From: an uncultured Gammaproteobacteria bacterium
Lineage (GTDB): Bacteria; Patescibacteriota; Patescibacteriia; UBA9934
Direction: 5' to 3'
DNA: 64,000 bases
NCBI GenBank assembly: GCA_964452565.1
Contig: CAYVLY010000001.1
Span: forward strand, 579,053 to 643,052
Shown: one piece after another, positions 1 to 64,000 of the stretch
Layout of the letters: every line of letters starts with the position of its first letter
Position numbering within the stretch: the stretch's first letter is position 1
Notes under the pieces: generated by a model
The model's database searches: none
What the model was told of the DNA's origin: nothing
The model's input: only the letters and a program-made list of their open reading frames with translations
Position numbers and translations under genes: made by a program

Positions 1-1584
1 AAAGTTCCCAAGCGAGTACACAACTAGCACATCGTCGATAATCTCAATCCCTTGCGCTACATGTGGGTGCCCGCCAATGATCAAATCTGCACCAGCATCG
101 ATCATAAGCTGTGCTAATTCACGCTGCGACCAGCTTGGAGCAACAATATACTCAGATCCCCAATGCGGGAACACAATCACAAATCTACCCTCTTCGTCAG
201 CTGCCTGAATCTGGGTCTCCAACTCTGCTGTATCAGGTTGGAACTGGTGATAGCCAATATACGTAAGTTCAATGCCATTGATCGTCTCGTCATATCGAGG
301 TACAGGCGTTGCATATGATCCAAACCATGGAATACCCATCTCATCCAATCGATCTTTTGTCTCTTGAAGGCCAGCAGATCCAACGTCACTGGCATGATTG
401 TTAGCCAAACTTACTACATCGATATACTCATTCATAACCTCAACCGATTCTGGAGCAAAAACAAACCTAAATGGCGGATAAACTGTATAAGTGCTTGCAA
501 GCTCATTAACTGTTCCTTCAAGATTCCCGATCGTGGTATGAACTCCTGACAGGAATCGCTCCATATTCAACCATGGATAATCCTGCCCTTCTGATTCAAG
601 CAATGTTCGGACTCCACGATCAAGCATTATATCTCCCACAACATGCAGAGCCGCAAAGGTATCAGCGTCTGACCCTCCTTCTGTAAAGTAGCCTAAGATA
701 TGACTGGTATTCTCTTCATAATCCTCTGACAAGCCCATGTCAAGCGAGTTACCATGATGCACCAAATTCCAAATTTGGTCTTCACGTTCTGCGTTCACCT
801 GCAACAGGACATCTAAACCAACATTCGAATCAATCTCAGGCTCTGCACCCTCCATTAATCCGGACTCAATTAAACGCAGTGTGACCTCATCGTGAAACTC
901 TGATGCGGTCTGCGGCAAAAAGTGCGACATGTCGATACTTGCGATCACCACAGCATCCTTAGCATGATCGTCAATCGCCTCAACAAGCGCCCAGAGATCT
1001 TCATCACTTAAAGACTCATGCAAAACAATGGGAACGATCTGAGCGCCTGGAAATGATCTCGCAACAAACGGCATTAACGTACTAATACCATGCTCATACT
1101 CGAAAGTATCATCTTCAATCGAAAGTATCTCAACATCTTCTACCAAGTCTCCGATCAAACTCTGATTAGATCGAACCTCGCCATAATACGTCTCCCAACT
1201 TCCCAACGTAGTCTGTATTGGCGACATGCCCAAATCAAAATGGTTTGGGCTCAAAAGTATAACTGTATCAGCACGATCATCCGAGATTGTTTCAAATACT
1301 TTTGCAATCTCATCAGCTACAACTAAATGATGTGCAACGATCGCAGACTGAGACTTAACTTGATCAACACCCTCTGCCTTCTCATATGCCCAATCATAGA
1401 GCGACTGCGTGTACCTGTTAGTTGAAAATATAGTTGCCTCAGCTGAATCTTCTCGAAAAGCAGCCATTGAAAAGTTTCGACTGGTATCTTCAGCACCCAA
1501 AAACCAACCAACAATAAACATCGCCTCGATGAAGATCAGGGCTACAGCTATAACCGCTATTGCTTTGAGTGACTTTGATCTCAT
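1..1584 (-). CDS. Membrane-anchored fusion protein (partial; C-terminus runs off the window start): N-terminal signal/TM, MEMO1-like domain, then CapA/PGA_cap-like metallophosphatase domain
   Basis: Minus frame 0 appears open from the ATG at 1584 to position 1; it is absent from the ORF track presumably because there is no in-window stop. Hand translation gives an N-terminus MRSKSLKAIAVIAVALIFIEAMFIVGWF, a MEMO-like segment TLMPFVARSFPGAQIVPIVLHESLSDEDLWALVEAIDDHA...SIDMSHF, and a CapA hallmark ELAQLMIDAGADLIIGGHPHVAQGIEIIDDVLVVYSLGNF at 1-120. Confidence 0.6.
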   Translation of the reverse strand, partial: MRSKSLKAIAVIAVALIFIEAMFIVGWFLGAEDTSRNFSMAAFREDSAEATIFSTNRYTQSLYDWAYEKAEGVDQVKSQSAIVAHHLVVADEIAKVFETISDDRADTVILLSPNHFDLGMSPIQTTLGSWETYYGEVRSNQSLIGDLVEDVEILSIEDDTFEYEHGISTLMPFVARSFPGAQIVPIVLHESLSDEDLWALVEAIDDHAKDAVVIASIDMSHFLPQTASEFHDEVTLRLIESGLMEGAEPEIDSNVGLDVLLQVNAEREDQIWNLVHHGNSLDMGLSEDYEENTSHILGYFTEGGSDADTFAALHVVGDIMLDRGVRTLLESEGQDYPWLNMERFLSGVHTTIGNLEGTVNELASTYTVYPPFRFVFAPESVEVMNEYIDVVSLANNHASDVGSAGLQETKDRLDEMGIPWFGSYATPVPRYDETINGIELTYIGYHQFQPDTAELETQIQAADEEGRFVIVFPHWGSEYIVAPSWSQRELAQLMIDAGADLIIGGHPHVAQGIEIIDDVLVVYSLGNF

Positions 1585-1669
1585 ATCTGCATTATACAGC
1601 AATTAAAAAGAACCGGCTCGCACCGGTTCTTTATCTGTCTGGGTTCTGTAGTCTGTGTTCTGAGTTCTG

Positions 1670-2155
1670 TTATTCAACGTAAGTCGATACTGTGTAGAAG
1701 CTACAGTTAAGTCCGTCGTCAAAACAGACATCAAATGCACCCTTCCAGTTTCCACTCTCAAGCGCTACAGCATGGAAAGTAACTGTTGTGCCACCTGCAG
1801 GTATATCTGCTAACAATGTGTGGGTATACGTTCCATCATCAAGCAAGTATGACTCTGAGAAATCCGGCGTAGATGATCCGATAGCCACACCCTCAAGGTA
1901 TGTCTCTCCGATATCAATACTATGCAAGAGTTGTGTTTCGCTAGAATCATGTGAGATAGTTGCCACAACGTCAAACTCTTCTCCTACAACCACTGATGTT
2001 GGCACATCAATAGTTGCCTCTGGGATTGAATCATAATCACCCCATGAGTAATCATAATCATAGTCATCCTCCCATTCATAATCATATGAACGCTCACAAC
2101 CTGCCCCCATTAGGACGAGTGCAAATACACTCATCAAAAGCAATGCTTTTTTCAT
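1670..2155 (-). CDS. Hypothetical lipoprotein (Asp/Tyr-rich N-terminal region)
   Basis: ORF 1670..2194 with an internal start MKKALLLMSVFALVLMGAGC (lipobox-like), followed by YDYEWEDDYDYDYSWGDYD. Confidence 0.5.
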   Translation of the reverse strand: MKKALLLMSVFALVLMGAGCERSYDYEWEDDYDYDYSWGDYDSIPEATIDVPTSVVVGEEFDVVATISHDSSETQLLHSIDIGETYLEGVAIGSSTPDFSESYLLDDGTYTHTLLADIPAGGTTVTFHAVALESGNWKGAFDVCFDDGLNCSFYTVSTYVE

Positions 2156-2220
2156 AAGTTTTTCTTTATAAATTAGCTTAAATATAGTATACAAGACTCC
2201 TTATTGAGCTGGAAGAGTCC

Positions 2221-3243
2221 TTATTGACAAGTATAATCTGCAGAATCTATATCCTCAAATAAGAATATCTGTGGCTCTGAATCATAGTCACTACGCCAGG
2301 CATCTACAACCTCAGTGTATGAAGCCCATATAATGCGATCGTCTTCAGGTAGTGAGTCTAGCTCACGAACGAGCTCCACGGCTTCGCTAGCACCACCAAA
2401 GAGCTCCTTTTGTGGTATGGCTACTGACACTGTCAAAAGCTGATCTTCGATTTTTCCCTCGTTAATATAATCAAGTAAAACTTGAATGTAATCTATTTCG
2501 TTCTCAAAAGCATTCACTATCTCGGGGCGGGTACAGCTAGCGTGTGGCCCAGACGCAACATTAACCATACGACCCTCGGGATCGTGAACAAGAAAATCAT
2601 CTCCTGCGCCTGCAGGAATCCAAACTCCAGAGTTAGGATCATCCTTACTAAAATCACCAAGATGATGGTCAAAATGAACCGCGCCACTAATTATTTCCGG
2701 GTAAAAAGTAAAGTCGGGGTAGACATTCCCCTGCTGTCCACTATCAAGCTCTTTAAATTGGGATCCAGAATTCCACACAATACCTACGATGTCAGTCATC
2801 CGATCAGTAACAAGGCCTCCAATATATCGAGTATCTGCATGATTCTCCTCGCTCCCCCAATCGTAAGCTCCACCGTGGTGCTCATCGATTTCAAAATTAT
2901 ATTCTTTGGCAAGATAGTCAATAACATTCATGCCATTTGTGCTTTTTTGCATCTCAGGCGTTTCACAATTCAATACACCACTAAAGAACTGATATGAAAT
3001 CTGGAGATTCAATCTATATCCATTCTCATGCATAATACTTGAATAATCTAGAAGCTCTTCGCGAAAACTCGGATAGGCTAGACAATCAGTATAAATATCT
3101 CCGCCCTCAATATGCGCCATTAGGGTTACATAAACTTTTGATTCTGGCTCACGATCCTTTTGAACAAGTTTAACGACTAGAAAACAAAAAACGATCATAA
3201 TGACCGCAATACCTAATGATAGAATATACTTCTTCATATGCAT
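2221..3243 (-). CDS. Hypothetical membrane-anchored protein
   Basis: 353-aa ORF; probable start at MHMKKYILSLGIAVIMIVFCFLVV (N-terminal TM anchor); no family recognised. Confidence 0.45.
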   Translation of the reverse strand: MHMKKYILSLGIAVIMIVFCFLVVKLVQKDREPESKVYVTLMAHIEGGDIYTDCLAYPSFREELLDYSSIMHENGYRLNLQISYQFFSGVLNCETPEMQKSTNGMNVIDYLAKEYNFEIDEHHGGAYDWGSEENHADTRYIGGLVTDRMTDIVGIVWNSGSQFKELDSGQQGNVYPDFTFYPEIISGAVHFDHHLGDFSKDDPNSGVWIPAGAGDDFLVHDPEGRMVNVASGPHASCTRPEIVNAFENEIDYIQVLLDYINEGKIEDQLLTVSVAIPQKELFGGASEAVELVRELDSLPEDDRIIWASYTEVVDAWRSDYDSEPQIFLFEDIDSADYTCQ

Positions 3244-3285
3244 TCTATTGTACCGTTTTCGAATTGAATCGAAAAGCACCACACA

Positions 3286-3765
3286 CTACCCAAATCGTAA
3301 TTTTTGAGCACCTGTCCAGGCAATTGCCAAAGCATCAGCTGCGTCGTCTGGCTTGGGAACTTCCTTCAATCCAAAAACTGTTTTTACCATCTCTTGCACT
3401 TGGTGTTTATCGGCTTTTCCATAGCCTGTAACCGCAACCTTAACCTCATTTGGCTTAACTCCAATGACTTCGACCCCAGCCTTGGCGGCTAAGTATTGAA
3501 TCATGCCGCGGACCTCTGCAACCTGCAAAGCTGTTGTGGTGCTTTTTGCAAAAAATAACTCCTCAAGCGCTAGAGCCTGGGGTTTAAATGTCTCGATTAA
3601 CTCCTGAACATCACGTCCGATCTCTAAAAGACGAATTTCAAAATCCAACCCAGCGTCTGATGTAATTACGCCATGATGCACACATTTCCAATCTCGACCT
3701 TGAAGCTCAATAACTCCAAAGCCACAACGACCAAATCCTGGATCAATGCCAAGTACCCTACTCAT
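3286..3765 (-). CDS. ruvC: Crossover junction endodeoxyribonuclease RuvC
   Basis: MSRVLGIDPGFGRCGFGVIE...PDDAADALAIAWT matches the classic RuvC N-terminus and catalytic Asp region. Confidence 0.9.
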   Translation of the reverse strand: MSRVLGIDPGFGRCGFGVIELQGRDWKCVHHGVITSDAGLDFEIRLLEIGRDVQELIETFKPQALALEELFFAKSTTTALQVAEVRGMIQYLAAKAGVEVIGVKPNEVKVAVTGYGKADKHQVQEMVKTVFGLKEVPKPDDAADALAIAWTGAQKLRFG

Positions 3766-4780
3766 ACTTCACCCTTCCAGTATTCACAATTAATTTCTTA
3801 TCCTCCTGAGGCACCTCATCTTTCATCTGCAAAAGCATTGCAAGCCCTGCGATGCCTGAGGGCTCACAAACCAGATCGTTCATATCTGCAATCTTTATCG
3901 CCTCTTGCAAATACTCCTCACGCACAATTCCAACACGTGACTTTGCTCCGATATGCCCCTTCCTCTTAGAAAGGTTGATCCAGTGCGGATCCAGATGCAC
4001 AAAAGGCAAGTGAGGAGAATAGAGCTTATCAGCAATGCTGTTTGGATTATTTGTTGTCGCGCCCATGAAGTGGCACTTTCCAATCTTCTTTGCCTCACCC
4101 TTGAACCGCTTATCGTGAAACACAAATGATGAAGATTCACGCTGAGCTATGTTTACGATATTTTCATATAAATGCCCAGTGCCATATGGAACAAAGACCC
4201 AATCAGCATTTTGACTCAAAATGTCATAGCTCATCCAGTCATAGAAAACATCAAATGGCCCCAGCGCTTCGTCAGATGTGATATCAATACCCCCTTCGTT
4301 GTCAGTTAGCTTAAGGATGTCCTCAGTGAACAACACGCGTTTATCAAGATCGGTCTCATAGACCTCGCAGCCAATATTTTCAAAATGCTGCTTTGCCTCT
4401 GGATCTAATTCGAAATGAACAAGAACCTTCAAATTAGGTAAATTGTATCTTCGCAACATCTTCTGGATCGCGACCGCAGCAGAGCCTGAGGATATGATCG
4501 ACATTTGCGGTAGATGATCTGTAACACCAGCCTGCTTTGCAAGCAAAAGATTCTTATATGTGACAACCATCTCCCAGGCCATTCGATCTTTATGGGTACC
4601 AGTAGGATTCACACTCTCATCCTTAACAAAAACATTTGCAACTCCAGGAACCTGAATCTCAAACGTTGGGGTCGACGGATAATGGGGATTCTCTGGCGGA
4701 AACTCTGGCTTCTTTGGATCATTCTCAGATGGAACATGAATGGAATCCAGGATCTTTTGTTCTTGCTCTGTTAATGGCAT
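3758..4780 (-). CDS. PLP-dependent fold-type II enzyme (threonine synthase / cysteine synthase-like)
   Basis: FVKDESVNPTGTHKDR resembles the PALP-family PLP-lysine motif (SFKDR-like); Gly-rich loop further on. Confidence 0.55.
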   Translation of the reverse strand: MPLTEQEQKILDSIHVPSENDPKKPEFPPENPHYPSTPTFEIQVPGVANVFVKDESVNPTGTHKDRMAWEMVVTYKNLLLAKQAGVTDHLPQMSIISSGSAAVAIQKMLRRYNLPNLKVLVHFELDPEAKQHFENIGCEVYETDLDKRVLFTEDILKLTDNEGGIDITSDEALGPFDVFYDWMSYDILSQNADWVFVPYGTGHLYENIVNIAQRESSSFVFHDKRFKGEAKKIGKCHFMGATTNNPNSIADKLYSPHLPFVHLDPHWINLSKRKGHIGAKSRVGIVREEYLQEAIKIADMNDLVCEPSGIAGLAMLLQMKDEVPQEDKKLIVNTGRVKYE

Positions 4781-4795
4781 AGGCCGTGGGGTTAT

Positions 4796-5512
4796 TTACG
4801 CGGCGTTAGTATAAACACTATCAACGTCGTCGTCATCCTCCAGTGCATCTATGAATCTCATCAGCTTTGAACCTTGTTCGTCAGTTAATTCAATCATTGT
4901 ATCTGGTACATACTCAAGTCCAGCCGATGAGACTGTAAGTTCCAACTCTCTTGCCGCGTCAGAAACCTTTTTCAAATCCTTAACTTCAGATGTAACTATC
5001 AAACCAGCTTCTTCGTCCCAATCAATATCTTCTGCCCCGGCATCGATAAGCCCAAGCTCTATCGTATCCCTGTCCTCAACCCCAGTAATATCATCAACTC
5101 GTACGATTCCCTTTTGTGAAAACTGCCACTTAACCTTTGCATCCATGTTGCCGCCGTTTTTATTGCTAATGGTTTTGATGTTTGTATAAGCGCGGTTCGT
5201 ATTATCGGTTAAGGCTACGATCAACATAGAGACGCCACCCGGGCCCATACATTCATAAACAGCTGTCTCAAGCGCTCCACCGTCTCCTGTTCCGGCACCG
5301 CGCTTAATCGCTCTTTCAATATTATCCTTTGGCATGTTAGCTGCCTTTGCTCTATCGATCGCCAATCTTAGTGAGAAATTCATACTTGGGTCTGACCCCT
5401 CACGCGCTGCAACCGAAATAAGCTTAGCAAGCTTTGAAAAAGCCTTACCGCGCTTAGCATCTGCTGCTCCTTTTTTGTGGCGAATAGACGCCCATTTACT
5501 GTGTCCTGACAT
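4796..5512 (-). CDS. yebC: YebC/PmpR family DNA-binding regulator
   Basis: MSGHSKWASIRHKKGAADAKRGKAF is the DUF28/YebC signature N-terminus. Confidence 0.9.
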   Translation of the reverse strand: MSGHSKWASIRHKKGAADAKRGKAFSKLAKLISVAAREGSDPSMNFSLRLAIDRAKAANMPKDNIERAIKRGAGTGDGGALETAVYECMGPGGVSMLIVALTDNTNRAYTNIKTISNKNGGNMDAKVKWQFSQKGIVRVDDITGVEDRDTIELGLIDAGAEDIDWDEEAGLIVTSEVKDLKKVSDAARELELTVSSAGLEYVPDTMIELTDEQGSKLMRFIDALEDDDDVDSVYTNAA

Positions 5513-5520
5513 AATTTATC

Positions 5521-5557
5521 GAATTTGGAATATAGAATCTCGAATCTGGAATTGAAT
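5521..5557. repeat. Degenerate GAATNNN heptamer tandem array (5-6 units) in the yebC 5' region
   Basis: GAAT found at 5521, 5528, 5535, 5542, 5549 and 5554 (7-bp period), immediately upstream of the yebC ATG at 5512. Confidence 0.6.
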
Positions 5558-5629
5558 GTTTTTGTCATCCCTAGCAGAACGAGGGATCTACTTATCTATG
5601 CTCTGAATTCTATCTTCTCGGTACTGCCT

Positions 5630-5662
5630 TATTAACAAATGGCGCCATGCGGCGCCATTTGG
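5630..5662 (-). terminator. Rho-independent terminator after rpoC
   Basis: aaatggcgcc-atgc-ggcgccattt perfect hairpin (5637-5660), followed by a T-run on the minus strand. Confidence 0.6.
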
Positions 5663-8600
5663 TTATTCTTCTGCTGTTTCTTTACCTCTATCCTGAACTT
5701 CATCTCCAGTAACTTCAACATCATCCTCCTTATCTGGCGCTTCACCTTCTTGTTCTTGATCATCTGGCTCCTCAACAGGCTCTTCCTCAGCCTCCTCTGG
5801 CATATCAATGTACTCATTATCATATCCAGTTCCGGCGGGAATCAAGCGACCAATAATCACGTTTTCCTTAAGACCGTTCAATCCATCAACCTTTCCAGTT
5901 ACTGACGCATTAATAAGGACCCGAGCGGTCTCCTGGAAGGACGCAGCTGAAAGCCATGACTCAGTTGAAAGTGATACCTTTGTAATTCCTAGGAATAGAT
6001 CTTCATACTCAGAAGGCTTTTTCTTACTCTTCTTTACACGAGAGTTTTCATTCTCCATAGATGCACGCTCAACAACCTCACCTGGTAAGAAATCAGAATC
6101 TTTGGGTTCAGTAATGCGAACTCGGCTAAACATTTGCCGTGCGATAATTTCGATATGTTTGCTGTTCAGCTTCTGTCCCTGTGAAGCATACACCTCTGTG
6201 ATCTGGTTCAAGATGTAATCTTGAACAGCTTGGCGACCCTTGTACTTAAACAGTGCCTGAAGGTCCAAGTGTCCTTCTGTAAGCGTGTCCCCAGCAAGAA
6301 CCTCGTCGCCGTCTTTGACATATAGTGTATACCCTTGGGGGATAACGTATTCACGTACCTTTGGAGCATCATGGGTTACTGTAATTGTTGTCTTCTTGGC
6401 AACAACTACTCCCTCAACATCTGAAAGTAGCTTTTCTCCAGTAGTGGTTTCACCAATTACATCCCCTGCTCGCAGCTTGTCTCCATCCTTAACCATAAGC
6501 TTACCACCACGGCCCACAGAGAACTTCTTGTCCTCAACAGCTGTGTAGCGAATTCTTATAATTGATTGACCTGGGCGAGCATCAGTCATCTTCTTACCAG
6601 TCCCAACCTGTTCGATTGTTCGCTCAGCGCGGTCAACTTGGACAGATCCAGAAACCTCAGTCATGATCGCCTTCTGCTTTGGCATTCTAGCCTCAAATAG
6701 CTCTTCAACACGTGGAAGTCCAGAGGTAATATCCTTTCCAGCAACTCCTCCAGTGTGGAAAGTACGCATGGTCAGCTGTGTTCCAGGTTCTCCAATAGAT
6801 TGCGCTGCAATGATTCCAACTGATGTTCCCATTTTCACAGGCTTGTTGTGAGCCAAATCATATCCATAACACTTCTGACAAACTCCCCCATACTCCTTAC
6901 ATGTAAGTAGGTACCGGATATGTGCTTCCTCGAGGCCCTTCTTCGCGCTCTTTAGTGTTCGAATATGATCCTCGACAATGAGCTCACCAGCCTCTACCAC
7001 AGTCTTCCGACCTCCAGGCATGATAATTGGCTTCAAGGCTGTTCGTCCGATGATTCGATCATAGATTGACACACCCATGTCCTCCGCTTGTTTAGCAGTT
7101 ATAACCATTCCTTCTGTGTCCTTACAGTCCTCTGTTCGAACAACAACATCTTGAGCAACATCAACGAGTCGGCGTGTTAGATATCCAGCGTTTGCAGTTT
7201 TCAAAGCAGTGTCAGTCAGTCCTTTACGCTGTCCATGTGATGAGATAAAGAACTCAAGCACATCAACACCTTCCTTAAATGAGGATTTCACCGGAAGCTC
7301 GATAGTCTCTCCGGTAGCTGACGCCTTAAGACCAATCATTCCAATCATCTGAGTCATCTGACCCCATGATCCACGAGCACCAGAATCAATCATAGTGAAT
7401 GCTGAACTTCCATCTGGAAGCATTCCCTTTGCCAAATCTGCAATTCGATCCTTTACCTCAGCCCAAACCTTAATAATCTGAGTGTGTCGCTCACTTTGTG
7501 TGAGAAGACCTTGAGCAAAGAAGTTTTCAATCTCAGCAATGCGAGCGTTTCCATCCTCCACGATTTCCTTCTTTTGAGGAATCTCAGGTAGCTCACTCAT
7601 TCCCCAAGAATAACCAGATTTTTCCGCATATCTAAATCCAAGCTCCTTAAGCTCATCCAAAAGCTCTGATGTAAATTCTGAACCATGATGCTCCAAAGTC
7701 TCACGCACAATCTTTGCAAGCTGCTTCTTCCCCATTGTTTCATTCATGTATGGCACAAACTCTGGGAATCGTTCGTTTAAAATTATACGTCCAATTGTAG
7801 TAACAAGCATTTCTCCATCCAGACGAACACGGATCCAATCATGTAGTGATACGCCACCTGATTGATATGCATACTTGGCGTCCTGCGCATTTGCAAATGA
7901 CTTTAACTTCTCTTCATCTAGCTCATTATGTGTCATCGATAAATAATATGCTCCCCATGCAATGTCCTTACCAGGGGTTGCAACTGGCCCACCATGAGAA
8001 GGTTTCAATAGGTTGTGGGTTGAAAGCATTAACTCTTCAGCCTCACGCTTTGCCTCGCGTGTTAGCGGAACGTGTACAGCCATTTGGTCTCCATCAAAGT
8101 CAGCGTTAAACGCATCACAAACCATTGGATGTACCTGGATCGCCTTACCCTCGATAAGCACTGGTCGGAAAGCCTGAATTCCTAAACGGTGAAGCGTAGG
8201 AGCACGATTAAGCATCACGTATGCATCTAGTACAACTTCTTCCAAAATATCCCAAACCTCTGATCGATCTGATTCAATAAATCTATTTGCTGATCTAATA
8301 TTGTGAACATACTCACGTGAGATTAGCTTTGAAATTACAAATGGTCTGAATAGCTCAAGTGCCATCTTCTTTGGAATTCCACACTGATCAATACTCAGAT
8401 GAGGTCCAACTACGATCACTGATCGTCCTGAGTAGTCAATTCGTTTACCAAGCAAGTTCTGGCGGAATCGTCCTTGCTTTCCTTTCAGAATATCTGCCAA
8501 AGACTTTAACTGACGTTTTCGTCCAGTAGCTGCGATGACCGTCTTTGATGATCGTGCAGAGTTATCAATAAGTGAGTCAACTGCCTCCTGCAGCATGCGC

Positions 8601-9694
8601 TTCTCGTTTCGTGTAATGACCTCAGGTGCATTCAAATTGTACAATCGCTTTAGACGATTATTTCGGTTAATAACACGTCGGTATAGATCGTTTAGGTCAC
8701 TTGTTGCAAATCGTCCTCCATCAAGAGCAACCATTGGTCGTAAGTCAGCCGGAATAACAGGTATTGCGCGCAACACCATCCAATCTGGAACAATTCCATT
8801 CTTTTTCAATGAATGAAGGAGTTTCAATCGACGCACGATTCGGTCATGTTTTGTCTTAGATCGTGTTGCTTCCAGATCTGCATTCAATTGTTCAATTGTT
8901 GCTTCTACATCCATGCGGTTCAAAAGCTTTAGGACAGCTTCCGCTCCAATCCCAGCATCAAAAATGTGACCAAACTTAATTGACCATTCCTGATATGTTG
9001 CCTCTGGAATTACCTGCATCACCTTCATCTCCTTTAGATCCTGATCGACCTGCAAGAAATCTTCCTCAAGCTCCTCCAACTTCTTTTCAGAAAGCTCTTC
9101 AATGCGCTTTTGCTCAGCATTCAACTGCTTCTTGTCCTCAGCAAACTTCTCTATCACCCGTCCAATGTCACGCTTTTGCTCACCTTCAATCATCTTTTTC
9201 TTTGACTTGTACTCTGCTTTAACAGCTTCAAGTGTTTGTTCAAGTGCCTCCTGATTTACATCAGTGACAATAAAGCTTGAGAAGTAAATGACCTTTTCAA
9301 GTGCCTGGACACCCATGTCGAGGATTGTTCCAATCTTTGATGGAACTCCGCGCAAGAACCAAATGTGTGTTACAGGACTCGCAAGCTCGATATGACCCAT
9401 GCGCTCGCGACGAACAACGGCCTGAGTAACCTCAACGCCACATTTGTCACAAATAATTCCTTTATATCGAATTTTTTTATACTTTCCACAGTAACACTCC
9501 CAGTCTTTTGATGGCCCAAAAATTTCTTCTGCAAACAAACCATGCTTTTCAGGCTTTTGTGTTCTGTAGTTAATGGTCTCTGGCTTGGTGATCTCACCAT
9601 ATGACCATGAACGAATCGCATCAGGTGAAGCGAGCCGTAAGCGAATAGAGTCAAAGTCTGTCGCTTTAAGTGTATTGAGTTGGTGTATAGCCAT
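5663..9694 (-). CDS. rpoC: DNA-directed RNA polymerase subunit beta-prime with acidic C-terminal tail
   Basis: 1343 aa; [35 protein letters not shown]..., Zn-binding CxxC motifs, NADFDGD catalytic motif. Confidence 0.95.
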
Positions 9695-9704
9695 ATGATT
9701 TCAC

Positions 9705-12700
9705 TTAGCGGTTGTTTTGTTGTGATTTTGTATCGATGTCTATCGCCTCTCCTTCGTCGAGAAGCTCTACATCCAAACACAACCCCTTAAGCTCACGAAT
9801 GAGCACATTGAATGATTCAGGAATATTAACCTTTCTAATTGGATCACCCTTGATGATTGCCTCATAAGCCTTTGAGCGGCCTGGGACATCGTCTGACTTA
9901 ATGGTCAAAATCTCTTGCAGGGTATGTGCTGCTCCATAAGCCTCAAGCGCCCAGACCTCCATCTCTCCAAATCGCTGTCCTCCAAACTGTGCTTTTCCTC
10001 CAAGAGGCTGTTGAGTAATTAATGAGTATGGGCCGATAGATCGCTGGTGCATCTTATCCTCAATCATGTGGTTCAGCTTCAGCATGTACATCACACCGAC
10101 GGTTACAGGATTATCAAACTCCTCTCCATTTCTGCCATCAAGCAATTTTCTTTGACCGCTTAGATGGTGCCCGGCGGTTTCAAGCTCCTTTCGAATCATG
10201 TCTTCTGGGACTCCAGCAAACACAGGGGACGCTACGTGATAATCAAGAGTGTCAGCCGCAAGTCCGAGGTGAACCTCTAGGATCTGACCAAGGTTCATAC
10301 GTGACACAACCCCGAGCGGAGTAAGAATCACATCAACTGGTCTACCCTCCTTTGTGAAAGGCATATCCTCTATAGGAACTACGCGTGATACAACGCCCTT
10401 GTTTCCATGTCGTCCTGCCATCTTGTCTCCAACCTGCATCTTTCGAAGGTCTGCAATAGTAACCTGAACTGACCTTACTACTCCTGCTGGCAAATTATCT
10501 CCATCCTCACGTGAGAAAATCTTTACGTCTACCACCTTTCCTTTATTTCCATGTTGCAGATACATTGATGAATCACGAACATCTCGTGCCTTTTCTCCAA
10601 AGATCGCTCGTAACAACTTTTCCTCGGCTGAAAGTTCTGTCTCACCCTTTGGCGTGATCTTTCCTACCAAAATATCTCCTGACTTTACCTCTGCACCTGT
10701 TCGGATGATTCCTTCGGAATCCAAATTCTTAAGCTTTTCCTCTGAGACGTTTGGGATATCAGATGTCACAACCTCAGGTCCAAGCTTAGTATCACGCACA
10801 TCAAGAGTGTGGTGCTCGAGGTGGAGTGTTGTGAAACGATCATCTTGAACAATCTTTTCAGAAAGAATGATTGCATCCTCGTAGTTGCATCCGTCCCAAC
10901 TCATGAAAGCAACCATCATGTTCTGACCAAGCGCCAACTCACCCTCATCAACAGAAGGACCGTCTGCGAGAACAGCTCCCTTTTTGAACTTTTCACCAAC
11001 CATTACAATTGGCCGCTGGTTGATTGAAGTTGAGTGGTTTGATCGTTTAAACTTATTCAAAGTGTATGTAACCTCTCCATCCTTTTTGTATTCAACTACG
11101 ATCTTTCCGCCATCTACATACTTAATTTCTCCATCTTCACGAGCAGTTAGAACGTGTCCTGAATCAATTGCAGCACGTCGCTCTCGCCCAGTTCCAATTC
11201 GTGGAGCCTCTGGTCTGATTGGCGGAACAGCCTGGCGTTGCATGTTAGATCCCATCAACGCTCGAGTTGCATCATCGTGCTCTAAGAAAGGAATTAATGA
11301 AGTTCCGATTGATACGATTTGTGCTGATGAAACATCCAAATAGTTTACTTCCTGCGCCTGAACCAATCGCGCCTCACCAAACTTTCGTGCCTCTACTCTG
11401 TCTGCGTCAATATATCCATCATCAGTAAGTGGGATTGTTGCGGGACATGTAACTGACTTTTCTTCTTTAAAGGCGTTAATGTATTCAATATCGTCCGTTA
11501 CCTTCATCTTTCCGTCCTCATTCACAACTTTTCTGTACGGAGTTTCGATAAAACCGTACTTGTTGATTCGAGCATAACTTGAAAGCTGACCAACAAGTCC
11601 AATATTCGGTCCCTCAGGAGTTTGTACTGGACAGATTCGTCCATAGTGAGTTGTATGCACATCACGAACTTCAAATCCTGCACGCTCACGTGACAATCCA
11701 CCTTGACCCAAGGCTGACAAACGACGCTTGTGCTCAAGCTCCGCCAGTGGATTGGTTTGATCCATGAACTGCGAAAGCTGTGATGACATGAAGAACTCTC
11801 TTGTTGCTCCAATTACTGGCCGCGCATTAATCAAACGACCTGGAGTAATAGACTCTATGTCCTGCGTACTCATTCTATCGCGGACAATCCGCTCCATTCG
11901 TGCAAGACCGATACGGAATCGTCCTTGAATTAGCTCTCCAACCGCACGCACACGTCGGTTTCCAAGGTGGTCAACATCATCTGGTTCTTCTTGGGTGATG
12001 TTTAATCGAATAATCTCGCGAATAATGTCTACTAGATCTTCTTTTCGTAAAATTCGGTTCTCCTCAATTGTTACCCCATCTTCTGGATTCTCTTTATGAA
12101 AACGTGTGTTGAACTTAAACCGTCCAACCGGGCCCAAATCATATCGATCAAAATTGAAGAACATTGAATGAATCAACTGCTTTGCATTCTCTGCAGTGGC
12201 CAGATCTCCTGGACGGATTCGTTTATACACCTCCTTAAGCCCCTCTTCCTCATTAGTAGAGATATCCTTTGCCAATGTGGTTTCAATGTACTTATTCAGT
12301 GGATGGGTATCAATATCCTTGAACAAATCAAGGATCTCTTCATCTGTAAAAAATCCAAATGCGCGTAAAAGTGCTGTTACCGCCACCTTACGCTTTCTAT
12401 CAATCTTTACCCAAATAACATTTTTAGCATCTGTCTCAAACTCCAGCCATGCTCCGCGATTTGGAATGATTTTTGCTCCATAGTATCGACGTCCACGTAT
12501 TGCCTCTGCAGTAAAGAACGCTCCAGCTGATCGAACCAACTGGGAAACAATCACTCGCTCAGCTCCATTAATGATGAATGTTCCTCTGTCTGTCATTACA
12601 GGGAGGTCACCAAGGAAAATCTCCTGTTCTTTGCTATCTTTTGTACGAAGGTTGGTCAATTTTGCCTTCACACGAAGTGGCGCTTCAAAGGTAATGTTCT

Positions 12701-12944
12701 TATCCTTTGAGGTCTTTTCATCGAATTTAGGCTCGTCAATGAAATATTCACCGAATGTTAGCTCCAAATCACGACCAATAAAGTCCTGAATTGGAGATAC
12801 TTCAGAAAGAAGCTCTGAAATCCCCTCCTTTAGAAACCAGTCATATGATGACTTTTGAACTTCGATCAAATCTGGAAGCTCCATCGCCTCTCGCATTGAG
12901 TCAAAGTACTTGCGCTCTCGCACAGAAGATGTCTTTTTCGCCAT
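9705..12944 (-). CDS. rpoB: DNA-directed RNA polymerase subunit beta
   Basis: 1079 aa; canonical rpoB-rpoC order; conserved RpoB blocks (e.g. GRHGNKGV). Confidence 0.95.
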
Positions 12945-13545
12945 ATAAACAAAAATCGCCTCATTACCCTCAATGAAGCTTATTATTGGGTTGAATTTTG
13001 CGCTTCCAAAGACTGCGCCACACAGTTCGCAGAGTCTAGAAGAAGGTGTTTGGGGGTCACCAGTTGTACAACTTATTTACTAACGTTAGGAATGTATCAC
13101 CCCTTTGACGTCATAGTATGGGTGTTGGAAATTCCTACTCGCTAAAGCGACGCAAGTATATCAAAAGAAATGAAGTTTGGTCAAATGCAGCTATATATTT
13201 CAATCCCCTCCTATGTTTACGAACTGCAGGACAAGGACACAAATAGCCATCCGAGCCAATGCTAGTGCACGAGAGGAGAGAGAGCCTTGCAGAAGCAAGG
13301 GACGTGCAGACATTGATCCGACGACTTGCACCTCATCCCGCAGTTTATAAACAAAGAAATTAAAGTAGCATGGCTTTGCCTATATAATAATTGATCTTGA
13401 TTTTTTTGTGAATGTGGATGGGTTGCGGTCTTCAGATAGATTTGATTAAATACTGCTGCAACCTGATCGTCATGTCGACACAGGGAGTGCAACGCAACCC
13501 ATTCCCAACTCAAGGAGAGTACATGCAGGCCGCCATCGACTCATC

Positions 13546-13800
13546 GTGACAGAAGCATGGTACACGCAACTGCTCGTTGTTGATGAAGAGACCAGTGAAA
13601 CGGTCGGCTTCTTCTACAACGTAAACATCTATGACGATCTCTACCGTGAACTTCGAACTCTCACCCGGCAAGATCCGCCTTACGATCCAGGTGCATCGTT
13701 GTTCGCCCTCCTGCCTCCCGATAGGAAGCTTGTCCCACCCCAGAACCGCGAACGCGTTCAGGAACTCCTGACACAACTGCGGGAAAAGGGCTACAAATAG
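13546..13800 (+). CDS. Small hypothetical protein (84 aa), GTG start overlapping the stop of an 8-aa upstream ORF
   Basis: ORF followed by an aacccgcgc-tctc-gcgcgggtt hairpin. An upstream mini-ORF atgcaggccgccatcgactcatcgtga (13523-13549) has an AAGGAGAG SD, and its TGA overlaps the GTG start. Confidence 0.35.
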   Translation: MTEAWYTQLLVVDEETSETVGFFYNVNIYDDLYRELRTLTRQDPPYDPGASLFALLPPDRKLVPPQNRERVQELLTQLREKGYK

Positions 13801-13816
13801 GAGATCTTGCACACGC

Positions 13817-13850
13817 AACCCGCGCTCTCGCGCGGGTTTACGTTATATTA
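13817..13850 (+). terminator. Stem-loop terminator candidate
   Basis: 9-bp perfect stem aacccgcgc/gcgcgggtt with loop tctc, then a T-containing tract. Confidence 0.4.
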
Positions 13851-13912
13851 GTGATTGACAACAAACCCATTAAAGGGTACTTTTCAACACAGCTATCAAT
13901 GGGAGAAAAATC

Positions 13913-14143
13913 GTGCCAGTACCAAACCCACCCCACCAAATTCGCAGAAGTGTTATTGTGAAAGACGAAAATGGCAGGTATCTTGCATTCAAAAAAGGAG
14001 TAAATCAGCTACGCAATCCTACATTGGAGAGATTGAAGGCCATTGCAACGCAGCATAGACTCCGCTTTGGAGGACCACTTGTTCTCACTATCGCTGAAGC
14101 TGATACGCATAAAGCCAACCAACTGCTTGAAGCCCTCAAATGA
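13913..14143 (+). CDS. Small hypothetical protein (76 aa)
   Basis: ORF MPVPNPPHQIRRSVIVKDENGRYLAFKKG..., followed by a hairpin and T-run terminator. Confidence 0.35.
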   Translation: MPVPNPPHQIRRSVIVKDENGRYLAFKKGVNQLRNPTLERLKAIATQHRLRFGGPLVLTIAEADTHKANQLLEALK

Positions 14144-14163
14144 GTGAGACCCTCTAATTCTAC

Positions 14164-14192
14164 TCCCGCACTTCGGTGCGGCTTTTGCTTTT
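14164..14192 (+). terminator. Rho-independent terminator (convergent with the recA stop)
   Basis: cccgcac-ttcg-gtgcggc hairpin, then cttttgcttttc. Confidence 0.5.
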
Positions 14193-15197
14193 CTAATTTT
14201 GCTCTTTTATTGCCTTTTCGGTTGCTTTCCTAATCTGCTTCAGGAGTTTCTTATCCTTCATCATGAACTGCCGAGTGTTTTCCCTTCCGACTCCGAGCTT
14301 AACATCGCCAAATGTGTAGGTGTTGCCACGCTTATCAATCGAGCCAATCTGGATCCCAACATCAAGCAGATCCCCTGCAATAGATATTCCTTCGTTGTAC
14401 ATGATATCGAACTCGCAGCGCTGGAATGGGGGAGCAACCTTATTCTTGACGATCTTTGCCTTTACGCGGTTTCCGATAATTTGCTCACCCTGTTTGATCT
14501 GCGCTGAACGACGGACTTCGATTCGTACAGAAGAGTAAAACTTAAGCGCATTTCCACCAGAAGTGGTTTCTGGATTGCCAAACATCACTCCGATCTTATG
14601 CCGAATCTGGTTTATGAAAATGACAGTTGTATTTGACTTTGCAACAAGCCCCGCCAGCTTTCTGAGCGCCTGACTCATCAATCGTGCCTGCAATCCAACA
14701 TGGTGATCTCCCATATCACCTTCGATCTCAGCCTTTGGTGTAAGTGCTGCAACCGAATCAACTACCACAACATCCACCGCGCTTGATCGAACAAGTGTAT
14801 CAACAATTTCAAGCGCCTGTTCCCCAGTATCAGGTTGTGAGATAAACAGCTCTTCGATATTAACTCCGATCTTTGCTGCATACTCAGGATCCAGTGCATG
14901 CTCAGCATCAACAAATGCAGCAACACCTCCGGTCTTCTGCACTTCAGCTACAACATGCTGCGCAAGCGTTGTTTTACCTGATGATTCTGGTCCATAAACC
15001 TCAATAATTCGTCCACGCGGCACACCGCCTATACCAAGTGCGAGATCTAGAGATAGACACCCAGTGGATACTGATTCAACATTCATGGCTTTCGCTTCCC
15101 CAAGTCGCATAATCGATCCCTCGCCAAACCGTTGCTTGATTTGAGATATTGCCTCATCAGCTGCTTGGAACCTAGCTTTTTGTTCTTCTTTTGACAT
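14193..15197 (-). CDS. recA: Recombinase RecA
   Basis: [34 protein letters not shown]...[11 protein letters not shown]...; the ORF-track start at 15239 is probably upstream of the true start MSKEEQ. Confidence 0.95.
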
Positions 15198-15304
15198 AGT
15201 TATTATTATGAATAAGACGCGCCCAGAGAGAAAAAACAAAAGAACGGCTTTTTCGCGCGTCCTCCTCGAGGAACCTTACAGAGATTCCTTGCTTACATTA
15301 TATC

Positions 15305-16054
15305 TTATTGTACAGAATATCCTACCTGACTTATCCCCGACTGTGCCTGAGGGTCAAATACAACAGATCGCTCGATAATTGCCTTTCTTGAGTATCGTCG
15401 TTCAGCCTCAATAACCAAATCATTAAGCCCTTGTTCTAGATCCACAGTGGTTTCAAAGGTAAAATCATCATTCACTACAATCGGCTCTCCATTGATATAG
15501 ACACTTGCCTCACCCTCCACTAAGCCATAAACAGAGATTTCTGCGTCATGGGTCAAAATATCATCTGCTGGTGATAAAAGAACTATCTCAGGTGGCTCAA
15601 TGATCGAAATTAGCTGCCAGCCTATGTATGAAACAACGCACAACAGAAGCGCTGCGATGATTCCATATCGAACAAACTTGTTCCAAATGTAGAACCGCTT
15701 GCTTTTCACTCGCTGTCGCGGTGAACACATTGGCTCAATCAAGTCACACAGTCCACATTCCTCATCATAGAGCTCTAAAAAGTACTTTTCGTCTGCACCT
15801 AGCGCTCGAGCATAGGCTCGAATAAAATTTCGAGCATAAAGCGGCTCTGGCAAATCCTCAAACTTCCCTTTCTCAAGCGCTTCAAGATAATTGCGCTGAA
15901 TATGAGTCTTGCCTTCCATCATGTCTAGGGTCACTGCTTGATTGCGACGCAAAGCACGGAGCTTCTCAGCTAAGCTCTGGGGCTCTCCGTCCAATTGTCG
16001 CTTTACAAAGACCATAAATCTATTCGCTATACTCTTCCTCTTCTTCATCTTCAT
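15305..16054 (-). CDS. RodZ-like HTH (XRE-type) membrane protein
   Basis: N-terminal HTH LRALRRNQAVTLDMMEGKTHIQRNYLEALEKGKFEDLP, a single TM segment (IIAALLLCVVSYIGW), and a C-terminal domain; the start overlaps the ftsK 3' end. Confidence 0.5.
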   Translation of the reverse strand: MKMKKRKSIANRFMVFVKRQLDGEPQSLAEKLRALRRNQAVTLDMMEGKTHIQRNYLEALEKGKFEDLPEPLYARNFIRAYARALGADEKYFLELYDEECGLCDLIEPMCSPRQRVKSKRFYIWNKFVRYGIIAALLLCVVSYIGWQLISIIEPPEIVLLSPADDILTHDAEISVYGLVEGEASVYINGEPIVVNDDFTFETTVDLEQGLNDLVIEAERRYSRKAIIERSVVFDPQAQSGISQVGYSVQ

Positions 16055-18308
16055 CGTACCCCTCCTCTTCATCCTCTACAAACTCCTCGTCCACATCTTC
16101 ATCAACATATTCTTCCTCGTCTTTCTCGTACTCATCTTCAAACTCTTCCTCTTCTTCATGGCCATCACCAGCCATCTCTCGAAGCTCAGTCTCTTTTTCT
16201 TGACGACCGCCCTGTGGCCATTCATCTACTAAAACCTCTCGTGGTCTTGATCCATTTGCACCTCCCACAATACCCATCTCTTCCATCGTGTCGATGATTC
16301 GAGCAGCTCTAGAGTATCCAACCTTGATTCTTCGCTGTAAAAATGAAGTCGAAGCCTTTCCTGACTCAATCACAACTTCAATTGCCTCATTAAGAAGTGG
16401 GTCAGCGTCCTCACCTGCAAAGGAAGTGCCTCCTGTTCGAGTATCTTCTGTGACTTGGTAGTTATAATCAGGCTCACCCTGCTTCTTGAGGAATACAACA
16501 ACACGCTCAATCTCCTCATCAGAAACAAAAGCTCCTTGCAGTCGTCTTGGTTTTGAAATTTGTGGCGTGGTCATCAGCATGTCCCCACGTCCAAGCAACT
16601 TCTCAGCACCAGCTTGATCTAGAATAGTCTTTGAGTCCACCTGAGATGCAACAGCAAACGCGAGTCGCGTCGGGATGTTGGCTTTAATCAAACCAGTGAT
16701 AACATCCACCGAAGGTCGTTGCGTTGCCAAAACAAGATGAATCCCAACTGCACGAGCCATTTGAGAAATTCTAACGATCACAGCCTCAACATCTCGTTTG
16801 TTTTGGCTCATTAAGTCTGCAAGCTCATCAATCACGATCACTATCTTTGGCATTCTGTCCTTACACTTCTTGTTATATACATCAATATCACGAGCACCCT
16901 GCTTTGCCAGATGATCAAGACGTCGCTCCATCTCTCTTACAGCCCATTTAAGGGCATTGATTGCCTCATCAACCTTTGTAATCGGTGGAATGAGTAGGTG
17001 TGGGATACCTGAATATACACCCATTTCAACACGCTTAGGGTCAACCATAATGAACTTGAGATCATCAGGTCCATTCTGATACAAAAGCGACAAAATAATG
17101 TCATTCAAACAAACTGACTTACCAGATCCAGTAGCACCTGCCACTAACATATGTGGCGCCTTATCAACTGCAACCATATTTACAGCACCCCCAACATCTT
17201 TTCCAAGTGGTGATGTGAAATTTGTCTTACGATGCTTAAATGCCTTTGAATCCATAAGCTCACGCAAGCAAACGATTCCAACTTTTTGGTTTGGTACCTC
17301 GATTCCCACTAGCGACCTGCCCGGAATTGGTGCTTCAATCCTAATCGGATGCGCTGCAAGTGCTAGGGCCAGATCATTATGAAGTGCAATGATGCGTGAG
17401 AGCTTGACCCCTTCAGCTGGTCGAAGCGCGTATTGAGTTACAGTTGGGCCAACCCGTACATCTGCCATCTCAACATCGATGCCAAAGTTCTCAAAAGTAC
17501 GACGAATGATCTCTTGATTTCGGTCAATATCTCCTGATTTACCATCAGTACCACTCTCATTGAGAAGATTAAGTGGAATCTCAACTTTTCGCCTACGGCG
17601 ACTTGTCATAATAGATTCACTCTCATCAGATTCCTCTATTTCAGCTTCTTCAGTTCGATCATCAACCTCTTCTTTCTCTTCATCCTCGTCATATTCTTCC
17701 TCTTCAAACTCCTCATCTTCAATAAAAAGCGCGTCCTCGTCATCAAGATCGTCCGATTTCTTTATCAAACCTCCAAGCTGTGCAAAATGACCAGGGACCG
17801 TAAGAATACTTTGCAATGAAATATCAAATATCAAAATTATCGCAATACACAAGGCTGCAAAAACTATCACAAATGACCCCCAGAATCCTAACCAACCCAC
17901 CAGCAGTTCTGAAACAACCATTCCAACATACCCACCTGCTTTTGACAGTTCTTCAACTGAAAACACGTCGTCAAGGATAAATAAGTTCAAAAGTCCATTA
18001 AATGATAAGAAAAACAATATGAGACCGATGTAATTTACAACACCAAAGACAGATCTATGCGGGAATATGATATGCCAACCGATCACAATTAACACAAGTG
18101 AGAACAACCAACGATCCCATCCAAAGACTTGTGCCAGTATTCCATCTGCCCATGTACCAGCAGATCCTGCTAGATCAAAAAAGGCAAGCAAAAAGAAAAC
18201 CGCGAGTGCGGCTAACCCAATTGCAAAAATACTTTGTTTTACGCCATCTGAGAGACCAGATGACTTACTGCGCGACCCACCGCGCTTCCTGCGACGTTTC
18301 TTTGCCAT
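16020..18308 (-). CDS. ftsK: DNA translocase FtsK/SpoIIIE with a poly-acidic C-terminal extension
   Basis: N-terminal TMs, Walker A VAGATGSGKSV, gamma-domain wHTH (SFLQRRIKVGYSRAARIIDTMEEMGIV), then an ~80-aa D/E-only tail; probable start MAKKRRRK. Confidence 0.9.
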   Translation of the reverse strand: MAKKRRRKRGGSRSKSSGLSDGVKQSIFAIGLAALAVFFLLAFFDLAGSAGTWADGILAQVFGWDRWLFSLVLIVIGWHIIFPHRSVFGVVNYIGLILFFLSFNGLLNLFILDDVFSVEELSKAGGYVGMVVSELLVGWLGFWGSFVIVFAALCIAIILIFDISLQSILTVPGHFAQLGGLIKKSDDLDDEDALFIEDEEFEEEEYDEDEEKEEVDDRTEEAEIEESDESESIMTSRRRRKVEIPLNLLNESGTDGKSGDIDRNQEIIRRTFENFGIDVEMADVRVGPTVTQYALRPAEGVKLSRIIALHNDLALALAAHPIRIEAPIPGRSLVGIEVPNQKVGIVCLRELMDSKAFKHRKTNFTSPLGKDVGGAVNMVAVDKAPHMLVAGATGSGKSVCLNDIILSLLYQNGPDDLKFIMVDPKRVEMGVYSGIPHLLIPPITKVDEAINALKWAVREMERRLDHLAKQGARDIDVYNKKCKDRMPKIVIVIDELADLMSQNKRDVEAVIVRISQMARAVGIHLVLATQRPSVDVITGLIKANIPTRLAFAVASQVDSKTILDQAGAEKLLGRGDMLMTTPQISKPRRLQGAFVSDEEIERVVVFLKKQGEPDYNYQVTEDTRTGGTSFAGEDADPLLNEAIEVVIESGKASTSFLQRRIKVGYSRAARIIDTMEEMGIVGGANGSRPREVLVDEWPQGGRQEKETELREMAGDGHEEEEEFEDEYEKDEEEYVDEDVDEEFVEDEEEGYDEDEEEEEYSE

Positions 18309-18366
18309 AGCAGTATGTATTTTATCACATCTAATCATTATTTGATGCGTAAAATGGGCACAAGCA

Positions 18367-18395
18367 TTGACAAAATGCCTTTTTTGTTATATATT
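18367..18395 (+). promoter_or_regulatory. Sigma70-like promoter for the PP2C gene
   Basis: TTGACA (18367-18372), 17-nt spacer, TATATT (18390-18395); AAAGGAGA SD 7 nt before the ATG at 18468. Confidence 0.5.
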
Positions 18396-18467
18396 CAGTG
18401 GTCTTCGGACGAAATTTCCCCCCTTCACACTCACCCCCTTCACGATCCATGATCAAAAGGAGATGCT

Positions 18468-19367
18468 ATGGCCATCGAAGCCGCAGCACGCGTACACATC
18501 GGTGGACGCTCAAATCAGGAGGACGGAGCGACCTGTCTGGTCTCTCCGAGAGGCACCATCGCCTTACTCGCAGCCATCGACGGCATGGGCGGCCCTGATA
18601 GGGGTGAGTACGCTACCGGCGTGACCCGCTCACACCTCACGCGCCTGGCTGGACAAAGACCAACTGTCGGCAAGCTGTGTGCGGAGCTGTTGGCGGCAGA
18701 TGTCAATATCCGGGCTGACTCAGACGCCAAGGGTATCCACGAAAGCAACCTGCCCGGCTGTGTGGTGACGGCTGCGTGGATCAATCAACGCACGGGCAAC
18801 TTGATCATCGCCCACATCGGCGACACTCGCTGCTACATGATGGTCCCCCGCCAGAGCTGGATTCAAGTAACAACTGACCACACCCTGGTTCAACAAGATC
18901 ACCCGAGATTCACAGAGTCCGAGAGGATGATGTGCACGTACAACAGCATCATAACTCGCCATGTTGGTCGAGGATCGGACAAAATCGAGTTCTACGAACC
19001 CACGTGCCCAGACACCTATGCCCTGCTGCTCTGCAGCGACGGACTGCACGATGTGGTTCACGAGGACATCATCAACATGGTGATGTATGGGCTGTGGACC
19101 AAGAAGACCTACGATCAGGTTCTGCTCGAGTCCGAACGGGTCACCGAGATCCACCGAGAGCTGAACATCGCCGACAACGTTCTCGTGCTCAAGGTCATCG
19201 AGATTCTGCTGCGGGCCCGCAAGGGTGGGCGCACCTGCGCCCAGGTCGCCAGCGATCTCATCGAGCTCTCGCTGCTGTACCAGCCGCACCTCAAGGCCGA
19301 CAATGTCACCGTCGTGGTCGCTCGCGTGACGCCGACCACTACGGTCGTTGCCAAAATCGTACCTTAG
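18468..19367 (+). CDS. PP2C-family Ser/Thr protein phosphatase (high-GC island)
   Basis: GGRSNQEDGATC...AAIDGMGGPDRGEYA...LLCSDGL...DNVTVVVARV are PP2C motifs; ~63% GC versus ~45% for the neighbours. Confidence 0.8.
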   Translation: MAIEAAARVHIGGRSNQEDGATCLVSPRGTIALLAAIDGMGGPDRGEYATGVTRSHLTRLAGQRPTVGKLCAELLAADVNIRADSDAKGIHESNLPGCVVTAAWINQRTGNLIIAHIGDTRCYMMVPRQSWIQVTTDHTLVQQDHPRFTESERMMCTYNSIITRHVGRGSDKIEFYEPTCPDTYALLLCSDGLHDVVHEDIINMVMYGLWTKKTYDQVLLESERVTEIHRELNIADNVLVLKVIEILLRARKGGRTCAQVASDLIELSLLYQPHLKADNVTVVVARVTPTTTVVAKIVP

Positions 19368-19391
19368 CAGATTCTCTCTGCTACGGGATTC

Positions 19392-19455
19392 AGCCCACCC
19401 CTCACCCGGGTGGGCTTGTTGCATCAAAAAATCCAGAATTTTCTGGATTTTTTGT
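19392..19455 (+). terminator. Tandem rho-independent terminators (bidirectional; PP2C gene convergent with efp)
   Basis: gcccaccc-ctcaccc-gggtgggc hairpin, then aaaaaatccagaa-ttctggatttttt hairpin with a T-run; downstream AT-rich block with the palindrome tgtttattc-tg-gaataaaca (19479-19498). Confidence 0.6.
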
Positions 19456-19524
19456 TTAAATGTTTAAATTGTTTAATGTGTTTATTCTGGAATAAACATG
19501 TTCATCATTTTAAACATTTTCAAC

Positions 19525-20091
19525 CTACCTATTCACCCGTTCTAAATAGGTACCCTCCTCAGTATTAACTCGAATCGTATCTCCTTGTTTGATAAAAATC
19601 GGTACGCGAACTTTTAGGCCATTACCCATCACTGCATCTTTTTGAACATTCCCAGAAACCGTATCGCCTTTTGTAGCTGGTTCAGTTTGCGCAACCTCAT
19701 AATCAGCCTTAACAGGAATATCAACTGCTATTGGCTGATCACCATACATTATAACAGTAACCTCAAGCCCCTCTTTTAGATAAGGCGCAGCCTCGCCAAC
19801 TGTGTCAGCATCGATCATCACCTGCTCATAGGTCACCCCATCCATAAATGTGAATGATCCGCCCTCTGAAAAAATGTACTGCATCTTCTTGTTCATCACA
19901 TCTGCAAACTCTAGAGTTTCTCCAGATTTGAAATTCTCCTCAATAACTTTCCCAGATGAAAGTGATTTCATACGTGTACGGACAAAACCGCCACCACGAC
20001 CTGATGATGACCGCGTATAACTAACAACAACCCAAAGGTCGTCTTTATATTTGATAACTGTTCCACGTCGAATAGAAGTTGGAGAAGCCAT
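19525..20091 (-). CDS. efp: Elongation factor P
   Basis: 188 aa; KPGKGGAF-like region SSSGRGGGFVRTRMKS and EF-P OB-domain pattern. Confidence 0.9.
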   Translation of the reverse strand: MASPTSIRRGTVIKYKDDLWVVVSYTRSSSGRGGGFVRTRMKSLSSGKVIEENFKSGETLEFADVMNKKMQYIFSEGGSFTFMDGVTYEQVMIDADTVGEAAPYLKEGLEVTVIMYGDQPIAVDIPVKADYEVAQTEPATKGDTVSGNVQKDAVMGNGLKVRVPIFIKQGDTIRVNTEEGTYLERVNR

Positions 20092-20104
20092 AGAATAAAA
20101 ATTT

Positions 20105-20200
20105 AGAAACCTCCCCTGGCCCCTCCTTCGTAAGGAGGGGGATCACAATTTTTGACCCTCCCCCTTTCGAAGGGGGAGTTGGAGGGGGTATATAATACTT
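20105..20200. terminator. Two tandem GC hairpins in the rpsR-efp intergenic region (operon terminator / efp leader)
   Basis: cccctccttcgtaaggagggg and ctcccccttcgaaagggggag hairpins; a TATAAT-like box at ~20196. Confidence 0.45.
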
Positions 20201-20249
20201 AAGATCAAAGAAGCGAGCTTATTGCCCGCCTCTTATTGTATCAATTTCA

Positions 20250-20486
20250 TTATTTATGTACGAACGGGAGCAATGCCATAATTCGAGCTCGCTTGATTGC
20301 AAGTGAGATCTGTCGCTGGTGTCGAGTACAAACTCCGCTTCGCTTGCGAGGAACAATCTTTCCAAAAGAAGAGATGTATCGTCGCAAAAGTCCAGTATTC
20401 TTGTAATCAATAATTGCATCCTTGTTCACGCAGAAGTTACAGTATCGTGATGACTCCTTCTGCTTCATTGTTGTAATTTTTGCCAT
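20250..20486 (-). CDS. rpsR: 30S ribosomal protein S18
   Basis: [61 protein letters not shown]. Confidence 0.9.
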
Positions 20487-20487
20487 A

Positions 20488-20931
20488 TTAGAATGGAATA
20501 TCTTCTAGTTTAATCTCGTCGTCAGCTGCCGGTGCTGGTGCTGAGCTCTCTGTTGGTGCTGGTGCAGATGATCCTGCTGAAAATCCTGCTGAATCATTTC
20601 GGCCACCAAGCATAACCATATTTTCTGCAATAATCTCAGTTCGGTATCGCTTTACTCCATCTTGTCCTTCCCAGTCACGAGTCTGAAGTCGACCTTCGAT
20701 ATACACACGATTACCCTTTTTTAGGTACTGTGTGATTATTTCTGCAAGCTTTGCCCATGCAACAACATTGTGGAACTCTGCTTGCTCTTGCTTTTCTCCG
20801 CTAGCGTCCTTCCATGTTCGGTTTGTTGCAACTCCGAAAGAACATACTGCTGTTCCTGATCCAGTTTGTCGCAATTCTGGGTCCCGTGTAAGGTTCCCGA
20901 TAATCATTGCTTTGTTAAGTGAAGAAGCCAT
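20488..20931 (-). CDS. ssb: Single-stranded DNA-binding protein
   Basis: OB-fold N-terminus [23 protein letters not shown] and a C-terminal acidic tip ...[11 protein letters not shown]. Confidence 0.9.
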
Positions 20932-20932
20932 A

Positions 20933-21406
20933 TTAAACGTTGGTTAAGTCTGAATCAAGTATCTCATCAAGCTGCTTATCAAGGTCGTCAACTGACATCT
21001 TTGATTCGTCAGATGGCTTTTGAGCAACTTGTACCTTTTTCTCTTTCTTTGGAGCCGTTCGCTTTCCTTCTGGGGTAAGCGGCTCCTGATATGCAGAAAG
21101 TTTAAAGTCTCCTGTTGGGATCCCCTCTTCATGCTTCACAATAGTGTGACGCAAAACATCGTCTGATAGTCGGAAATTTTGATCAATCTTTTGTAGATTT
21201 GACCCGTCATGCTCAAAATAAGACAACACATATGTTCCATGTGTTACTTTTTTGATTGGATATGCAAGCTTAATCTTTCCAAGGTTTTGTGTTTGCTCGA
21301 CCTTGGTACCAGCATCTTCGAGCGACTTACTTGTTCGCTCAATCACTCCATCGATCTCAGAATCTGAGAACTTTGAAGGAATGATATATAAAATCTCGTA
21401 GATCAT
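20933..21406 (-). CDS. rpsF: 30S ribosomal protein S6 with C-terminal extension
   Basis: MIYEILYIIPSKFS... S6 N-terminus; conserved rpsF-ssb-rpsR order (no rplI follows). Confidence 0.85.
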   Translation of the reverse strand: MIYEILYIIPSKFSDSEIDGVIERTSKSLEDAGTKVEQTQNLGKIKLAYPIKKVTHGTYVLSYFEHDGSNLQKIDQNFRLSDDVLRHTIVKHEEGIPTGDFKLSAYQEPLTPEGKRTAPKKEKKVQVAQKPSDESKMSVDDLDKQLDEILDSDLTNV

Positions 21407-21523
21407 AGATTTATAGGCCTCTTTTCGAGGCAGCCTTATGGCTATGGACTACATTAGTCCTATGAGTTAGTGAGCAAATACTAGCTTAGACCAATGATTT
21501 CGTCAAGCATTAGCCATTTCTTA

Positions 21524-21561
21524 TTTTTCACGATGTACGCGATCGCGTACATCGTGAAAAA
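21524..21561. terminator. 38-bp perfect palindrome (bidirectional terminator-like hairpin) upstream of rpsF
   Basis: tttttcacgatgtacgcga|tcgcgtacatcgtgaaaaa is an exact reverse-complement symmetry flanked by T5/A5. Confidence 0.5.
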
Positions 21562-21624
21562 TTGGAAGCACGAAACCCCGGCTCAAGAAGGGCGCGGGGT
21601 CGAGGCTGTCGAATGGCAGAGGGG

Positions 21625-22239
21625 CTAGAACGACCCGCCGTAGTAGGGCGTGAAGCTCTCGAAGCGCAGCTGCTCTTCACCTTGCAGATCGTAGACCACA
21701 ATGTCTTCGTCCACGCAGACCAGATTGCCGCGAGTGATCTCAGCGTAGAGGCCACTGGTTGACCCCCAGTCTGGCAGGATTGCCATAGGTGAATCACCAC
21801 CGGGGCACCCTTCGAGCATATCACGAGCGATCTCGATCTGGCTCGTGGGCCTATCTGCCCAGGCAAAGGCCACACGACCGGTTGACTGCACGACCCGCTG
21901 ATGAAGAACGCGCTCGCCATTGTGGGTCACAGCAACCTCGTAGATGCCTGCTCGCGTCAGGCACAGGACCGTGGTCGCCCAAGGCAGGATCTGCTTGTAG
22001 CCGATGGCATAGTGGGAATTGCCCTCGAACCCCAGATCCTCGCAGAACGTATCCAGGTTCAGGTAGTTCTCGATCTTGAGGTGTGGGATACCCCTTCCCC
22101 CATCCTCGAGTAAAGCATCGGCTGTCGGCGGTGATCCACTCATGTCGAAGTAGATCGCCCGTGCCTTGGGGGTAAAGAACCATCCGTTGGCGATGAGCAG
22201 TGCGGCGATTGCTGCCATGAAAAGAAGAACGCGTCGCAT
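21625..22239 (-). CDS. Secreted hypothetical protein (high-GC island)
   Basis: Signal peptide MRRVLLFMAAIAALLIANG; GGAGG SD; ~62% GC; no family recognised. Confidence 0.5.
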   Translation of the reverse strand: MRRVLLFMAAIAALLIANGWFFTPKARAIYFDMSGSPPTADALLEDGGRGIPHLKIENYLNLDTFCEDLGFEGNSHYAIGYKQILPWATTVLCLTRAGIYEVAVTHNGERVLHQRVVQSTGRVAFAWADRPTSQIEIARDMLEGCPGGDSPMAILPDWGSTSGLYAEITRGNLVCVDEDIVVYDLQGEEQLRFESFTPYYGGSF

Positions 22240-22382
22240 CTGACCTCCAGTAATTCATGCGATTCATCGACGGGACTGTCGACTGCTCAAAGTATAACAT
22301 CTGTATAGTTTGGTCAATATTATCGGAAAACAAGAAACCGCCCGTAGAAGCAGGCAGCTCCAAGGGCAGCGAGGTTATGGAA

Positions 22383-22691
22383 CTAAGTCTTGTAGAGGAC
22401 GACACCAATCACGGCGAGGGAGATTAGGATGCTCACGAGCATGCTCCAGAACATCAGAGTGTTCTTGGTCTTGATACCCATGAGAGTGAACGTGGTCTGA
22501 AGAGCAATAAAGATAAGCCACATGGGGATCGATACCGCCTCGACGTTCTCGTTCTCGATCACACTCACGAGCTGTGGTGCCAGAGCAACAGAGTTGGCAA
22601 GCGACACCCAGCCAGACACGCGGTTGAAGTACCGGTGCTCCACGAACCAGGCCATATTGCGATGCAGTTTGTCGATGAGCCTTTCGCTCAT
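22383..22691 (-). CDS. Small two-TM membrane protein (high-GC island)
   Basis: 102 aa with hydrophobic helices (IPMWLIFIALQTTFTLMGI..., MLVSILISLAVIGVVLY); GGAGGTG SD. Confidence 0.45.
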   Translation of the reverse strand: MSERLIDKLHRNMAWFVEHRYFNRVSGWVSLANSVALAPQLVSVIENENVEAVSIPMWLIFIALQTTFTLMGIKTKNTLMFWSMLVSILISLAVIGVVLYKT

Positions 22692-22790
22692 GGTTCACCT
22701 CCAAGTGTCTACGACAGATAAACTTAGCGCAATCTCACCCCCAAGTCAATCGCTAGACCAAAAGCCATAACTCGATTATTATGCGAACGT

Positions 22791-23954
22791 ATGAAACAAT
22801 TTGCGATTTTGGGGTTACATCCAGAGCTTAGCCTGGCTGAACTAGAGACCGTTACTAAGACTAAAGCCGATCAGAGCTCTGATCAGGCTGCTGTTTTTGA
22901 GTCAGATGGGCACATTCCTGAACTTCAAGGTATTCTCGGGGGTACGCAAAAGCTTGGTGAGATCCTTGGAACCGTCAAAGACCACCAGGAGATTGAAAAG
23001 CACCTTCACGCGCTTTTGATCGAACGTGAAACAGAGGGAAAGCTTAAGTTCGGAATAAGTGTGTACGATCTTGGAAGCCCAAAACGGACAAGAGAAATTC
23101 AAAAGTACATGCACAAGGTCGGAATCTCCGTAAAAAAGATCGTGAAAGAATCTGGGCGATCAGTTCGGCTCGTTACATCTAAGGACCCCGTACTATCGAC
23201 CGTAGTAGTTGAGAAAAATAAACTAGTAACAAAGGGAATTGAGTTTGTTCTGCTTGTCGACGCATCAGAAATACACATTGGAGTTACAAAAGCAGTGCAA
23301 GATTTCGAAGATTGGTCACATCGAGACTATGACCGACCCGGACGTGATGCAAAGTCTGGCATGCTTCCGCCAAAACTGGCGCGCATGATGGTTAACCTCG
23401 CAGGGGTCAGACCCAGGGATAGCTATTTGCTTGATCCGTTCTGCGGATCTGGAACAGTGCTAATGGAAGCATCGCTTTTGGAGTTCGATAATGTGATTGG
23501 ATCAGACATTTCGAAAAAAGCTATTGATGATACACGCAAAAATCTTGATTGGCTTACCAAAGAGAAGTACCGGGTCGCAGACAATACTCTAATATGCGAA
23601 TCAGCAACTGAGCTTACAAAGCATCTTGATAAAAACTCGGTCGACGTGATTGTTACCGAGCCGTTCTTGGGCAATCCTCGATCCGGTAAAGAACGTGTGC
23701 AGGATGTAGAGCATGCGATCGAAGCTTTGACCGAATTGTACGAATCATCGTTTGAAGAACTCGATAAAATCTTGAAACCAGGTGGCGTAATGGTTATCGC
23801 CTCCCCCATTCATTTTGTAAAAGAACAGGCTTTCCCAGTGCCTACAATTGAAATACTGGAAAAACTCGGATACGAGCAAGTTCAAAAACCTCTTTTATAT
23901 AAACGTGAAAAGCAGCACCTAGGCCGCAATATTCTAGTTTTCCGCAAAAAATAG
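22791..23954 (+). CDS. Putative RNA methyltransferase, UPF0020 / Trm14-TrmN-like (SAM-dependent)
   Basis: DPFCGSGTVLMEA SAM motif preceded by ...MLPPKLARMMVNLAG..., typical of UPF0020 N2-G/N6-A RNA methylases. Confidence 0.55.
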   Translation: MKQFAILGLHPELSLAELETVTKTKADQSSDQAAVFESDGHIPELQGILGGTQKLGEILGTVKDHQEIEKHLHALLIERETEGKLKFGISVYDLGSPKRTREIQKYMHKVGISVKKIVKESGRSVRLVTSKDPVLSTVVVEKNKLVTKGIEFVLLVDASEIHIGVTKAVQDFEDWSHRDYDRPGRDAKSGMLPPKLARMMVNLAGVRPRDSYLLDPFCGSGTVLMEASLLEFDNVIGSDISKKAIDDTRKNLDWLTKEKYRVADNTLICESATELTKHLDKNSVDVIVTEPFLGNPRSGKERVQDVEHAIEALTELYESSFEELDKILKPGGVMVIASPIHFVKEQAFPVPTIEILEKLGYEQVQKPLLYKREKQHLGRNILVFRKK

Positions 23955-23975
23955 ACCAATATTAGCCCAAAGGGG

Positions 23976-24004
23976 TTGACAAAACCCAAAAACTAGTGTA
24001 TAAA
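23976..24004 (+). promoter_or_regulatory. Sigma70-like promoter for the LysM-vWA gene
   Basis: TTGACA, 17-nt spacer (aaacccaaaaactagtg), TATAAA; AAGGAGG SD before the ATG at 24085. Confidence 0.55.
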
Positions 24005-24084
24005 CACCGGTTCCTCAGTTCCTTCATTCGCCTTACCTGTCCATCCTGGACTCCACCCCCGAAGCTGACCCAAGGAGGTCCACA

Positions 24085-24975
24085 ATGCTTCCCACTGACC
24101 TTCGCCTCAACCAAGGCACCCCGTACAACCACGCCCGTCGCCAGAAGCTCCAACGCGCCGGCATCATGATCGTACTCGGCCTTCTCGCCACCCTCGTGGT
24201 GCTCGTCATCTCCTGCTCTGGTGATGATGAGTTCACCTACATCGAGATGGGCACGGCCTGGCACCAGGAGCCCGAGCGCGCGTACATCGTGCAGAAGGGC
24301 GACAACCTGCACAAGATCGCGGCGAAGTACGAAAACGTGAGCTGGGAGGATATCCTCTTGGCAAACGACACACTCAAGGCCAAGTACGAGCAGATCTGCA
24401 GCAAGAAGTCCGCCGGGTACCGCAACAGCTCCAGCCGCCGCGGCACCTTCTGCAACGACCGGTACAACCGGCCGTATGGGAACACGCTCATGCCCGGCTG
24501 GACGCTCATCATCCCGCCCGGCAAAGCGCCCCAGGCCATCCACGACATCGTGCTCGAGAACATCGAAGCAAGCGACAAGATCGGCCTGTTGATCGATGAC
24601 ACCGGCTCCATGGGCAACAACCTCAGGGAGGTAGCCCAGTTCTACAGTGCCGCGCTCAACAAGCACGGCCGGGACAATGTCGGTATCTGGCTCTACTCCG
24701 ATGGTGAAACCTGGAAGGTCGAGGACGGTGGCTTCCACACCAGCGGCGACACTGAGAACACCCACGGTGCGCTCAAGGTCGTGGCCGATGCCGACCCGGA
24801 CGTGATCATCCTTGTGACCGACGAGATCGGAGACGACTGGGACTGGGACAGCGTGCCTGACCTGCCCCCGGTGATCGCCAACTGCATCCCGGACGGAGAT
24901 GGCGACTGCGAAGGCTCCATGTCCAAGCTGGCCACCGATACCCACGGCGAGTTCGTCCTGCTCACCGGCTTCTAG
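24085..24975 (+). CDS. Membrane-anchored LysM + von Willebrand factor A (vWA) domain protein (high-GC island)
   Basis: TM IMIVLGLLATLVVLVI; LysM YIVQKGDNLHKIAAKYENVSWEDILLAN...PGWTLIIP; vWA MIDAS-like LIDDTGSMG and ...VIILVTDEIGDDWD. Confidence 0.65.
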   Translation: MLPTDLRLNQGTPYNHARRQKLQRAGIMIVLGLLATLVVLVISCSGDDEFTYIEMGTAWHQEPERAYIVQKGDNLHKIAAKYENVSWEDILLANDTLKAKYEQICSKKSAGYRNSSSRRGTFCNDRYNRPYGNTLMPGWTLIIPPGKAPQAIHDIVLENIEASDKIGLLIDDTGSMGNNLREVAQFYSAALNKHGRDNVGIWLYSDGETWKVEDGGFHTSGDTENTHGALKVVADADPDVIILVTDEIGDDWDWDSVPDLPPVIANCIPDGDGDCEGSMSKLATDTHGEFVLLTGF

Positions 24976-25035
24976 TCACCCTCTTCCCTCCTTCGACCCC
25001 CGACCATCTGGTTCGGGGGTTCGCTGCGTCTAAAA

Positions 25036-25707
25036 TTGACCAGTACACAATTTTGCAGTAAAAATAAACCAGCACACTTACATGCGGGAGAACAATTGGA
25101 AAAAGAACAGTTGGCGATACTTGCTTCTATCACAGTAGGTCTGATAATGATTGTCTTCAGTTGGAGATACATCATGCTGGTCAAGCAGAAAAAGACTGAT
25201 CCCACCCTATCTATGTGGCTCATCTTTCTCATCGGGGCTGGCTTAAGCCTCACAACTCACCTTTCTGATGACAAGACCGACGTCTTGGGCAGTGCGCTCA
25301 ACATTGTAGACGTGCTTGCTATATTCACGATCATAGTGGGTGTAATGATCTTCGGTAAGAACAAAGAGATTCGGCTTCAAGACTTTGAAAAGAAGTACCT
25401 AGCAGGGGCGTTATACATCGTGCTCTTTTGGCAAGTCTTCGATGATGCCTTTACCTCCAACCTACTCGTACAAGTGCTCATGACGTTTGGGTACTTCCCA
25501 ACAACAGAGCATATGGTCCGATCAGGCAAGAACACAGAATCATTCAAGGCCTGGGGTCTGGCTCTCTCAGCATCGATCGTGGGCTTTTACCCGCCATACG
25601 TGGAGGAGAGCCTTCTTGGCCAAATCTATGTCGCCAGATCGTTTCTCTCCGTGATCTTTATCCTCTGCCTGATGACCTACTTCGAACGTCGAGCACGCAA
25701 GAAGTAA
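25036..25707 (+). CDS. Hypothetical multi-pass membrane protein
   Basis: Several hydrophobic helices; start uncertain. Confidence 0.4.
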   Translation: MTSTQFCSKNKPAHLHAGEQLEKEQLAILASITVGLIMIVFSWRYIMLVKQKKTDPTLSMWLIFLIGAGLSLTTHLSDDKTDVLGSALNIVDVLAIFTIIVGVMIFGKNKEIRLQDFEKKYLAGALYIVLFWQVFDDAFTSNLLVQVLMTFGYFPTTEHMVRSGKNTESFKAWGLALSASIVGFYPPYVEESLLGQIYVARSFLSVIFILCLMTYFERRARKK

Positions 25708-25734
25708 TGCTGCCAAGGCAAAGGCGCTACTCAA

Positions 25735-25765
25735 AAAGACCCTCACCGGGGTCTTTCCTGCTTTA
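25735..25765. terminator. Bidirectional rho-independent terminator (convergent with the ychF end)
   Basis: aaagaccc-tcaccg-gggtcttt 8-bp perfect stem flanked by A- and T-tracts. Confidence 0.55.
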
Positions 25766-25777
25766 TTGATCAATAAA

Positions 25778-26854
25778 TTACACACCAACGCGAAAATGGC
25801 AGACATCGCCGTCCTGCATTACATATTCTTTACCCTCGACCCGCATCTTTCCAGCCTCGCGTGCACCAACTTCACCTTGATGAGTCTCAAAATCCTCATA
25901 ATGAATTACTTCGGCACGAATAAAAGCCTTTTCAAAGTCTGTATGAATAACACCTGCAGCCTGAGGTGCAAGTGTCCCCTTCTTCACAGTCCATGCACGC
26001 GTCTCTTTTTCTCCAGTAGTCAAGAATGTGATCAACTCAAGCATCTCATAGCTCTTTCGAATGACCTTATCTAATCCTGACTCGCCGATTCGGAGCTCCT
26101 GAAGGAATTCAACACGCTCCTCATCTGTCAAAGTCGACATCTCTGCCTCAAGCTTCACAGAAATCGGAATCGCAATGCGATCATCTCCAAGCGGCGACTG
26201 CCAGTCTCTATCTTTTGCCGCCTCTTCATCAACATTCACAATGTAAAGAATCTCCTTTGTAGTCAAAAGTTGAAGCTCACACAAAGCCTCAGCCTCCTTA
26301 TCATCAAGTTCAACTGTAATTGCAAGCTTTCCATCTTCAAGTGCATCCTTATACTTTCGAAGGCCAGAAACCTGCAAAAGCAACTCCTTGTCCTTTGTGC
26401 TCTCTGCCTTGCGTTCAATCGACTCAAGTCGCTTATCGACCGTTGCTAGATCGGCCATCATTAACTCCATTTCAATGATCTCAGAATCTCTAGCCGGGTC
26501 AATACTTCCATCAACATGTGCAATATCTCCATCATCAAATGCGCGCACAACATGCGCGATCATATCGCACTCACGGATATTTGAAAGAAACTTATTACCC
26601 AGCCCCTCGCCTTTGTGAGCACCTTTAACAAGTCCCGCAATATCCACGAATTCAATGGCGGTTGGAATGACTTTCTCAGATTTTGAAAACTCAGCCAAAA
26701 TTGCTAGACGTTCATCTGGAACCTCAACAATTCCTACATTTGGCTCAATTGTACAAAAAGGAAAATTTGCACAATCCACTTGCTTCTTGGTGAGTGCGGT
26801 GAATAATGTAGATTTTCCAACGTTTGGGAGTCCAACAATTCCTACTTTTAACAT
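25778..26854 (-). CDS. ychF: Ribosome-binding ATPase YchF
   Basis: [18 protein letters not shown]...C-terminal TGS domain ...[17 protein letters not shown]. Confidence 0.9.
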
Positions 26855-26919
26855 ACAACGGTGAGTCTACCTGATGAGAGGCCTTTTGAACAGTTCTTTT
26901 GTGACGTTTGCCTGATAAT

Positions 26920-26948
26920 TGACAAAAGGCTAAAATCAGGCTAATGTC
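26920..26948 (+). promoter_or_regulatory. Candidate sigma70 promoter (long 5' UTR) for the caspase-like gene
   Basis: TTGACA-17-TAATGT; ~220 nt upstream of the ATG, so weaker support. Confidence 0.3.
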
Positions 26949-27173
26949 CCTTCCTGGGAACTATCGTAAAATGCTCTTTTGAGTATAAACTTCTGAAATT
27001 TGAGTAGATTTGTTTGAAAATTTTTTCGGCAATGCTGTGGTATTGGCTAAAAAATTTTCAGGCAAAGATACCGACTTTCAGGAGTTTAGACCAAATATGG
27101 CGTTTTGCGATAGTTCCCCCAGCCCTTTGGTCATTTATGGCCGTGAATCTACCACTTTCCACCGGAGATCATC

Positions 27174-28406
27174 ATGATCCTTTCCCTTCTCCTTGCGATC
27201 TGCCTGGCCCTGTCCTCCTCTGCCTTCGCACAAGGGGACGAGGTGGTCGAGCCGACAGAGGTACAGCAGCCCGAGGTTGTTGAACCTCCCGAAAAGCCCC
27301 CAGAAGAGCCTGAGCCGACGATCATCGGTCCGGAACCGGACTTCGAAGAAGTGCGCAGACCCAAGACCTTCGCAATGGTCGTGGGTACCTCGAGCTTCGT
27401 GAACTACCCACAGCTCACCAGGCCCGAAGCCGAACCGCTCTGTGAACTCATCGTGACCACGCTCTACAAGGGCCTCCCCCGCGGCGACGTGGTCGCGCTG
27501 TGCGAGCCCGAAGATACCATGCGTGCGAAGATCCTGGCGGCTGCACAACAGCTGGGTGAGCGGCTGCAGGATAACGACACTGTGATCTTCATTTTCATCG
27601 GTGTAGGAGTTGGTGGTGACTACGGTGACCCTGTGCTGCTCACCTATGACTTCTCTCCTTCTGAGGATGGGCTGTCTACGACCACGACCACCACGAACGA
27701 AGTTCACGCAACGCTCAGCCCAGATGGCGCCAAGCTCATCATGGCACTGGATGCGGTCTACAACAGCTCCGTTGACATCATAGGCTCTGATGGAGTCATC
27801 AACATCTCCACGATCGGCCCGATCGCTGAGCACGCCCCTGAGGGAGTACTCGCGATCTCGCACGTGAGTGACGTCGAGCAGATGCCCACAGACAGCCAGC
27901 TCTTCGGCCAGACGCTCGCAAGTGCCTTCGAAGGAGACGCAGATCTCGACGGCAACAACCAGATCTCGCCTAGCGAGCTGAGTCGCTTCATGGTCAGTAC
28001 CATCATGCTCGAGGGTGGCAAGCCCCCTGGTGTGAACGGCGACTGGAAGGCTGCCACCGATCCGATCATCTCCATGCCAATCGAGCTTCCCGAACCCCGC
28101 GAACCCCGCGCTTGGCGCCTGAGCGTGAACCCCAGGATCCGCACTGCATCGATCATCACTGGCGGCACAATGCTCGTCGCAAGCGCCACGAGCTGGATAA
28201 TCACGTCCAGATGGCAAAAGTGCCTAACCGAACCGTGCTACCACGATCTCGACAGCTACAATCAGGCAGTTGCATTGCGCGATACCTGGGCCTGGATGGC
28301 ACGTGGAACCGGAGCGCTCGGCATCGTCGGCCTGGGCGGGGGTCTGTACCTCAAGCCTACGCCCAACGGCCCCGAAGCTCAGGTGAGCCTCACGGCTCGG
28401 TGGTAG
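27174..28406 (+). CDS. Secreted caspase-like (peptidase C14 fold) protein apparently lacking the His/Cys dyad, with EF-hand/dockerin-like Ca motif and C-terminal TM anchor (high-GC island)
   Basis: Signal peptide MILSLLLAICLALSSSAFA. Caspase-like block FAMVVGTSSFVNYPQL...DTVIFIFIGVGVGG...LIMALDAVYNSS has GVG in place of SGHG and no Cys at the DAC position. DADLDGNNQISPSELSRF; C-terminal hydrophobic IITGGTMLVASATSWII. Confidence 0.5.
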   Translation: MILSLLLAICLALSSSAFAQGDEVVEPTEVQQPEVVEPPEKPPEEPEPTIIGPEPDFEEVRRPKTFAMVVGTSSFVNYPQLTRPEAEPLCELIVTTLYKGLPRGDVVALCEPEDTMRAKILAAAQQLGERLQDNDTVIFIFIGVGVGGDYGDPVLLTYDFSPSEDGLSTTTTTTNEVHATLSPDGAKLIMALDAVYNSSVDIIGSDGVINISTIGPIAEHAPEGVLAISHVSDVEQMPTDSQLFGQTLASAFEGDADLDGNNQISPSELSRFMVSTIMLEGGKPPGVNGDWKAATDPIISMPIELPEPREPRAWRLSVNPRIRTASIITGGTMLVASATSWIITSRWQKCLTEPCYHDLDSYNQAVALRDTWAWMARGTGALGIVGLGGGLYLKPTPNGPEAQVSLTARW

Positions 28407-28428
28407 ATCCACACGTACGTACGTCAAA

Positions 28429-28472
28429 CGCCCGGACTCTCATCCTCGAGAGCCCGGGCGCCATGCTTTTTA
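28429..28472 (+). terminator. Rho-independent terminator
   Basis: cgcccgg...ccgggcg stem, then ccatgcttttta. Confidence 0.5.
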
Positions 28473-28639
28473 TAGGTAATAAAATTAGTCTTTTTGTCTC
28501 AAGGTTCAACCTCTGAGGTTAAGCCTTAATTTCCTATATCAATACATCGAAACAGACTTAGCTGTGATGCTCCGGTAAAAAAAGAAGAACCCCCGCCGCA
28601 GGCAGGAGTCCTGAGCGGGAGAGAAGTGGATCTCGATCA

Positions 28640-29008
28640 CTACCTGTTGACACCGAGCTCTTCGGTGAGACCGGGACGGTGCTGGGCCATGGCACGGCAG
28701 ACCCTGGCAGCGATCGGCTCGAGCCGATCGTGCCGGCGGTACTTGCCGAAGAAAATCCAGAACCGTTTGGTAACTGCAGCGTCGCCGATTTCCGTATCTT
28801 TGATGAACTCGATCAGGTACCCTGCATCCTGCTCGCACTGGCTGCGGAACGGATTGCCGACCTGACGCTGACGCTGCCTGTCCCTTTCCTGGCGGAGGCT
28901 GAGGAGGAAGATGTGCAGAAGACTCGTGAGTATCGCGATGATCCTTTCGTTTGATCTGGGTGGACTCAAAAAGCCGATCAATATATCAAAAAAGGGACCC
29001 GCTGTCAA
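28640..29008 (-). other. Ambiguous small ORF pair in a high-GC segment (minus 122 aa with TTG start, or plus 28679..28954 91 aa); coding status uncertain
   Basis: Overlapping ORFs on both strands in a 63% GC stretch; no clear RBS for either. Confidence 0.2.
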
Positions 29009-29049
29009 TAGCAGACCCCTATTTTTTACCTAAAATAAAACAAAATCTT

Positions 29050-31404
29050 TTACTCAACCACCCCCTCACCCTCTTCCAATGGTTCAAGTTCTTCTTCACT
29101 GACCAACCCTTCTTGCAGTCGCTCGAGACGTTGAATGATCAATTCATTATCAGGATTTTCTTCCAAAACAATCTCCACCTGCTCGATTGCAAGCTCGATC
29201 TCACCCTGCTGTTCAAATACAGATGATAGGAACCATCGTGCATTGCTGTAGTCAGGTGATAGCTCCACCACATACTCAAGCTGCACCTGTGCCTCATCTA
29301 GCTTTCCTTGCTGTAGATACAAAACTCCAAGCTGAAACGCGAGTCCTGCATCATATGGACTTATATCCTGCAATGCCTCAAGCCCAGCAATTGCATCAGT
29401 TAGATTCCCCTGCCTTTCATATGTAAGCGACAAATAATACTGTGCTATTGAGTAGTCATTTTTTAGTAATAACGCATTCATGAGAGCCTGAACTGCCAAA
29501 TCTAACACCTGCTCCTTATACGCCAGTGCGTCTTCTGAAACACCCTCATCCTCACTTGCAGCAACTATATCCAATAAGTCAGCTTGCGCGATATATGCCC
29601 TTCCTAGTGATACATAGAAAACCGGATTTACTGGAGATAGTAATATGGTGCTCTCATACGCCTGAATGGCAAAAGCATCAGCACCAGAGATAAACGGAGT
29701 CATCTCGCGGTATACATCTCCCAGCATTGACTGATTAGCCACAACATTTGGAGAAAGTTCAACAGCACGCTGAGCATAATAGACAGTATTTGCAATATAT
29801 CCCTGCACTGCCTCTGGATTAACATCTGGGTCAGTCAATAACTCGGCAGTCTTCACAAGTAATGCCTGGGATAAATTCCTTGCATAGATATCGCTCCACT
29901 TATTCAACTGTGTGGCGCTCACAAGATCTTCAATCACCTCATCTGTGCTGTCTCCATATTCACTGTGAGCTACAGCTTTTGCAAAAGATACATCAGCTGC
30001 GTAACGAGAAATCGTTATAAAACCAGTTGTGACAATTAATATTGCACACACAACAAAGCCAAATGATAATGCAAACGATGCCTTTGGAGTTTTCTTATAA
30101 GTAATTGTCCGCGACTTTGTTAAAACTGCGCTCAACATGGCCGCGCCAAACAACCAAAGTAGAGACAATATAGTTGTATTTGATGAATACAAGAATTGAG
30201 ATGCAGCCAATATAATCCAGCCAAGTGTAAGAATGAATACTGGCAGCCACTTGTCATCTTTTTTAGTTCTCAAGAGCCACCCCACTGCCTTCAGCATGGT
30301 TACCAGCAACACAATGAGGTAAACAAGCGTCACGGCTATACCTGCAGTGGTAAGCGTTGTCAGTATGTGGCTTCCAGAACGATTGAAAGATAAATTCCAA
30401 AACTCTGACAGATTGACTGACGCAGGCTTGTATTGATGATAGTCAATCTCAAATGTTCCAGGGCCTGATCCAAATAGCCAAGAAGTGTTAGCGAGTGTGT
30501 CCTTTGCTATTTGATAACTTGACGAATAGGTTGGCGCAACCTCAACTGGAAAAACAAGCCCACCTGGAGTTGGAACAAACATGAACACCAGCGAGATGAC
30601 CAAAACCATCACCGGTAAGAAGATCCTCGATAATGTCACGTGTCTGAGGTCGCGTAAGAGCATAACGCTAAAGATGATCGCAACCCCCAAAACCGTCAAA
30701 GCCCACAAAAACCAATAATCTAACCCATAAAGAACAATGACACCAAGGGGAATGATTGCTCTCGAACACAATGCAGCGGTTTTTGATAAGAGGCCCCGCT
30801 CACCATCAAAAAAATCCTTTTGCAAAAATCCAAATCCCAAAGCCATTACAAGAGCCATTACAGCGATTACCCCCATTGCATTTGGTGACCCAATAAAGTT
30901 CTCAGCAAAAACATTTACACCAAAAACAGACAGTGTTCCAAAAAGAAGGATGAACACACTCACAATGAAAACAAGATCTACAGCCCTATATATCGAATCC
31001 TTCTTATCCAAAACATTTACTCCAACCAGGAACAAAACAATCATTGCAACCCAGGACACCAAACTCACATACTCCTGCCCCATACCGCCAAAGACGCTAG
31101 TCCAAGGGGCGAGCGACATGCAAGATGAGATTAAAACTCCGGCTAACAGTATTATTAACCAAACGTGCAGGCTTGTTTTTTTGTATTCAAGCGACTTTAA
31201 GACAATAAACGATGCCAGCCATGACAGTAGTGCAAGGATCGCACAAAAGACCAATACTGTCTGTTTGTTTATCTCAAGTGCATCTGAGGTCCATGGTAAG
31301 TATGCTAACGGAATCAGAATAAGTGCTGCATACAAAAAAAATCGTGCAGCTTTTCTAAAGAATAAAACGAGACGATGCTCTCGCCTATGCAAAACATCTA
31401 ACAT
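29050..31404 (-). CDS. O-antigen ligase (Wzy_C)-like polytopic membrane protein with C-terminal TPR repeats
   Basis: More than 10 TM helices in the N-terminal 450 aa; C-terminal TPR-like repeats (...AQYYLSLTYERQGNLTDAIAGLEALQDISPYDAGLAFQLGVLYLQQGKLDEA...); acidic tail. Confidence 0.6.
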   Translation of the reverse strand: MLDVLHRREHRLVLFFRKAARFFLYAALILIPLAYLPWTSDALEINKQTVLVFCAILALLSWLASFIVLKSLEYKKTSLHVWLIILLAGVLISSCMSLAPWTSVFGGMGQEYVSLVSWVAMIVLFLVGVNVLDKKDSIYRAVDLVFIVSVFILLFGTLSVFGVNVFAENFIGSPNAMGVIAVMALVMALGFGFLQKDFFDGERGLLSKTAALCSRAIIPLGVIVLYGLDYWFLWALTVLGVAIIFSVMLLRDLRHVTLSRIFLPVMVLVISLVFMFVPTPGGLVFPVEVAPTYSSSYQIAKDTLANTSWLFGSGPGTFEIDYHQYKPASVNLSEFWNLSFNRSGSHILTTLTTAGIAVTLVYLIVLLVTMLKAVGWLLRTKKDDKWLPVFILTLGWIILAASQFLYSSNTTILSLLWLFGAAMLSAVLTKSRTITYKKTPKASFALSFGFVVCAILIVTTGFITISRYAADVSFAKAVAHSEYGDSTDEVIEDLVSATQLNKWSDIYARNLSQALLVKTAELLTDPDVNPEAVQGYIANTVYYAQRAVELSPNVVANQSMLGDVYREMTPFISGADAFAIQAYESTILLSPVNPVFYVSLGRAYIAQADLLDIVAASEDEGVSEDALAYKEQVLDLAVQALMNALLLKNDYSIAQYYLSLTYERQGNLTDAIAGLEALQDISPYDAGLAFQLGVLYLQQGKLDEAQVQLEYVVELSPDYSNARWFLSSVFEQQGEIELAIEQVEIVLEENPDNELIIQRLERLQEGLVSEEELEPLEEGEGVVE

Positions 31405-31416
31405 ATTTGATCTTTA

Positions 31417-34400
31417 TTATTCGGAAAGTTCAGCCTCCGTTGTTGATTCCTCTACTATAATTTGTGTCTCTTCTACAGGCTCCTCTGGTACTGCTTCGGT
31501 TTCAGACTCTTCGACAGCCTCAGGCTCAGCTGTATCAGCCTCCTCATCAATAGGCTCTTCTACAACCTCTTCTTCGATGGCCTCATCGGTCACTTCTTCC
31601 TCGACAACCTCCTCAGACTCATCAGACGGCTCGTCTTCAACCGGCTCCTCTTCTGATTCATCAACAGGCTCCTCAGTCTCTTGATCTGGAGATTCATCGG
31701 CCTCATCTTGTTTCTCAGTCTCTTGATCATCGGCTTCATCTACTTCACTTTGCTCCTCATCTTCAATCTGATCATCCACCTCAACGACCTCATCATCATC
31801 TTGATCAGCAATCACATCTGCTTCAACCTGCTCATCTGGCTCATAGTCCTTATGATATGCAATCACAAGCCAGTCAACATCAACATGTGATGTGCCCTCG
31901 GTGTCTCTAATGATAAATCCGTCATTCTCACGGTTAATTGCATAAAGTGAGCCGGTAGCATTGTGCGCTGTTAGGTACACGCGATATGGGGCTGTTAATG
32001 AAACCACATCTGCGAAGCTCTCGTCATAATCATCAAAATAAATGTGTGCTCTTCCCTGCTCGAGTTCGATTGTTCCTGAAAGCTGGATCGTTGTTTCACG
32101 TGAGGTCACCGCATATGTCTCGATTGTATCTCCACCATAGGTTTCGATCTCCTGAACAAATCGATCGCCAGTCCTAAATGCGCCGCTGTCGTCGATCGAC
32201 CAGGCGCTTCCAATTCCACTCAATGAACTGACTGAGATCAAGCTTCCACCGTTTAGATTCACCACACCTGAAAGATCCAACGATGTCGACGGGATCAACT
32301 CGGTTAACTCATTGTCTGAAATATCAGGCTCTTGTCCATCGTAATAAGATGGTCTGACAAACACTGTAATAGATCCTGTGCCACTACTGAACGATTCCAT
32401 TGCATATCCAACAATTGGGCCAGCCTCAACTGCCTTCATGGCATACCCTGGCGTTGATGAGGTTGTGAGTGGATCACCAATTTCGATCGATCCATTTTCT
32501 GCGCTTACATAGGTTGGAACTCGTCCGGCTAGAGCCACGGGAATGTGCCCGTCGATGTTTTGACCAGCTAAGAATCCGGGTTGGGTTGAAACAATTCCTG
32601 CAATCGTGTCGTCATAGGTTATTCCAGTTGAACGCATTACTGACTCCTCGTCATTTGCAAAGACAACAACCTCTCCAGGTGAAACAGATTCAACCGCTGG
32701 GAACATCTCTGCAAAGTCATACGACCCCGAGCCCCATCCAGATGCGTTTGTCCTCATGAAGTCACCGCCTAATCCAGTTGAGCCATCGTAATAAATGTAC
32801 TTATCGGTTTGAAGTACTCCTTGATCTGATGGGTATAGCTTTCCAGAGATTGCCAGGTCACCATCTTGGTTCACGAAAGCTAGTTCATTTGAATCTCCGT
32901 CTTCGATAGACAACTTATATTCACTCGCATCTGTGACATGTGTGACAAATCCAAGAGAAACATCCTGCGCGCCTGCCCCGTCCCATCCAGATCCGCGCAG
33001 CATCAATCCATATGAATCCATGCCTTGAGTTGAAGCATTGGCCGTGCCGGTCGCACCCAATGCCAGATCGTCAGAAACAAGTGTTACTGATCCGCTATCT
33101 GTTAATACCCCAACAGCTTGCCATGTTGGTTTAACATATACATCTATAGTTCCTGTTCCTGAAGAGTGCGATTCAAGCGCCTGTCCTAGAACATAGCCAA
33201 CTCCTGTTGCCTTCTTTGCAACTCCAGAAGTTGATGAAAGTGTAATGTAATCTCCAGCACTAATCGAACCACCCTCAGTGTTAACAGTCACCGGAACCTG
33301 CCCTAAAAGCGCTACTGGAACATAGACACCAGTGTCTCGCCAGCCATCAAACCAGTTACCAAGTGTATTTGGTGCAACCGAGTATGCACCAATTATCTCA
33401 TCGGCGTCTGATGCAAGAACTACGTTCCCAGATGAATCAAGTCCAATGATATCGCCCTCTGAAAAACTGGAGAGCGTCCCTGGGAAAAGCTCCGCATAGT
33501 CAGATCCAGCTGATGCATTTGTTACTCCTCCACCGCCATCACCCTCAACTGCTCCAAGCACTGTTCCGTTCCCGTCCTTGAACATGAGGTAGTTACAAGC
33601 CGCGGTTGGGTTCGTATCAAGACATGCCTGAATATTAATTCCCATGTTTGTATCTGCATTTCCATCATTAAAGAAACTTGCAATAAAATCTGTGGTACCG
33701 GTTGCGAAAACATTTATCGGCTGCCCATCTCCTGTTTGGTTGATATAAAGACCATCTGCTGTACCAAAATTAGCTATGTTGATGCCCCTACCATTTCCGG
33801 TCTGATTAATATTCAAAGAAGCTCCCGTACCACTATTACTCAAATTGAGAACATTTCCCGTCGAAGCGGTATCAGAAATCTGGAAGTTCACCAAGCCGGT
33901 TGTGGTATTTGTAAAGTCTGTTCCTGAGTCGGTACGGTTCACATTAATTGCCTGCCCGGTTGTCAAAGTGCTATTTGTTATATCAACAATATTCGATACT
34001 GCTTCACCTGTTCCATCGATCTCCAGCAGGCCATACATGTACAAATCGCCTGCTCCAGTGGCTATCGCTGCGGTAGAGGGAGAGTTACTGTTTTCTATAT
34101 GCACTGCTGACCCATGAAAATAGCCTGCATAGTTAGCTGTCCCACCGCCGGCACTTGCCCGAATTCCATAACGCGTTGTGCCGGCACTATTATTTGAAAA
34201 ATCACCACCAAAACCTGTTGTGAGCGTGCCTGCACCTGAAGAAATATTACCCCACACACCAGTCGCCTGTGTAACAGTTCCTGCAGTTGTTACAGCATTT
34301 CCATAAACACCAATCGCTAATGGAACAGTGGAACCGGCGCCATTGTTTTGAACCTGTCCATAAAGTCCAGTCACTGTTGATTCAATTGCACCTGCGGCCG

Positions 34401-35577
34401 TTGAAGTATTTATAGCGATCCCCTCAACTCCACGAAGTTCATTAAGCTCCCCTGAACCGGAGTTGGTGGCGGTCCCACCAATTGCTATTGCCTTTTGATC
34501 GTAGCCCCCTGCCTCAACACTGCTATTGGTTATCGCGGAATATATTTCGTACAGATTGTATATTCCGTTACCACCAGATGCTGCTGCCGAAACTGTGGAA
34601 CTAGCTTCAAATAAGTTAAAGTTGCCCGGAGCCGCAGCATATAGGGCAGCTGGACTATGCTCTAAATAGCCATTTTGAAAATCCCACTTATCAGCATTGT
34701 ATAAAATGTCAGCATCAGCACCGCCAGCATCTTTAAAGCTCAATGTTGGATTCTGTGCTGCATCACCAAAATAGATAATTCCTGTGCCTGGTGCTACACC
34801 AAAATCCGCAGCCGCGGCTGTATTTGCACCAATGGCAACATCGTCACTTGAAGTCGTTAAATAGACTACCGAGCCTCCGTCAGTCCAACCGAGATCAGTG
34901 GTTAGAGCAACAATTCCTGTAGAATTAGGGAACGTGATAGTCTTATCGCCGACCGTTGGATCAGTTATCGCAAACCTTGTTTCAAAATCGTCTGCAGTAG
35001 CTCCCTCAAACACTAAGGCGTTTTCTCCAGCAAATGTGGCAGCAGTGAAATTATTTACTCCAGTCACAGTATTGTCCGCTGCTAACTGGAAGAAGCTTGC
35101 AGATCCAATACCATCGAGTGTGTCGGCATTGAGTGCATACGGAACTGCCACCAAACGCTTTCTTGGGGTTAGCGCCTCTCCCTCAATCGTAACCTTTAGA
35201 TATACCCCCGCATTATCTCCAAAAACCCCGGCCGGAATCGCGGCATACGAGTCGCCCGTATCACCAAGGTTCTCTGAAAAAAGACCATCAGTTAGGGTTA
35301 TTGTCTTTGCAGTTGATGTGGCGCAGGTTGCAGATGAGTTAGACCAGATACACGAACCTGCTGTTGGGTCATCGTAAAACTCAAATAGTATATCCACGGT
35401 GGCATCAGATACTGGAACGCTATTTGCGTTTAGAATACGACCTTGATATGTAATGAACCTCGGTGGAGTTGCAGCCGCAGAGACAAGTTGAGCTAAAGCT
35501 GAAAAAACAATAAACAAAGCCAGCAAAAGGACTGTGGCCTTTTTTGTTTTTGAAAATGGTTCACTCAGTATTCTCAT
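31417..35577 (-). CDS. Giant secreted/cell-surface protein (~1386 aa) with a tandem-duplicated ~135-aa C-terminal module and a ~150-aa poly-acidic tail
   Basis: Signal peptide MRILSEPFSKTKKATVLLLALFIVFSALA; Gly/Thr/Asn-rich beta-like repeats; two paralogous modules starting ...SDYAELFPG and ...SYDFAEMFPA; D/E-rich C-terminus. Confidence 0.7.
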   Translation of the reverse strand: MRILSEPFSKTKKATVLLLALFIVFSALAQLVSAAATPPRFITYQGRILNANSVPVSDATVDILFEFYDDPTAGSCIWSNSSATCATSTAKTITLTDGLFSENLGDTGDSYAAIPAGVFGDNAGVYLKVTIEGEALTPRKRLVAVPYALNADTLDGIGSASFFQLAADNTVTGVNNFTAATFAGENALVFEGATADDFETRFAITDPTVGDKTITFPNSTGIVALTTDLGWTDGGSVVYLTTSSDDVAIGANTAAAADFGVAPGTGIIYFGDAAQNPTLSFKDAGGADADILYNADKWDFQNGYLEHSPAALYAAAPGNFNLFEASSTVSAAASGGNGIYNLYEIYSAITNSSVEAGGYDQKAIAIGGTATNSGSGELNELRGVEGIAINTSTAAGAIESTVTGLYGQVQNNGAGSTVPLAIGVYGNAVTTAGTVTQATGVWGNISSGAGTLTTGFGGDFSNNSAGTTRYGIRASAGGGTANYAGYFHGSAVHIENSNSPSTAAIATGAGDLYMYGLLEIDGTGEAVSNIVDITNSTLTTGQAINVNRTDSGTDFTNTTTGLVNFQISDTASTGNVLNLSNSGTGASLNINQTGNGRGINIANFGTADGLYINQTGDGQPINVFATGTTDFIASFFNDGNADTNMGINIQACLDTNPTAACNYLMFKDGNGTVLGAVEGDGGGGVTNASAGSDYAELFPGTLSSFSEGDIIGLDSSGNVVLASDADEIIGAYSVAPNTLGNWFDGWRDTGVYVPVALLGQVPVTVNTEGGSISAGDYITLSSTSGVAKKATGVGYVLGQALESHSSGTGTIDVYVKPTWQAVGVLTDSGSVTLVSDDLALGATGTANASTQGMDSYGLMLRGSGWDGAGAQDVSLGFVTHVTDASEYKLSIEDGDSNELAFVNQDGDLAISGKLYPSDQGVLQTDKYIYYDGSTGLGGDFMRTNASGWGSGSYDFAEMFPAVESVSPGEVVVFANDEESVMRSTGITYDDTIAGIVSTQPGFLAGQNIDGHIPVALAGRVPTYVSAENGSIEIGDPLTTSSTPGYAMKAVEAGPIVGYAMESFSSGTGSITVFVRPSYYDGQEPDISDNELTELIPSTSLDLSGVVNLNGGSLISVSSLSGIGSAWSIDDSGAFRTGDRFVQEIETYGGDTIETYAVTSRETTIQLSGTIELEQGRAHIYFDDYDESFADVVSLTAPYRVYLTAHNATGSLYAINRENDGFIIRDTEGTSHVDVDWLVIAYHKDYEPDEQVEADVIADQDDDEVVEVDDQIEDEEQSEVDEADDQETEKQDEADESPDQETEEPVDESEEEPVEDEPSDESEEVVEEEVTDEAIEEEVVEEPIDEEADTAEPEAVEESETEAVPEEPVEETQIIVEESTTEAELSE

Positions 35578-35641
35578 ACTTCCACATCTATGCGCATGGT
35601 TGTGCACAGGTAGGAAATACGACGGATGTATTATACCTCGT

Positions 35642-38134
35642 TTACGGTTGTTTTTTTAGCTCTGTATCAACAGAAATCAACTCTGGTTCTTTTTTGCCGG
35701 TCAGGTCTATAGGGCGAACTTCCTGTTTTTCATATCCAGGTCTTTCAAATGTCACATAATACTCATTTGGCCCTGCCATGAATGCATATCTACCAGACCC
35801 ATCTGTAACAGTGGATTCGATCAACTTATTAAACTTTGGTTCAAATAACCGAACAACTGCATTTGGTAATGCCTTCTTGACATGGGCGTCACGAACAATT
35901 CCCCACCCCTTCTTCTTTCGTAGTTTTGTTAACGCCTTTGTGGTTCCATAAACGGTCACATGAACAGTTACAAGGGCAATACTAAATATTGTTGGTTGAA
36001 TTATTAGAATAACAACTGCCATTAACAATCCCGCTAAGGCTAAAACATTCTGAAATACCCTCAAGAACCTCTTGAATATCAACTTCTTTGGTGAATGATA
36101 CTTCTCCTCCTGCGAAGGATCGACCGGAATATTTGCAGCAATTACGACATCTTCTTGAGTCACCTCAATAATGCCCTGAGTATAAATATCCTCAAACATT
36201 TCATCTTTAGTAGCTCCCTCCATGTATTCGCTTGGGAATGTAAATCCAGCTTTCTTAACATCGAGCTTGTATCTACCCGGCTTCACACGAAGAATGTAGT
36301 GACCCTCCTTGTCAGAGACCGTGGTCTTAACAAGCTTACCCTGTTCCGAATAGAGTCGGATTGTTGCAAGATCAACCGGCAACTTTGTTATTGCATTGTA
36401 AACAGTTCCAATGCGCTTTTTTCTTCGACGTGCAAAGAATAAAATTGGCGAGCTAAACAAATACCGTAGATATGGGATGAGATTAAAGGATGACGAAAGA
36501 ACTCCAGCGCTTCCCACTGCAGTTACAACTGCAACTGGAGTTGTCACATCTGCCACTGCCTGTACCTCGGGAAGTTCGCGTATTTCATTAATAACCTCCA
36601 CGACTTCTACTACGGTCTCGGCAACAACCTCAACTGTTTCCGCAACTGCACCAACAGGCTCCTCTTCCTCCTCAACAACCACAATTTCAGAACGCGTCAT
36701 CCGAATTGATGGGGCTAATACATTATTTGAAACTCGTATGACAACCTCTGCGTCTTCATAGCCACTCTTACCTGCAGTCACAGTATAAACACCATCAGGT
36801 ACATAAAATCCTATCGCCCCACTGCTGCCGGATGAGGTAGGGTTCGACTGCCCATATGAACCAGCATCCCACTGAGTTCGATCCTCACCACTTCCTTCAT
36901 AAACAATAACCACCGCACTTTCAACCCCTTGATCTTCATCGTCGATCTCCTCATAAACCCAACCATAACTAACAACTCCCCATGACTGAGTATCTGTAAC
37001 AGTCTGACCATCAGTGTAGTCAACAATGACTGTTACCACTTGATCATCCTGCTCGACTGGGATCAACCCCTGATATATACCTTCTAGAACTTCAGCAAAA
37101 CCATAAGTTGTATCGTCAACGACCACCGTAACCTCCTCAACGTCTTCTTGATCATCAACAATAACCTCAACCTGAGCATATGTGCCTGGGAGTAGATCGT
37201 CATCATCAATAACAATCTGGCCATTACCAACAGTTATCTGCGTTTCAACTTCGCGATCTTCTTCCTCTCCAACTCCGTCGTCTTCAGGTTCATCCTCATC
37301 CTCTTCTGAATCAACTACACCGCCTCCATCATCAGCTGCGCCATCTCCGTCATCTTCACCGTCATCGTCCCCTTCTCCGTCTGCGTCGCCATCGTCGTCA
37401 TCACCCTCATCCTCCGGCTCTGGTTCGGGTTCCGGCTCTGGTTCGGGTTCGGGTTCCGGTTCCGGCTCTGGTTCGGGTTCGGGTTCCGGTTCCGGCTCTG
37501 GCTCAGGTTCCGGCTCACCATCGTCTCCATCATCACCTCCAACAGGGCCACCCCCACCACCAGTAGGACTTGGCACGGTTGTACTCACATTTCCATCATC
37601 ATCAGTCACAATAGGAACTGGTACAGACCCTGAAAGTTTATTCGCCGCTGTTGTAATCCAAATAAAATACGTAGCGGCATTTGATGGATTTGTAATTCGA
37701 TTGGACCCCGAACCATATGCTGATGCGTTTGTTCCAATCTCAACAATGACCTCACTTCCGGATGCCACCTCACCACCATCCCCAGAACACCAAGCCACTG
37801 TTAGATTCTGGCCAGAAACGGAAATATCTACATGGTCTGTTCCGGTACAATCATCAGCTGTTGTTAAATCAACTCCATCGTCGGATACATCGACATCGTC
37901 TTCTGTTATTGAAGAAAGATCAAAACCTGCGGGATAAGTGATCGTCAGGGTGTCTGTGTCGGGAATGGCAACCGATGTAGTAAAAACAAATCTGTGATTA
38001 GATCCCGTGCTTACTTTTGAGGAGGTTATCTGGTCGTAAAGATCTGTGGGTGTAGAAAATGCAAAAGCAAAGCTAGCCGACAAGGTCAATGCAGCAATCA
38101 CGAGGAGAACAAATGTTTTAACGACGCTTCGCAT
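35642..38134 (-). CDS. Surface protein with an (EP)19 repeat, poly-acidic region, CarboxypepD_reg-like domains and TM segments
   Basis: Signal peptide MRSVVKTFVLLVIAALTLSASFA; EPEPEP... x19; motifs GHYILRVKPGRYKLDVKKAGF and GSGRYAFMAGPNEYYVTFERPGYE. Confidence 0.7.
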   Translation of the reverse strand: MRSVVKTFVLLVIAALTLSASFAFAFSTPTDLYDQITSSKVSTGSNHRFVFTTSVAIPDTDTLTITYPAGFDLSSITEDDVDVSDDGVDLTTADDCTGTDHVDISVSGQNLTVAWCSGDGGEVASGSEVIVEIGTNASAYGSGSNRITNPSNAATYFIWITTAANKLSGSVPVPIVTDDDGNVSTTVPSPTGGGGGPVGGDDGDDGEPEPEPEPEPEPEPEPEPEPEPEPEPEPEPEPEPEDEGDDDDGDADGEGDDDGEDDGDGAADDGGGVVDSEEDEDEPEDDGVGEEEDREVETQITVGNGQIVIDDDDLLPGTYAQVEVIVDDQEDVEEVTVVVDDTTYGFAEVLEGIYQGLIPVEQDDQVVTVIVDYTDGQTVTDTQSWGVVSYGWVYEEIDDEDQGVESAVVIVYEGSGEDRTQWDAGSYGQSNPTSSGSSGAIGFYVPDGVYTVTAGKSGYEDAEVVIRVSNNVLAPSIRMTRSEIVVVEEEEEPVGAVAETVEVVAETVVEVVEVINEIRELPEVQAVADVTTPVAVVTAVGSAGVLSSSFNLIPYLRYLFSSPILFFARRRKKRIGTVYNAITKLPVDLATIRLYSEQGKLVKTTVSDKEGHYILRVKPGRYKLDVKKAGFTFPSEYMEGATKDEMFEDIYTQGIIEVTQEDVVIAANIPVDPSQEEKYHSPKKLIFKRFLRVFQNVLALAGLLMAVVILIIQPTIFSIALVTVHVTVYGTTKALTKLRKKKGWGIVRDAHVKKALPNAVVRLFEPKFNKLIESTVTDGSGRYAFMAGPNEYYVTFERPGYEKQEVRPIDLTGKKEPELISVDTELKKQP
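37415..37517. repeat. Hexanucleotide (GGYTCN) tandem repeat encoding (EP)n, including an exact 30-bp duplication (37441-37470 = 37471-37500)
   Basis: Direct inspection of the sequence. Confidence 0.85.
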
Positions 38135-38972
38135 ACCTCCAAATGATAAACAATATAATCAAGCACCCAAGTATCAACCCCAGGGTCTTGACTGATACAA
38201 ACCAAACTACCACCGAATCTGAGTGCACTTCTCCACCATCCCAAGGCTCCGCATCAAATCTGAGCTCATAGGGCCCCAATGCCCAATTGTTATAAATATC
38301 AACAACAAATGTGCGCTCCTGGTTGTTCGCAATTCTTTTTGATTCTGGATTGATATCGAACACATCAACCACGCCGCCGGTCCAACTAATAAGCGAAACT
38401 ATGCCGTTTGGCTGCACAAACCTATCACCCGAATTTCTCACAGTATAAAAAGTCTGAGCATTGCCAAAAGAAAATGATCTGTCAGCTTGGTACCCCAACC
38501 ATTCAACAGATTCAGATATATCATCACCGATTGTTAAAAAAGCTAACGAAATAAAGCCAGACTGTACAGATGGCTCCAGCTGGCCTGTAACACTTTCTAC
38601 TATTCGAATCCCAACTACCATTGTCTGCGATTTGGTCGCAATATCAGGACTTATCACTATGCCAAATTCTCTAACCTCACCGGGCATCAGTTCAAATTCC
38701 TGGAGTTCTGACGAAAACCATTCTTCAACCCCGGGGTCTAGATCAAAAAAACTATACTCACCCTCCTCAAGACCAAGGTCCACTCCAATGAAATCAATTG
38801 CATATGCCCGAGAATCTTCGTTGCTATTTTGAAGTGTTATTAGAATCTCGGCACTCTCGCCAGGATCAATAGAAACGTCTTGAACCGATGGATATAAAAG
38901 CGATGCATGTACAGGCTGCGTCAGGCATAGAAAAAATATAACCAATGATACAACTCTAATAATCACCGACAT
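38118..38972 (-). CDS. Secreted protein with C-terminal TM anchor and short basic tail (cell-surface protein; DUF916/DUF3324-like architecture)
   Basis: Signal peptide MSVIIRVVSLVIFFLCLTQPVHA; C-terminus ...LGLILGCLIILFIIWRYAKRR; the start overlaps the upstream gene and the stop overlaps the downstream gene. Confidence 0.5.
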   Translation of the reverse strand: MSVIIRVVSLVIFFLCLTQPVHASLLYPSVQDVSIDPGESAEILITLQNSNEDSRAYAIDFIGVDLGLEEGEYSFFDLDPGVEEWFSSELQEFELMPGEVREFGIVISPDIATKSQTMVVGIRIVESVTGQLEPSVQSGFISLAFLTIGDDISESVEWLGYQADRSFSFGNAQTFYTVRNSGDRFVQPNGIVSLISWTGGVVDVFDINPESKRIANNQERTFVVDIYNNWALGPYELRFDAEPWDGGEVHSDSVVVWFVSVKTLGLILGCLIILFIIWRYAKRR

Positions 38973-39876
38973 ACAACAATGTAACTGTGTGTGAATAGGC
39001 TCCGCTACTTATAGAATCGTCGGTTGATAGCTTTAAGGTTATGAAATCTCTAGTATTGAATGAGTTGGATGACCTGCTACCTATCTGCTGAAGGCTGCTT
39101 GTTATTGGGCTATCCTGTGTATCAAAATCTGAACTTGCAAGCGTTGTGTCAGATGACTTGGCACCATACTCTTTAGACCCCGCCGCGACAGCACCGTCAG
39201 AAACATCACTAATTGTATCAGTTCCATTAGTTAAATTCTGATCCTCATATACATAAACGCTGTAACCATCACCAACATCTGCGGTTACTTCCCATCCAAT
39301 TATAGAAGTTGAAACCGTAGAGGTTGTCGGCTCTGCCATTGTGGTCGCACTTGCATTCAATGCATAAAGATAATCGCTACTTCCATCTATGCTTGGTGTA
39401 GCGCCAGAATGCCACTCGTCAACAGTGATATCAGGATCGCTAATTGAAGCTATCTTTCCCATTGTCGAAACCTGCGAGGCTCCCTCGTCCTGTACCAACG
39501 CAACCATATCACCAACCGAAAATCCTGTTACGGAAGAAACTGTTACCGTTGTGCTAGATAGGGATGTTGCCGATACTTGAGATGAGCGATCCTCTATATA
39601 AATTGAAAAATCAGCAACGCGATCGTAGACACCGGCTCGATATCCCTGGTCAAGCTTATAAGTCGTGCTTGAACCCCCAGAGTCCGCGCTTTGATCAACG
39701 GAGTCTCTCAAGATATATGACGTTGATGAAGAGGCGTCGTCACCTCCCGCGCTTATGCTATCCCATTGAATCTGGAAGTTGGTTGAGGTCATCTGACCAG
39801 AAACAGAAAATCGGCAGCCAAAAATAGCTACAAGAATAGTGAGAGCAATGACTAGCCCCTTCTGTTTCATACACAA
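38956..39876 (-). CDS. Secreted Ser/Thr-rich hypothetical protein (first gene of the surface operon)
   Basis: Signal/lipobox-like MKQKGLVIALTILVAIFGC; S/T/D-rich; overlaps the next gene by 17 nt. Confidence 0.5.
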   Translation of the reverse strand: MCMKQKGLVIALTILVAIFGCRFSVSGQMTSTNFQIQWDSISAGGDDASSSTSYILRDSVDQSADSGGSSTTYKLDQGYRAGVYDRVADFSIYIEDRSSQVSATSLSSTTVTVSSVTGFSVGDMVALVQDEGASQVSTMGKIASISDPDITVDEWHSGATPSIDGSSDYLYALNASATTMAEPTTSTVSTSIIGWEVTADVGDGYSVYVYEDQNLTNGTDTISDVSDGAVAAGSKEYGAKSSDTTLASSDFDTQDSPITSSLQQIGSRSSNSFNTRDFITLKLSTDDSISSGAYSHTVTLLYVGDY

Positions 39877-40036
39877 GAATTATATCAATGAACACAATTT
39901 TTAGCTAAAGCCATATTTGGCCAACCTTAGCATAATATATACTCTAGGGTGTGGATAATTCTGGGTCTGACCCCTTTAAAAACGAATGACCTGTGGAGAA
40001 GTTAGAATCCTAGTTGTCTACGCCATGCTGGACATC

Positions 40037-40052
40037 TAGTTTCACGTGAAAC
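40037..40052. repeat. 16-bp palindromic motif tagTTTCACGTGAAAc, copy 1
   Basis: Identical 16-mer recurs at 40592-40607; core GTTTCACGTGAAAC is a perfect 14-bp palindrome. Confidence 0.6.
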
Positions 40053-40195
40053 CACATGAAACTCATCTCCTTTGACAAAGTACATCTTGTAAAAATGTCG
40101 AACGTAAACTTTTCATGGCAACCTGGGTCTGCACAATATAAACAAATGAGGATTAAGCGATGCGACCAGGCTGTATCCTGGCAGCCGTAAGTACA

Positions 40196-40228
40196 GCACT
40201 GCTCTTTACTGGCAGTGCTTTTCTTCTC
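40196..40228 (+). terminator. Plus-strand rho-independent terminator in the non-coding region (implies a divergent small transcript)
   Basis: agcactgc-tctttactg-gcagtgct, then tttcttctc. Confidence 0.45.
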
Positions 40229-40482
40229 AATAACCAGGAACCTCATGAGGCATCACGCAAAATCCCAAGAGTGTACTGAAATTAATTGTGATAAGGTGCT
40301 CATCATTGATAAACCGTGACCGCACCACCGGAAAACTCGTTAGTCCACGACTCGGCCTTCTGCCTTCTTGCAATTTTCCATAAAAAAGACACTTTAGACA
40401 GCAACTTTAATATACCCCCGGAGGGGGTCAGACCCAAACAGCTCGTATAATGAGTACTTTCATCGCTTGCCGCTGATCCAGG

Positions 40483-40512
40483 AAACAAAAGAACCGCCTT
40501 GCAGCGGTTCTT
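40483..40512 (-). terminator. Terminator downstream of tRNA-Arg
   Basis: aagaaccgc-tgcaag-gcggttctt, then a T-rich tract on the minus strand. Confidence 0.5.
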
Positions 40513-40513
40513 T

Positions 40514-40590
40514 TGGTGACCCCGGTAGGACTCGAACCTACAACCTTATCCTTAGGACGGATCTGCTCTATCCAGTTGAGCTACGGAGCC
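40514..40590 (-). tRNA. tRNA-Arg (anticodon CCT), CCA encoded
   Basis: Manual cloverleaf: GGCTCCG-TA-GCTC-AACTGGATA-GAGC-A-GATCC-GTCCTAA-GGATA-AGGTT-GTAGG-TTCGAGT-CCTAC-CGGGGTC-A-CCA (77 nt). Confidence 0.85.
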
Positions 40591-40591
40591 T

Positions 40592-40607
40592 TAGTTTCAC
40601 GTGAAAC
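40592..40607. repeat. 16-bp palindromic motif tagTTTCACGTGAAAc, copy 2 (abuts the tRNA-Arg 5' end)
   Basis: Identical to the 40037-40052 copy. Confidence 0.6.
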
Positions 40608-40685
40608 ATGCGTCGTAAAACGACATAATAACCAATAACGCATCAAAATCACGATGGTGGTATAATAGCACAACACAAAAAACAT

Positions 40686-41804
40686 ATGAACACATTCGAC
40701 ATTATTTTACTTATCCTTCTAATCGGTTGTGCCATTGCACTCGCAATCATTATTTATAAACTATCAAAACCAAATAAGGAACAAGCGTCGCAAAATATTG
40801 ATCAAATGCTTATAATGATCAAAGAGGATCTCTCTCGTAGCTCCGACCAGCATAAGAAAGATTTACTCATACAGATTCAACACCTCCAAAAGGAAATGGG
40901 TGAGGGTATCCGCCACTCACACTCATCAATGCAAAAACAATTCGAACATACATCACAGATTGTGCAGGACGTAACAAAGCGCTTAATAAACCTAGATCGG
41001 ACAAACAAACAAGTACTCGACTTTTCATCACAGCTGCAGAATCTTCAAAACATTCTGAAAAATCCAAAGCAGCGCGGGGTACTTGGAGAGTATTGGCTTG
41101 AGACACTTCTAAGCAATGTACTCCCAAAAGAAAGCTACAAGATGCAATACAGAATGGGGGAGGATGAAAAAACAGGACAAATACTTATCGCTGATGCTGC
41201 GATTTTCGTAAGAGATCAAATCATTCCAATCGATGCAAAGTTCAGTTTGGAAAACTACAATAGAATGATGGAACAGGCCCATGATGGGGCAGTAAAGGAA
41301 AAGCTTGAAAAACAATTTAAATCCGACGTAAAAAAGCGTATTGATGAAACTAGTAAATATATTCGTCAGGAACAGGGAACTATGAATTTTGCCTTCATGT
41401 TTATACCTGCCGAGGGAGTTTATTACAATCTCCTCAATGCAGATGTTGGTTCTGGCATCAACAGTAGCAACTTGGTTGAATACGCATTTGCAAAGCATGT
41501 CATGATCGTATCTCCTACCTCATTTTATGCATACCTACAGACAGTGCTCCTTGGCTTACGCGAGCTACAATTGGAAAAATCTACACAGGAAATAATCAAA
41601 CGCGTATCAGAACTCGGAAAGCACATGAAGAGCTATAGCGACTACCACGAACGCCTTGGAAAGAACCTGGGAACAGTAGTAAATCAATACAACAGTGCCA
41701 GCAACGAGCTACGCAAAGTTAGTAAGGACGTTTCAAAGATAACAACTGGCACCGTAGACGATGTAATTGAAGTAGACGAGATAACAAAACCACAGATCGG
41801 ATAG
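40686..41804 (+). CDS. rmuC: DNA recombination protein RmuC
   Basis: N-terminal TM, coiled-coil, then the RmuC core ...GEYWLETLL...PIDAKFSLENY...MFIPAEGVYY...VSPTSFYAYL. Confidence 0.85.
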   Translation: MNTFDIILLILLIGCAIALAIIIYKLSKPNKEQASQNIDQMLIMIKEDLSRSSDQHKKDLLIQIQHLQKEMGEGIRHSHSSMQKQFEHTSQIVQDVTKRLINLDRTNKQVLDFSSQLQNLQNILKNPKQRGVLGEYWLETLLSNVLPKESYKMQYRMGEDEKTGQILIADAAIFVRDQIIPIDAKFSLENYNRMMEQAHDGAVKEKLEKQFKSDVKKRIDETSKYIRQEQGTMNFAFMFIPAEGVYYNLLNADVGSGINSSNLVEYAFAKHVMIVSPTSFYAYLQTVLLGLRELQLEKSTQEIIKRVSELGKHMKSYSDYHERLGKNLGTVVNQYNSASNELRKVSKDVSKITTGTVDDVIEVDEITKPQIG

Positions 41805-41812
41805 CTAAATAC

Positions 41813-41845
41813 AAAATCGGCCCTTATGGGCCGATTTTATTTATG
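41813..41845. terminator. Bidirectional terminator between rmuC and rpsT
   Basis: aatcggccc-ttat-gggccgatt with flanking A/T tracts. Confidence 0.6.
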
Positions 41846-42104
41846 CTGCTTTTTTAAGCATCTTCATTGCTTGTGCTTTTACTCGCGCCGCCTTGTTCTT
41901 CTTGATGATATTTTGTCCAACCATCTTATCGGCGAGCTTGTAGAGCTTCGGAATCATAGACTCAACCTCCTTTGTCTTTTTATCATCAGATAGCTTTCGC
42001 ATCTGTCGACGAAGTGAGTGTAGCTCGGATCGGTAGATCTTATTGCGCTCATAGCGCTTTTTGCTCTGCCGAAGAGCCTTTTTTGCATTATCTAGGTTTG
42101 GCAT
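41841..42104 (-). CDS. rpsT: 30S ribosomal protein S20
   Basis: MPNLDNAKKALRQSKKRYERNKIYRS..., a basic alpha-helical S20 pattern. Confidence 0.85.
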   Translation of the reverse strand: MPNLDNAKKALRQSKKRYERNKIYRSELHSLRRQMRKLSDDKKTKEVESMIPKLYKLADKMVGQNIIKKNKAARVKAQAMKMLKKAA

Positions 42105-42173
42105 AATCTGTTATATCGAGCGTGATATAAGTAATTTGACACGTCGCAATAGTACGAAATCTAGCCATTTTTG

Positions 42174-43160
42174 TCAATGATTAGCAGTCGACAGCGGGAG
42201 AATAGACATATCAACTGCCTGATCAGCCTGCAAAACTCCAATCTTTACAAATAGATCGTTCACCATCATATTCCTTTGAATCTCAATGAGCTCATCCTTT
42301 GAAAACCGCTTCTGCTGATCTGTAAGCTTCTTTGCAACAAAAGGATGCACACCAAGAGCCCCTGCTAAATCTTTCTGATTCGAACCTGTATTCTGCTCAA
42401 AGTAATCACTCGCAGCTATCAAGAGCCTCACTTGCCGAACCAGCATTCCGAATAATTGCGCGTCAGGCATTCCAAATAATCGCTGTTGCTCTAAGAGCTC
42501 TTTTACGCGAGCTTCGTTACGCTGGCTCATTGCATCAAGTAACACAAATAGCTGATCATCCGCACTCGGCCTTACAAGTAAATCAAGATCATCCTGACCA
42601 ACCTTGCGCCCCTTACAGTAAGCCGACAACTTATCAAGCTCAAGTGACAAGATCCAAGCATCAACCCCTGCCATCATCACAAAACTTCTAGATATGGCGG
42701 AGTTCATTGTTAAATCTCGCTTCTGAGCCTCACTCGCGACCCACTTGATTGCCTGCGATTCACTCATTGGCTCAAAAATGTATTCATGAACATCCTCACT
42801 CGACTTAAAACTAGAAACTATCGCATGCCTTTGTGCTTTATTCTTACCAACTTCATCAAACAAAATCACGATCGTGCTCTCTGGAATATTCTCAAATAAT
42901 TCGATCCATGGCTTTGACTCTGGCTTGCGCGTCACCTCACTCAAGAGCCCCCCTACAATAACCATCCGCTTAGTCGAAAGAAATGGAGGAGATTGAATCG
43001 CCTGAGCAATCTGACCCAGCTCAAGCTTTTTCTGATCCTTAGGAGGGAACTCAACAACATTCGTGCCAGATGCATCAAACTTATCCAAAAAGGCCTCACG
43101 CATCACGCGCACTTTTTCTTTTGCATTAAATCTATCCTCGCCAAAAACAAATATCAGCAT
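42174..43160 (-). CDS. holA: DNA polymerase III subunit delta
   Basis: MLIFVFGEDRF... N-terminus with the typical HolA length and fold pattern. Confidence 0.7.
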   Translation of the reverse strand: MLIFVFGEDRFNAKEKVRVMREAFLDKFDASGTNVVEFPPKDQKKLELGQIAQAIQSPPFLSTKRMVIVGGLLSEVTRKPESKPWIELFENIPESTIVILFDEVGKNKAQRHAIVSSFKSSEDVHEYIFEPMSESQAIKWVASEAQKRDLTMNSAISRSFVMMAGVDAWILSLELDKLSAYCKGRKVGQDDLDLLVRPSADDQLFVLLDAMSQRNEARVKELLEQQRLFGMPDAQLFGMLVRQVRLLIAASDYFEQNTGSNQKDLAGALGVHPFVAKKLTDQQKRFSKDELIEIQRNMMVNDLFVKIGVLQADQAVDMSILPLSTANH

Positions 43161-43261
43161 AGTGCTGACATCTTATCACATTCTCAAAAGATCCCTCGAC
43201 TCCCTTCGGTCGCTCAGGATGGACGGAGTGAAAAGCAGACACCCCGCTTTTTGCGAGGTGT

Positions 43262-43864
43262 TTATTTGTATTTATCAAATATCTTATAACTCATCCTATG
43301 AATAGGGCAGGGGCCGTGTTTTTTAATACGCCCCAAGTGCATATTTGTGCCATATCCCTTATGACGCTCAAATCCGTACTCTGGGTAAAAATCTGACATT
43401 GACTGCATCAAACGGTCTCTTGTTACTTTAGCGATGATCGATGCTGCGGAAATCGATTTTACCAATCGGTCTCCTCGAACAATTGACTCTTGCTCACACC
43501 TGATTCCTGGAACATGCCACGCGTCAACCAATGCAACCTCTAAGTTTTTAATCTTCTCAAGTGCCCGTCTCATCGCAAGCAGGGAGGCCTGCCTAACATT
43601 GATTAAATCAACCTCCTCATGCGATGCTTGACCAACACCCCAAGCATTAGCTCGGAACAGAATTTTATTAAAAAGCTCTTCTCGGCGCTTCTCACTTAAC
43701 AACTTTGAATCATTGAGCGCTCCAATCCTGGAATTCAACGGCAACACAACAGCAGCGGCAACAACCGGACCTGCCAAGGCCCCAGCCCCAGCCTCATCAA
43801 CTCCTGCGATTATCCTAAATCCTTCTTTAATATATCTCCTTTCATAATGGAAAGTTGGTCGCCT
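43262..43864 (-). CDS. rnhB: Ribonuclease HII
   Basis: IIAGVDEAGAGALAGPVVAAAVVL...DSKLLS... ; probable start MRRPTFHYERRY. Confidence 0.85.
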   Translation of the reverse strand, partial: RRPTFHYERRYIKEGFRIIAGVDEAGAGALAGPVVAAAVVLPLNSRIGALNDSKLLSEKRREELFNKILFRANAWGVGQASHEEVDLINVRQASLLAMRRALEKIKNLEVALVDAWHVPGIRCEQESIVRGDRLVKSISAASIIAKVTRDRLMQSMSDFYPEYGFERHKGYGTNMHLGRIKKHGPCPIHRMSYKIFDKYK

Positions 43865-43868
43865 CATA

Positions 43869-44243
43869 CTATCGACCCAGTCGTGAAAGGTAATACATCC
43901 ATGTTGCTGAAAAAATAGCAAAGATAATAAAAATGACAACCAAGGCGGCTGCGAAATTAGAAAGTAATGTGATCAATATCGCGATCATGGCTAAGAGCGA
44001 CCACACGACCTTAAGCTTGAGCATTGCCCTATATACTTCAGGACTGGCTCTGTGGACTAAAAGGGAGGTTAGACCAATCGCGAAGAGTGCTGCAGCTACC
44101 AATCTGATCGTCAACACACCCTCACCTTCAATTCCGATTAAATCAGACACCCAGGCAGGCGCTAAAAACATCGGGATGGCGAAAATCATATCCACGATGA
44201 AATGCGCTACAAACCACGAACGTAATGAATTTGGTAATTGCAT
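43869..44243 (-). CDS. Hypothetical small membrane protein
   Basis: 3-4 hydrophobic helices; start MQLPNSLRSW overlaps the polA stop by 3 nt. Confidence 0.4.
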   Translation of the reverse strand: MQLPNSLRSWFVAHFIVDMIFAIPMFLAPAWVSDLIGIEGEGVLTIRLVAAALFAIGLTSLLVHRASPEVYRAMLKLKVVWSLLAMIAILITLLSNFAAALVVIFIIFAIFSATWMYYLSRLGR

Positions 44244-44244
44244 A

Positions 44245-46812
44245 TTATTTCCAAGCTTTAAGTTTACCCCAATGCTTTCCAGTCTCCACATCAACAATCA
44301 AAGGCACCTCACTGCTCCAGACACTCTCCATGATAGCTTTAATCTTTGGCACAGCCTTTTTAATATCATCATTCTTAATCTCAAATACAAGCTCATCATG
44401 CACCTGCAACAACATCTTAACATCAAGCTCGCTCTTTTCAATCCATTTCTGAACTTCAATCATTGCCATCTTAACAAGATCGGCCTGTGTGCCTTGAACT
44501 GGCATATTCACAGCCATACGCTCTGCAGCAGCACGCAACATCTGCATTCCCGAATTAACATCTGGCAAATAGCGTCGTCGGCCAAATAATGTCTCAACAT
44601 ACCCATCGCTGTGCGCCTTGGTCTTCATCTCGTCGATATAATTACCAATCCCAGGATGAAGTTCAAAGTACTTATCAATAAATCCTTGTGCCTCTTGCTT
44701 TGACAGGCCACTTGATCGCGCCAAGTTACGTGGACCCATTCCATATAATATCCCAAAATTGATCGCCTTTGCTGCATGACGCTCATACTTTGTTATATCC
44801 TCTTCTGATTTTTCTAGAATCTCAGCAGCGGTACGTGTATGAATGTCAGCACCCTCTTGAAAAGCCCGAACAAAGGCATTGTCCTTGGCGAAAACCGCAG
44901 CTAGACGAAGTTCAAACTGGGAATAATCACATGCCACTAATGTATAGCCGTGTTTTGCAGTAAATGCATTACGAATCTCTTTTCCAAGCTCTGTGCGCAC
45001 TGGAATATTCTGCAAGTTTGGTTCTGATGATGAAAGCCGACCAGTAGCAGTCACTGCCTGATTGAATGATGAATGTATTCGGCCATCATCTTCGATCAAT
45101 TCAGGCAGTGCATCAACATAAGTAGACTTCATCTTCGCAAACTCTCGATACTTTGAGATCAGAGGAACGATCTCATGCACCTCCCAAAGCTTCTCAAGCT
45201 CACTTGCCGCAGTAGAAAGTCCGGTCTTTGTCTTTTTAATTCTTTTGGTTGGAAGTTCTAGAACATCAAACAAGATATGCGCCAATTGAGAAGGGGATTT
45301 TATATTAAACTCCTCCCCGGAAAGTGTGTAGATCTTCTTGGTCAACTTCCTGAGCTCACGCTCGAACTTCTTTGAAAGTTCCTTGAGATGATCGGCGTCA
45401 ACTTCGATGCCCTCGCGCTCCATTATATAAAGAATTTGAACGAGTGGCATTTCAACTTCGTGGGCAAGCTTCAATACCCCCTGCTTTTGAAGTAATTTTT
45501 CGAGCTTTTTATATAATCCAAGAATTACGTCGATCCAATCCTCTAGTGCCGCACCTTCCTTAATACTGCTCTTGAGATATTTCTTAGCGCATGCCGGCAG
45601 ATCAAAAGCTCTCTCATGTGATGCTGCAAGATATGCCGCAACCATGGTATCGAAAACCGAGGCATCGATCGAAACTTGCAATAAATGCATCACACTCTTC
45701 AGGTCGTGGCCCACAACAAGCTTTGCCTTGTTAAGCACCTTAATAAATGCATCAAGCTCATCTTTTGTCTGTGCTTTCGCAACTTTCGATCCATTTGAAA
45801 CAACAACCTCAACTGAGCCTTTACCAAACAAATCAGCTTGAACGGCGCGCGCCGCAACATACACAACATCTGTTTTGATCTTCTCGATCGAGGCAAGCTT
45901 CTTTTTTGACTTCGACCCCTGATTGTCAACATCCTCTACACCCTTGTACTTCTTTAGCAGGTTCTTAAACTCCAAATCCTCAAGCATCGGGATGAGTTCG
46001 TCAATGCTCGGATCCTGAATCTTAGCGTCTGTGATTCTAAACCCAGGCAACTTCACGGTTCGTACTAACCGAACCAAGACCTGCATGTCCTTTAGCTCCT
46101 TCTCTTTACCACGTAAACGCTTTGCATGCTTTTCCTCAAGCTCCTCACGCTTCAATGCCCTAAGTAAACCATTAATTGATTCGTATTTTTGCAATAAAGT
46201 TGCAGCCGTCTTCTTTCCAATACCCTCAATGCCTGGGATATTATCGGACGGATCACCCATCAATGCTTTAAAGTCGACCATTTGCTCAGGCTCAAGCCCA
46301 TAGCGCTCATTCACGGCCCTTCGATCATACTCAACGGTTTCCGAAATCCCTTTTTTAAATGCAATGACTCGCACAGCGCCATTTACTAGCTGTAGTAAGT
46401 CCATATCACCACTCAGAACCTTTATAGCAATATCATCCTTTGCATAGCGCTTCGCAAGTGTGGCGATCACGTCATCAGCTTCATATCCTTCTGATGAAAG
46501 TGATGGTATTCCGTAAACATCAAGTGCATCTTTTATGACACCGATCTGCTCGTAAAGCTCATCCTCCTTTTTTTCACGCGTTCCCTTGTAATCCTCGTAA
46601 GCCTCGTGTCGAAACGTGCCGCCTGCTAAGTCCCAAGCTACAGCCATGTAATCAGGCTTATACTGCGTGCGCATTTTCTCAATTATATTTAAAAACCCAT
46701 ACACAGCATTTACCACCTGACCGCTTGATGTTGTCAATGGTGGAATTGCGTGCCACGCACGGTGCAAAAGTGCATTTCCATCTAAGACTAAAAAGACTTT
46801 TTTCTTCGCCAT
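44245..46812 (-). CDS. polA: DNA polymerase I
   Basis: 5'-3' exonuclease N-terminus MAKKKVFLVLDGNALLHRAWHA and a C-terminal polymerase domain (...RRAAKAINFGILYG...VHDELVFE...). Confidence 0.9.
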   Translation of the reverse strand: MAKKKVFLVLDGNALLHRAWHAIPPLTTSSGQVVNAVYGFLNIIEKMRTQYKPDYMAVAWDLAGGTFRHEAYEDYKGTREKKEDELYEQIGVIKDALDVYGIPSLSSEGYEADDVIATLAKRYAKDDIAIKVLSGDMDLLQLVNGAVRVIAFKKGISETVEYDRRAVNERYGLEPEQMVDFKALMGDPSDNIPGIEGIGKKTAATLLQKYESINGLLRALKREELEEKHAKRLRGKEKELKDMQVLVRLVRTVKLPGFRITDAKIQDPSIDELIPMLEDLEFKNLLKKYKGVEDVDNQGSKSKKKLASIEKIKTDVVYVAARAVQADLFGKGSVEVVVSNGSKVAKAQTKDELDAFIKVLNKAKLVVGHDLKSVMHLLQVSIDASVFDTMVAAYLAASHERAFDLPACAKKYLKSSIKEGAALEDWIDVILGLYKKLEKLLQKQGVLKLAHEVEMPLVQILYIMEREGIEVDADHLKELSKKFERELRKLTKKIYTLSGEEFNIKSPSQLAHILFDVLELPTKRIKKTKTGLSTAASELEKLWEVHEIVPLISKYREFAKMKSTYVDALPELIEDDGRIHSSFNQAVTATGRLSSSEPNLQNIPVRTELGKEIRNAFTAKHGYTLVACDYSQFELRLAAVFAKDNAFVRAFQEGADIHTRTAAEILEKSEEDITKYERHAAKAINFGILYGMGPRNLARSSGLSKQEAQGFIDKYFELHPGIGNYIDEMKTKAHSDGYVETLFGRRRYLPDVNSGMQMLRAAAERMAVNMPVQGTQADLVKMAMIEVQKWIEKSELDVKMLLQVHDELVFEIKNDDIKKAVPKIKAIMESVWSSEVPLIVDVETGKHWGKLKAWK

Positions 46813-46837
46813 ATACATTGATTTTACCTCTTTTGGG

Positions 46838-46889
46838 CCCAAAAAAGAAGACGCCCTCGGCATCGTCTTCCATGGCGACAACCGAGGGC
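46838..46889 (-). terminator. Terminator / attenuator-like alternative hairpins ~40 nt upstream of the polA start
   Basis: On the minus strand: GCCCTCGG-21nt-CCGAGGGC, with the embedded alternative GAAGACG-atgccgaggg-CGTCTTC, followed directly by TTTTTT. Confidence 0.45.
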
Positions 46890-47554
46890 AGAGCTTGTGC
46901 ACTGAGAGCCTGCAGGAGCAACTACAGCAGTGGCGGCTCCCGGGCTAGCTTTCATGTATCAGCGCTTCCGCATTGGCTGCGCACGTGCACCCTTGCGGTA
47001 TTTACATAGTATTCCATTTGTTGTCTATTTGCAAAAAGCATGCCGCCTGGGCAACCGAGGTTACCCAGGCGGGGAGGAGACGCAAGAGACACGAGGGTCT
47101 CCAAGCGCGCAGATTTGAGGCCGGGGGCCGCCAAGCGACTCTCGCTGGCGTGGGGGGGAGGACGGCCGAGCAAGGCTCTGCCCGACGACCACCCGACCTC
47201 GTAGATTTGGGACCGGGCCAGCAGGCTCTGAGGCTTGCCGGCGTGGCATAGTAGGTAGCTTCCTTGGAGACACTGATCCTACTTGCAGGTGCGCCGTGGT
47301 CAGCGCTGTGGGACGCGGCTCCATGCAGAGCGCGGCCCGGCCCAGGATTAAATCGAGACGTAGCTGCCTACGTGACGGCGGATCTTAACGGTACCGCTGC
47401 CCTCTGCAAGGACAAAACGTCTGCAGGCTCCGTAGCTCGTTCGACTCAACCCTTCAGAAAAATGCTTCAAGATTATGCCATAGCAGTGACGACGAGTCAA
47501 TAGCAAGAGGCCCGCTTGTCCACAGCGGGCCTCACGATGAGGAGCGTTCGAGAT

Positions 47555-47941
47555 CTAGACCAGGCCGGTCAGGATGAGCCCCAGATCCACGGCAGCGTGA
47601 CAGAACTGATCCATCTCGATGGTCTTGATGACCTCATAGCGCGCCTTGAGATCGTCGATCACCATGTGTAGGGCCACTCGAATCACGATAGCGGCGAGCG
47701 TCAGATTGAAGCTCAGTGCAATCGTGAACTCTGGAACTACATCGAGCTGAAAGCTCGGAATGGCCCAGAGCAGGAGAATTGGCGCATTGGCCGTGCACGC
47801 ATGGTAGAAGAGAACCCCTCGGCTCTTGCCCTTCTCCATGCACTGCCAACTGCTCTGCAGACCGAAGTCTCCCCAGGCGTGCAAGAGATACATGACCGCG
47901 AGCTTGGTGGCCACGAGCAGTACGAGCAGAGCGAAGTCCAT
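47555..47941 (-). CDS. Hypothetical membrane protein (high-GC island)
   Basis: 128 aa with hydrophobic segments; strong SD AAGGAGGG; ~62% GC. Confidence 0.45.
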   Translation of the reverse strand: MDFALLVLLVATKLAVMYLLHAWGDFGLQSSWQCMEKGKSRGVLFYHACTANAPILLLWAIPSFQLDVVPEFTIALSFNLTLAAIVIRVALHMVIDDLKARYEVIKTIEMDQFCHAAVDLGLILTGLV

Positions 47942-48090
47942 GATTCCCTCCTTAGGGTCGTCACAACATGCACACCATTGTGCACTTAGACTATGTCATA
48001 CAGTAAATATTCACACCATGCAATCTGTCGTATTTTTCTGACACTTTTTGACGGGCAATGATTATTGCTTTATCCTTATTATATATGTAT

Positions 48091-48858
48091 ATGGGACACT
48101 ATGATCATTTGCTTGCTGGACTTGAGGCTTTTGGTCTGTCAAAAAAAGAGGCAGGGATATATCTTTGCATTCTCCAGACCGGCCCCGCAACTGTCTTGCA
48201 AATATCACGCAAAACACAGCTTGCACGTACAGCGCTTTACCCAACACTTGAAAACCTAGTCGCGCGCGGTGTTCTAAAATCAGGAAAGGAAAAGAAAAAA
48301 ACTGTATTCGCTGTTGAGCCACCAAAAGTACTCCGTAGAAAACTAAAGGAAAGGGAATTGGCATTTGACGATATTTCATCTGAACTCGGCGTTTTATACG
48401 ACCATGTTTCATCCAGCCCAGATATAGTCCTATACGAAGGTACTGACGGGTTCAAACGAATGTGGCAAAGAATCTACAACTCTGGTGTTGATGAATATCG
48501 GATGTTAACAAGCGCCACCGGAATGCTTGACTATGTAAAAACTCCCTATGTTATACAGAGCGTTATCGCACGTCGGATTAAGCTCGGGATTAAGAGCTTG
48601 CAACTACTACCGGAAAATCGGGAAACTCGAAAAATTGTTCAAGACGACACAAAACAGCTGCGCGAATCACGCTTCCTACCGCCCGACACAAAGATCCCGG
48701 CAACAGTTATACAGTTCGGTAGTGAGGTTGCATTTATGACCACCAGACGTGAGAACGCAATGATCATTATGGCAAGTGGTGATGTAGCGCATACCTTCAA
48801 AGCGATGTTTGACATTATCTGGAAATGCGCAAAAAATCCTTATAAATCAACCAACTAA
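48091..48858 (+). CDS. TrmB-family transcriptional regulator
   Basis: N-terminal wHTH LGLSKKEAGIYLCILQTGPATVLQISRKTQLARTALYPTLENLVARGVL. Confidence 0.55.
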   Translation: MGHYDHLLAGLEAFGLSKKEAGIYLCILQTGPATVLQISRKTQLARTALYPTLENLVARGVLKSGKEKKKTVFAVEPPKVLRRKLKERELAFDDISSELGVLYDHVSSSPDIVLYEGTDGFKRMWQRIYNSGVDEYRMLTSATGMLDYVKTPYVIQSVIARRIKLGIKSLQLLPENRETRKIVQDDTKQLRESRFLPPDTKIPATVIQFGSEVAFMTTRRENAMIIMASGDVAHTFKAMFDIIWKCAKNPYKSTN

Positions 48859-49175
48859 AACGAGCCCGCAGCGAAGTGCGGACTCTACCGATCGAGCACA
48901 AGGGCTCACGCGGAGCAATCACAGCTGAGAGAGGATCGTTTTCGTAAAGGAGAAGATGATACGATCCTACTGTGTTCACTCCTGAGTCACCAAGGTGGGT
49001 CATGGCGATCACTAACAGGGCTCTGGAGAAGATGGCTTGAACTCTTTACCTGACGTGATCAGACCCGAGTTCTCATGGTCACCTCCTTTCTACCTGACTA
49101 CTTTATGTATAGCAAAACCGCCACTAAGTGTCTATAGCAGCCAAAAACCACTTTATTGAGTTATAATATATCCAT

Positions 49176-49406
49176 ATGGAATACACACAGAAATCACTAG
49201 AGCAGTACTTTGAAGAGTTTGGCGTCAAAGATGCCGATGCAAAGGCAAAGCTCTTACCGCTCATCACAGACCTTATCTATGACCGCAATATGCATGTTGT
49301 GGGCCTAGAGAAGTTTAAAGATGACGAATACAAGCACAAACAACTTGAAGAGGGGATCGCTGACTTGGAGGACGTAATTAAGAGACAATTCGAAAGCGCC
49401 AATTAA
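49176..49406 (+). CDS. Small hypothetical protein (76 aa)
   Basis: ORF immediately upstream of gpmI; acidic/helical composition. Confidence 0.3.
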   Translation: MEYTQKSLEQYFEEFGVKDADAKAKLLPLITDLIYDRNMHVVGLEKFKDDEYKHKQLEEGIADLEDVIKRQFESAN

Positions 49407-49413
49407 CGCCAAT

Positions 49414-50982
49414 ATGAAACCAACAGCACTTATTATCTTGGACGGCTTTGGGATTGCCCCGCCTTCTGATCCAAACGCGATCTGGACTGCACAAACCCCA
49501 TTCATCGATTCATTGATCAACACTTACCCAACACACCTCTTGCATGCCTCTGGAATCGAAGTTGGACTACCAAAAGGTGAAGTAGGAAACTCAGAGGTTG
49601 GTCACATAACTATTGGATCTGGTGTTTTGCGCTATCAAAGCTTGCCGCGAATTGATAAGGCAATTGAAACCGGGGCCTTCTTTGATGATCTAAAGCTCGC
49701 AGCCGTAAAAGACCACCTCAAATTAACAAAAGGAAAGCTTCATGTCATCGGATTGATCGGAAATGGAGGCGTACACTCACACCAACGCCACCTTGAAACA
49801 CTTCTTGAATGGTCTCATAAAAACAAGCTTCACAAAGACACATTCATTCACGCCTTCTTGGATGGTCGAGACACGCAAAAGGATCTTGGAGCGCAGTTTA
49901 TGCAAGAGCTTGTTGAAACTTGCGGCAAGCAAAAGATTGCAGGAGTCGCCTCTGTGTGTGGTCGTAAGCTTGCAATGGACAGAAACAACAATTGGGATCG
50001 GATTGAGCGCGCTTACAACACAATCGCACTTGGATCTGCCGGTCTAGTTCATCAAAATCCAGTTGAAGCCATTCAATACGCATACACCCAAGAGCAATAT
50101 GACGAAGAGTTTGAGCCAGTTGTTATCACTGACAAAAAGGGAACTCCGATCGCAACTTTCGCCGACGGCGATGCAGTAATCTTCTTTAACTTCCGCGCAG
50201 ACCGCGCCCGGCAGCTCACCGAGGCAATGGTTAACCAAGCTTTTGATAAGTTCGAACGCGCGCTTGTGCCAAACATGCATGTTCTGACGTTTACAGAGTA
50301 TGAAAAAGACCTTCCGGTTAATGTTCTTTTCGAGCCAGAGCTGATCACAAACCCAATCGCCAAGGTTGTGTCCGACGCTGGACTCAAACAATTACACATT
50401 GCAGAGACAGAAAAGTATGCGCACGTGACTTTCTTCATGAACGGAATGATTGAAGAGCCTTTTCCGGGAGAAGATCGCGAGCTCATCCCATCGCCATCAG
50501 TCGCGAGTTATGATGAAAAGCCAGAAATGTCCGCTCCAGAACTAACTGCAAAGATCATTGAGTCACTCGATGCACAACAGCACCACTTCTACATCATAAA
50601 CTTTGCAAATCCAGACATGGTTGGTCACACCGGAAACCTAGGGGCGTCACGAAAGGCGGTTGAAGCAGCGGACAGTGCGCTAAAACAGGTAGTTGAGAAA
50701 ATCATAGAGCTTGGCGGGCAGGTATTCATAGTGGGGGATCACGGAAACGCTGAGGAGCTTCTTCATCCGGTGACCGGAAAAGTAGACAAGGAGCATAACA
50801 ACTACCCAGTGCCGTTTATCATGGTATCTGACGCGCTCAAAGACCAACGAAATACAGAGGTCACACACGAGAATCTACATTTGAAAGCACCGATCGGCAT
50901 CCTGGCGGACGTAGCACCAACTATCTTGCAGGCCGCAGAGCTCCCAATTCCTCCAGAGATGACAGGGACACCGCTAATCTGA
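49414..50982 (+). CDS. gpmI: 2,3-bisphosphoglycerate-independent phosphoglycerate mutase
   Basis: MKPTALIILDGFGIAP...GNSEVGHITIGSG... ; iPGM length and motifs. Confidence 0.9.
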   Translation: MKPTALIILDGFGIAPPSDPNAIWTAQTPFIDSLINTYPTHLLHASGIEVGLPKGEVGNSEVGHITIGSGVLRYQSLPRIDKAIETGAFFDDLKLAAVKDHLKLTKGKLHVIGLIGNGGVHSHQRHLETLLEWSHKNKLHKDTFIHAFLDGRDTQKDLGAQFMQELVETCGKQKIAGVASVCGRKLAMDRNNNWDRIERAYNTIALGSAGLVHQNPVEAIQYAYTQEQYDEEFEPVVITDKKGTPIATFADGDAVIFFNFRADRARQLTEAMVNQAFDKFERALVPNMHVLTFTEYEKDLPVNVLFEPELITNPIAKVVSDAGLKQLHIAETEKYAHVTFFMNGMIEEPFPGEDRELIPSPSVASYDEKPEMSAPELTAKIIESLDAQQHHFYIINFANPDMVGHTGNLGASRKAVEAADSALKQVVEKIIELGGQVFIVGDHGNAEELLHPVTGKVDKEHNNYPVPFIMVSDALKDQRNTEVTHENLHLKAPIGILADVAPTILQAAELPIPPEMTGTPLI

Positions 50983-50987
50983 TCAAT

Positions 50988-51254
50988 ATGAGCAGCTTCA
51001 AGCAGCAATTCAAAAAGAAAATGAAAAAGCAAAAGGCAAAGCAGCAAAGCATTGCCTCAGGAAAGGCTTCAAAGCAAGAAGCTCAAGCACACAATAGACA
51101 AATTGGCCTGGCAGGCTTTAGCATGGGTATCATATTTGCGATCGGCACCCTGGCAGGATTCATCATGACCGGCAGAATACTCATCGTGACCACCGCGATA
51201 GCGCTCGGCGGCATAGGGCTGGGGCTCTACATGCTCATTACCGGACGACAATAA
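50988..51254 (+). CDS. Small membrane protein (hypothetical)
   Basis: Lys-rich N-terminus and two hydrophobic helices; terminator follows. Confidence 0.4.
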   Translation: MSSFKQQFKKKMKKQKAKQQSIASGKASKQEAQAHNRQIGLAGFSMGIIFAIGTLAGFIMTGRILIVTTAIALGGIGLGLYMLITGRQ

Positions 51255-51267
51255 AAAAACAAACAAA

Positions 51268-51293
51268 AGAACCGCCTCTAGGGCGGTTTTTAG
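51268..51293 (+). terminator. Rho-independent terminator
   Basis: aaccgcc-tcta-gggcggtt, then TTTT. Confidence 0.55.
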
Positions 51294-51482
51294 TTACGCA
51301 ATTCAGGCACCTGCCTCCCCATACAGCTCAAGGCAACCCAACTTACATCTATATAACGGTGTTGTTGTAGGACCATCTACCACACCAATCTCTTGACTTT
51401 TCCCTTTTAATGCAGTATTTTTTGTTATTAAGAACCTCTTTTGTGCATTTTATTTCTACAAATTAGTTGCTAACTATAATAT

Positions 51483-52262
51483 ATGACCGAGCTTACAAGT
51501 ATTAAGTCATCGTTGGAAAACCTGCGCGTAAGCCAAAACGCAATCACATTTTTCCTTGCGAGCTATACGCTTGGACGTTCTTCAATAGGGCAAATAGCAA
51601 AAGCTACAAAGATGGACCGTTCATCCGCCTATGCTGCTTATCAGCAACTTCAGGAACTGGGACTCATGGACGAGGAAGAAAGGGGTAACCGAAAAGTTAT
51701 TTGGACACGTGAGCCAAAAGCAATCATTGCCAGGCTGCGAACAGAAATTCGACGTATGCGTCGACAGGTTGAGGCTATTGAAGAATCAATGCCAGAGCTC
51801 CTGGCTCAGTATGGAAGCCACGATGATCGTCCAGTACTTCAAGCCTTTACTGGCGTTGAAGGGCTTCACCAAATCATGGAGGACATTCTTTCAAACTCTG
51901 GTTTCGAGCTACTTCTAATGTCCAACTTTGAGGAAGAAGATCGTGTGTTTTCAAGAAAGGATCATGACGCTTTCATAAAGCGCCGCATTACACAAGACAT
52001 AAACCTTCGTCTGATAGCAACAGACTCCTCTAGGGCCCGTGACATTCAAGAGGCTGACAAATCAAGCAAACGAGAAACACGCATTGTTAAAGGCAATGCC
52101 CCGTTTAAAAATGAGACTTACATCTACGGCGACAAAATCGCGATGCTCTCCTTTAACGAAAGGACGGGAATCATTGGATTCATTGTGCGGTCGAAAGAGT
52201 TTGCAAATGCGCAGCGCTGGATGTTCGAACAAATCTGGCAGCAGATGACGGAAAATTCATAA
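51483..52262 (+). CDS. TrmB-like HTH transcriptional regulator (second copy)
   Basis: N-terminal HTH-like ITFFLASYTLGRSSIGQIAKATKMDRSSAYAAYQQLQELGLM and a C-terminal sensor-like domain. Confidence 0.45.
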   Translation: MTELTSIKSSLENLRVSQNAITFFLASYTLGRSSIGQIAKATKMDRSSAYAAYQQLQELGLMDEEERGNRKVIWTREPKAIIARLRTEIRRMRRQVEAIEESMPELLAQYGSHDDRPVLQAFTGVEGLHQIMEDILSNSGFELLLMSNFEEEDRVFSRKDHDAFIKRRITQDINLRLIATDSSRARDIQEADKSSKRETRIVKGNAPFKNETYIYGDKIAMLSFNERTGIIGFIVRSKEFANAQRWMFEQIWQQMTENS

Positions 52263-52302
52263 AACTTGATGGCTATCGTTTGTCGCCATCAAGCACACCC
52301 AC

Positions 52303-53052
52303 ATGCAAATCATTGTTGGCGACATCGATACCGAATACAAAAATTCCGGCTCTGGGCCGGTCGTGTTATTGCTCCATGGTTGGGGCGGTGATGCGTTTTC
52401 TTTTAATCCTCTAGCAAGTGAGTTAAGGGGTAAACGACTCGTTTCACTTTCATTTCCAGGATTCGGCAGCAGTCAAAACCCACCTATTCCCTGGGGGGTG
52501 ACCGACTACGCACAGTTCCTTCAGGCTTTTCTTGAAAAGCTAAACATCTCTGAAATCGATACTGTCATCGCTCACTCATTTGGTGGAAGGGTAGCCATAA
52601 AGGCGATCGCAACAGAGCTATTGCTCCCAAAGAAACTCATACTCATCGGTGCCGCCGGAGTTTCTCAAAAAGCTTTTTCTCAACATTGCATGTCTGCTGT
52701 GATCAGACTTGGAAAAAAGCTAGTAGCCGCTATACCACTAACATCTATTCGGGGACGATTAAAAAACCTTGCAAGGCACAGGTTGGGAAGCGAGGACTAC
52801 CGCAGCGCTGGTGGCTTACAGGAAACGTTTGTAAAGGTTGTAAACGAGGATTTGGAAGGTGACGCAAGAAATATCAAAACTCCGTCGCTCCTGATTTGGG
52901 GAGATCAAGATGAACAAGTACCTCTTTCTGACGCAAGAATGCTTCAAGGCCATATTCAAAATTCCCAGCTGCAAATCATTAAAGATGGTGGCCATTTTGT
53001 ATTTGCAACTGACACCAAACGCGTGGCCGGTCTTATAAACGCTTTTATATGA
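52303..53052 (+). CDS. Alpha/beta-fold hydrolase
   Basis: HGWGG oxyanion region, nucleophile elbow AHSFGG, and C-terminal ...DGGHF. Confidence 0.7.
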   Translation: MQIIVGDIDTEYKNSGSGPVVLLLHGWGGDAFSFNPLASELRGKRLVSLSFPGFGSSQNPPIPWGVTDYAQFLQAFLEKLNISEIDTVIAHSFGGRVAIKAIATELLLPKKLILIGAAGVSQKAFSQHCMSAVIRLGKKLVAAIPLTSIRGRLKNLARHRLGSEDYRSAGGLQETFVKVVNEDLEGDARNIKTPSLLIWGDQDEQVPLSDARMLQGHIQNSQLQIIKDGGHFVFATDTKRVAGLINAFI

Positions 53053-54479
53053 TGATGCGGATTCTCTCAACATTTCATCCTAGATACGCTCGCTCTCTGA
53101 TATACATGCTTCAAGCTAGTGAGTACAAAGTGCAGGGCTACTTGGCATGGCTCCATAAGGTCAAAGATTTTCGTGCCGTAGAAAGGCGCAAGCAGATAAG
53201 GTGGTCTGTAAAAACTGTCGCGCTTCTTCTTATTAGCTGGGTGCTTTTGATCGGTATTGCACTATCTGGCCTTTGGATCATATTTGCCACCAGCCAACCC
53301 TACCTGCACGTACTAGGCATGGCGATTGTACTTCTTTCACCCGCACTGCTCAGCTATATCGTCCTTGCGCCTCTGATGATTATTCAGTTACTTATACAAA
53401 AGCCTGTCGAATCTGTAATCATTCATCTGGCAAAGAAAAAACTCTCCAGACATAGTGGGATCAAAATCACCATTGCTGGAAGTTTTGGCAAGACCTCAAT
53501 GCGAGAGATTTTGAGAACAGTTCTATCGGAAGACAACAAGGTCGCGGCCCCACCGCACAGCTACAACACACCACTGGGCATTAGCAAATTCATCAATACG
53601 CTCCAAGGAGACGAAGAAGTGCTAATCTTTGAACTTGGAGAATACCGCCCCGGCGATGTTAAACAGCTATGTAAAATGATCTGTCCTGATATTGGGGTAA
53701 TCACGGGCATAAACGAAGCACATCTTACAAAATTCAAGACAATTGAAAGAACGGTGAGGGCCATCTACGAACTTGCCGACTTCCTTGCTGATAAACCTGT
53801 ATACGTGAACGGCGAAAGCGCTTTGGCACGCGACAATGCACGCCCCGGTCACATGATATATAGCCGTGAAGGTATTAATGATTGGCGTATTGAGGATACG
53901 CGCTCCGGACTTTCTGGGACCTCTTTCATTATGGATAAAAGTGGCATACCAATGAAAATACATGCTTCGCTCTTAGGTCTGCATCAGGTGGGCCCCATCG
54001 CCCTCTCTGTTGACCTTGCAAGAAGCCTGGGATTAACACCCGGCCAAATCCGTGAGGGAACATCAAAGATAAAACCATTCGAACATCGCCTAGCAAAAAG
54101 CGTTGATATAAACGGCGTCTCGATACTCGACGATAGCTATAACGGAAATCCAGATGGCGTGAAAGCGGTTATTGCATTCTTGGCATCGTTAAAAGGGCGG
54201 CGATTCTATGTAACACCGGGCCTGGTCGAGATGGGCTACAAGACGAAAGAGATACATCGTGAAATCGGAAGAAAGTTGGCAAGAGCACGAATTGAGAAAG
54301 TGGTGCTCATTAAGAACTCTGTTACTCCATTCATAGAAGAGGGATTGCGCGATGGGGAGTACAGCGGAGAGATTATATGGTTCGAAGATGCCCCAAAGGC
54401 TTTTGCTGCATTACCACGTATGACAATCAAGGGCGACATTGTGCTCTTGCAAAACGACTGGCCAGATCAATATATCTAA
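53049..54479 (+). CDS. murF: UDP-N-acetylmuramoyl-tripeptide--D-alanyl-D-alanine ligase (Mur ligase) with an unusual N-terminal 2-TM extension
   Basis: P-loop IAGSFGKTS and the MurF-type motif LDDSYNGNPDG; a murF-ddl arrangement. Confidence 0.7.
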   Translation: MMMRILSTFHPRYARSLIYMLQASEYKVQGYLAWLHKVKDFRAVERRKQIRWSVKTVALLLISWVLLIGIALSGLWIIFATSQPYLHVLGMAIVLLSPALLSYIVLAPLMIIQLLIQKPVESVIIHLAKKKLSRHSGIKITIAGSFGKTSMREILRTVLSEDNKVAAPPHSYNTPLGISKFINTLQGDEEVLIFELGEYRPGDVKQLCKMICPDIGVITGINEAHLTKFKTIERTVRAIYELADFLADKPVYVNGESALARDNARPGHMIYSREGINDWRIEDTRSGLSGTSFIMDKSGIPMKIHASLLGLHQVGPIALSVDLARSLGLTPGQIREGTSKIKPFEHRLAKSVDINGVSILDDSYNGNPDGVKAVIAFLASLKGRRFYVTPGLVEMGYKTKEIHREIGRKLARARIEKVVLIKNSVTPFIEEGLRDGEYSGEIIWFEDAPKAFAALPRMTIKGDIVLLQNDWPDQYI

Positions 54480-54490
54480 TGTCATTAATT

Positions 54491-55642
54491 ATGAAAAACA
54501 AAAAAACAATTGCAGTTATTTTTGGTGGAAAGAGTGCAGAGCACGACGTTTCGATCATCACCGCGCATACGCCAATAATTGATACGCTTCTGGTGTTAGA
54601 TGAGTACGAGGTGATTCCTATCTACATCAGCAAAGAAGGGCTTTGGTATTCGGACGGAGAGATGAACAGTCTTGAGTACTTCAGCAGGGGCGATATTCAG
54701 GATAAGTTAAAGAAACTGAAACCACTTAAGCTGTCACTTGGGAATGGATTATCAATAACCACTTCTGGCATGCTCGCAAAACAAATCGATATTGATTTAG
54801 TTTTTCCGGCCATGCACGGCACATATGGAGAGGACGGTAGCCTAATGGGCATACTACGCATGGCAAATGTGCCCTTTGTTGGATGTGACCTAGCAGCCTC
54901 TGCTGTTGCCATGGACAAGGTTTTAACAAAACAGATCGTGTCTGAAACTCAGCTGCCAATCGTGCGCTATGATTGGCTGGAACGAGATGAGTGGAAGAAA
55001 AGTAGGAAAAACTTTATTAAACGCGCCAACGCGCTGCAATGGCCACTTTTTGTTAAACCTGCACACCTCGGGTCTTCTATTGCAATTACAAAAGTTAAAA
55101 ATCAGACGGAACTAGAACGGGCACTCGAAGTTGCGTTTCACTATGACGATAAAGTACTTGTTGAGGAAAGTGTTGAGAACCTTATCGAGGTCACCCTTCC
55201 GATCATGGGAAACAATAACCTGACGAGCGCATCAATAGAACGCCCACTCAACAAAACAGAGTTTTTCAACTTCGAAGACAAATATCTGTCGGGGGACAAG
55301 AAGGGACTTGGTTCCGGGGTTAATAATTCTTACAGCGAGATTCCCGCAAGTATTTCTCCCGAGCTTTCCAAAGAAATCTTGGAACTGGGCAAAGAAGTGT
55401 ACACAATCATTGGATGCACCGGGATCGCTCGCGTGGACTTCCTGATCAATTCAAAAACAAACAAAGTGTTTGTAAATGAGGTAAATGCACTTCCCGGCAG
55501 TCTCTATCACCACAACTGGAAGGCTTCAGGCGTATCGAACATAGATCTCATACAAAAGCTAATCAATTTAGCCGAGGAGCGATTTGAAAGCGAACAAAAA
55601 ATAGTTCGGTCGTTTAAGTCTTCTTTGCTGCAAAATCTCTAA
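54491..55642 (+). CDS. ddl: D-alanine--D-alanine ligase
   Basis: MKNKKTIAVIFGGKSAEHDVSI..., ATP-grasp motifs (...ARVDFLINSKTNKVFVNEVNALPG). Confidence 0.9.
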   Translation: MKNKKTIAVIFGGKSAEHDVSIITAHTPIIDTLLVLDEYEVIPIYISKEGLWYSDGEMNSLEYFSRGDIQDKLKKLKPLKLSLGNGLSITTSGMLAKQIDIDLVFPAMHGTYGEDGSLMGILRMANVPFVGCDLAASAVAMDKVLTKQIVSETQLPIVRYDWLERDEWKKSRKNFIKRANALQWPLFVKPAHLGSSIAITKVKNQTELERALEVAFHYDDKVLVEESVENLIEVTLPIMGNNNLTSASIERPLNKTEFFNFEDKYLSGDKKGLGSGVNNSYSEIPASISPELSKEILELGKEVYTIIGCTGIARVDFLINSKTNKVFVNEVNALPGSLYHHNWKASGVSNIDLIQKLINLAEERFESEQKIVRSFKSSLLQNL

Positions 55643-55668
55643 CGCCGAAGATTGGGTAGGAGAGAAAA

Positions 55669-55703
55669 ACAAAAGAGCCGCCCATCCAGCAGCTCTTTTG
55701 TTT
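55669..55703. terminator. Bidirectional terminator between ddl and xth
   Basis: aaaagagc-13nt-gctctttt. Confidence 0.55.
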
Positions 55704-56487
55704 ATACCTTTGCGTCGAGTTTGATACCTACAGGGCAGTGGTCCGAGCCATATACATCCATCATCACCATTGCATCTTTGATCTTTGACTCCAAGCGCTT
55801 CTCGGCCCAGAAGTAATCAATGCGCCAGCCCACATTTCGCTCACGAGCCCGGGTTATCACATCCCACCATGAGTAAACGTCTTTCTTATTCGGATACTTG
55901 AATCGAAATGTATCGATATAACCCTTATCTTCGAGTTTATCAAGCCATTTGCGCTCCATTGGTAAAAACCCAGATCGCTTTTCATTTGGCTTGGGGCGCG
56001 CAATGTCAATCTCTCGATGTGCGGTGTTTAAATCCCCACAGAGAATTACTGGCTTTTGCTTATTATACTTATCCATCAAGGCGTACATCTTTTTGTAAAA
56101 ATCGATCTTATATTTCAAACGTGCCATATCACGCCCACCATTTGGAAAATACACATTAAAAAGAAAGAAATCAGGATGCTCTGTCATGATTACGCGACCC
56201 TCCTCATCCAACATCTTGTTGCCAAAGTGCGAAATCTCCATCAAGGGCCTTTCTCGAAGGAATGTTGCAACACCGCTATAACCCTTGCGCTCGGCGCTAT
56301 TCCAAATCCCCATATACCCTTTTGGATGAAGGATCTCGTGCGCGAGTTGATCGACTTGAGCTTTGGTCTCTTGGATGCAGACAACCTCGGGCTTGGTTTT
56401 CTTAAGCCAATCCAAGAACCCCTTTTTAGCCGCCGCTCGTACGCCATTCACGTTCCAAGAAACTAATGTGTTGTATTTTTTTGGCAT
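55702..56487 (-). CDS. xth: Exodeoxyribonuclease III
   Basis: LVSWNVNGVRAAAKKGFLDWL...VVCIQETK... ; C-terminal ...GSDHCPV. Confidence 0.9.
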   Translation of the reverse strand: MPKKYNTLVSWNVNGVRAAAKKGFLDWLKKTKPEVVCIQETKAQVDQLAHEILHPKGYMGIWNSAERKGYSGVATFLRERPLMEISHFGNKMLDEEGRVIMTEHPDFFLFNVYFPNGGRDMARLKYKIDFYKKMYALMDKYNKQKPVILCGDLNTAHREIDIARPKPNEKRSGFLPMERKWLDKLEDKGYIDTFRFKYPNKKDVYSWWDVITRARERNVGWRIDYFWAEKRLESKIKDAMVMMDVYGSDHCPVGIKLDAKV

Positions 56488-56488
56488 A

Positions 56489-56917
56489 TTATAATCTGTC
56501 TTTATAATCTTCTAAGAAAAAACCAAGTTGGGAGTGTTGTGGCTCAGGCAGAGCATCTAGAGTAAACCAGCCGAGCTCCTCGATCTTGTGTGGCTCTCCG
56601 ATTTGCACCTTGTCTGGGTTGATCTGAACCTTAAAGTCCAATGCAATCCAGTGGGTCTGACCCCCGTCATGCTCACGATGAACGTCTCGATGCCCCAGGA
56701 ACTCAATGTCTATTACGTCTGTACAAAACTCTTCCATAATCTCACGGCGAATATTGTCATGGACCTTGCATCCAAACTTAAGCCCTCCACCACCAATATC
56801 CCACATCCCAAACTCGTCACGACATTGGTTTGATCGTTTATGCATAAGCACATTCCCCTTTCCGTCATGACAATAAAACACCGTTGTGACTCCTACATAA
56901 TCCACGCCTTTCTTCAT
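56489..56917 (-). CDS. NUDIX hydrolase
   Basis: Nudix box GGGGLKFGCKVHDNIRREIMEEFC. Confidence 0.8.
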   Translation of the reverse strand: MKKGVDYVGVTTVFYCHDGKGNVLMHKRSNQCRDEFGMWDIGGGGLKFGCKVHDNIRREIMEEFCTDVIDIEFLGHRDVHREHDGGQTHWIALDFKVQINPDKVQIGEPHKIEELGWFTLDALPEPQHSQLGFFLEDYKDRL

Positions 56918-56960
56918 ATATAAGTATTGTACTGTAAAACTGAAATGGCGCCCACAGGCA

Positions 56961-56989
56961 TTGACTCTTTCTTAGTTTTGTGTCATTAT
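56961..56989 (+). promoter_or_regulatory. Sigma70-like promoter for the high-GC hypothetical gene
   Basis: TTGACT-17-CATTAT; AAGGAGA SD before the ATG at 57047. Confidence 0.4.
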
Positions 56990-57046
56990 TTGACGTTCCT
57001 GCAGGTTAGCAGGGCAAAAGCAGGGGCACAGCCCCGAAGGAGAGTC

Positions 57047-57478
57047 ATGTCTGGCATGACCACATGGCAGAAACGCGGCCTCGCCGAGGAGAACCCGGAC
57101 ACAACTGCATGCATCGTGTTCGTGACCCCCGAGGAAGCCGCGATCCTGCTGCTTGCAGATGGCGAGCGTCAGGGAATCGGCGTCGACAAGGTCAATCGCT
57201 ATGCGATGCAGACACTGCGCGAGCTCGAGCTGATCGAGAACATCGGTGCCCGTGCTGGCCGTACGGCCGTGCACCGGTTCACACCCAAGGCTGACACGTG
57301 GCTCCAGTTCCGCACGCGCGAATACGACGAGCAGTGGTTCGACATCGCTCAGGATGCTCCGCCCCGCAATGGCGAGTGGCGCCAAGAGCTCGAACAGATC
57401 GCTGGCCCGCGCGCCAAGCTGGCGCTCCAGAACTACGGCATGCAGCAGGCCGAGCTCCAGGCTCGCCGACGCAAGTAG
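57047..57478 (+). CDS. Hypothetical protein (144 aa; high-GC island)
   Basis: MSGMTTWQKRGLAEENPDTTACIVFV... ; the long antisense ORF on the minus strand is judged an artefact. Confidence 0.45.
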   Translation: MSGMTTWQKRGLAEENPDTTACIVFVTPEEAAILLLADGERQGIGVDKVNRYAMQTLRELELIENIGARAGRTAVHRFTPKADTWLQFRTREYDEQWFDIAQDAPPRNGEWRQELEQIAGPRAKLALQNYGMQQAELQARRRK

Positions 57479-57572
57479 CCATACCACAACAGCACGTGTG
57501 GCCCGGTCTCCTCGATCGCCTGCCACTCACCCGGCCGCAATCCCATGGATGCGGCTGGTTCTGTTTTATAAC

Positions 57573-57601
57573 CAAAAAACCTCCCGAAAGGGAGACTTTT
57601 T
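57573..57601. terminator. Bidirectional terminator (end of the tRNA operon and of the 57047 gene)
   Basis: A-tract, ctccc-gaaa-gggag, then T-tract. Confidence 0.55.
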
Positions 57602-57603
57602 GA

Positions 57604-57679
57604 TGGGGCGGCCAACGGGAATCGAACCCGTAATACTAGTACCACAAACTAGTGTGATAACCGTTTCACCATGGCCGCC
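57604..57679 (-). tRNA. tRNA-His (anticodon GTG) with encoded G-1 and CCA
   Basis: Manual fold: G(-1)-GCGGCCA-TG-GTGA-AACGGTTA-TCAC-A-CTAGT-TTGTGGT-ACTAG-TATT-ACGGG-TTCGATT-CCCGT-TGGCCGC-C-CCA. Confidence 0.85.
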
Positions 57680-57737
57680 GTATTATTAATGAAATTCACT
57701 TATGGCCGTGCCAGCCATAGCTCATTCGAGCGTCGGC

Positions 57738-57814
57738 TGGTGCCCCAGGCAGGACTCGAACCTGCAACCTTGTGGTTAGAACCCACCTGCTCTATCCAGT
57801 TGAGCTACCAGGGC
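57738..57814 (-). tRNA. tRNA-Arg (anticodon TCT), CCA encoded
   Basis: Manual fold: GCCCTGG-TA-GCTC-AACTGGATA-GAGC-A-GGTGG-GTTCTAA-CCACA-AGGTT-GCAGG-TTCGAGT-CCTGC-CTGGGGC-A-CCA. Confidence 0.85.
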
Positions 57815-57828
57815 AACATTGCGAAGAG

Positions 57829-57857
57829 AATATACACCATTTTCGAGAAAAAATCAA
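57829..57857 (-). promoter_or_regulatory. Promoter of the tRNA-Arg/tRNA-His operon
   Basis: On the minus strand: TTGATT-17nt-TATATT ending ~12 nt before the tRNA 5' end. Confidence 0.5.
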
Positions 57858-57897
57858 GGGGCAGGCCTATAACCCACCCCCACATCCTGTCTCAATT

Positions 57898-58656
57898 TTA
57901 TTTCTTCGTGTTCCCCATATCACCTAGCGCCTCAAATGCTCGCAAGATCTCAAGTGGCACAGCAAAGATAACTGTGTTTGATTGGTCTGATGAAAGGTCG
58001 TTGAGTGTATTCAATGTTCGCAAGTGAAGCGCACCTGTGGTTCGTGCAAGCGTCTCGGCTGCTATTTGAAGATTCTTAGACGCCTCAACCTCACCCTGCG
58101 CCTTTATCACTACTGATCGTCGCTCACGCTCTGCCTCAGCCTGCTTTCCGATAACGCGTTTCATCTCCTCAGGAAGCGTCACGTCCTTAAGTTCAACATT
58201 CTCGACCTTGATTCCCCAAGGGTCTGTGAGCTTATCAACGATCTCACGAATGCGAGCACTTGCCGACTCGCGCTCTGATAGCAGCTGATCAAGCTCAAGC
58301 TCTCCCACAACATTTCGCATTGTAGTCTGAGCAAGCTGACTCACAGCATAGCGGAAATCTTCAACTTCATTTACTGCCTTATCAGAATCTGACACTCGAT
58401 AATAGATAACTGCATTGATCCGTGCACTGATGTTATCCTTCGTGATCGCCTCCTGATCAGGCACATCAACTGCCTTCACACGAATATCGACCTTGCGCAT
58501 TGATTCAAAAATCGGAATCACAATGCGCCAACCTGGCTCACGCATTCCAATGTACTTACCAAGACGATATTTCACGCCAATATATCCCTGATTCACCTGC
58601 CGCACAGTCGCAACAACCAGAACAAGGATAATTATTATAACTGGACCAATCCACAT
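57898..58656 (-). CDS. SPFH/band-7 (stomatin/HflK-like) membrane protein
   Basis: N-terminal TM then the SPFH core ...QGYIGVKYRLGKY...DVPDQEAITKDN... Confidence 0.85.
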   Translation of the reverse strand: MWIGPVIIIILVLVVATVRQVNQGYIGVKYRLGKYIGMREPGWRIVIPIFESMRKVDIRVKAVDVPDQEAITKDNISARINAVIYYRVSDSDKAVNEVEDFRYAVSQLAQTTMRNVVGELELDQLLSERESASARIREIVDKLTDPWGIKVENVELKDVTLPEEMKRVIGKQAEAERERRSVVIKAQGEVEASKNLQIAAETLARTTGALHLRTLNTLNDLSSDQSNTVIFAVPLEILRAFEALGDMGNTKK

Positions 58657-58706
58657 ATGTTTTGAGGTTAAGAATACTTAAACCGTATTCTTATTTTAAA
58701 GGAGTG

Positions 58707-59876
58707 TCAACGTACATGCCGCAAGCCTGGGAGGAAAATCACCAAGCATGCAATCAATATTACCACTGACAAAACCCCAAGAGCAGCAAATAATGGCAGC
58801 ACACCGACCAAAACGCCCACAAACAACATACCTAGGGACTTAACAAGCCCAACTGTAAAAGAAGTGAATGAAAGAAGTGTCGCACGGGCATCAGTATCAA
58901 CCCTTTGGTTGATATGGTTATCGACTATTACCTCAAGGGCTATAGAAACAAATGTCATGATCAATATTCCAATGATGATGACCTCGAATGACCCTGCAAA
59001 GCTTGACATGACAAAAAATATCGCAACCAGCAAAACTCCCAACTTGATTGCGCGCCGATCGCTTGCAAACCTTTCTATCTTATCGAGTGTTAATGGAGCA
59101 ACTGCACCAATGATACGTTTTCCTGCATAGACAAAACCAACACCCGATGCCAGAAGTCCAAGCTCCTCCATTCGGATTTGATCATATTCATAAAATACAT
59201 ATGTGGAGGCCAGAACAGACGCGAATGAAATCACAATCCAAAAGATATCTTTATTCTTCTTCATCAATTCAATCGCTTCTTTGATGTGGTCGCCTACCAT
59301 TGCAATTTCAAATTTTCCTACTCTTCCCTTGCGGGTCTTTCCAAACATCGAAATAATAACCGCGGCCAATCCAAACTGTACGACCCCCGCAATGAATGGA
59401 ATTGAGTAATGAACCATGTACAATACCCCTGCTACTGCCATGAAAACAATACCAACACCGTGTGCAACAGATCGTGAGCGCCCTAAGAGTTTTTTATACT
59501 CTCGCACACGTCCCAGTACTTGTAGACGTTCATAAAATATGGCGTGATTTGTTCCGGTTAAGAGTGTGCCCGAACCCCAATACAATAAACTACCTGCCAA
59601 TATCCAGTAAAAATCGCCGCCAAGGTAGAGCGCCATGGACGCGCCCTGCCCTATCATTGAAATGATAAGTGCACGTTTGTGACCCATTGTATCTGCTACT
59701 GCACCGCTTGGAATTTCCATGATCAACCCCAAAATTGAGGTCGCTATTACAATAAAAGCAATCTCTTGCAACGTTACTCCAGAATCTATCATGTAAAGCG
59801 CTATAACCGGCAATGCTAGACGCTTCGTTAGCGCTGAAAAAACATAAAACTTTTTTACATCATCAAACCATTTCAT
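58707..59876 (-). CDS. MFS transporter
   Basis: About 12 hydrophobic helices and MFS-like loop motifs. Confidence 0.7.
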   Translation of the reverse strand: MKWFDDVKKFYVFSALTKRLALPVIALYMIDSGVTLQEIAFIVIATSILGLIMEIPSGAVADTMGHKRALIISMIGQGASMALYLGGDFYWILAGSLLYWGSGTLLTGTNHAIFYERLQVLGRVREYKKLLGRSRSVAHGVGIVFMAVAGVLYMVHYSIPFIAGVVQFGLAAVIISMFGKTRKGRVGKFEIAMVGDHIKEAIELMKKNKDIFWIVISFASVLASTYVFYEYDQIRMEELGLLASGVGFVYAGKRIIGAVAPLTLDKIERFASDRRAIKLGVLLVAIFFVMSSFAGSFEVIIIGILIMTFVSIALEVIVDNHINQRVDTDARATLLSFTSFTVGLVKSLGMLFVGVLVGVLPLFAALGVLSVVILIACLVIFLPGLRHVR

Positions 59877-59886
59877 ATACTCAATG

Positions 59887-59969
59887 TGTCATTCCCGCGA
59901 AAGCGGGAATCCATCACCTATATCGAACTCGATAATCGATGGACCCCCGATCGGGGTCGGGAGTGACAA
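59887..59969. repeat. Structured ~83-bp multi-hairpin repeat element, copy 1
   Basis: tgtcattccc[gcgaaagc]gggaatccatcacc[tatcgaactcgata]atcgatggaccc[ccgatcgggg]tcgggagtgacaa, paralogous to 62282-62363. Confidence 0.6.
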
Positions 59970-59970
59970 G

Positions 59971-60891
59971 TTATTTCTTTGAATGATACCTCTTATGAAT
60001 CTTCTTGAGCTGTTTATCAGTCACATGTGTGTAGATCTGCGTTGTTGTAATCGACTCATGCCCGAGCATAGCCTGCACTGATCGAATATCTGCTCCGTTT
60101 CGAAGTAAATCAGTTGCGAACGTGTGTCTAAGGGTGTGTGGGGTGATCTTTTTTGTGATTCCTGCTGCAGTTGCATAACGCTCAACTGCCCTTTGAATCG
60201 ATCGAGGTGATATTGGCAGTGAATCTCTTCGATGTTTAGCTCGGTCATGACTCACAAACAAGTATGGCGAAGTATCTTTGCGTGCATCAAGGTAATTCTT
60301 GATTGCATCACGCGCATCATCTGATAAAAACACAACTCGATGCTTACTGCCCTTTCCTTTTACACTAAACTCACCGCGCCGAAGGTTAACTTCTTTGATC
60401 TGGAGTTGTGATAATTCAGATACTCGCAATCCGGTCGAGAACAACATCTCGAGAATTGCTCTATCGCGCTTTCCGATTAGCCCGCCAGTGTCCTTGGTGG
60501 CGTTTAGCATTCTTCGAAGCTCGTCTTCTTCAAGAAATTCGATCTTGCGAGTGCCGGTTTTGGCAAGTTCGATTTTGTCAGGAGACAAAGTCTTCACGTC
60601 GCGTTTTGATAAGTACTTTAGAAACGCTCGCAGTGCGATCAAATGATAATTCTGCGTTGACTTCTTTAATGTCACATCGTCACGACCTTCAACAGACCGA
60701 TTCAAATACAACCGATACCTTCGAATCATCTCTTGAGTGATCTTGTTTGGGTAGGGGTACTTAGCCCAATCTGCAAATCGCTGTAGATAAAAGTCATAAT
60801 TTCGAACTGTGCGATCAGATCGCCCTCGCTCAATCTCTAAATATTCCAAAAACTGTTGGATATATTTTTGCAATGCGCTTTTCTTTGCCAT
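59971..60891 (-). CDS. Tyrosine site-specific recombinase XerC/XerD
   Basis: N-terminal SAM-like domain and a C-terminal catalytic region ...HTLRHTFATDLLRNGADIRSVQAMLGHESITTTQIYTHV. Confidence 0.85.
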   Translation of the reverse strand: MAKKSALQKYIQQFLEYLEIERGRSDRTVRNYDFYLQRFADWAKYPYPNKITQEMIRRYRLYLNRSVEGRDDVTLKKSTQNYHLIALRAFLKYLSKRDVKTLSPDKIELAKTGTRKIEFLEEDELRRMLNATKDTGGLIGKRDRAILEMLFSTGLRVSELSQLQIKEVNLRRGEFSVKGKGSKHRVVFLSDDARDAIKNYLDARKDTSPYLFVSHDRAKHRRDSLPISPRSIQRAVERYATAAGITKKITPHTLRHTFATDLLRNGADIRSVQAMLGHESITTTQIYTHVTDKQLKKIHKRYHSKK

Positions 60892-60897
60892 ATGCCA

Positions 60898-61056
60898 GGG
60901 AGCTCTGTAAAAACAGGCTCTATAATAAAGTTAAGTATTTTCTTCTCAATTCCTTGAAGGGCGAGGAGGTGATGCGGCTGCATCATTGACGAGCTCTGAA
61001 TGGATTTGAGGGGAAAATAATCACTTTAGTGTGGGTGTGTTTTTGCAGAGCTCCCT
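60898..61056. repeat. ~19-bp imperfect inverted repeat (gggagctctgtaaaaacagg / tgtgtttttgcagagctccc) enclosing ~120 bp, starting 7 nt upstream of the xerC start
   Basis: 17 of 20 positions complementary. Confidence 0.45.
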
Positions 61057-61375
61057 AGTATTATACGACACAAAATATATTTAGGCACTTTTCTATGGTA
61101 ATATAAATATGAGGTGGGAGGTTCCTAACCGTTTTACCACCATGATGGCCCGACTCTTTGGACCGGGACCTACATCTACATCGCCGACAGTTGGGTCCCC
61201 ACAGGGAAACCAACTACCCCGTGCCGGGGCTGGAGCTCATACTCTAGCCCCGGCCACTGCTTTCTTGACACTTTCTGATAATCCGGCTAGTATAAGCACA
61301 TAATTCATTGCTGTTGGCCGCGGTTTGACGATTAAGCAGACGTCTTACTTCGACCTTCGGGTGTAATATAGAAAT

Positions 61376-61651
61376 ATGCTTAATAAGAAGAAAAAGCAGA
61401 GGATCATTGATAAGTTCAAAACTCACGATAAAGATACTGGCTCACCCCAGGTGCAGATCGCTATCCTTACCGAAGAGGTAAAAGAACTTACAAAGCACTT
61501 ACGAACCCACAAAAAGGACTTTAGTTCTCGACGGGGGTTGGTAAAAAAAGTTACTGAGCGACGACGCCTAATGCTATACCTCCGACGAGAGGACGAGAAG
61601 GGCTACACAGATTTGATTGCAGCGCTCAAGATCCGACCACTTAGTGAATAA
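61376..61651 (+). CDS. rpsO: 30S ribosomal protein S15
   Basis: MLNKKKKQRIIDKFKTHDKDTGSPQVQIAILTEEVKELTKHLRTHKKDFSSRRGL. Confidence 0.9.
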   Translation: MLNKKKKQRIIDKFKTHDKDTGSPQVQIAILTEEVKELTKHLRTHKKDFSSRRGLVKKVTERRRLMLYLRREDEKGYTDLIAALKIRPLSE

Positions 61652-61657
61652 TTTAAT

Positions 61658-61700
61658 CAAGCCCGGTTCGATTTTATCGGCCGGGCTTGAATCTTTTTTA
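61658..61700 (+). terminator. Rho-independent terminator after rpsO
   Basis: caagcccgg-14nt-ccgggcttg, then tcttttttaaaaa. Confidence 0.6.
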
Positions 61701-61719
61701 AAAACATAATTCTTTTCAT

Positions 61720-62274
61720 ATGCTACAGACCCCAAACCGCCGCGTTGGCGTTTTCATTGACGTGCAAAACATGTACTACAGTGCACGCAATCTATTTAAT
61801 CGAAAGGTAAACTTTCCCAAGATCGTTGAAGAAACCATGGGAGATGGTCAACTAGTCAGAGCACTTGCCTATGCGGTCACAACAGAGGCGGGAGACGAGA
61901 GTCCATTTCTAGAAGCTCTAGAAAAAAATAACATCGAAGTTATTGCAAAGGATCTAATCGAATATGAATCCGGCCACAAAAAGGCAAACTGGGATGTTGG
62001 TATGGCAATTGATGTTGTTCGGATGATCGATATGCTTGATGTTGTAGTAATGGTCTCAGGTGATGGCGACTTTGCCCCGCTTGCAGACTATGTTCGCGGA
62101 AAGGGACGGCTCTTCCACGTTGCATCATTCCGAGAGTCCACATCATCTGAACTTCTCGAGGTGGTTGATATGTACACAAACCTATCAGACCAACCAGAAG
62201 TATTCCTCATGCCCGAGGTTACAAAGAGAAAGGCCCCGGCACGAAAACGAAAAGCACCGGCGAAGAAAAAGTAA
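61720..62274 (+). CDS. NYN-domain (LabA-like, PIN-fold) protein with basic C-terminal tail
   Basis: RVGVFIDVQNMYY...NWDVGMAIDVVRM...DVVVMVSGDGDFAPL; C-terminus KRKAPARKRKAPAKKK. Confidence 0.75.
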   Translation: MLQTPNRRVGVFIDVQNMYYSARNLFNRKVNFPKIVEETMGDGQLVRALAYAVTTEAGDESPFLEALEKNNIEVIAKDLIEYESGHKKANWDVGMAIDVVRMIDMLDVVVMVSGDGDFAPLADYVRGKGRLFHVASFRESTSSELLEVVDMYTNLSDQPEVFLMPEVTKRKAPARKRKAPAKKK

Positions 62275-62281
62275 AAAAACT

Positions 62282-62363
62282 TGTCATTCCTGCGAAGGCA
62301 GGAATCCATCGCTTATCGAGTTTCGATAGATGATGGATCCCGGCTCGTAGGCCGGGATGACAA
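62282..62363. repeat. Structured ~82-bp multi-hairpin repeat element, copy 2
   Basis: tgtcattcc[tgcgaaggca]ggaatccatcgct[tatcgagtttcgata]gatgatggatcc[cggctcgtaggccg]ggatgacaa. Confidence 0.6.
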
Positions 62364-62435
62364 AACCACCCGTTCTCGAACGGGTAGAGTCGATCAAGTT
62401 GCTCGATTCTAATCGTTCGATAACTAATTTAACGC

Positions 62436-62496
62436 TGTCGGTTTGAGACCATAAGGTCATCAAGGATCAACCTTGAAACCTTGAGCTTCAAACCGA
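62436..62496 (+). promoter_or_regulatory. Long-range stem (gtcggtttga/tcaaaccgac) with nested hairpins in the pnp 5' leader
   Basis: 10-bp perfect complementary arms 62436-62445 / 62487-62496 with internal gacc-ataa-ggtc and caagg...ccttg hairpins. Confidence 0.35.
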
Positions 62497-62645
62497 CGCG
62501 ATAACATCGGACTTTCCCAGTCGGCGCATCGCGGTGTCAGAATCTGTGTTTTACCTTCGCCGTACGTGACCAGTACGCCTCAGGCAAAGCCTTGATTCTT
62601 CCTTGCGCTGCCTCCAACTGGAAAAGCCGATCACAACAAAGCATA

Positions 62646-64000
62646 TGGAACAGAAAACGTTCTCCTGCGAGATTGGTGGCAAAGAGCTCACAATCAAAAC
62701 AGGAAAGTTTGCGCAGTCAGCAAATGCTAGCTGCCTTGTTCAGCTTGGTGAGACAATCGTGCTCGCTACTGCTGTTATGTCCAAGACCAAACGTGAAGGA
62801 CTCCCATTCTTCCCACTCATGGTCGACTATGAAGAAAAGCTTTACGCAGCTGGTCGGATCAAAGGATCTCGATTCATCAAGCGTGAAGGTCGTCCTACTG
62901 ATGATGCCGTACTTGTTGGTCGATTCATTGACCGAGCTATACGCCCTTTGTTTGATGACCGAATCCGAAATGACATTCAAGTTATCATTACGGCCCTCTC
63001 ATTTGATGGAGAGAATGATCCGGATATATTGGGGTTGATTGGTGCATCATGCGCTCTTCACATAAGTGACATTCCTTGGAATGGACCAATAGGCGCTCTT
63101 CGCGTATCCCAAAAAGAAGGTGAGTGGCTACTAAACCCAACCTATGCCGAACGCGAGGAAACTGACTTTGACCTAGACATTGCAGGTACTGCAGAAAAAG
63201 TCATAATGATTGAGGCTCGTGCAAATGAAACCAGCGAAGACATCATGCAAGAAGCGTTTGAGCATGCTATGGGCAATGTGCAACCAATCATCGACCTTAT
63301 TGAAAAGGTTCGATCTGAGGCTGGAAAAGAAAAGCTTACCTTCGAAGCCCTAAATACAGAAAAAGAACTTGAGGCTTTGGAAAAACGTGCACCATTGGCA
63401 CAAAAGGCAAAAGATTTCATGCGCCCAATCTTTGAAGAAAAGATCTTAAGTGCATCACTCACGAAAAAAACATTAATCAACGAAGCAAAGAGAGAGTTGG
63501 CAGAAAAGCTAGAAGAATATCTAACTTCAGAGGGGCATGAATCTGACGAAATAGCTTTTGCAAAGGACCTAATCTATAACTTCACACAAGATGAGGCATC
63601 ACGAATCATCCTAGAACAAGGTAAACGAATTGACGGACGTAAGCTTACTGAGATTCGAGACCTAACGTCAGAGGTTGCTCTGTTGCCGCGTGTTCATGGA
63701 ACAGGACACTTCATGCGTGGAACAACTCAGGCACTTTCAATTTGCACATTAGGTGCTCCTGGAGATGAGCAGACGCTCGATGGAATGGAAATCACTGGAC
63801 AAAAACGCTACATGCACCACTATAACTTCCCTCCATACTCTGTTGGAGAAGCAAAACCGTTGCGAGGAGCAAGTCGGCGAGACATTGGACATGGTGCACT
63901 TGCTGAAAAGGCACTCGACCCAATGATCCCCTCAAAGGAAGACTTCCCATACACTATTCGTGTGGTGTCGGAGACACTTGATTCAAACGGATCAAGCTCG
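62646..64000 (+). CDS. pnp: Polyribonucleotide nucleotidyltransferase (PNPase), partial (continues beyond the window)
   Basis: MEQKTFSCEIGGKELTIKTGKFAQSANASCLVQLGETIVLATAV... RNase PH domains; classic rpsO...pnp neighbourhood. Confidence 0.9.

Follow-up and report, generated by a model that had tools for sequence, protein, structure and literature searches.

The gene at 27174..28406 (+ strand, stop codon included) of the 64-kb window, the whole stretch of 64,000 nucleotides that was analysed, encodes a 410-aa pseudo-orthocaspase. Its homology to caspases, its fold, the loss of its catalytic residues, its pattern of conservation and its synteny were all observed, and the protein is probably an exported, membrane-held and non-catalytic surface binding module, stabilised by Ca2+. 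The literature already describes pseudo-orthocaspases as bacterial homologs of caspases that are catalytically dead (Klemencic, Asplund-Samuelsson, Dolinar & Funk, 2019; PMC6426788), and the gene is a variant of this known class specific to the candidate phyla radiation (CPR).

The reading frame begins at the first ATG past an in-frame stop, and a Shine-Dalgarno sequence (GGAG, 27164..27167, + strand), seen directly in the sequence, lies 6 nt 5' of this ATG. RNA folding revealed a terminator-like, GC-rich hairpin followed by a U-run 3' of the stop codon (28429..28472, + strand), with a dG of -27.1 kcal/mol, a z of -4.53, and none of 200 shuffles equally stable; a simple consensus scan did not detect it. 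An independent Logan assembly contig encoded an identical protein, with 0 mismatches over 15.9 kb. A long antisense ORF (27135-28217, - strand) was dismissed as a by-product of GC-richness, because the homologs, signal peptide, Shine-Dalgarno sequence and terminator all belong to the ORF on the + strand.

The protein is laid out, with all features on the + strand, as a signal peptide (aa 1-19, 27174..27230), an acidic Glu/Pro-rich linker (aa 20-62, 27231..27359), a catalytically dead caspase-like domain of the C14, orthocaspase type (aa 63-300, 27360..28073), a Pro-rich stalk (aa 301-319, 28074..28130), two Gly/Ala-rich hydrophobic helices predicted as a hairpin (aa 320-386, 28131..28331) and an aromatic tail (aa 387-410, 28332..28403). 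The linker is predicted to be disordered (pLDDT 51-68) and, in the alignment of CPR members, was restricted to the P0001/P0097/P0100 subclade, while the stalk (pLDDT 52-69) varied in length among orthologs. The tail is predicted with low confidence (pLDDT 56-60) to form a beta-hairpin and ends in Trp; every CPR member and type-b sister protein examined had F or W as its last residue. All motifs that an earlier note had quoted from the sequence were found in this 410-aa ORF, at aa 64-71 (KTFAMVVG), 143-148 (GVGVGG), 193-198 (DAVYNS) and 255-269 (DADLDGNNQISPSEL).

Searched as a single protein, the sequence gave no PF00656 match and only a weak EF-hand in Pfam at E<=10, no match in NCBIfam, no phmmer match in the PDB, and itself as the sole match in a word-indexed homolog search. 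Relatives were found by exhaustive phmmer alone, with direct matches at E 1e-10 to 1e-13 that included proteins passing the Pfam Peptidase_C14 cutoff. The remote relatives numbered 96, many of which pass this model, and Peptidase_C14 was matched by 25 of the 42 relatives that were aligned. A profile of the CPR clade matched a profile of true caspases only with a probability of 99.87% (hhalign; E 7.1e-32, 250 columns), and the family profile, aligned to Yca1, matched metacaspase structures at E 1e-11. These structure matches were confined to the p20 part (profile positions 23-196), and no match to a metacaspase-type p10 was seen in these sequence searches. When the CPR-only profile was searched against the PDB, no caspase was found among the 60 matches listed of 279, those listed being calmodulin EF-hands, so that the profile-profile comparison was needed. 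Homology to Peptidase_C14 is thus established only transitively, via the cutoff-passing relatives together with that comparison; chance comes nowhere near explaining the likeness to caspases. An AlphaFold2 model (pLDDT 86 overall, >95 over aa 61-300) retrieved caspase-fold proteins as all of its best 43 Foldseek matches in the PDB (metacaspases, MALT1, GSU0716 and caspases; top E 8.5e-9, probability 1.0), although the model is not independent of true caspases, since these were in its input alignment. The p20-like caspase pattern that the earlier note had discerned was borne out by these three comparisons.

The same note had read both catalytic residues as replaced, which the column statistics confirmed. 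V144 (27603..27605, + strand; GVG for GHG) stands in a column that was His in 52/52 true homologs and in 25/36 Cys-less homologs, and it was aligned to the invariant His in both the hhalign and the Yca1 alignments. V195 (27756..27758, + strand; DAV for DxC) stands in a column that was Cys in all 52 true homologs. Within the CPR clade, the His column held V, L, A, S, P, Y or R and the Cys column V, S, I, L or T; no conserved substitute His, Cys or nucleophile was found across the clade alignment, which argues that the catalytic residues are not present elsewhere. The substrate (S1) pocket pair, taken by motif position as the equivalents of TbMCA2 Asp95 and Asp211, was half retained. D193 (27750..27752, + strand), in the D-x-C motif, was Asp throughout the aligned homologs of the three groups, with one domain gapped there. 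The other position is L89 (27438..27440, + strand), whose column held Asp in 48/52 true homologs and in 20/36 Cys-less ones, but L, T or A in the CPR clade; its equivalence to TbMCA2 Asp95 is suggested by motif position, not by superposition (cf. PMC6426788). Loss of one S1 Asp weakens the case for retained binding of basic peptides. In the clade alignment G145, D193, G215, P216, D257, G289 and W291 were invariant. A pair of cysteines specific to the CPR clade, C90 (27441..27443, + strand) and C110 (27501..27503, + strand), was each present in 14/15 CPR members, with Ala at the first position in the other groups and the second Cys absent elsewhere; the two probably form a disulfide.

A 12-residue EF-hand loop (aa 257-268, DLDGNNQISPSE; 27942..27977, + strand) was recognised by its ligand pattern and family-wide conservation. 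The earlier note had described a DxDxDG loop, which is present, but its register starts at D257 (D257-x-D259-x-N261-x-x-I264-S265-x-x-E268) and not at D255. Positions 1, 3, 5, 9 and 12 are all oxygen donors and position 8 is hydrophobic (I264), with Asn at position 6 where Gly is usual. DSSP on the model placed the loop within a helix-loop-helix (aa 243-281, 27900..28016, + strand; H243-255, loop, H266-281). The CPR-clade profile matched calmodulin EF-hands at E ~1e-7, and the Pfam cutoffs were missed by the single protein (EF-hand_5, 17 bits vs 25.9; EF-hand_1, 12.8 vs 25.4). The protein has a single such loop, unpaired. The sequence supports the EF-hand type that had been proposed for the loop; the dockerin type was ruled out by the single loop, Glu rather than Asp at position 12 and no Pfam Dockerin match at E<=10. 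The same EF loop also occurred in true, active caspase homologs; rather than an added domain, it is a built-in element of this bacterial C14 subfamily. Judged by its ligand residues, the loop would bind Ca2+.

The predicted signal peptide (MILSLLLAICLALSSSAFA, cleaved before QG) has the highest hydropathy in the protein (KD19 2.26), and an N-terminal hydrophobic segment with an AxA-type cleavage site was found in most aligned CPR orthologs. These features suggest export via a cleavable signal peptide, and together with the clade-specific Cys pair they agree with the secretion that had been proposed. At the C-terminus, the AlphaFold2 model has helices at H320-352 and H359-386 (pLDDT 82-91), both rich in Gly, Ala and Ser, with a polar tip between them. 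The KD19 of these segments was 1.43 and 1.06, against mostly ~1.1-2.1 in orthologs and sister-group proteins, and two-helix hydrophobic C-termini were conserved among the relatives examined. In relatives, no named domain for sorting or anchoring at the C-terminus was matched in NCBIfam, and a CxxxC motif (aa 350-355), considered as a disulfide marker of topology, was rejected for want of conservation across the clade. The genes nearby code for envelope proteins. Four Arg in the segment before helix 1 are at odds with the positive-inside rule for a first pass from outside to inside. The hairpin is plausible as a membrane anchor, with helices that are only moderately hydrophobic; an anchor had been proposed before as one hydrophobic helix, and the model instead has two in a hairpin, followed by the Trp-ending tail. 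Most likely, the hairpin would hold the protein on the outer face of the cytoplasmic membrane.

The protein may therefore be pictured as a bacterial C14 caspase-fold protein in which the changes of His to Val144, Cys to Val195 and S1 Asp to Leu89 would have abolished cleavage of peptide bonds, while selection would have kept the fold, D193, the EF-hand loop, a 'G-P-x-A' motif, the Cys pair and the anchor. With all of these kept, a non-catalytic, Ca2+-stabilised binding module is the most likely function; on the surface of an Uhrbacteria-like CPR bacterium, it would grip a ligand, whether peptide or protein, without cutting it. The earlier note had suggested that inactive caspase-like domains at the cell surface could be scaffolds or sensors, which the protein may be. 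In eukaryotes, cFLIP and the N-terminal caspase-like domain of Raptor (PF14538) have likewise kept the caspase fold as a binding platform after catalysis was lost. The principle is shared with these scaffolds, whereas compartment, partners and origin all differ, and a single weak Raptor_N match among 42 relatives indicates no specific sequence relationship to eukaryotic pseudo-caspases. The genomes of CPR bacteria are tiny, and these organisms are presumed to live in attachment to other cells, yet the majority of their surface proteins carry no annotation beyond 'hypothetical'. The analysis supplies one conserved envelope protein, specific to its lineage, with a fold, an evolutionary history and a mode of action that can be tested.

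The pseudo-orthocaspases described so far are ~90% alphaproteobacterial or cyanobacterial, mostly carry Tyr-Ser or Tyr-Asn and keep both pocket Asp (PMC6426788). Like them, the protein is a prokaryotic p20-type homolog with a substituted His-Cys dyad, a preserved fold and at least one acidic pocket residue; unlike them, it belongs to a CPR lineage, carries Val-Val, has lost one pocket Asp, is predicted to be exported, bears a putative C-terminal two-helix anchor and is invisible to the Pfam C14 model. It extends the class beyond Alphaproteobacteria and Cyanobacteria and, if its predicted location is right, from the cytoplasm to the cell surface, and standard family models miss such members. 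With the C14 family at large (PF00656 Peptidase_C14, MEROPS clan CD; Yca1 4f6o, TbMCA2 4afr, GSU0716 3bij) it shares the fold, the strand order and the motif positions hhhhG..Y, D-A, GxG and D-x-x, and with the bacterial members an EF-like 'G-x-A-D-x-D-x-D-G-x-I-T-x-x-E-L' element; unlike the family, it has no catalytic His or Cys and no Pfam C14 match, and its sequence searches gave no p10 match of the metacaspase type. The nearest curated caspase subfamily is NCBIfam NF047832 ('caspase, EACC1-associated type'), since among named models this one was matched best by the proteins of the sister group (E 1e-10 to 1e-17, 38-61 bits vs a cutoff of 140). Among the CPR members scanned (the protein itself, P0097, P0102 and P0103), only P0103 gave a trace match to it (E 0.0063, 16 bits), and the protein differs from this subfamily in having no EACC1 or effector-associated domain and in its probably secreted context rather than that of a cytoplasmic conflict system. 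Glycine-zipper hairpins (SlyB/Pcp-type, Pfam Gly-zipper families) also consist of two short Gly/Ala-rich hydrophobic helices; the C-terminus resembles them in composition only, with no Pfam or NCBIfam match.

The sister group, which includes a Myxococcota genome bin, has lost the catalytic Cys and kept the His. In the likely stepwise history, an active caspase would first have lost its Cys, with gain of the 'G-P-x-A' motif, and then its His and a pocket Asp, with gain of the Cys pair; C90, C110 and W291 are the conserved residues gained in the CPR clade. PADLOC indicated no link to anti-phage defence, with no match for the protein and only weak partial matches of relatives to a generic 'caspase' model. 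In three loci, in two different arrangements, the sister-group gene adjoins a pair encoding Peptidase_S8 and DUF5818. This neighbourhood, and the retention of D193 and of groove-side motifs though catalysis is gone, would fit a protein that partners or regulates a genuine protease, acting as a decoy, docking platform or inhibitor by analogy with cFLIP on caspase-8 or with other pseudo-proteases on their active relatives. Such a role is unlikely here, as neither an S8 protease nor DUF5818 nor a second C14 homolog adjoined the gene in any CPR locus, no other C14 homolog was found within the 64-kb window, and the sister-group association is weakly replicated, two of the three loci being from clearly collinear genomes.

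Intact orthologs were found at one ychF/TPR-protein locus on seven independent Uhrbacteria-like (CPR) contigs, among which YchF identity was 68-87%. Divergence of the pseudo-caspase was fast, with 43% identity where YchF had 87%. A relative named Candidatus Uhrbacteria suggests a CPR origin, the taxonomic spread resting on few contig names. The synteny is conserved within a generally collinear region and thus carries little information on function. The gene has a GC content of 60% and a GC3 (G+C at third codon positions) of 0.72, vs ~44% and 0.39 in neighbouring genes; GC3 exceeded that of neighbouring genes in all orthologs (by about 0.23-0.35), and the excess of about +0.3 followed the host background across the seven genomes. 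Recent HGT or an assembly chimera was rejected as the source of this GC-rich island, because the independent assembly showed the same arrangement, as did six further related contigs. Tests of homology between genomes for other GC-rich ORFs were negative, both for 21625-22239 vs a 161-aa ORF of L003 and for a GC-rich LysM ORF vs a 153-aa ORF of L008. On a more far-reaching proposal, decidedly unlikely in its full form, the gene would encode a surface receptor or adhesin that defines the Uhrbacteria-like CPR lineage; its ancestor would be a Cys-less caspase of Myxococcota type, its new task to bind, dependent on Ca2+, a surface ligand of a partner or host, and it would evolve under diversifying pressure. 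The GC3 excess would then reflect a gene-specific force and not a foreign leftover, for example recombination-driven, GC-biased gene conversion at fast-evolving loci.

Conservation of the EF loop at all ligand positions, together with a polar tip of roughly 30 aa between the hydrophobic segments of the hairpin, might also indicate a transmembrane sensor, in which the hairpin would pass on the binding of Ca2+ by the ectodomain loop to a cytoplasmic tip. This is improbable, because the loop is shared with active caspase homologs, and so is seemingly a structural element of the domain, and the tip is short, poorly conserved and devoid of a recognisable output domain. Very improbable is a functionless, decaying remnant of a horizontally acquired GC-rich gene: the base composition, the loss of every catalytic residue and the very fast divergence are what decay would predict, yet a full-length ORF persists at a single locus on seven contigs across deep divergence, with its own Shine-Dalgarno sequence and terminator intact, its invariant motifs, anchor and (in most aligned orthologs) signal peptide kept, and C90, C110 and W291 gained. 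Finally, some enzymes re-invent active sites, and D193 is invariant and Ser229 (hmmalign column table; the near-invariant Ser numbered 231 in the MAFFT alignment) was Ser in 15/15 CPR members, but a still-active hydrolase with non-canonical residues is barely credible, as the residues in the His and Cys columns are aliphatic or small and differ within the clade, no conserved His or Cys lies near the pocket, the C90/C110 pair seems to be structural, and true caspases conserve Ser229 and D193 too, which thus are not new catalytic residues. A non-catalytic binding module remains the preferred reading. The lasting GC3 offset across diverged genomes is a separate and unexplained puzzle, one that might shed light on how individual genes in reduced genomes come by their base composition. 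The same GC3 excess was seen in a fast-evolving PP2C gene.

The pseudo-caspase gene lies at 27174-28406 (+), exactly where the earlier note had placed it, and encodes 410 aa. Its start is the earliest ATG that follows a stop in the same frame, and a Shine-Dalgarno GGAG lies 6 nt upstream of this ATG. All motifs quoted in that note were found, at aa 64-71, 143-148, 193-198 and 255-269. A GC-rich hairpin with a U-run (28429-28472; dG -27 kcal/mol, z -4.5) follows 3' of the stop codon. The surrounding 15.9 kb was identical in an independent Logan assembly, with zero mismatches, which rules out a chimeric assembly here. An antisense 360-aa ORF overlapping the gene (27135-28217, -) had nothing to support it; in GC-rich DNA, where stop codons are few, such ORFs are expected.

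Searched as a single sequence, the protein matched nothing in Pfam but a sub-threshold EF-hand (17 bits vs. 25.9), nothing in NCBIfam or, by phmmer, in PDB, and only itself in a word-indexed homolog search. Exhaustive phmmer against 1.84 billion representatives recovered 96 relatives. Pfam Peptidase_C14 was matched by 25 of 42 aligned relatives, and four direct matches of the query (P0007, P0009, P0010, and P0011; E 1e-10 to 1e-11) were above the Peptidase_C14 gathering score. Against structures, the family profile matched the metacaspases Yca1 (E 1e-11) and TbMCA2 and the bacterial GSU0716, with the GHG and D-x-C-H-S-G motifs in register. The strictest homology test compared a clade profile of 12 candidate phyla radiation (CPR) sequences, without true caspases, with a profile of true D-H-C homologs only, for which hhalign returned a probability of 99.87% (E 7.1e-32) over 250 columns. 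The AlphaFold2 model, whose input alignment included true caspases, had a mean pLDDT of 86 (>95 for aa 61-300), and its top 43 Foldseek matches in PDB were all caspase-fold (best E 8.5e-9), comprising metacaspases, MALT1, GSU0716, and caspases-9, -6, -1, and -7. These results show that the protein is a caspase homolog and has the caspase fold that had been proposed from its motifs.

For column-by-column residue counts, the domains of the relatives were divided into three groups: true (52), Cys-less (36), and CPR-clade (15). The catalytic His, present in 52/52 true and 25/36 Cys-less domains, was replaced by L, A, S, V, and others in the CPR clade (V144 in the query), and the catalytic Cys, present in 52/52 true domains, by A/S/V/I in the Cys-less group and V/S/I/L/T in the CPR clade (V195). 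Both replacements had been read from the sequence alone, and both fall in columns invariant among the true domains. The first S1-pocket Asp (48/52 true, 20/36 Cys-less) was L/T/A in the CPR clade (L89). At D193, in the D-x-C motif, all aligned domains carry Asp, whichever of the three groups they belong to. Catalytic residues do not reappear elsewhere, since no other His, Cys, or nucleophile was conserved within the CPR clade alignment. The counts show that the active site is dead. The three groups were separate in a neighbour-joining tree. The Cys-less, His-retaining group had gained the motifs GVGGDFGDP and G-P-x-A; in the CPR clade all three residues (His, Cys, first pocket Asp) had gone, and a pair of Cys (C90 and C110, in 14/15) and an invariant Trp (W291) were new. 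The tree and this distribution suggest stepwise loss of the active site, from active D-H-C enzymes through Cys-less forms to the CPR clade.

The loop previously described as EF-hand/dockerin-type was of the EF-hand type and not of the dockerin type. In its correct register (D257-L-D259-G-N261-N-Q-I264-S265-P-S-E268) it has oxygen donors at positions 1, 3, 5, 9, and 12 and a hydrophobic position 8, and it sits between helices 243-255 and 266-281 of the AlphaFold2 model. A CPR-only profile matched calmodulin EF-hands (E about 1e-7). In true caspase homologs the loop is as well conserved as in the CPR clade, which makes it a built-in part of this bacterial C14 subfamily, not an appended domain. 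It is a putative Ca2+-binding site.

Hydropathy along the protein peaks at the N-terminus (KD19 2.26), which has an AFA/QG site; similar signal peptides occur in the majority of aligned orthologs, and the protein is probably exported. Only the closest subclade has the disordered linker rich in Glu and Pro (aa 20-62). In the model, a Pro-rich stalk leads into two long helices, 320-352 and 359-386 (pLDDT 82-91), and the C-terminal tail is a beta-hairpin of low confidence. The base of the helical hairpin pairs two hydrophobic stretches (about aa 324-345 with 375-393), and its tip is polar. For the C-terminal helices, the query has moderate hydropathy (1.43 and 1.06); the values for the same segments are mostly about 1.1-2.1 in CPR orthologs and in proteins of the sister group (Cys lost, His kept) sharing this C-terminus, all of which end in F or W. 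No curated model in Pfam or NCBIfam names the module. The hydrophobic C-terminal anchor proposed earlier was retained, as a likely two-helix membrane hairpin in place of a single helix. Its membrane topology is tentative because an Arg-rich segment before helix 1 is at odds with the positive-inside rule.

Candidatus Uhrbacteria (Patescibacteria/Parcubacteria) is the annotation of a protein that clusters at 90% with the closest relative. The pseudo-caspase itself is listed on a contig of 709 kb. Orthologs occupied the identical slot on seven independent contigs, in the order FtsK ... EF-P, S18, SSB, S6, methyltransferase, YchF, the pseudo-caspase (divergent from YchF), a TPR membrane protein (convergent), and a giant protein. 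The pseudo-caspase diverges much faster than its neighbours, with 43, 45, 33, and 27% identity to the orthologs on contigs L002, L003, L006, and L008, vs. 87, 84, 70, and 70% for YchF, and 57, 41, and 37% for the TPR protein on the last three. The genes downstream form an envelope-type run (29050-39876, -). In it, the TPR membrane protein has 784 aa, with multiple membrane passes and its TPRs at the C-terminus; a protein of 1396 aa has no family match; a secreted protein of 830 aa has CarboxypepD_reg domains; and proteins of 284 and 306 aa have signal-peptide-like N-termini. On all longer contigs, the 784-aa and 1396-aa proteins keep their synteny with the pseudo-caspase. The window contained no second C14 homolog. 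One sister-group protein came from a Myxococcota genome bin of 71% GC; among the contigs of that group, one carries the label Myxococcota_A UBA796.

The reading that we consider reasonably probable is that the pseudo-caspase is exported and tethered to the membrane, where its catalytically dead caspase-fold module would bind a ligand rather than cleave it and may be stabilised by Ca2+. That the protein works with an active protease, as its partner or its regulator, seems unlikely: the only hint is that at three loci (L007 5457-8468, L011 2975-6179, and L013 5001-8128) the sister-group gene adjoins a Peptidase_S8 + DUF5818 pair, in both convergent and divergent arrangements, and these neighbours were absent from the CPR loci. 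We consider it improbable that the protein acts as a transmembrane Ca2+ sensor, and equally so that it is a functionless relic; its synteny, its invariant motifs, and the conserved residues that it has newly gained speak against a relic. A non-canonical hydrolase is very improbable, there being no conserved candidate residues.

The protein is a pseudo-orthocaspase by definition, a class of catalytically dead bacterial caspase homologs catalogued in 2019 (858 of 9,994 bacterial orthocaspases; PMC6426788), and the overall interpretation of the earlier note is supported in both fold and loss of catalysis. However, about 90% of catalogued members are from Alphaproteobacteria and Cyanobacteria, and they are mainly Tyr-Ser or Tyr-Asn variants with both pocket Asp kept (PMC6426788), whereas the present protein is from the CPR and combines Val-Val with loss of one pocket Asp. 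It also differs in its predicted compartment and architecture (signal peptide, stalk, putative two-helix anchor), and is not detected by Pfam or NCBIfam caspase models. The literature library searched contained no paper linking Patescibacteria with caspase homologs.

The gene has 60% GC and a GC3 of 0.72, vs. about 44% and 0.39 for its neighbours. GC3 was raised in every syntenic ortholog by about 0.23-0.35: 0.62 vs. 0.39 (L002, 1275-2441), 0.64 vs. 0.31 (L003, 8001-9209), 0.81 vs. 0.52 (L006, 8001-9140), 0.88 vs. 0.52 (L008, 6001-7161), 0.69 vs. 0.35 (L009, 540-1676), and 0.72 vs. 0.39 (L010, 132-1187). The offset tracks the host background (about 0.31-0.53) with no decay toward it, which makes a simple account of old horizontal transfer with incomplete amelioration awkward.

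The window itself is a compositional mosaic, with housekeeping GC3 of roughly 0.30-0.57 (mostly 0.34-0.48) and about seven single-gene islets of GC3 0.64-0.87 and 57-63% GC (18468-19367, 21625-22239, 24085-24975, 27174-28406, 28540-29008, 46973-47941, and 56972-57526). The stretch 28540-29008, 3' of the terminator, is GC-rich (57-61%) with small overlapping ORFs on both strands, namely 28679-28954 (+), a gene call in the public assembly, and 28640-29008 (-); it had no family match and lacks conservation in L003, which has a TrmB-family gene in its place. Between the methyltransferase gene and ychF, the gap 23955-25777 varied in content among related genomes, holding a LysM gene and a 223-aa membrane protein in the window, nothing in L003, two tiny ORFs in L006, and a 153-aa ORF (GC3 0.83) in L008. 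Because these inserts showed no mutual homology across the compared genomes, the gap may be a hot spot at which GC-rich accessory genes insert. Its LysM ORF (24085-24975, +; 296 aa, GC3 0.87) scored above the Pfam cutoff and has a lipoprotein-like N-terminus; the public call on the opposite strand (23962-24945, -, equal to 2430-3413, -, in L001; 327 aa, no family) is probably wrong. A PP2C phosphatase gene (18468-19367, +) adjoins ftsK and, as a second case beside the pseudo-caspase, has a fast-evolving syntenic ortholog (L003 398-1267; 49% identity), with GC3 raised in both genomes (0.74 vs. about 0.39 in the window, 0.52 vs. about 0.31 in L003).

What the first reader, a model, noticed from the sequence alone, without database searches (positions are those of the whole stretch)
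29050..39876. 10.8-kb co-directional cell-surface operon: four secreted proteins plus an O-antigen-ligase/TPR membrane protein
Five consecutive minus-strand genes run from 39876 down to 29050: a secreted S/T-rich protein, a TM-anchored surface protein, an 830-aa (EP)n/CarboxypepD_reg protein, a ~1390-aa giant protein and a Wzy_C-like/TPR protein. Starts and stops overlap by 16-17 nt (38956/38972, 38118/38134) or sit 10-30 nt apart, which indicates a single transcription unit. All four upstream proteins carry signal peptides; none of the soluble ones matches a named family that I can recognise. The combination resembles envelope/attachment loci such as WxL-type loci in Firmicutes or S-layer/adhesin clusters. 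In a reduced, possibly episymbiotic genome such a locus is a candidate host-attachment or envelope-assembly system. This is the most plausible previously undescribed system in the window.
Basis: partly seen in the sequence, partly recalled or inferred. Interest (0 to 1): 0.7.

Follow-up and report, generated by a model that had tools for sequence, protein, structure and literature searches.

The report
Minimal CPR Pam-type pilus/adhesin cassette
This five-gene operon in an ultrasmall Uhrbacteria (CPR) genome is a stripped-down version of the recently described "Pam" pilus of CPR bacteria, and it probably builds a membrane-anchored surface fibre used to contact host cells.

Summary
Five co-directional minus-strand genes (39876→29050) have junctions of -17, -17, +34 and +12 nt, with a terminator-like hairpin after the last gene. 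The same cassette, in the same order, occurs in all 80 Uhrbacteria/Patescibacteria genome loci examined and, around shorter pilins, in most of 42 long metagenomic loci.

It is not an entirely undescribed system.
- g1 belongs to the Pam pilin superfamily (bioRxiv 10.64898/2026.03.03.709456). 77 of 84 orthologues hit NCBIfam PamT, and g1 is PamT-like plus an inserted β-barrel.
- g3 carries a pilin NTD plus the linker (donor) strand but no acceptor domain. A spacer and a 3-TM anchor follow, so it looks like a terminator/anchor.
- g4 is a tail-fibre-like protein with duplicated chaperone modules.
- g5 is a divergent Wzy_C/TPR protein.

Best reading: a minimal, single-pilin Pam-type donor-strand surface-fibre system. 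This is a new variant of a known kind. Assembly, filament formation and host binding are inferred, not shown.

The parts
38956..39876 (-). g1: secreted PamT-like pilin (306 aa). It has a signal peptide, a conserved N-terminal extension, an inserted β-barrel (aa ~86-170) and a C-terminal Pam-type Ig domain (aa ~170-306).
39622..39792 (-). g1 N-terminal extension (aa 29-85): three SSxSYxL-type β-strand motifs. It is a candidate strand-donating or docking segment.
   Evidence: It is as conserved as the best core blocks (entropy about 1.05 bits) yet has pLDDT below 50 in the monomer model. The same triple motif is shared by all short PamT-like relatives.
38118..38972 (-). g2: membrane-tethered chaperone-like protein (signal peptide, two β-sandwich domains, C-terminal TM helix aa 261-283, basic tail).
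35642..38134 (-). g3: anchor/terminator candidate (830 aa), made of a signal peptide, pilin-type NTD plus linker strand (aa ~27-195), Gly/(EP)n spacer, further β-domains, TM1, a basic transthyretin-like domain, a TM hairpin and a second basic transthyretin-like domain.
   Evidence: The N-terminus aligns with the NTD and linker of two-domain Pam-type pilins and then diverges into the spacer. Pfam finds CarboxypepD_reg twice. TM segments are and the charge asymmetry (pI 4.1 vs 9.5-9.7). The C-terminal module scores E 1e-100 to 1e-125 in other lineages, and g2-g3 are fused in three loci.
31417..35607 (-). g4: secreted tail-fibre-like protein (1396 aa), with a conserved N-domain (aa 41-160), a variable Gly/Thr/Ser-rich middle, duplicated IMC-like modules (699-829 and 960-1088), a conserved C-terminal part and an acidic tail.
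   Evidence: NCBIfam Bdello_MAT_N at 32.8 bits, below cutoff. PHROG tail fibre E 5e-5. Orthologues hit Peptidase_G2 IMC, with L013 at 25.1 bits against a cutoff of 25. The internal duplication is 41% identical, E 5e-27, and the conservation profile is.
29050..31404 (-). g5: polytopic membrane protein (about 12 TM, aa 1-470) with an acidic C-terminal TPR domain. It is a divergent Wzy_C/O-antigen-ligase-superfamily member.
   Evidence: TPR Pfam hits only. hhalign of the family against P0301 gives probability 99.2%, E 1.2e-19, over 595 columns, and P0301 has Wzy_C at 64.6 bits against a cutoff of 31.7. It lies adjacent to the fibre or to the pilin in other lineages.
28993..29020 (-). Terminator-like hairpin (11 pairs plus a T-run) 30 nt after the g5 stop.
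39877..40513 (-). About 640 nt of non-coding leader between tRNA-Arg(CCT) and g1, presumed to hold the promoter. It contains one of the two parS sites (40039-40052).

Best explanation
The locus is a minimal, single-pilin variant of the CPR-type (Pam) donor-strand pilus system, combined with a tail-fibre-like adhesin and a Wzy_C-like membrane protein. The proposed mechanism has five steps. (1) g1-g4 are exported by Sec. This is inferred from their signal peptides. (2) g2 is held at the outer face of the cytoplasmic membrane by its C-terminal helix. It caps the incomplete Ig domain of the PamT-like pilin g1 by β-strand complementation, as PapD-type chaperones, the proposed PamC/D chaperones and WxLIP do. 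This is inferred from fold and homology. (3) g3 has a pilin NTD and the linker (donor) strand but no acceptor domain. It donates its linker into g1 and so terminates and anchors the assembly. Its Gly/(EP)n spacer and β-domains would carry the tip through the wall, and its 3-TM module with two basic, probably cytoplasmic, transthyretin-like domains would fix it in the membrane. This is inferred from the alignment to two-domain pilins. (4) The probably trimeric, tail-fibre-like g4 docks through its conserved N-domain onto this base, possibly through g1's conserved three-motif N-terminal extension or its tailspike-anchor-like insert, and presents the contact surface. This step is speculative. (5) g5 modifies or attaches the Ser/Thr-rich exported proteins, for example by PilO/PglL-like O-glycosylation, with the external TPR domain recognising the substrate. 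This step is also speculative. Whether g1 also polymerises on its own through its N-terminal extension into a true filament is open.
Confidence: 0.6

Rival explanations
1. It is a WxL-like, non-filamentous surface-display complex. g2 (WxLIP-like) simply holds g1 on the wall or membrane as a static adaptor that links the cell surface to a host surface, and g3 and g4 are independent adhesins. No donor-strand polymer or ordered assembly forms.
For: The g2 family is sequence-homologous to WxLIP. WxLIP is proposed to bind and stabilise WxL proteins by inserting a β-hairpin, without forming a filament (PMC10599100). Each locus has only one pilin gene. Giant proteins ending in the same Ig domain occur in other lineages, which mirrors the 'large WxL' proteins.
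Against: No WxL domain or dual WxL motif is present in g1-g4 or in 71 PamT-like relatives, and there is no LPxTG partner. g1 is homologous to pilins of a filament solved by cryo-EM. g3 keeps the pilin NTD and donor linker, which argues for at least one strand-exchange step.
Confidence: 0.2
2. It is an envelope or S-layer and glycan assembly locus. g5 acts as an O-antigen-ligase or polymerase-type enzyme that builds or attaches a surface polysaccharide, and g1-g4 are structural wall or S-layer proteins.
For: g5 belongs to the Wzy_C superfamily. The exported proteins are very acidic and Ser/Thr-rich. g5 homologues also occur outside the cassette, for example in Yanofskybacteria next to YceG.
Against: The cassette has no glycosyltransferase, flippase or sugar-nucleotide genes. 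There are no S-layer (SLH or similar) domains. g1 and g2 have specific pilin and chaperone affinities. The usual catalytic His of Wzy_C is not conserved in g5.
Confidence: 0.1
3. It is a domesticated or remnant phage tail-fibre module. g4 and its neighbours derive from a prophage and are unrelated to pili.
For: Tail-fibre and IMC signals in g4. g1's insert resembles the tailspike N-terminal anchor.
Against: The chromosomal position between RmuC/S20/holA and YchF is fixed in many species. No other phage genes are present, and PHROG hits are otherwise absent. GC content shows no discontinuity. The cassette is conserved across more than 100 species.
Confidence: 0.03

Closest known systems
Pam pilus system of CPR bacteria (Ca. 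Mycosynbacter amalyticus; Troman et al., bioRxiv 10.64898/2026.03.03.709456; NCBIfam NF058579 PamT, NF058581 CPR_Pam_pilin_C)
   Same: g1 has the Pam-type C-terminal Ig pilin domain and the PamT-like N-terminus. The chaperone-like protein has a signal peptide, two β-sandwiches and a C-terminal TM helix, like PamC/D. There is a membrane-anchored subunit that can donate but not accept a strand, which is the role proposed for PamR. A tail-fibre-like gene is co-located. The system is restricted to CPR, there is no usher, and no trans-envelope machine is evident.
   Different: It has one pilin gene instead of four or five (no PamA/B/E-type two-domain pilin). g1 carries an inserted β-barrel. The anchor (g3) is built from a pilin NTD, linker, (EP)n spacer and a 3-TM module with two transthyretin-like domains, not the RbmA-like 2xFnIII plus one TM helix described for PamR. 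A Wzy_C/TPR gene is an integral part of the cassette. The lineage is Uhrbacteria (Parcubacteria group), not Saccharimonadia or Microgenomatia. The neighbourhood is RmuC/holA/parS, not ATP synthase. All scores are far below the curated cutoffs.
WxL loci of Firmicutes (small WxL + large WxL + WxLIP = DUF916/DUF3324 + TM; PMC10599100; PDB 9i1y, 9i25)
   Same: g2 is homologous to WxLIP over the DUF916 (PGBD) domain and has the same layout of two Ig-like domains plus a TM helix. Both are monoderm surface systems in which the membrane-tethered protein is thought to insert a β-element into a small secreted partner. In related lineages, giant proteins ending in the same small domain mirror the 'large WxL' proteins.
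   Different: No WxL domain and no LPxTG protein are present. The partner is a Pam-type pilin Ig domain. The cassette has the additional conserved g3, g4 and g5 components.
Classical and archaic chaperone-usher pili (Pap/Fim, Ecp, CFA/I, Csu)
   Different: There is no outer-membrane usher because the organism is a monoderm. The chaperone is membrane-anchored. There is no sequence homology. In this family the donor strand of the two-domain subunits is an inter-domain linker, not an N-terminal extension.
MAT (mosaic adhesive trimer) fibres of Bdellovibrio and phage tail fibres/tailspikes with intramolecular chaperone domains (PMC10769870; Pfam Peptidase_G2, Peptidase_S74)
   Same: g4 has a signal peptide, a conserved β-rich N-domain, a long variable fibre and IMC-type modules, in a bacterium that probably lives on other cells.
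   Different: All matches are weak or sit at the cutoff. The IMC-like module is internal and duplicated. The C-terminal half is conserved and the middle is variable, which is the opposite of MAT tip-swapping. A long acidic C-terminal tail is present.
Pilin O-oligosaccharyltransferases of the Wzy_C family (PilO/TfpO, PglL). This comparison rests on my own knowledge, not on a tool result.
   Same: g5 is a Wzy_C-superfamily polytopic membrane protein encoded next to a pilin gene, and the exported substrates are Ser/Thr-rich.
   Different: Pfam makes no direct Wzy_C call. The canonical His is not conserved. An added TPR domain is present. No activity or glycan has been shown.

Membership tests
Pam (CPR-type) pilus system | [quoted passage not shown] | tested here: met
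   Met at superfamily level only. 34 of 84 g1 orthologues hit NF058581 Pam_pilin_C (best E 7.1e-8) and 77 of 84 hit PamT. g1 scores E 8.8e-42 against the PamT-like profile, and 61-66 of 71 of those relatives hit the Pam models.
Pam (CPR-type) pilus system | PamT equivalog (NCBIfam NF058579 cutoff 240 bits) | tested here: not met
   g1 scores 27.5 bits and matches only the N-terminal part of the model. The best orthologue E-value is 1.6e-14, still far below the cutoff.
Pam (CPR-type) pilus system | PapD-like chaperone(s) with a signal peptide and a C-terminal TM helix (PamC/PamD) | tested here: inconclusive
   Architecture and fold fit.
Pam (CPR-type) pilus system | Two-domain major pilins (NTD, linker strand, CTD) such as PamA/PamB/PamE | tested here: not met
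   Only one pilin-family ORF is present in the 64-kb window and in each of the 80 related loci. g3 has the NTD and linker but no CTD. The rest of the genome was not available.
Pam (CPR-type) pilus system | Membrane-anchored terminator (PamR: RbmA-like 2xFnIII, N-terminal strand, TM helix) | tested here: inconclusive
   g3 is membrane-anchored and donor-only by alignment, and FN3 domains occur in orthologues, but its architecture differs. PamR was not available for comparison.
Pam (CPR-type) pilus system | Assembly of an extracellular filament by donor-strand exchange | not testable with these tools
   This needs multimer modelling or cryo-EM/cryo-ET. Only monomer models could be made.
WxL locus (Firmicutes) | WxLIP: DUF916 (PGBD) + DUF3324 + C-terminal TM helix | tested here: met
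WxL locus (Firmicutes) | Small and large proteins carrying a WxL domain (dual W-x-L motif) | tested here: not met
   No Pfam WxL hit in g1-g5 or in 71 PamT-like relatives. No W-x-L motif occurs in g1, g3 or g4.
WxL locus (Firmicutes) | Associated LPxTG (sortase-anchored) protein | tested here: not met
   No LPxTG-like motif occurs in any of the five proteins.
Chaperone-usher pili | Outer-membrane usher | tested here: not met
   No usher family hit in Pfam or NCBIfam for any cassette protein. g3's membrane part is α-helical TM segments.
Chaperone-usher pili | Periplasmic PapD-family chaperone (sequence family) | tested here: not met
   The similarity is at fold level only. No PapD_N or PapD_C Pfam hits occur in 72 orthologues.
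Wzy_C / O-antigen ligase family (g5) | Pfam PF04932 at or above the gathering score | tested here: not met
   No Wzy_C hit at E<=1 in g5 or in 13 orthologues.
Wzy_C / O-antigen ligase family (g5) | Full-length remote homology to a protein with a bona fide Wzy_C domain | tested here: met
   hhalign gives probability 99.2%, E 1.2e-19, over 595 columns against P0301. P0301 has Wzy_C at 64.6 bits against a cutoff of 31.7.
Wzy_C / O-antigen ligase family (g5) | Conserved His of the periplasmic-loop 'aHN' motif | tested here: not met
   The His of P0301 aligns to Gly344 of g5, and the family consensus there is Ser-Ser.
MAT / tail-fibre proteins with an IMC domain (g4) | MAT N-domain (NF053851 cutoff 60) or an IMC domain above the Pfam cutoff | tested here: inconclusive
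   MAT_N scores 32.8 bits, below 60. The window g4 has no Pfam hit. Orthologue L013 hits Peptidase_G2 at 25.1 bits against a cutoff of 25, and L012 at 19.3. PHROG tail fibre scores E 5e-5.

The most novel reading that the evidence does not exclude
This five-gene cassette may be a widespread, ancient monoderm 'chaperone-anchor' donor-strand system that links Firmicute WxL loci and CPR Pam pili in one evolutionary family. In its minimal form it would build not a long pilus but a one-subunit capped stalk (g3 plus g1). That stalk would display a phage-tail-fibre-like trimer (g4), docked through the pilin's three-motif N-terminal extension or its tailspike-anchor-like insert, with g5 acting as a dedicated glycosylating or attaching enzyme. 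The result would be a phage-receptor-binding-like device used by ultrasmall episymbionts to recognise hosts.
Probability: 0.2. Interest if true: 0.8.

Novelty: new variant of a known kind. Interest (0 to 1): 0.6.

Why it matters
CPR/Patescibacteria make up a large share of bacterial diversity and live attached to other cells, yet how most of them recognise and hold their hosts is unknown. The Pam pilus was described only in 2026 and only for Saccharimonadia and Microgenomatia. This locus shows that a recognisable but much reduced version is fixed in Uhrbacteria and in other uncultured lineages. It has one tip-like pilin, one tethered chaperone, one donor-only anchor, one tail-fibre-like protein and one Wzy_C/TPR protein, and current annotation labels all of them 'hypothetical'. 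The analysis gives a defined five-part system with testable protein-protein predictions. It suggests that the chaperone component shares ancestry with the WxL-interacting proteins of Gram-positive pathogens and commensals. It also points to the tail-fibre-like protein and the variable parts of g3 and g4 as candidate determinants of host range.

Tried and rejected
1. Direct sequence searches of g1, g2 and g4 against PDB found nothing meaningful. The PamT-like profile also finds no PDB chain, so the PamA/B filament structures are either absent from the PDB copy or not detectable with it.

2. NCBIfam on 72 g2 orthologues gave no Pam chaperone model.

3. I looked for a Pfam WxL domain in the pilin family to link Pam pilins to WxL proteins. 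There were no hits.

4. I tested whether g3 or g4 share a domain with g1, as small and large WxL proteins do. hhalign aligned only the signal peptides. The pilin-related part of g3 turned out to be the NTD, found through two-domain pilins.

5. A direct Pfam Wzy_C call on g5 and its orthologues found none.

6. The 16-bp palindrome in the leader first looked like a cassette-specific operator. It is 66-fold enriched upstream of the cassette in 63 of 140 loci. I rejected that reading because the sequence is the canonical parS.

7. I looked for parA, parB or dnaA nearby. ORF 51483-52262 has no PDB relative and ORF 53049-54479 is MurF.

9. The first metagenome scan attempt failed because the alignment was too diverse, so I redid it with a subset.

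10. The prophage explanation was rejected on synteny, composition and the lack of phage genes.


Full report
**1. Observation**

The five minus-strand ORFs are present exactly as described:

| Gene | Coordinates | Length |
|---|---|---|
| g1 | 38956-39876 | 306 aa |
| g2 | 38118-38972 | 284 aa |
| g3 | 35642-38134 | 830 aa |
| g4 | 31417-35607 | 1396 aa |
| g5 | 29050-31404 | 784 aa |

The junctions are -17, -17, +34 and +12 nt. A strong terminator-like hairpin lies 30 nt after the g5 stop (29020-28993), and the next gene downstream is convergent. About 640 nt of non-coding leader separates g1 from tRNA-Arg(CCT).

g1-g4 have N-terminal hydrophobic signal-like segments. g2 also has a C-terminal TM helix. 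g3 has internal TM segments. g5 has about 12 TM segments followed by TPRs. The flanking genes are housekeeping: RmuC, holA, RNase HII and PolA on one side and YchF on the other. No transcript data exist, so "one transcription unit" rests on spacing, the terminator and synteny.

**2. Organism and conservation**

The closest relatives are Candidatus Uhrbacteria in the Patescibacteria/Parcubacteria group, and the source contig is about 709 kb.

A scan of species-representative genomes with the g1 family returned 105 confirmed loci, of which 80 were kept. Nearly all are labelled Uhrbacteria or Patescibacteria. In all 80 the gene order is g1 > g2-slot > g3 > g4 > g5 on one strand, as far as each contig extends. 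The g2-slot ORF (280-340 aa, hydrophobic at both ends) is present even where BLAST cannot see it. A family HMM finds it in 79 of 80 loci, exactly one copy per locus except L011, where it is split between two adjacent ORFs. Each locus also has exactly one pilin-family gene. The 17-nt overlaps recur in relatives at about 55% identity.

**3. g1 is a Pam-superfamily pilin**

- g1 alone gives a weak NCBIfam hit to "CPR-type pilus protein PamT" (27.5 bits against a cutoff of 240, N-terminal part only).
- Of 84 orthologues, 77 hit PamT (best E 1.6e-14) and 34 hit "Pam pilus system pilin subunit".
- An exhaustive profile search found 1,361 representatives. Many are 210-240 aa proteins that match g1 in two stretches, the N-terminal extension and residues ~170-305. 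Of 71 such relatives scanned, 66 hit PamT and 61 hit Pam_pilin_C.
- So g1 is a PamT-like protein plus an inserted module (~86-170).

The AF2 model is confident for residues 85-306 (pLDDT above 90) but not for 27-82. Yet residues 29-85 carry three SSxSYxL-type motifs that are as conserved as the best core blocks and are shared by the whole superfamily.

The Pam system itself was described in bioRxiv 10.64898/2026.03.03.709456. It comprises the PamA/B/E two-domain pilins (NTD, linker strand, truncated Ig CTD), the PamT tip, the PamC/D PapD-like chaperones with a C-terminal TM helix, the PamR membrane-anchored terminator, and a co-located tail-fibre-like gene.

**4. g2 is a tethered chaperone-like protein homologous to WxLIP**

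A profile of 72 g2-slot orthologues hits EfmWxLIP1 in PDB at E 1.4e-9 over the DUF916 domain. 21 of 72 orthologues hit Pfam WxLIP_PGBD. WxLIP is proposed to stabilise WxL proteins by inserting a β-hairpin (PMC10599100).

No Pam chaperone model was hit in NCBIfam. The preprint mentions neither WxL nor Uhrbacteria.

**5. g3 looks like a donor-only anchor**

In metagenomic loci there are ~360-aa proteins made of a g3N-like domain followed by the Pam Ig domain, which is the PamA/B architecture. Aligned with them, g3 matches through the NTD and the linker strand: g3 has VPVPIVT-DDDGNVSTTV where the pilins have LAVPIMT-EDQVTVSATV. g3 then diverges into a Gly/(EP)n spacer where the pilins continue into the acceptor domain.

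Downstream, g3 has further β-domains, a TM segment followed by RRRKKR, a CarboxypepD_reg domain, a TM hairpin and a second CarboxypepD_reg domain. All predicted external parts have pI about 4.1, whereas these two domains have pI 9.5-9.7. By the positive-inside rule that fits a cytoplasmic location, which is an inference.

This C-terminal module is the most conserved component across lineages (E 1e-100 to 1e-125). In three independent loci g2 and g3 are one ORF with a consistent topology. Larger orthologues carry FN3 domains.

**6. g4 is tail-fibre-like**

- The N-domain weakly matches the Bdellovibrio MAT fibre N-domain.
- There is a weak PHROG tail-fibre hit.
- Orthologues hit the Peptidase_G2 intramolecular-chaperone domain at the cutoff.
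- g4 contains an internal duplication of that module (699-829 vs 960-1088, 41% identity, E 5e-27).
- The N-domain (41-160) and the C-terminal half are conserved. The middle (160-680) and the acidic tail are variable.
- MAT fibres have the same general layout and are thought to dock through the N-domain (PMC10769870).

**7. g5**

Pfam and NCBIfam see only TPRs, and homologues are CPR "TPR proteins". The family nevertheless aligns end to end (probability 99.2%, E 1.2e-19) with a CPR protein that has a bona fide Wzy_C domain. The usual His is not conserved.

In eight metagenomic loci g5 sits immediately upstream of the pilin. In a Staskawiczbacteria contig a g5 homologue directly follows a different fibre protein carrying a Peptidase_S74 domain. 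In a Yanofskybacteria contig it stands outside any cassette.

**8. Beyond Uhrbacteria**

Around short PamT-like pilins in 42 long metagenomic loci, the counts were g2 in 41, g3C in 24, g3N in 17, g4N in 22 and g5 in 12. Many of these loci are truncated, so the counts are lower bounds. Some loci have several pilin paralogues or giant proteins (up to 2,641 aa) that end in the pilin Ig domain. The taxonomy of these loci was not determined.

**9. Interpretation**

The best-supported reading is a minimal, single-pilin variant of the Pam-type donor-strand system. g2 would chaperone g1. The g3 linker would complete g1 and anchor it. g4 would be the displayed fibre, and g5 a modifying or attaching enzyme.

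Shown here are the homologies, folds, architectures and co-conservation. Inferred are export, strand complementation and topology. Speculative are how g4 docks, what g5 does, and whether g1 polymerises on its own.

It is not a WxL locus because it has no WxL domain and no LPxTG protein. It is not a classical chaperone-usher system because it has no usher. A prophage origin is unlikely given the fixed chromosomal position, the uniform composition and the absence of other phage genes.

**10. Novelty**

The kind is known from a 2026 preprint and from NCBIfam models, but every protein here falls below the curated cutoffs and is annotated as hypothetical. As far as the preprint text shows, four things are not described there:
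- the single-pilin layout
- the NTD-linker anchor with cytoplasmic transthyretin-like domains
- the integral Wzy_C/TPR gene
- the homology of the chaperone component to WxLIP

Verdict: new variant of a known kind.

Noticed in passing
window 40039-40052 and 40594-40607; also L005-L164 leaders: Two perfect copies of GTTTCACGTGAAAC (extended consensus TGTTTCACGTGAAACA) lie in the leader upstream of g1, against 0.01 expected in the window. This is the canonical chromosomal parS (ParB-binding) site. It is 66-fold enriched in the 1.5 kb upstream of the cassette in 63 of 140 related loci, usually as 2-3 copies and as 10 copies in L067. So the pilin cassette sits next to a conserved parS cluster in Uhrbacteria and other CPR lineages. 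Whether ParB loading affects its expression is unknown.
   Followed up: partly
window 40514-40590 (-): tRNA-Arg(CCT) lies co-directionally just upstream of the cassette leader, with a parS site 3 nt from its 5' end. 80 of 130 related leaders also contain a tRNA gene within 1.5 kb upstream of the pilin.
   Followed up: partly
L107 10656-14651, L118 6905-10873, L144 10747-13443: g2 (chaperone-like) and g3 (anchor) are fused in a single ORF of 899-1332 aa in three independent metagenomic loci. The former g3 signal peptide acts as a second TM segment, so both ectodomains stay outside.
   Followed up: yes
L128 1338-9260, L146 3868-8616, L132 1-3507: Giant proteins (1,169 to 2,641 aa) end in a PamT-like Ig pilin domain. 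They resemble 'large WxL' proteins or two-domain tip adhesins and are candidate adhesins incorporated by strand exchange.
   Followed up: partly
L165 4199-12319: In a Staskawiczbacteria contig a g5 homologue directly follows a 1,927-aa protein with a Peptidase_S74 (tailspike intramolecular chaperone) domain that my g4 HMMs do not detect. This suggests a recurring pairing of fibre proteins with this Wzy_C/TPR family.
   Followed up: partly
window 35642-36577 (-), g3 aa 520-830: Two CarboxypepD_reg (transthyretin-like) domains, which are normally extracytoplasmic, are predicted here to be cytoplasmic. They have pI 9.5-9.7 and flank a TM hairpin after RRRKKR and KLRKKK clusters. This module is the most conserved part of the whole cassette across lineages, and its function is unexplained.
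   Followed up: partly
window 53049-54479 (+): This ORF is MurF (UDP-MurNAc-tripeptide--D-Ala-D-Ala ligase; PDB 3zl8 E 9e-31). The co-directional run of ORFs from 48058 to 55642 is probably a cell-wall synthesis cluster, which would mean this CPR organism makes peptidoglycan.
   Followed up: partly
window 40195-40219 (+): A 9-bp-stem hairpin with a T-rich tail lies on the plus strand inside the g1 leader, pointing away from any annotated plus-strand gene. Its role is unknown.
   Followed up: no

Follow-up and report, generated by a model that had tools for sequence, protein, structure and literature searches.

Among the small palindromic repeats of bacteria, the closest described relatives of the elements reported here are the REPs with a CGTC tag, which include the family CGTC-1 (Di Nocera, De Gregorio & Rocco 2013, BMC Genomics 14:522, PMC3733652). 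In the parts of that paper that define the family, a CGTC-1 unit consists of an unpaired head, CGTC (with TGTC and CCTC as accepted variants), an 8-bp stem with complementary A/T residues at its first and second positions, a 4-nt loop and a CCA tail. These units are arranged predominantly as HH dimers, with the tags outside and spacers of 20-100 bp that have complementary ends, and number from tens to thousands per genome. The same parts of the paper place the CGTC-1 repeats of S. wittichii near the 3′ end of the upstream ORF, and state that no association of CGTC repeats with a transposase was found. In the published view, REPs near ORF 3′ ends are transcribed.

Several other systems share features with this class. 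In Neisseria, the master 21-mer of the REPIN is ATTCCCGCGCAGGCGGGAATC, REPINs are associated with a Group 2 RAYT (a REP-associated HUH tyrosine transposase), and they decay where the RAYT is frameshifted (Bertels & Rainey, bioRxiv 10.1101/2021.07.10.451892). The GTAG REP/BIME elements of E. coli and the REPINs of P. fluorescens are short GC-rich palindromes that carry an unpaired tag of four nucleotides, form inverted doublets that fold into larger hairpins, lie extragenically after stop codons and have been assigned possible roles in mRNA stabilisation. Classical MITEs, such as the Correia elements and RPE-1, are small, non-coding and intergenic, are bounded by terminal inverted repeats and are polymorphic for presence and absence. 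Here we analyse a repeat that shares features with each of these systems and occurs twice in a 64-kb stretch of DNA (the window) from a Patescibacteria genome whose nearest named relatives are Candidatus Uhrbacteria.

Results

Two copies of a palindromic repeat in the window

An earlier note on this DNA described a repeat of about 83 bp that was present twice. Both copies were recovered at the expected positions (Table 1) as direct repeats on the + strand, with 81% column identity over the elements in a pairwise alignment and no alignment in the flanks. A degenerate pattern of 29 nt, representing the left end, matched exactly twice in the 64-kb window, at copies 1 and 2, and did not match in any of 100 shuffles. 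No third copy was found in the window, and pattern and profile searches of the window plus about 8 kb of flank, out of a source contig of 709,517 bp, returned two dimers (four units) and no further units. The nhmmer unit profile, which was built mostly from right units while the degenerate-pattern searches covered the left units, recovered the right units in the window and zero extra copies. Furthermore, the sequences of both copies are identical in independent Logan assemblies of two runs, and an assembly artefact is thereby excluded.

Both copies lie just after stop codons, as had been observed previously. Copy 1 ends 1-2 nt from the stop codon of a xerC-like gene (59971-59973, minus strand) and starts 10 nt from the start codon of an MFS gene (59874-59876, minus strand). 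Copy 2 starts 7 nt past the stop codon of an NYN gene (62272-62274) and sits between it and a conserved, structured pnp leader that begins at about 62366. In copy 1 the spacer and the unit tails form a central arm closed by CCATC/GATGG, and the right unit has retained its head and tail while its stem is partly eroded. Copy 2 is a heterodimer, since the stem of its right unit differs from that of its left unit.

Table 1. Coordinates of the two repeat copies and their parts in the window.
Feature	Position	Strand	Basis
Copy 1, HH dimer of two inverted CGTC-type REP units with structured spacer	59887..59969	+	sequence, alignment, folds
Copy 1 left REP unit: TGTC head, 8-bp stem ATTCCCGC/GCGGGAAT, loop GAAA, tail CCA	59887..59913	+	sequence; CGTC-1 definition
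Copy 1 spacer, inner hairpin TATCGA-AC-TCGATA	59914..59939	+	sequence, fold
Copy 1 right REP unit, inverted, degenerate: TGTC-ACTCCCGAC..GTCGGGGG-TCCA	59940..59968	-	sequence, fold, weak nhmmer match 59967-59939
Copy 2, HH dimer between NYN stop and pnp leader	62282..62363	+	sequence, alignment, folds
Copy 2 left REP unit: TGTC-ATTCCTGC-GAAG-GCAGGAAT-CCA	62282..62308	+	sequence, fold, CGTC-1 definition
Copy 2 spacer, inner hairpin TATCGA-GTT-TCGATA	62309..62333	+	sequence, fold
Copy 2 right REP unit, inverted: TGTC-ATCCCGGC-CTACGA-GCCGGGAT-CCA	62334..62362	-	sequence, fold, nhmmer

Comparison with the CGTC-1 class and with other repeats

The consensus of the two left units, TGTC-ATTCCyGC-GAAr-GCrGGAAT-CCA, fits the CGTC-1 definition point by point. 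All four units begin with TGTC, an accepted variant of the tag. Clean stems are present in three of the four units (ATTCCCGC/GCGGGAAT, ATTCCTGC/GCAGGAAT and ATCCCGGC/GCCGGGAT), and the fourth, the right unit of copy 1 (ACTCCCGAC...), is degenerate. The CCA tail is present after each left stem and, as TGG, before each right stem. The tags face outward, and the spacers of 25-26 nt have complementary ends and an inner hairpin. Similarly, the intergenic placement close to the 3′ end of an upstream ORF, the lack of an adjoining transposase gene, the occurrence of heterodimers and occasional intragenic units are all shared with the published class. The loops of the left units have 4 nt, and those of Proteobacterial relatives mostly 4 nt as well (CTTC or TTTC). 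The right-unit loops differ, with 6 nt in copy 2 and in the copies at two related Patescibacteria loci (L144 and L152), 5 nt in that at a third (L146), and an ambiguous length in copy 1. Other differences from the published class are a 16-nt palindrome nested within the left loop of one Patescibacteria subfamily, a very low local copy number (two in 64 kb), and the host, since CPR is not among the hosts named in the parts of Di Nocera et al. used here, which are Proteobacteria, Thermotogae, Planctomycetes and a few other groups.

Judged by sequence, both repeats are members of an already described and widespread class of small palindromic bacterial repeats, the CGTC-tagged REP dimers. The suggestion that the element is a REP- or MITE-like palindromic DNA element was borne out, while the claim of novelty was not: the unit architecture, dimer arrangement and position match the CGTC-1 REP as defined in the parts of the paper cited above, and the dimer occurs in many phyla.

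Neisseria dRS3/NIME belongs to the same unit class, with the core ATTCCC-N8-GGGAAT, GTC before it and CC after it, forms REPINs from inverted pairs and is likewise regarded as non-autonomous, but its loop is GCAG/CCTG whereas that of the present elements is GAAR. Neisseria REPINs also number in the hundreds, are often clustered and have a Group 2 RAYT, in contrast to the few, diverged copies found here. Two inverted REPs and a spacer can fold as one hairpin, as in a REPIN (see the RNA fold of copy 1 below); however, the two copies in the window do not form a near-identical population around a master sequence, and no cognate RAYT with flanking REPs was found in the window and the fetched loci. 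GTAG REP/BIMEs differ in their tag (GTAG, not CGTC) and in the unrelated stem sequence, and the GTAG families possess REPtrons, in which a RAYT gene lies between REPs of its own family. Classical MITEs differ in that the copies here are without a target-site duplication or a parent IS and each terminal repeat, imperfect and about 28 nt long, is itself a hairpin.

Folding of the two copies

Each copy contains a closing stem, TGTCA/TGACA, and three hairpins. The first hairpin is CCCGC-GAAA-GCGGG in copy 1 and CCTGC-GAAG-GCAGG in copy 2, and together with the second, which is the inner hairpin of the spacer (Table 1), and the complementary ends it agrees with the earlier description. The third hairpin was also found, although for copy 1 the reading CCCGA-TCGGGG-TCGGG, in the register of the family, is preferable to the CCCCG-AT-CGGGG given earlier, whose loop would have only 2 nt. 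Copy 2 is predicted to adopt the closing stem and three hairpins under both RNA and DNA parameters (z -7.1 and -6.2), and copy 1 does so under DNA parameters (z -3.9). In the minimum-energy RNA fold of copy 1 (z -4.7), the left arm pairs with the degenerate right arm in one long hairpin. The stability of the folds is -38 to -46 kcal/mol (z -4.7 to -7.1).

In a terminator scan of both strands neither copy was listed as an intrinsic terminator, and neither is followed by a T-run. Known RNA families were also considered as candidates: at the gathering score, Rfam matched only three tRNAs in the whole window, and at E≤5 over 59500-63000 it gave only a chance sub-threshold CRISPR-DR match away from the elements. 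ARAGORN found no tRNA-like element at the copies, and both a known RNA family and a tRNA-like element were rejected on these results.

A family with covarying hairpins in many phyla

A scan with a full-dimer pattern identified at least 120 loci in other genomes. Hosts among the matches listed include Sphingomonadales, beta/gamma-Proteobacteria, Pirellulales, Bacteroidota, Acidobacteriota, Kiritimatiellia, Gemmatimonadaceae and Sulfurovum. The matches listed comprise 130 elements, two of them from the window and four from IMG/VR contigs, and 124 distinct elements from genome-scan loci were taken into an analysis of pair types. The CGTC-type unit occurs in genomes of 38-70% GC, in many phyla and even within ORFs. 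A metagenome scan for the Patescibacteria-type spacer returned eight stretches, three of them low in GC, with L152 among them.

Pairing in this family is closely maintained. Across 70 distinct dimers, 98.6% of stem cells are paired, whereas slid controls of the same dimers reach only 30-47%. Double-sided changes in these dimers number 106, against 30.5±3.9 in shuffles, and none of 500 shuffles reached the observed value. Positions free of the constraint of the search pattern display four Watson-Crick pair types. In the 124 relatives, GTC is preceded by C in 101 cases and by T in 16, and this base covaries with the one that follows GAC at the opposite end. The compensatory changes that had been read from two copies are therefore far stronger on the 70 distinct relatives. 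Departures to G:T and A:C in the 124 relatives are about equally rare (about 6 and 5, few departures in either class), which gives no sign of selection on a strand-specific RNA. The earlier note had also taken covariation to imply selection on structure. That pairing is maintained is upheld, but a host function does not follow from covariation alone, and relatives lack the element at the same sites.

Presence and absence at orthologous sites in Patescibacteria

At the NYN-pnp site, the element is absent from the relatives L146/147, L149-151, L162 and L163. In L144/145, which represent a single locus assembled twice, the site is occupied by another palindromic element, and in L161 by a variant REP unit. 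At the xerC/MFS junction the element is absent from L146 and L162, and the flanks align cleanly around an insert of about 93 nt. The xerC-rpsO-NYN-pnp block is syntenic in relatives without the element, and these also keep the pnp leader. The relatives in this comparison are only about 77-82% identical in DNA, so that deletion in some lineages could also account for an empty site.

Additionally, copy 1 is 84.5% identical to the non-orthologous copy at L146, while flanking genes are 65-79% identical. A variant with the nested palindrome ACCCGTCnGACGGGT, which was found only inside copies, sits at three different, non-orthologous loci in other genomes (L144/145, L146 and L152). The copies at L144, L146 and L152 lie 5-9 nt from stop codons, and with copies 1 and 2 all five Patescibacteria dimers are within 10 nt of one. 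No target-site duplication was seen by eye on nine Patescibacteria flanks.

Search for an associated transposase

A phmmer search with E. coli RayT gave no match at E≤10 among ORFs of at least 70 aa in the window and loci L001-L159; with one query protein and coverage of about 10% of the source contig, its sensitivity is limited. Clustering of ORFs of at least 90 aa from about 130 family-bearing loci, also of limited sensitivity, yielded no recurrent transposase neighbour, and the only large cluster consisted of short-chain dehydrogenases, which form a large paralogous family. None of the loci examined contained a parent IS with the ends of the element.

Discussion

We consider it likely that both copies are REPIN-like HH dimers of inverted CGTC-type REP units, inserted bases downstream of stop codons as a non-autonomous mobile palindromic element. 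This conclusion draws on what sequence comparison establishes, namely the unit and dimer architecture, a cross-phylum family with covarying hairpins, presence and absence at orthologous sites, the spread of a variant to non-orthologous sites and the placement at stop codons. In order for such an element to move, a trans-acting enzyme would need to copy it, presumably by recognising the folded single-stranded hairpin together with the unpaired (C/T)GTC tag, and a RAYT, of the kind that Bertels and Rainey associate with the Neisseria REPIN, whose units are of this class, is the leading candidate. As the two arms are near-palindromic, either strand would give the same four-way junction, composed of the closing stem, two unit hairpins and the spacer hairpin. 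A counterpoint to an active REPIN is that two copies per 64 kb, 81% identical, do not resemble a tight high-copy population. As a secondary effect, the structure, when co-transcribed, could form a very stable 3′ or intercistronic block that might slow 3′-5′ decay of the upstream message or reduce expression of the downstream gene (MFS, pnp). Any such effect on mRNA 3′ ends, like the transcript-end or insulator role proposed in the earlier note, is inferred, and it would be dispensable because relatives do without the element.

A possible but less probable reading is that the element persists mainly as a host RNA structure at transcript ends, as a barrier to 3′-5′ exonuclease decay or an attenuator separating xerC from MFS and NYN from pnp, with a mobile origin being secondary. 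The stable folds, the proximity of all five Patescibacteria dimers to stop codons and the published view that such REPs are transcribed are consistent with this role, as is the different palindromic dimer held by the same slots in relatives, as if some hairpin were favoured there. However, several close relatives are empty at these sites (L146, L162 and L163), neither copy is followed by a U-tract, orientation relative to the upstream gene is mixed, and G:T departures are not in excess over A:C. It is very unlikely that the element is a structured non-coding RNA in its own right, or that it acts in cis as a regulatory RNA (for instance as part of the pnp leader), folding into a four-way junction. 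The cloverleaf-like junction with compensatory changes and the position of copy 2 beside the highly structured, conserved pnp leader would suit such an RNA, but that leader is conserved in relatives without the element, the element is not conserved at orthologous positions and occurs in both orientations relative to neighbouring genes, its unit ranges over many phyla and base compositions and into ORFs, and neither Rfam nor ARAGORN matches it.

Both IS110/IS1111-family elements and Nf prophages insert preferentially into REPs, namely Neisseria dRS3 and those of Pseudomonas. That the present copies are sites for a XerC-like tyrosine recombinase, or landing pads for an IS110/IS1111-type element, recognised as folded or cruciform DNA, is nonetheless highly improbable. 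Copy 1 and the L144 copy directly adjoin a xerC-like gene, and the perfect four-way junction resembles a cruciform or Holliday junction; yet copy 2 and the copies at L146 and L152 have no recombinase neighbour, the xerC-rpsO-NYN-pnp block is syntenic in element-free relatives, none of the copies seen holds an inserted IS or prophage, and recombinases are not enriched near the more than 120 family members. Chance similarity or an artefact, which the presence of just two copies in the window might suggest, has a negligible probability given the 100 unmatched shuffles, the agreement of independent assemblies and the at least 120 related loci elsewhere.

Returning to a mobile REP dimer, one extension of it is unlikely: ultra-small Patescibacteria genomes without a RAYT of their own may carry active, self-propagating CGTC REP dimers, whose 27-nt unit, almost exactly that of Proteobacteria and other phyla, was horizontally acquired or is moved by an undescribed enzyme that recognises four-way-junction DNA. 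The mobilising enzyme for CPR dimers might come from the host cell and, if this were true, REP types in common could mark CPR-host pairs.

Together, these results place a structured element that had seemed novel in a known class of repeats, which avoids its annotation as a new RNA. CPR genomes are small and usually thought to be repeat-poor. CGTC-type REP dimers are now found in one of them and thereby extend to a new host phylum, Patescibacteria (CPR), for which we found no prior report in the searchable literature. The insertion polymorphisms beside the xerC-like gene and the pnp leader provide concrete loci for studying how CGTC REPs move, and the same loci allow their effect on neighbouring operons to be measured.

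Results

Two copies of a structured repeat of about 83 bp were confirmed in the window as the earlier note had placed them. Copies 1 and 2 align end to end (81% column identity), and the alignment does not extend into the flanks. A degenerate 29-mer from the left end matched only these two places in the 64-kb window and matched in 0/100 shuffled sequences. Both sequences were also recovered from two sequencing runs assembled independently in Logan, and therefore the repeats are not an assembly artefact. Together with the at least 120 relatives recovered in a genome scan, the shuffles and independent assemblies exclude chance or assembly artefact as the source of the repeats.

Each copy consists of a short structured spacer flanked by two inverted palindromic units. 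The left unit of both copies reads TGTC / ATTCCyGC / GAAr / GCrGGAAT / CCA. The right unit of copy 2 reads, on the minus strand, TGTC / ATCCCGGC / CTACGA / GCCGGGAT / CCA, and that of copy 1 has a degraded stem with head and tail kept. The two unit heads form one stem (TGTCA/TGACA), the tails, extended by two or three spacer bases, form another (CCATC/GATGG), and the spacer forms a small hairpin (TATCGA-N2-3-TCGATA). With the unit hairpins, these pairings produce a four-way junction, which bears out the hairpin structure proposed previously. Copy 2 folds into the closing stem TGTC/GACA and three hairpins without unpaired junction bases, a shape that is the same with RNA and DNA parameters (z -7.1 and -6.2). 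Copy 1 adopts the closing stem and three hairpins with DNA parameters; with RNA parameters, erosion of its right hairpin makes an arm-to-arm hairpin the minimum-energy fold.

Features of the window and of compared loci (L-numbers; positions on the respective contig)
Feature	Position	Strand	Sequence
Second-family dimer, window	20108-20190
GC-rich patch	56900-57600
MFS transporter gene	58707-59876	minus
Copy 1	59887-59969	+	TGTCATTCCCGCGAAAGCGGGAATCCATCACCTATATCGAACTCGATAATCGATGGACCCCCGATCGGGGTCGGGAGTGACAA
XerC-like tyrosine recombinase gene	59971-60891	minus
170-bp unit, 24-nt inverted repeats	60892-61061		ATGCCAGGGAGCTCTGTAAAAACA / TGTTTTTGCAGAGCTCCCTAGTAT
GC-richer stretch, 64-aa ORF	61109-61303
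rpsO	61376-61651
NYN/LabA-like protein gene	61720-62274
Copy 2	62282-62363	+	TGTCATTCCTGCGAAGGCAGGAATCCATCGCTTATCGAGTTTCGATAGATGATGGATCCCGGCTCGTAGGCCGGGATGACAA
pnp leader	62366-62640
First pnp-leader hairpin	62369-62386		ACCCGTTCTCGAACGGGT
Long pnp-leader hairpin	62506-62632
pnp	start ~62645
Nested variant, L144	8150-8172		ACCCGTCnGACGGGTC
Nested variant, L146	810-832		ACCCGTCnGACGGGTC
Nested variant, L152	2024-2046		ACCCGTCnGACGGGTC
Variant unit, L161	848-900		TGTC-ATCCCTGC-GAAG-GCAGGGAT-CCA
Second-family dimer, L144	~10560-10650
Second-family dimer, L149	~1650-1760
REP unit in membrane-protein ORF, L152	~1327-1374	minus
REP units in portal-like ORF, L011	3124-5281
Left unit with 7-mer array, L159	3548-3600
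Left unit with 7-mer array, L153	~150-200

The left hairpin alone was found in 19 stretches on 15 IMG/VR contigs that differ widely in GC content; the full dimer is present in some of these. A scan of the full-dimer pattern over one genome per GTDB species returned at least 120 stretches. Among the matches listed, Sphingomonadales form the majority; beta- and gamma-Proteobacteria, Rickettsiales, Pirellulales, Bacteroidota, Acidobacteriota, Kiritimatiellia, Gemmatimonadaceae and Sulfurovum are also represented. The consensus of the 130 elements listed is CGTC-ATTCCsGC-GAAr-GCsGGAAT-CCAT...ATGG-AyCCCsGC-yTTC-GCsGGGrT-GACG.

Covariation was counted at the positions left free by the search pattern. 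At the sixth left-stem pair, 77 elements have C-G, 33 have G-C, 7 have A-T, 6 have T-A and 1 has T·G (n=124), and two pairs of the right stem vary with almost all cells remaining Watson-Crick. The compensatory pairing claimed in the earlier note holds when 70 different dimers are compared without their spacers: 98.6% of cells are paired, and double-sided changes occupy 106 cells versus 30.5+-3.9 in shuffles, a count reached by 0/500; slid controls are only 30-47% paired. The base outside GTC covaries with that outside GAC (C...G or T...A), so that the closing stem is longer. Departures of the G:T kind are as rare as A:C departures, and therefore nothing points to selection acting on a single transcribed strand. 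For the five Patescibacteria copies the paired fraction of cells is 91.7%, with double-sided changes at four pairs, a statistically weak result given n=5 and a structure taken from one of the five.

The nearest named NYN homologues belong to Candidatus Uhrbacteria / Patescibacteria, and we compared the syntenic contigs of homologues with 85-95% protein identity. The NYN-pnp site is empty in L146/147 (92%), L149-151 (89%), L163 (86%) and L162 (85%), where the first pnp-leader hairpin lies ~5-20 nt past the NYN stop codon (~5 nt in L162 and L163). At this site L144/145 (91%; two assemblies of one locus) carries a different, C-rich palindromic dimer, and the closest relative, L161 (95%), carries a variant CGTC unit 23 nt past the stop codon, within which the contig ends. 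This assembly break at a repeat is a hint of several copies of the unit in the L161 genome. At the xerC 3' site, L146 and L162 carry no element: their xerC stop codon is 1 nt from the MFS start codon, and the flanks align cleanly on either side of the window's ~93-nt insert. The same site holds a longer variant of the CGTC dimer in L144/145 and the C-rich element in L149-151. As a further sign of movement, flanking genes share only 65-82% DNA identity between the window and relatives, yet copy 1 is 84.5% identical to an L146 copy situated elsewhere, downstream of an Exo_endo_phos gene. Each of the five Patescibacteria dimers begins within 1-9 nt after a stop codon, and copy 1 and the L152 dimer are intercistronic, with the genes on either side running in the same direction.

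A second palindromic-dimer family, unrelated to the CGTC dimer, has one copy in the window. Its C-rich hairpins (CCCCTCC-TTCGTAA-GGAGGGG and CTCCCCC-TTTCGAA-GGGGGAG) are closed by the stem ACCTCCCC/GGAGGGGGT, and in relatives it fills the slots past the NYN and xerC stop codons that CGTC dimers occupy in the window.

One variant carries a 16-nt palindrome nested in the left unit's GAAR loop and flanked on either side by duplicated loop bases GAA(G), an arrangement suggestive of a secondary insertion that duplicated 3-4 nt. The palindrome was found only inside REP-dimer copies, at three different loci (L144/145, L146 and L152), and therefore the whole dimer propagated as a unit. Its stem resembles the first pnp-leader hairpin.

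REP units also lie within ORFs: one in a 438-aa membrane-protein ORF (...SFLRKQESI...) of the low-GC metagenome contig L152, and others in a phage portal-like ORF (...DSGLRRNDG..., twice) of the IMG/VR contig L011. In the low-GC metagenome contigs L159 and L153, a single left unit is followed by a tandem array of up to 7 copies of TCGATGT/TCGATGC, which replaces the spacer hairpin and right unit.

Several other features of the locus were recorded. The pnp (PNPase) leader is highly structured (MFE -107 kcal/mol, z -7.5), with three hairpins including one of ~125 nt just upstream of the pnp start, and is kept in all syntenic relatives, with or without the repeat. It had no Rfam match and is reminiscent of the autoregulatory hairpin that RNase III cleaves in the E. 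coli pnp leader. The 170-bp unit immediately 5' of the xerC-like start codon may be another small insertion, since 60894-61220 does not align with relatives. Between xerC and rpsO, the 64-aa ORF given by gene callers had no Pfam match and could be spurious or an unrecognised RNA. The GC-rich patch (up to 62.5% versus ~45% around) adjoins tRNA-His and tRNA-Arg and has long ORFs overlapping on both strands; its called gene (177 aa) had no Pfam match, and the patch is possibly foreign DNA inserted beside tRNA genes.

Discussion

Together the results show that the repeat, a non-coding palindromic element, has been acquired and lost at intergenic sites and belongs to a cross-phylum family. Di Nocera et al. 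2013 (PMC3733652) describe CGTC-tagged REPs with 8-9-bp stems whose first two positions are complementary A/T residues, a CCA tail and, in family 1, 4-nt loops. These REPs occur mostly as HH dimers (inverted, heads outside) with spacers of 20-100 bp and often complementary ends, near the 3' end of the upstream ORF; intragenic copies are present in published accounts as well, and the Neisseria CGTC-1 repeat is dRS3. The left units and the dimer arrangement in the window agree with every point of this definition, whereas the 5-6-nt right loops (copy 2, L144, L146 and L152) are a local peculiarity.

A role at the RNA level is plausible, as the element's position and stability would fit a decay barrier or intercistronic attenuator. 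Such a role would be dispensable, given that the element is absent from relatives and that neither copy 1 nor copy 2 has a U-tract terminator. That the repeat is a dedicated structured RNA is unlikely: Rfam and tRNA searches gave no match, the element is not conserved at orthologous sites, the copies have mixed orientation and related units lie inside ORFs. Furthermore, a recombination site served by the adjacent xerC-like gene is not supported, since other copies lie away from any recombinase gene and relatives that lack the element keep the gene block in the same order.

We propose that the element is mobilised in trans by an enzyme that would read the folded single strand and the (C/T)GTC tag. 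The Neisseria repeat with master 21-mer ATTCCCGCGCAGGCGGGAATC, of the same unit class as the CGTC-type units in the window, has been treated as a REPIN (an inverted REP pair) associated with a Group 2 RAYT, a REP-associated tyrosine transposase, and is reported to decay where this gene is frameshifted (Bertels and Rainey, bioRxiv 10.1101/2021.07.10.451892). Di Nocera et al. 2013 report no transposase linked to CGTC repeats. Similarly, no RAYT-like ORF was found in the window (~1/10 of the 709,517-bp source contig) or ~150 loci, and no transposase recurs near family members in the fetched loci.

The earlier description of the repeat as novel does not stand, given the fit to the published definition. 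Our literature search found no paper linking REP, REPIN or RAYT with Patescibacteria/CPR. The kind of element is already known, and what is new is the host, along with the 5-6-nt right loops, the nested-palindrome subfamily and the slots shared with a second, C-rich dimer family.
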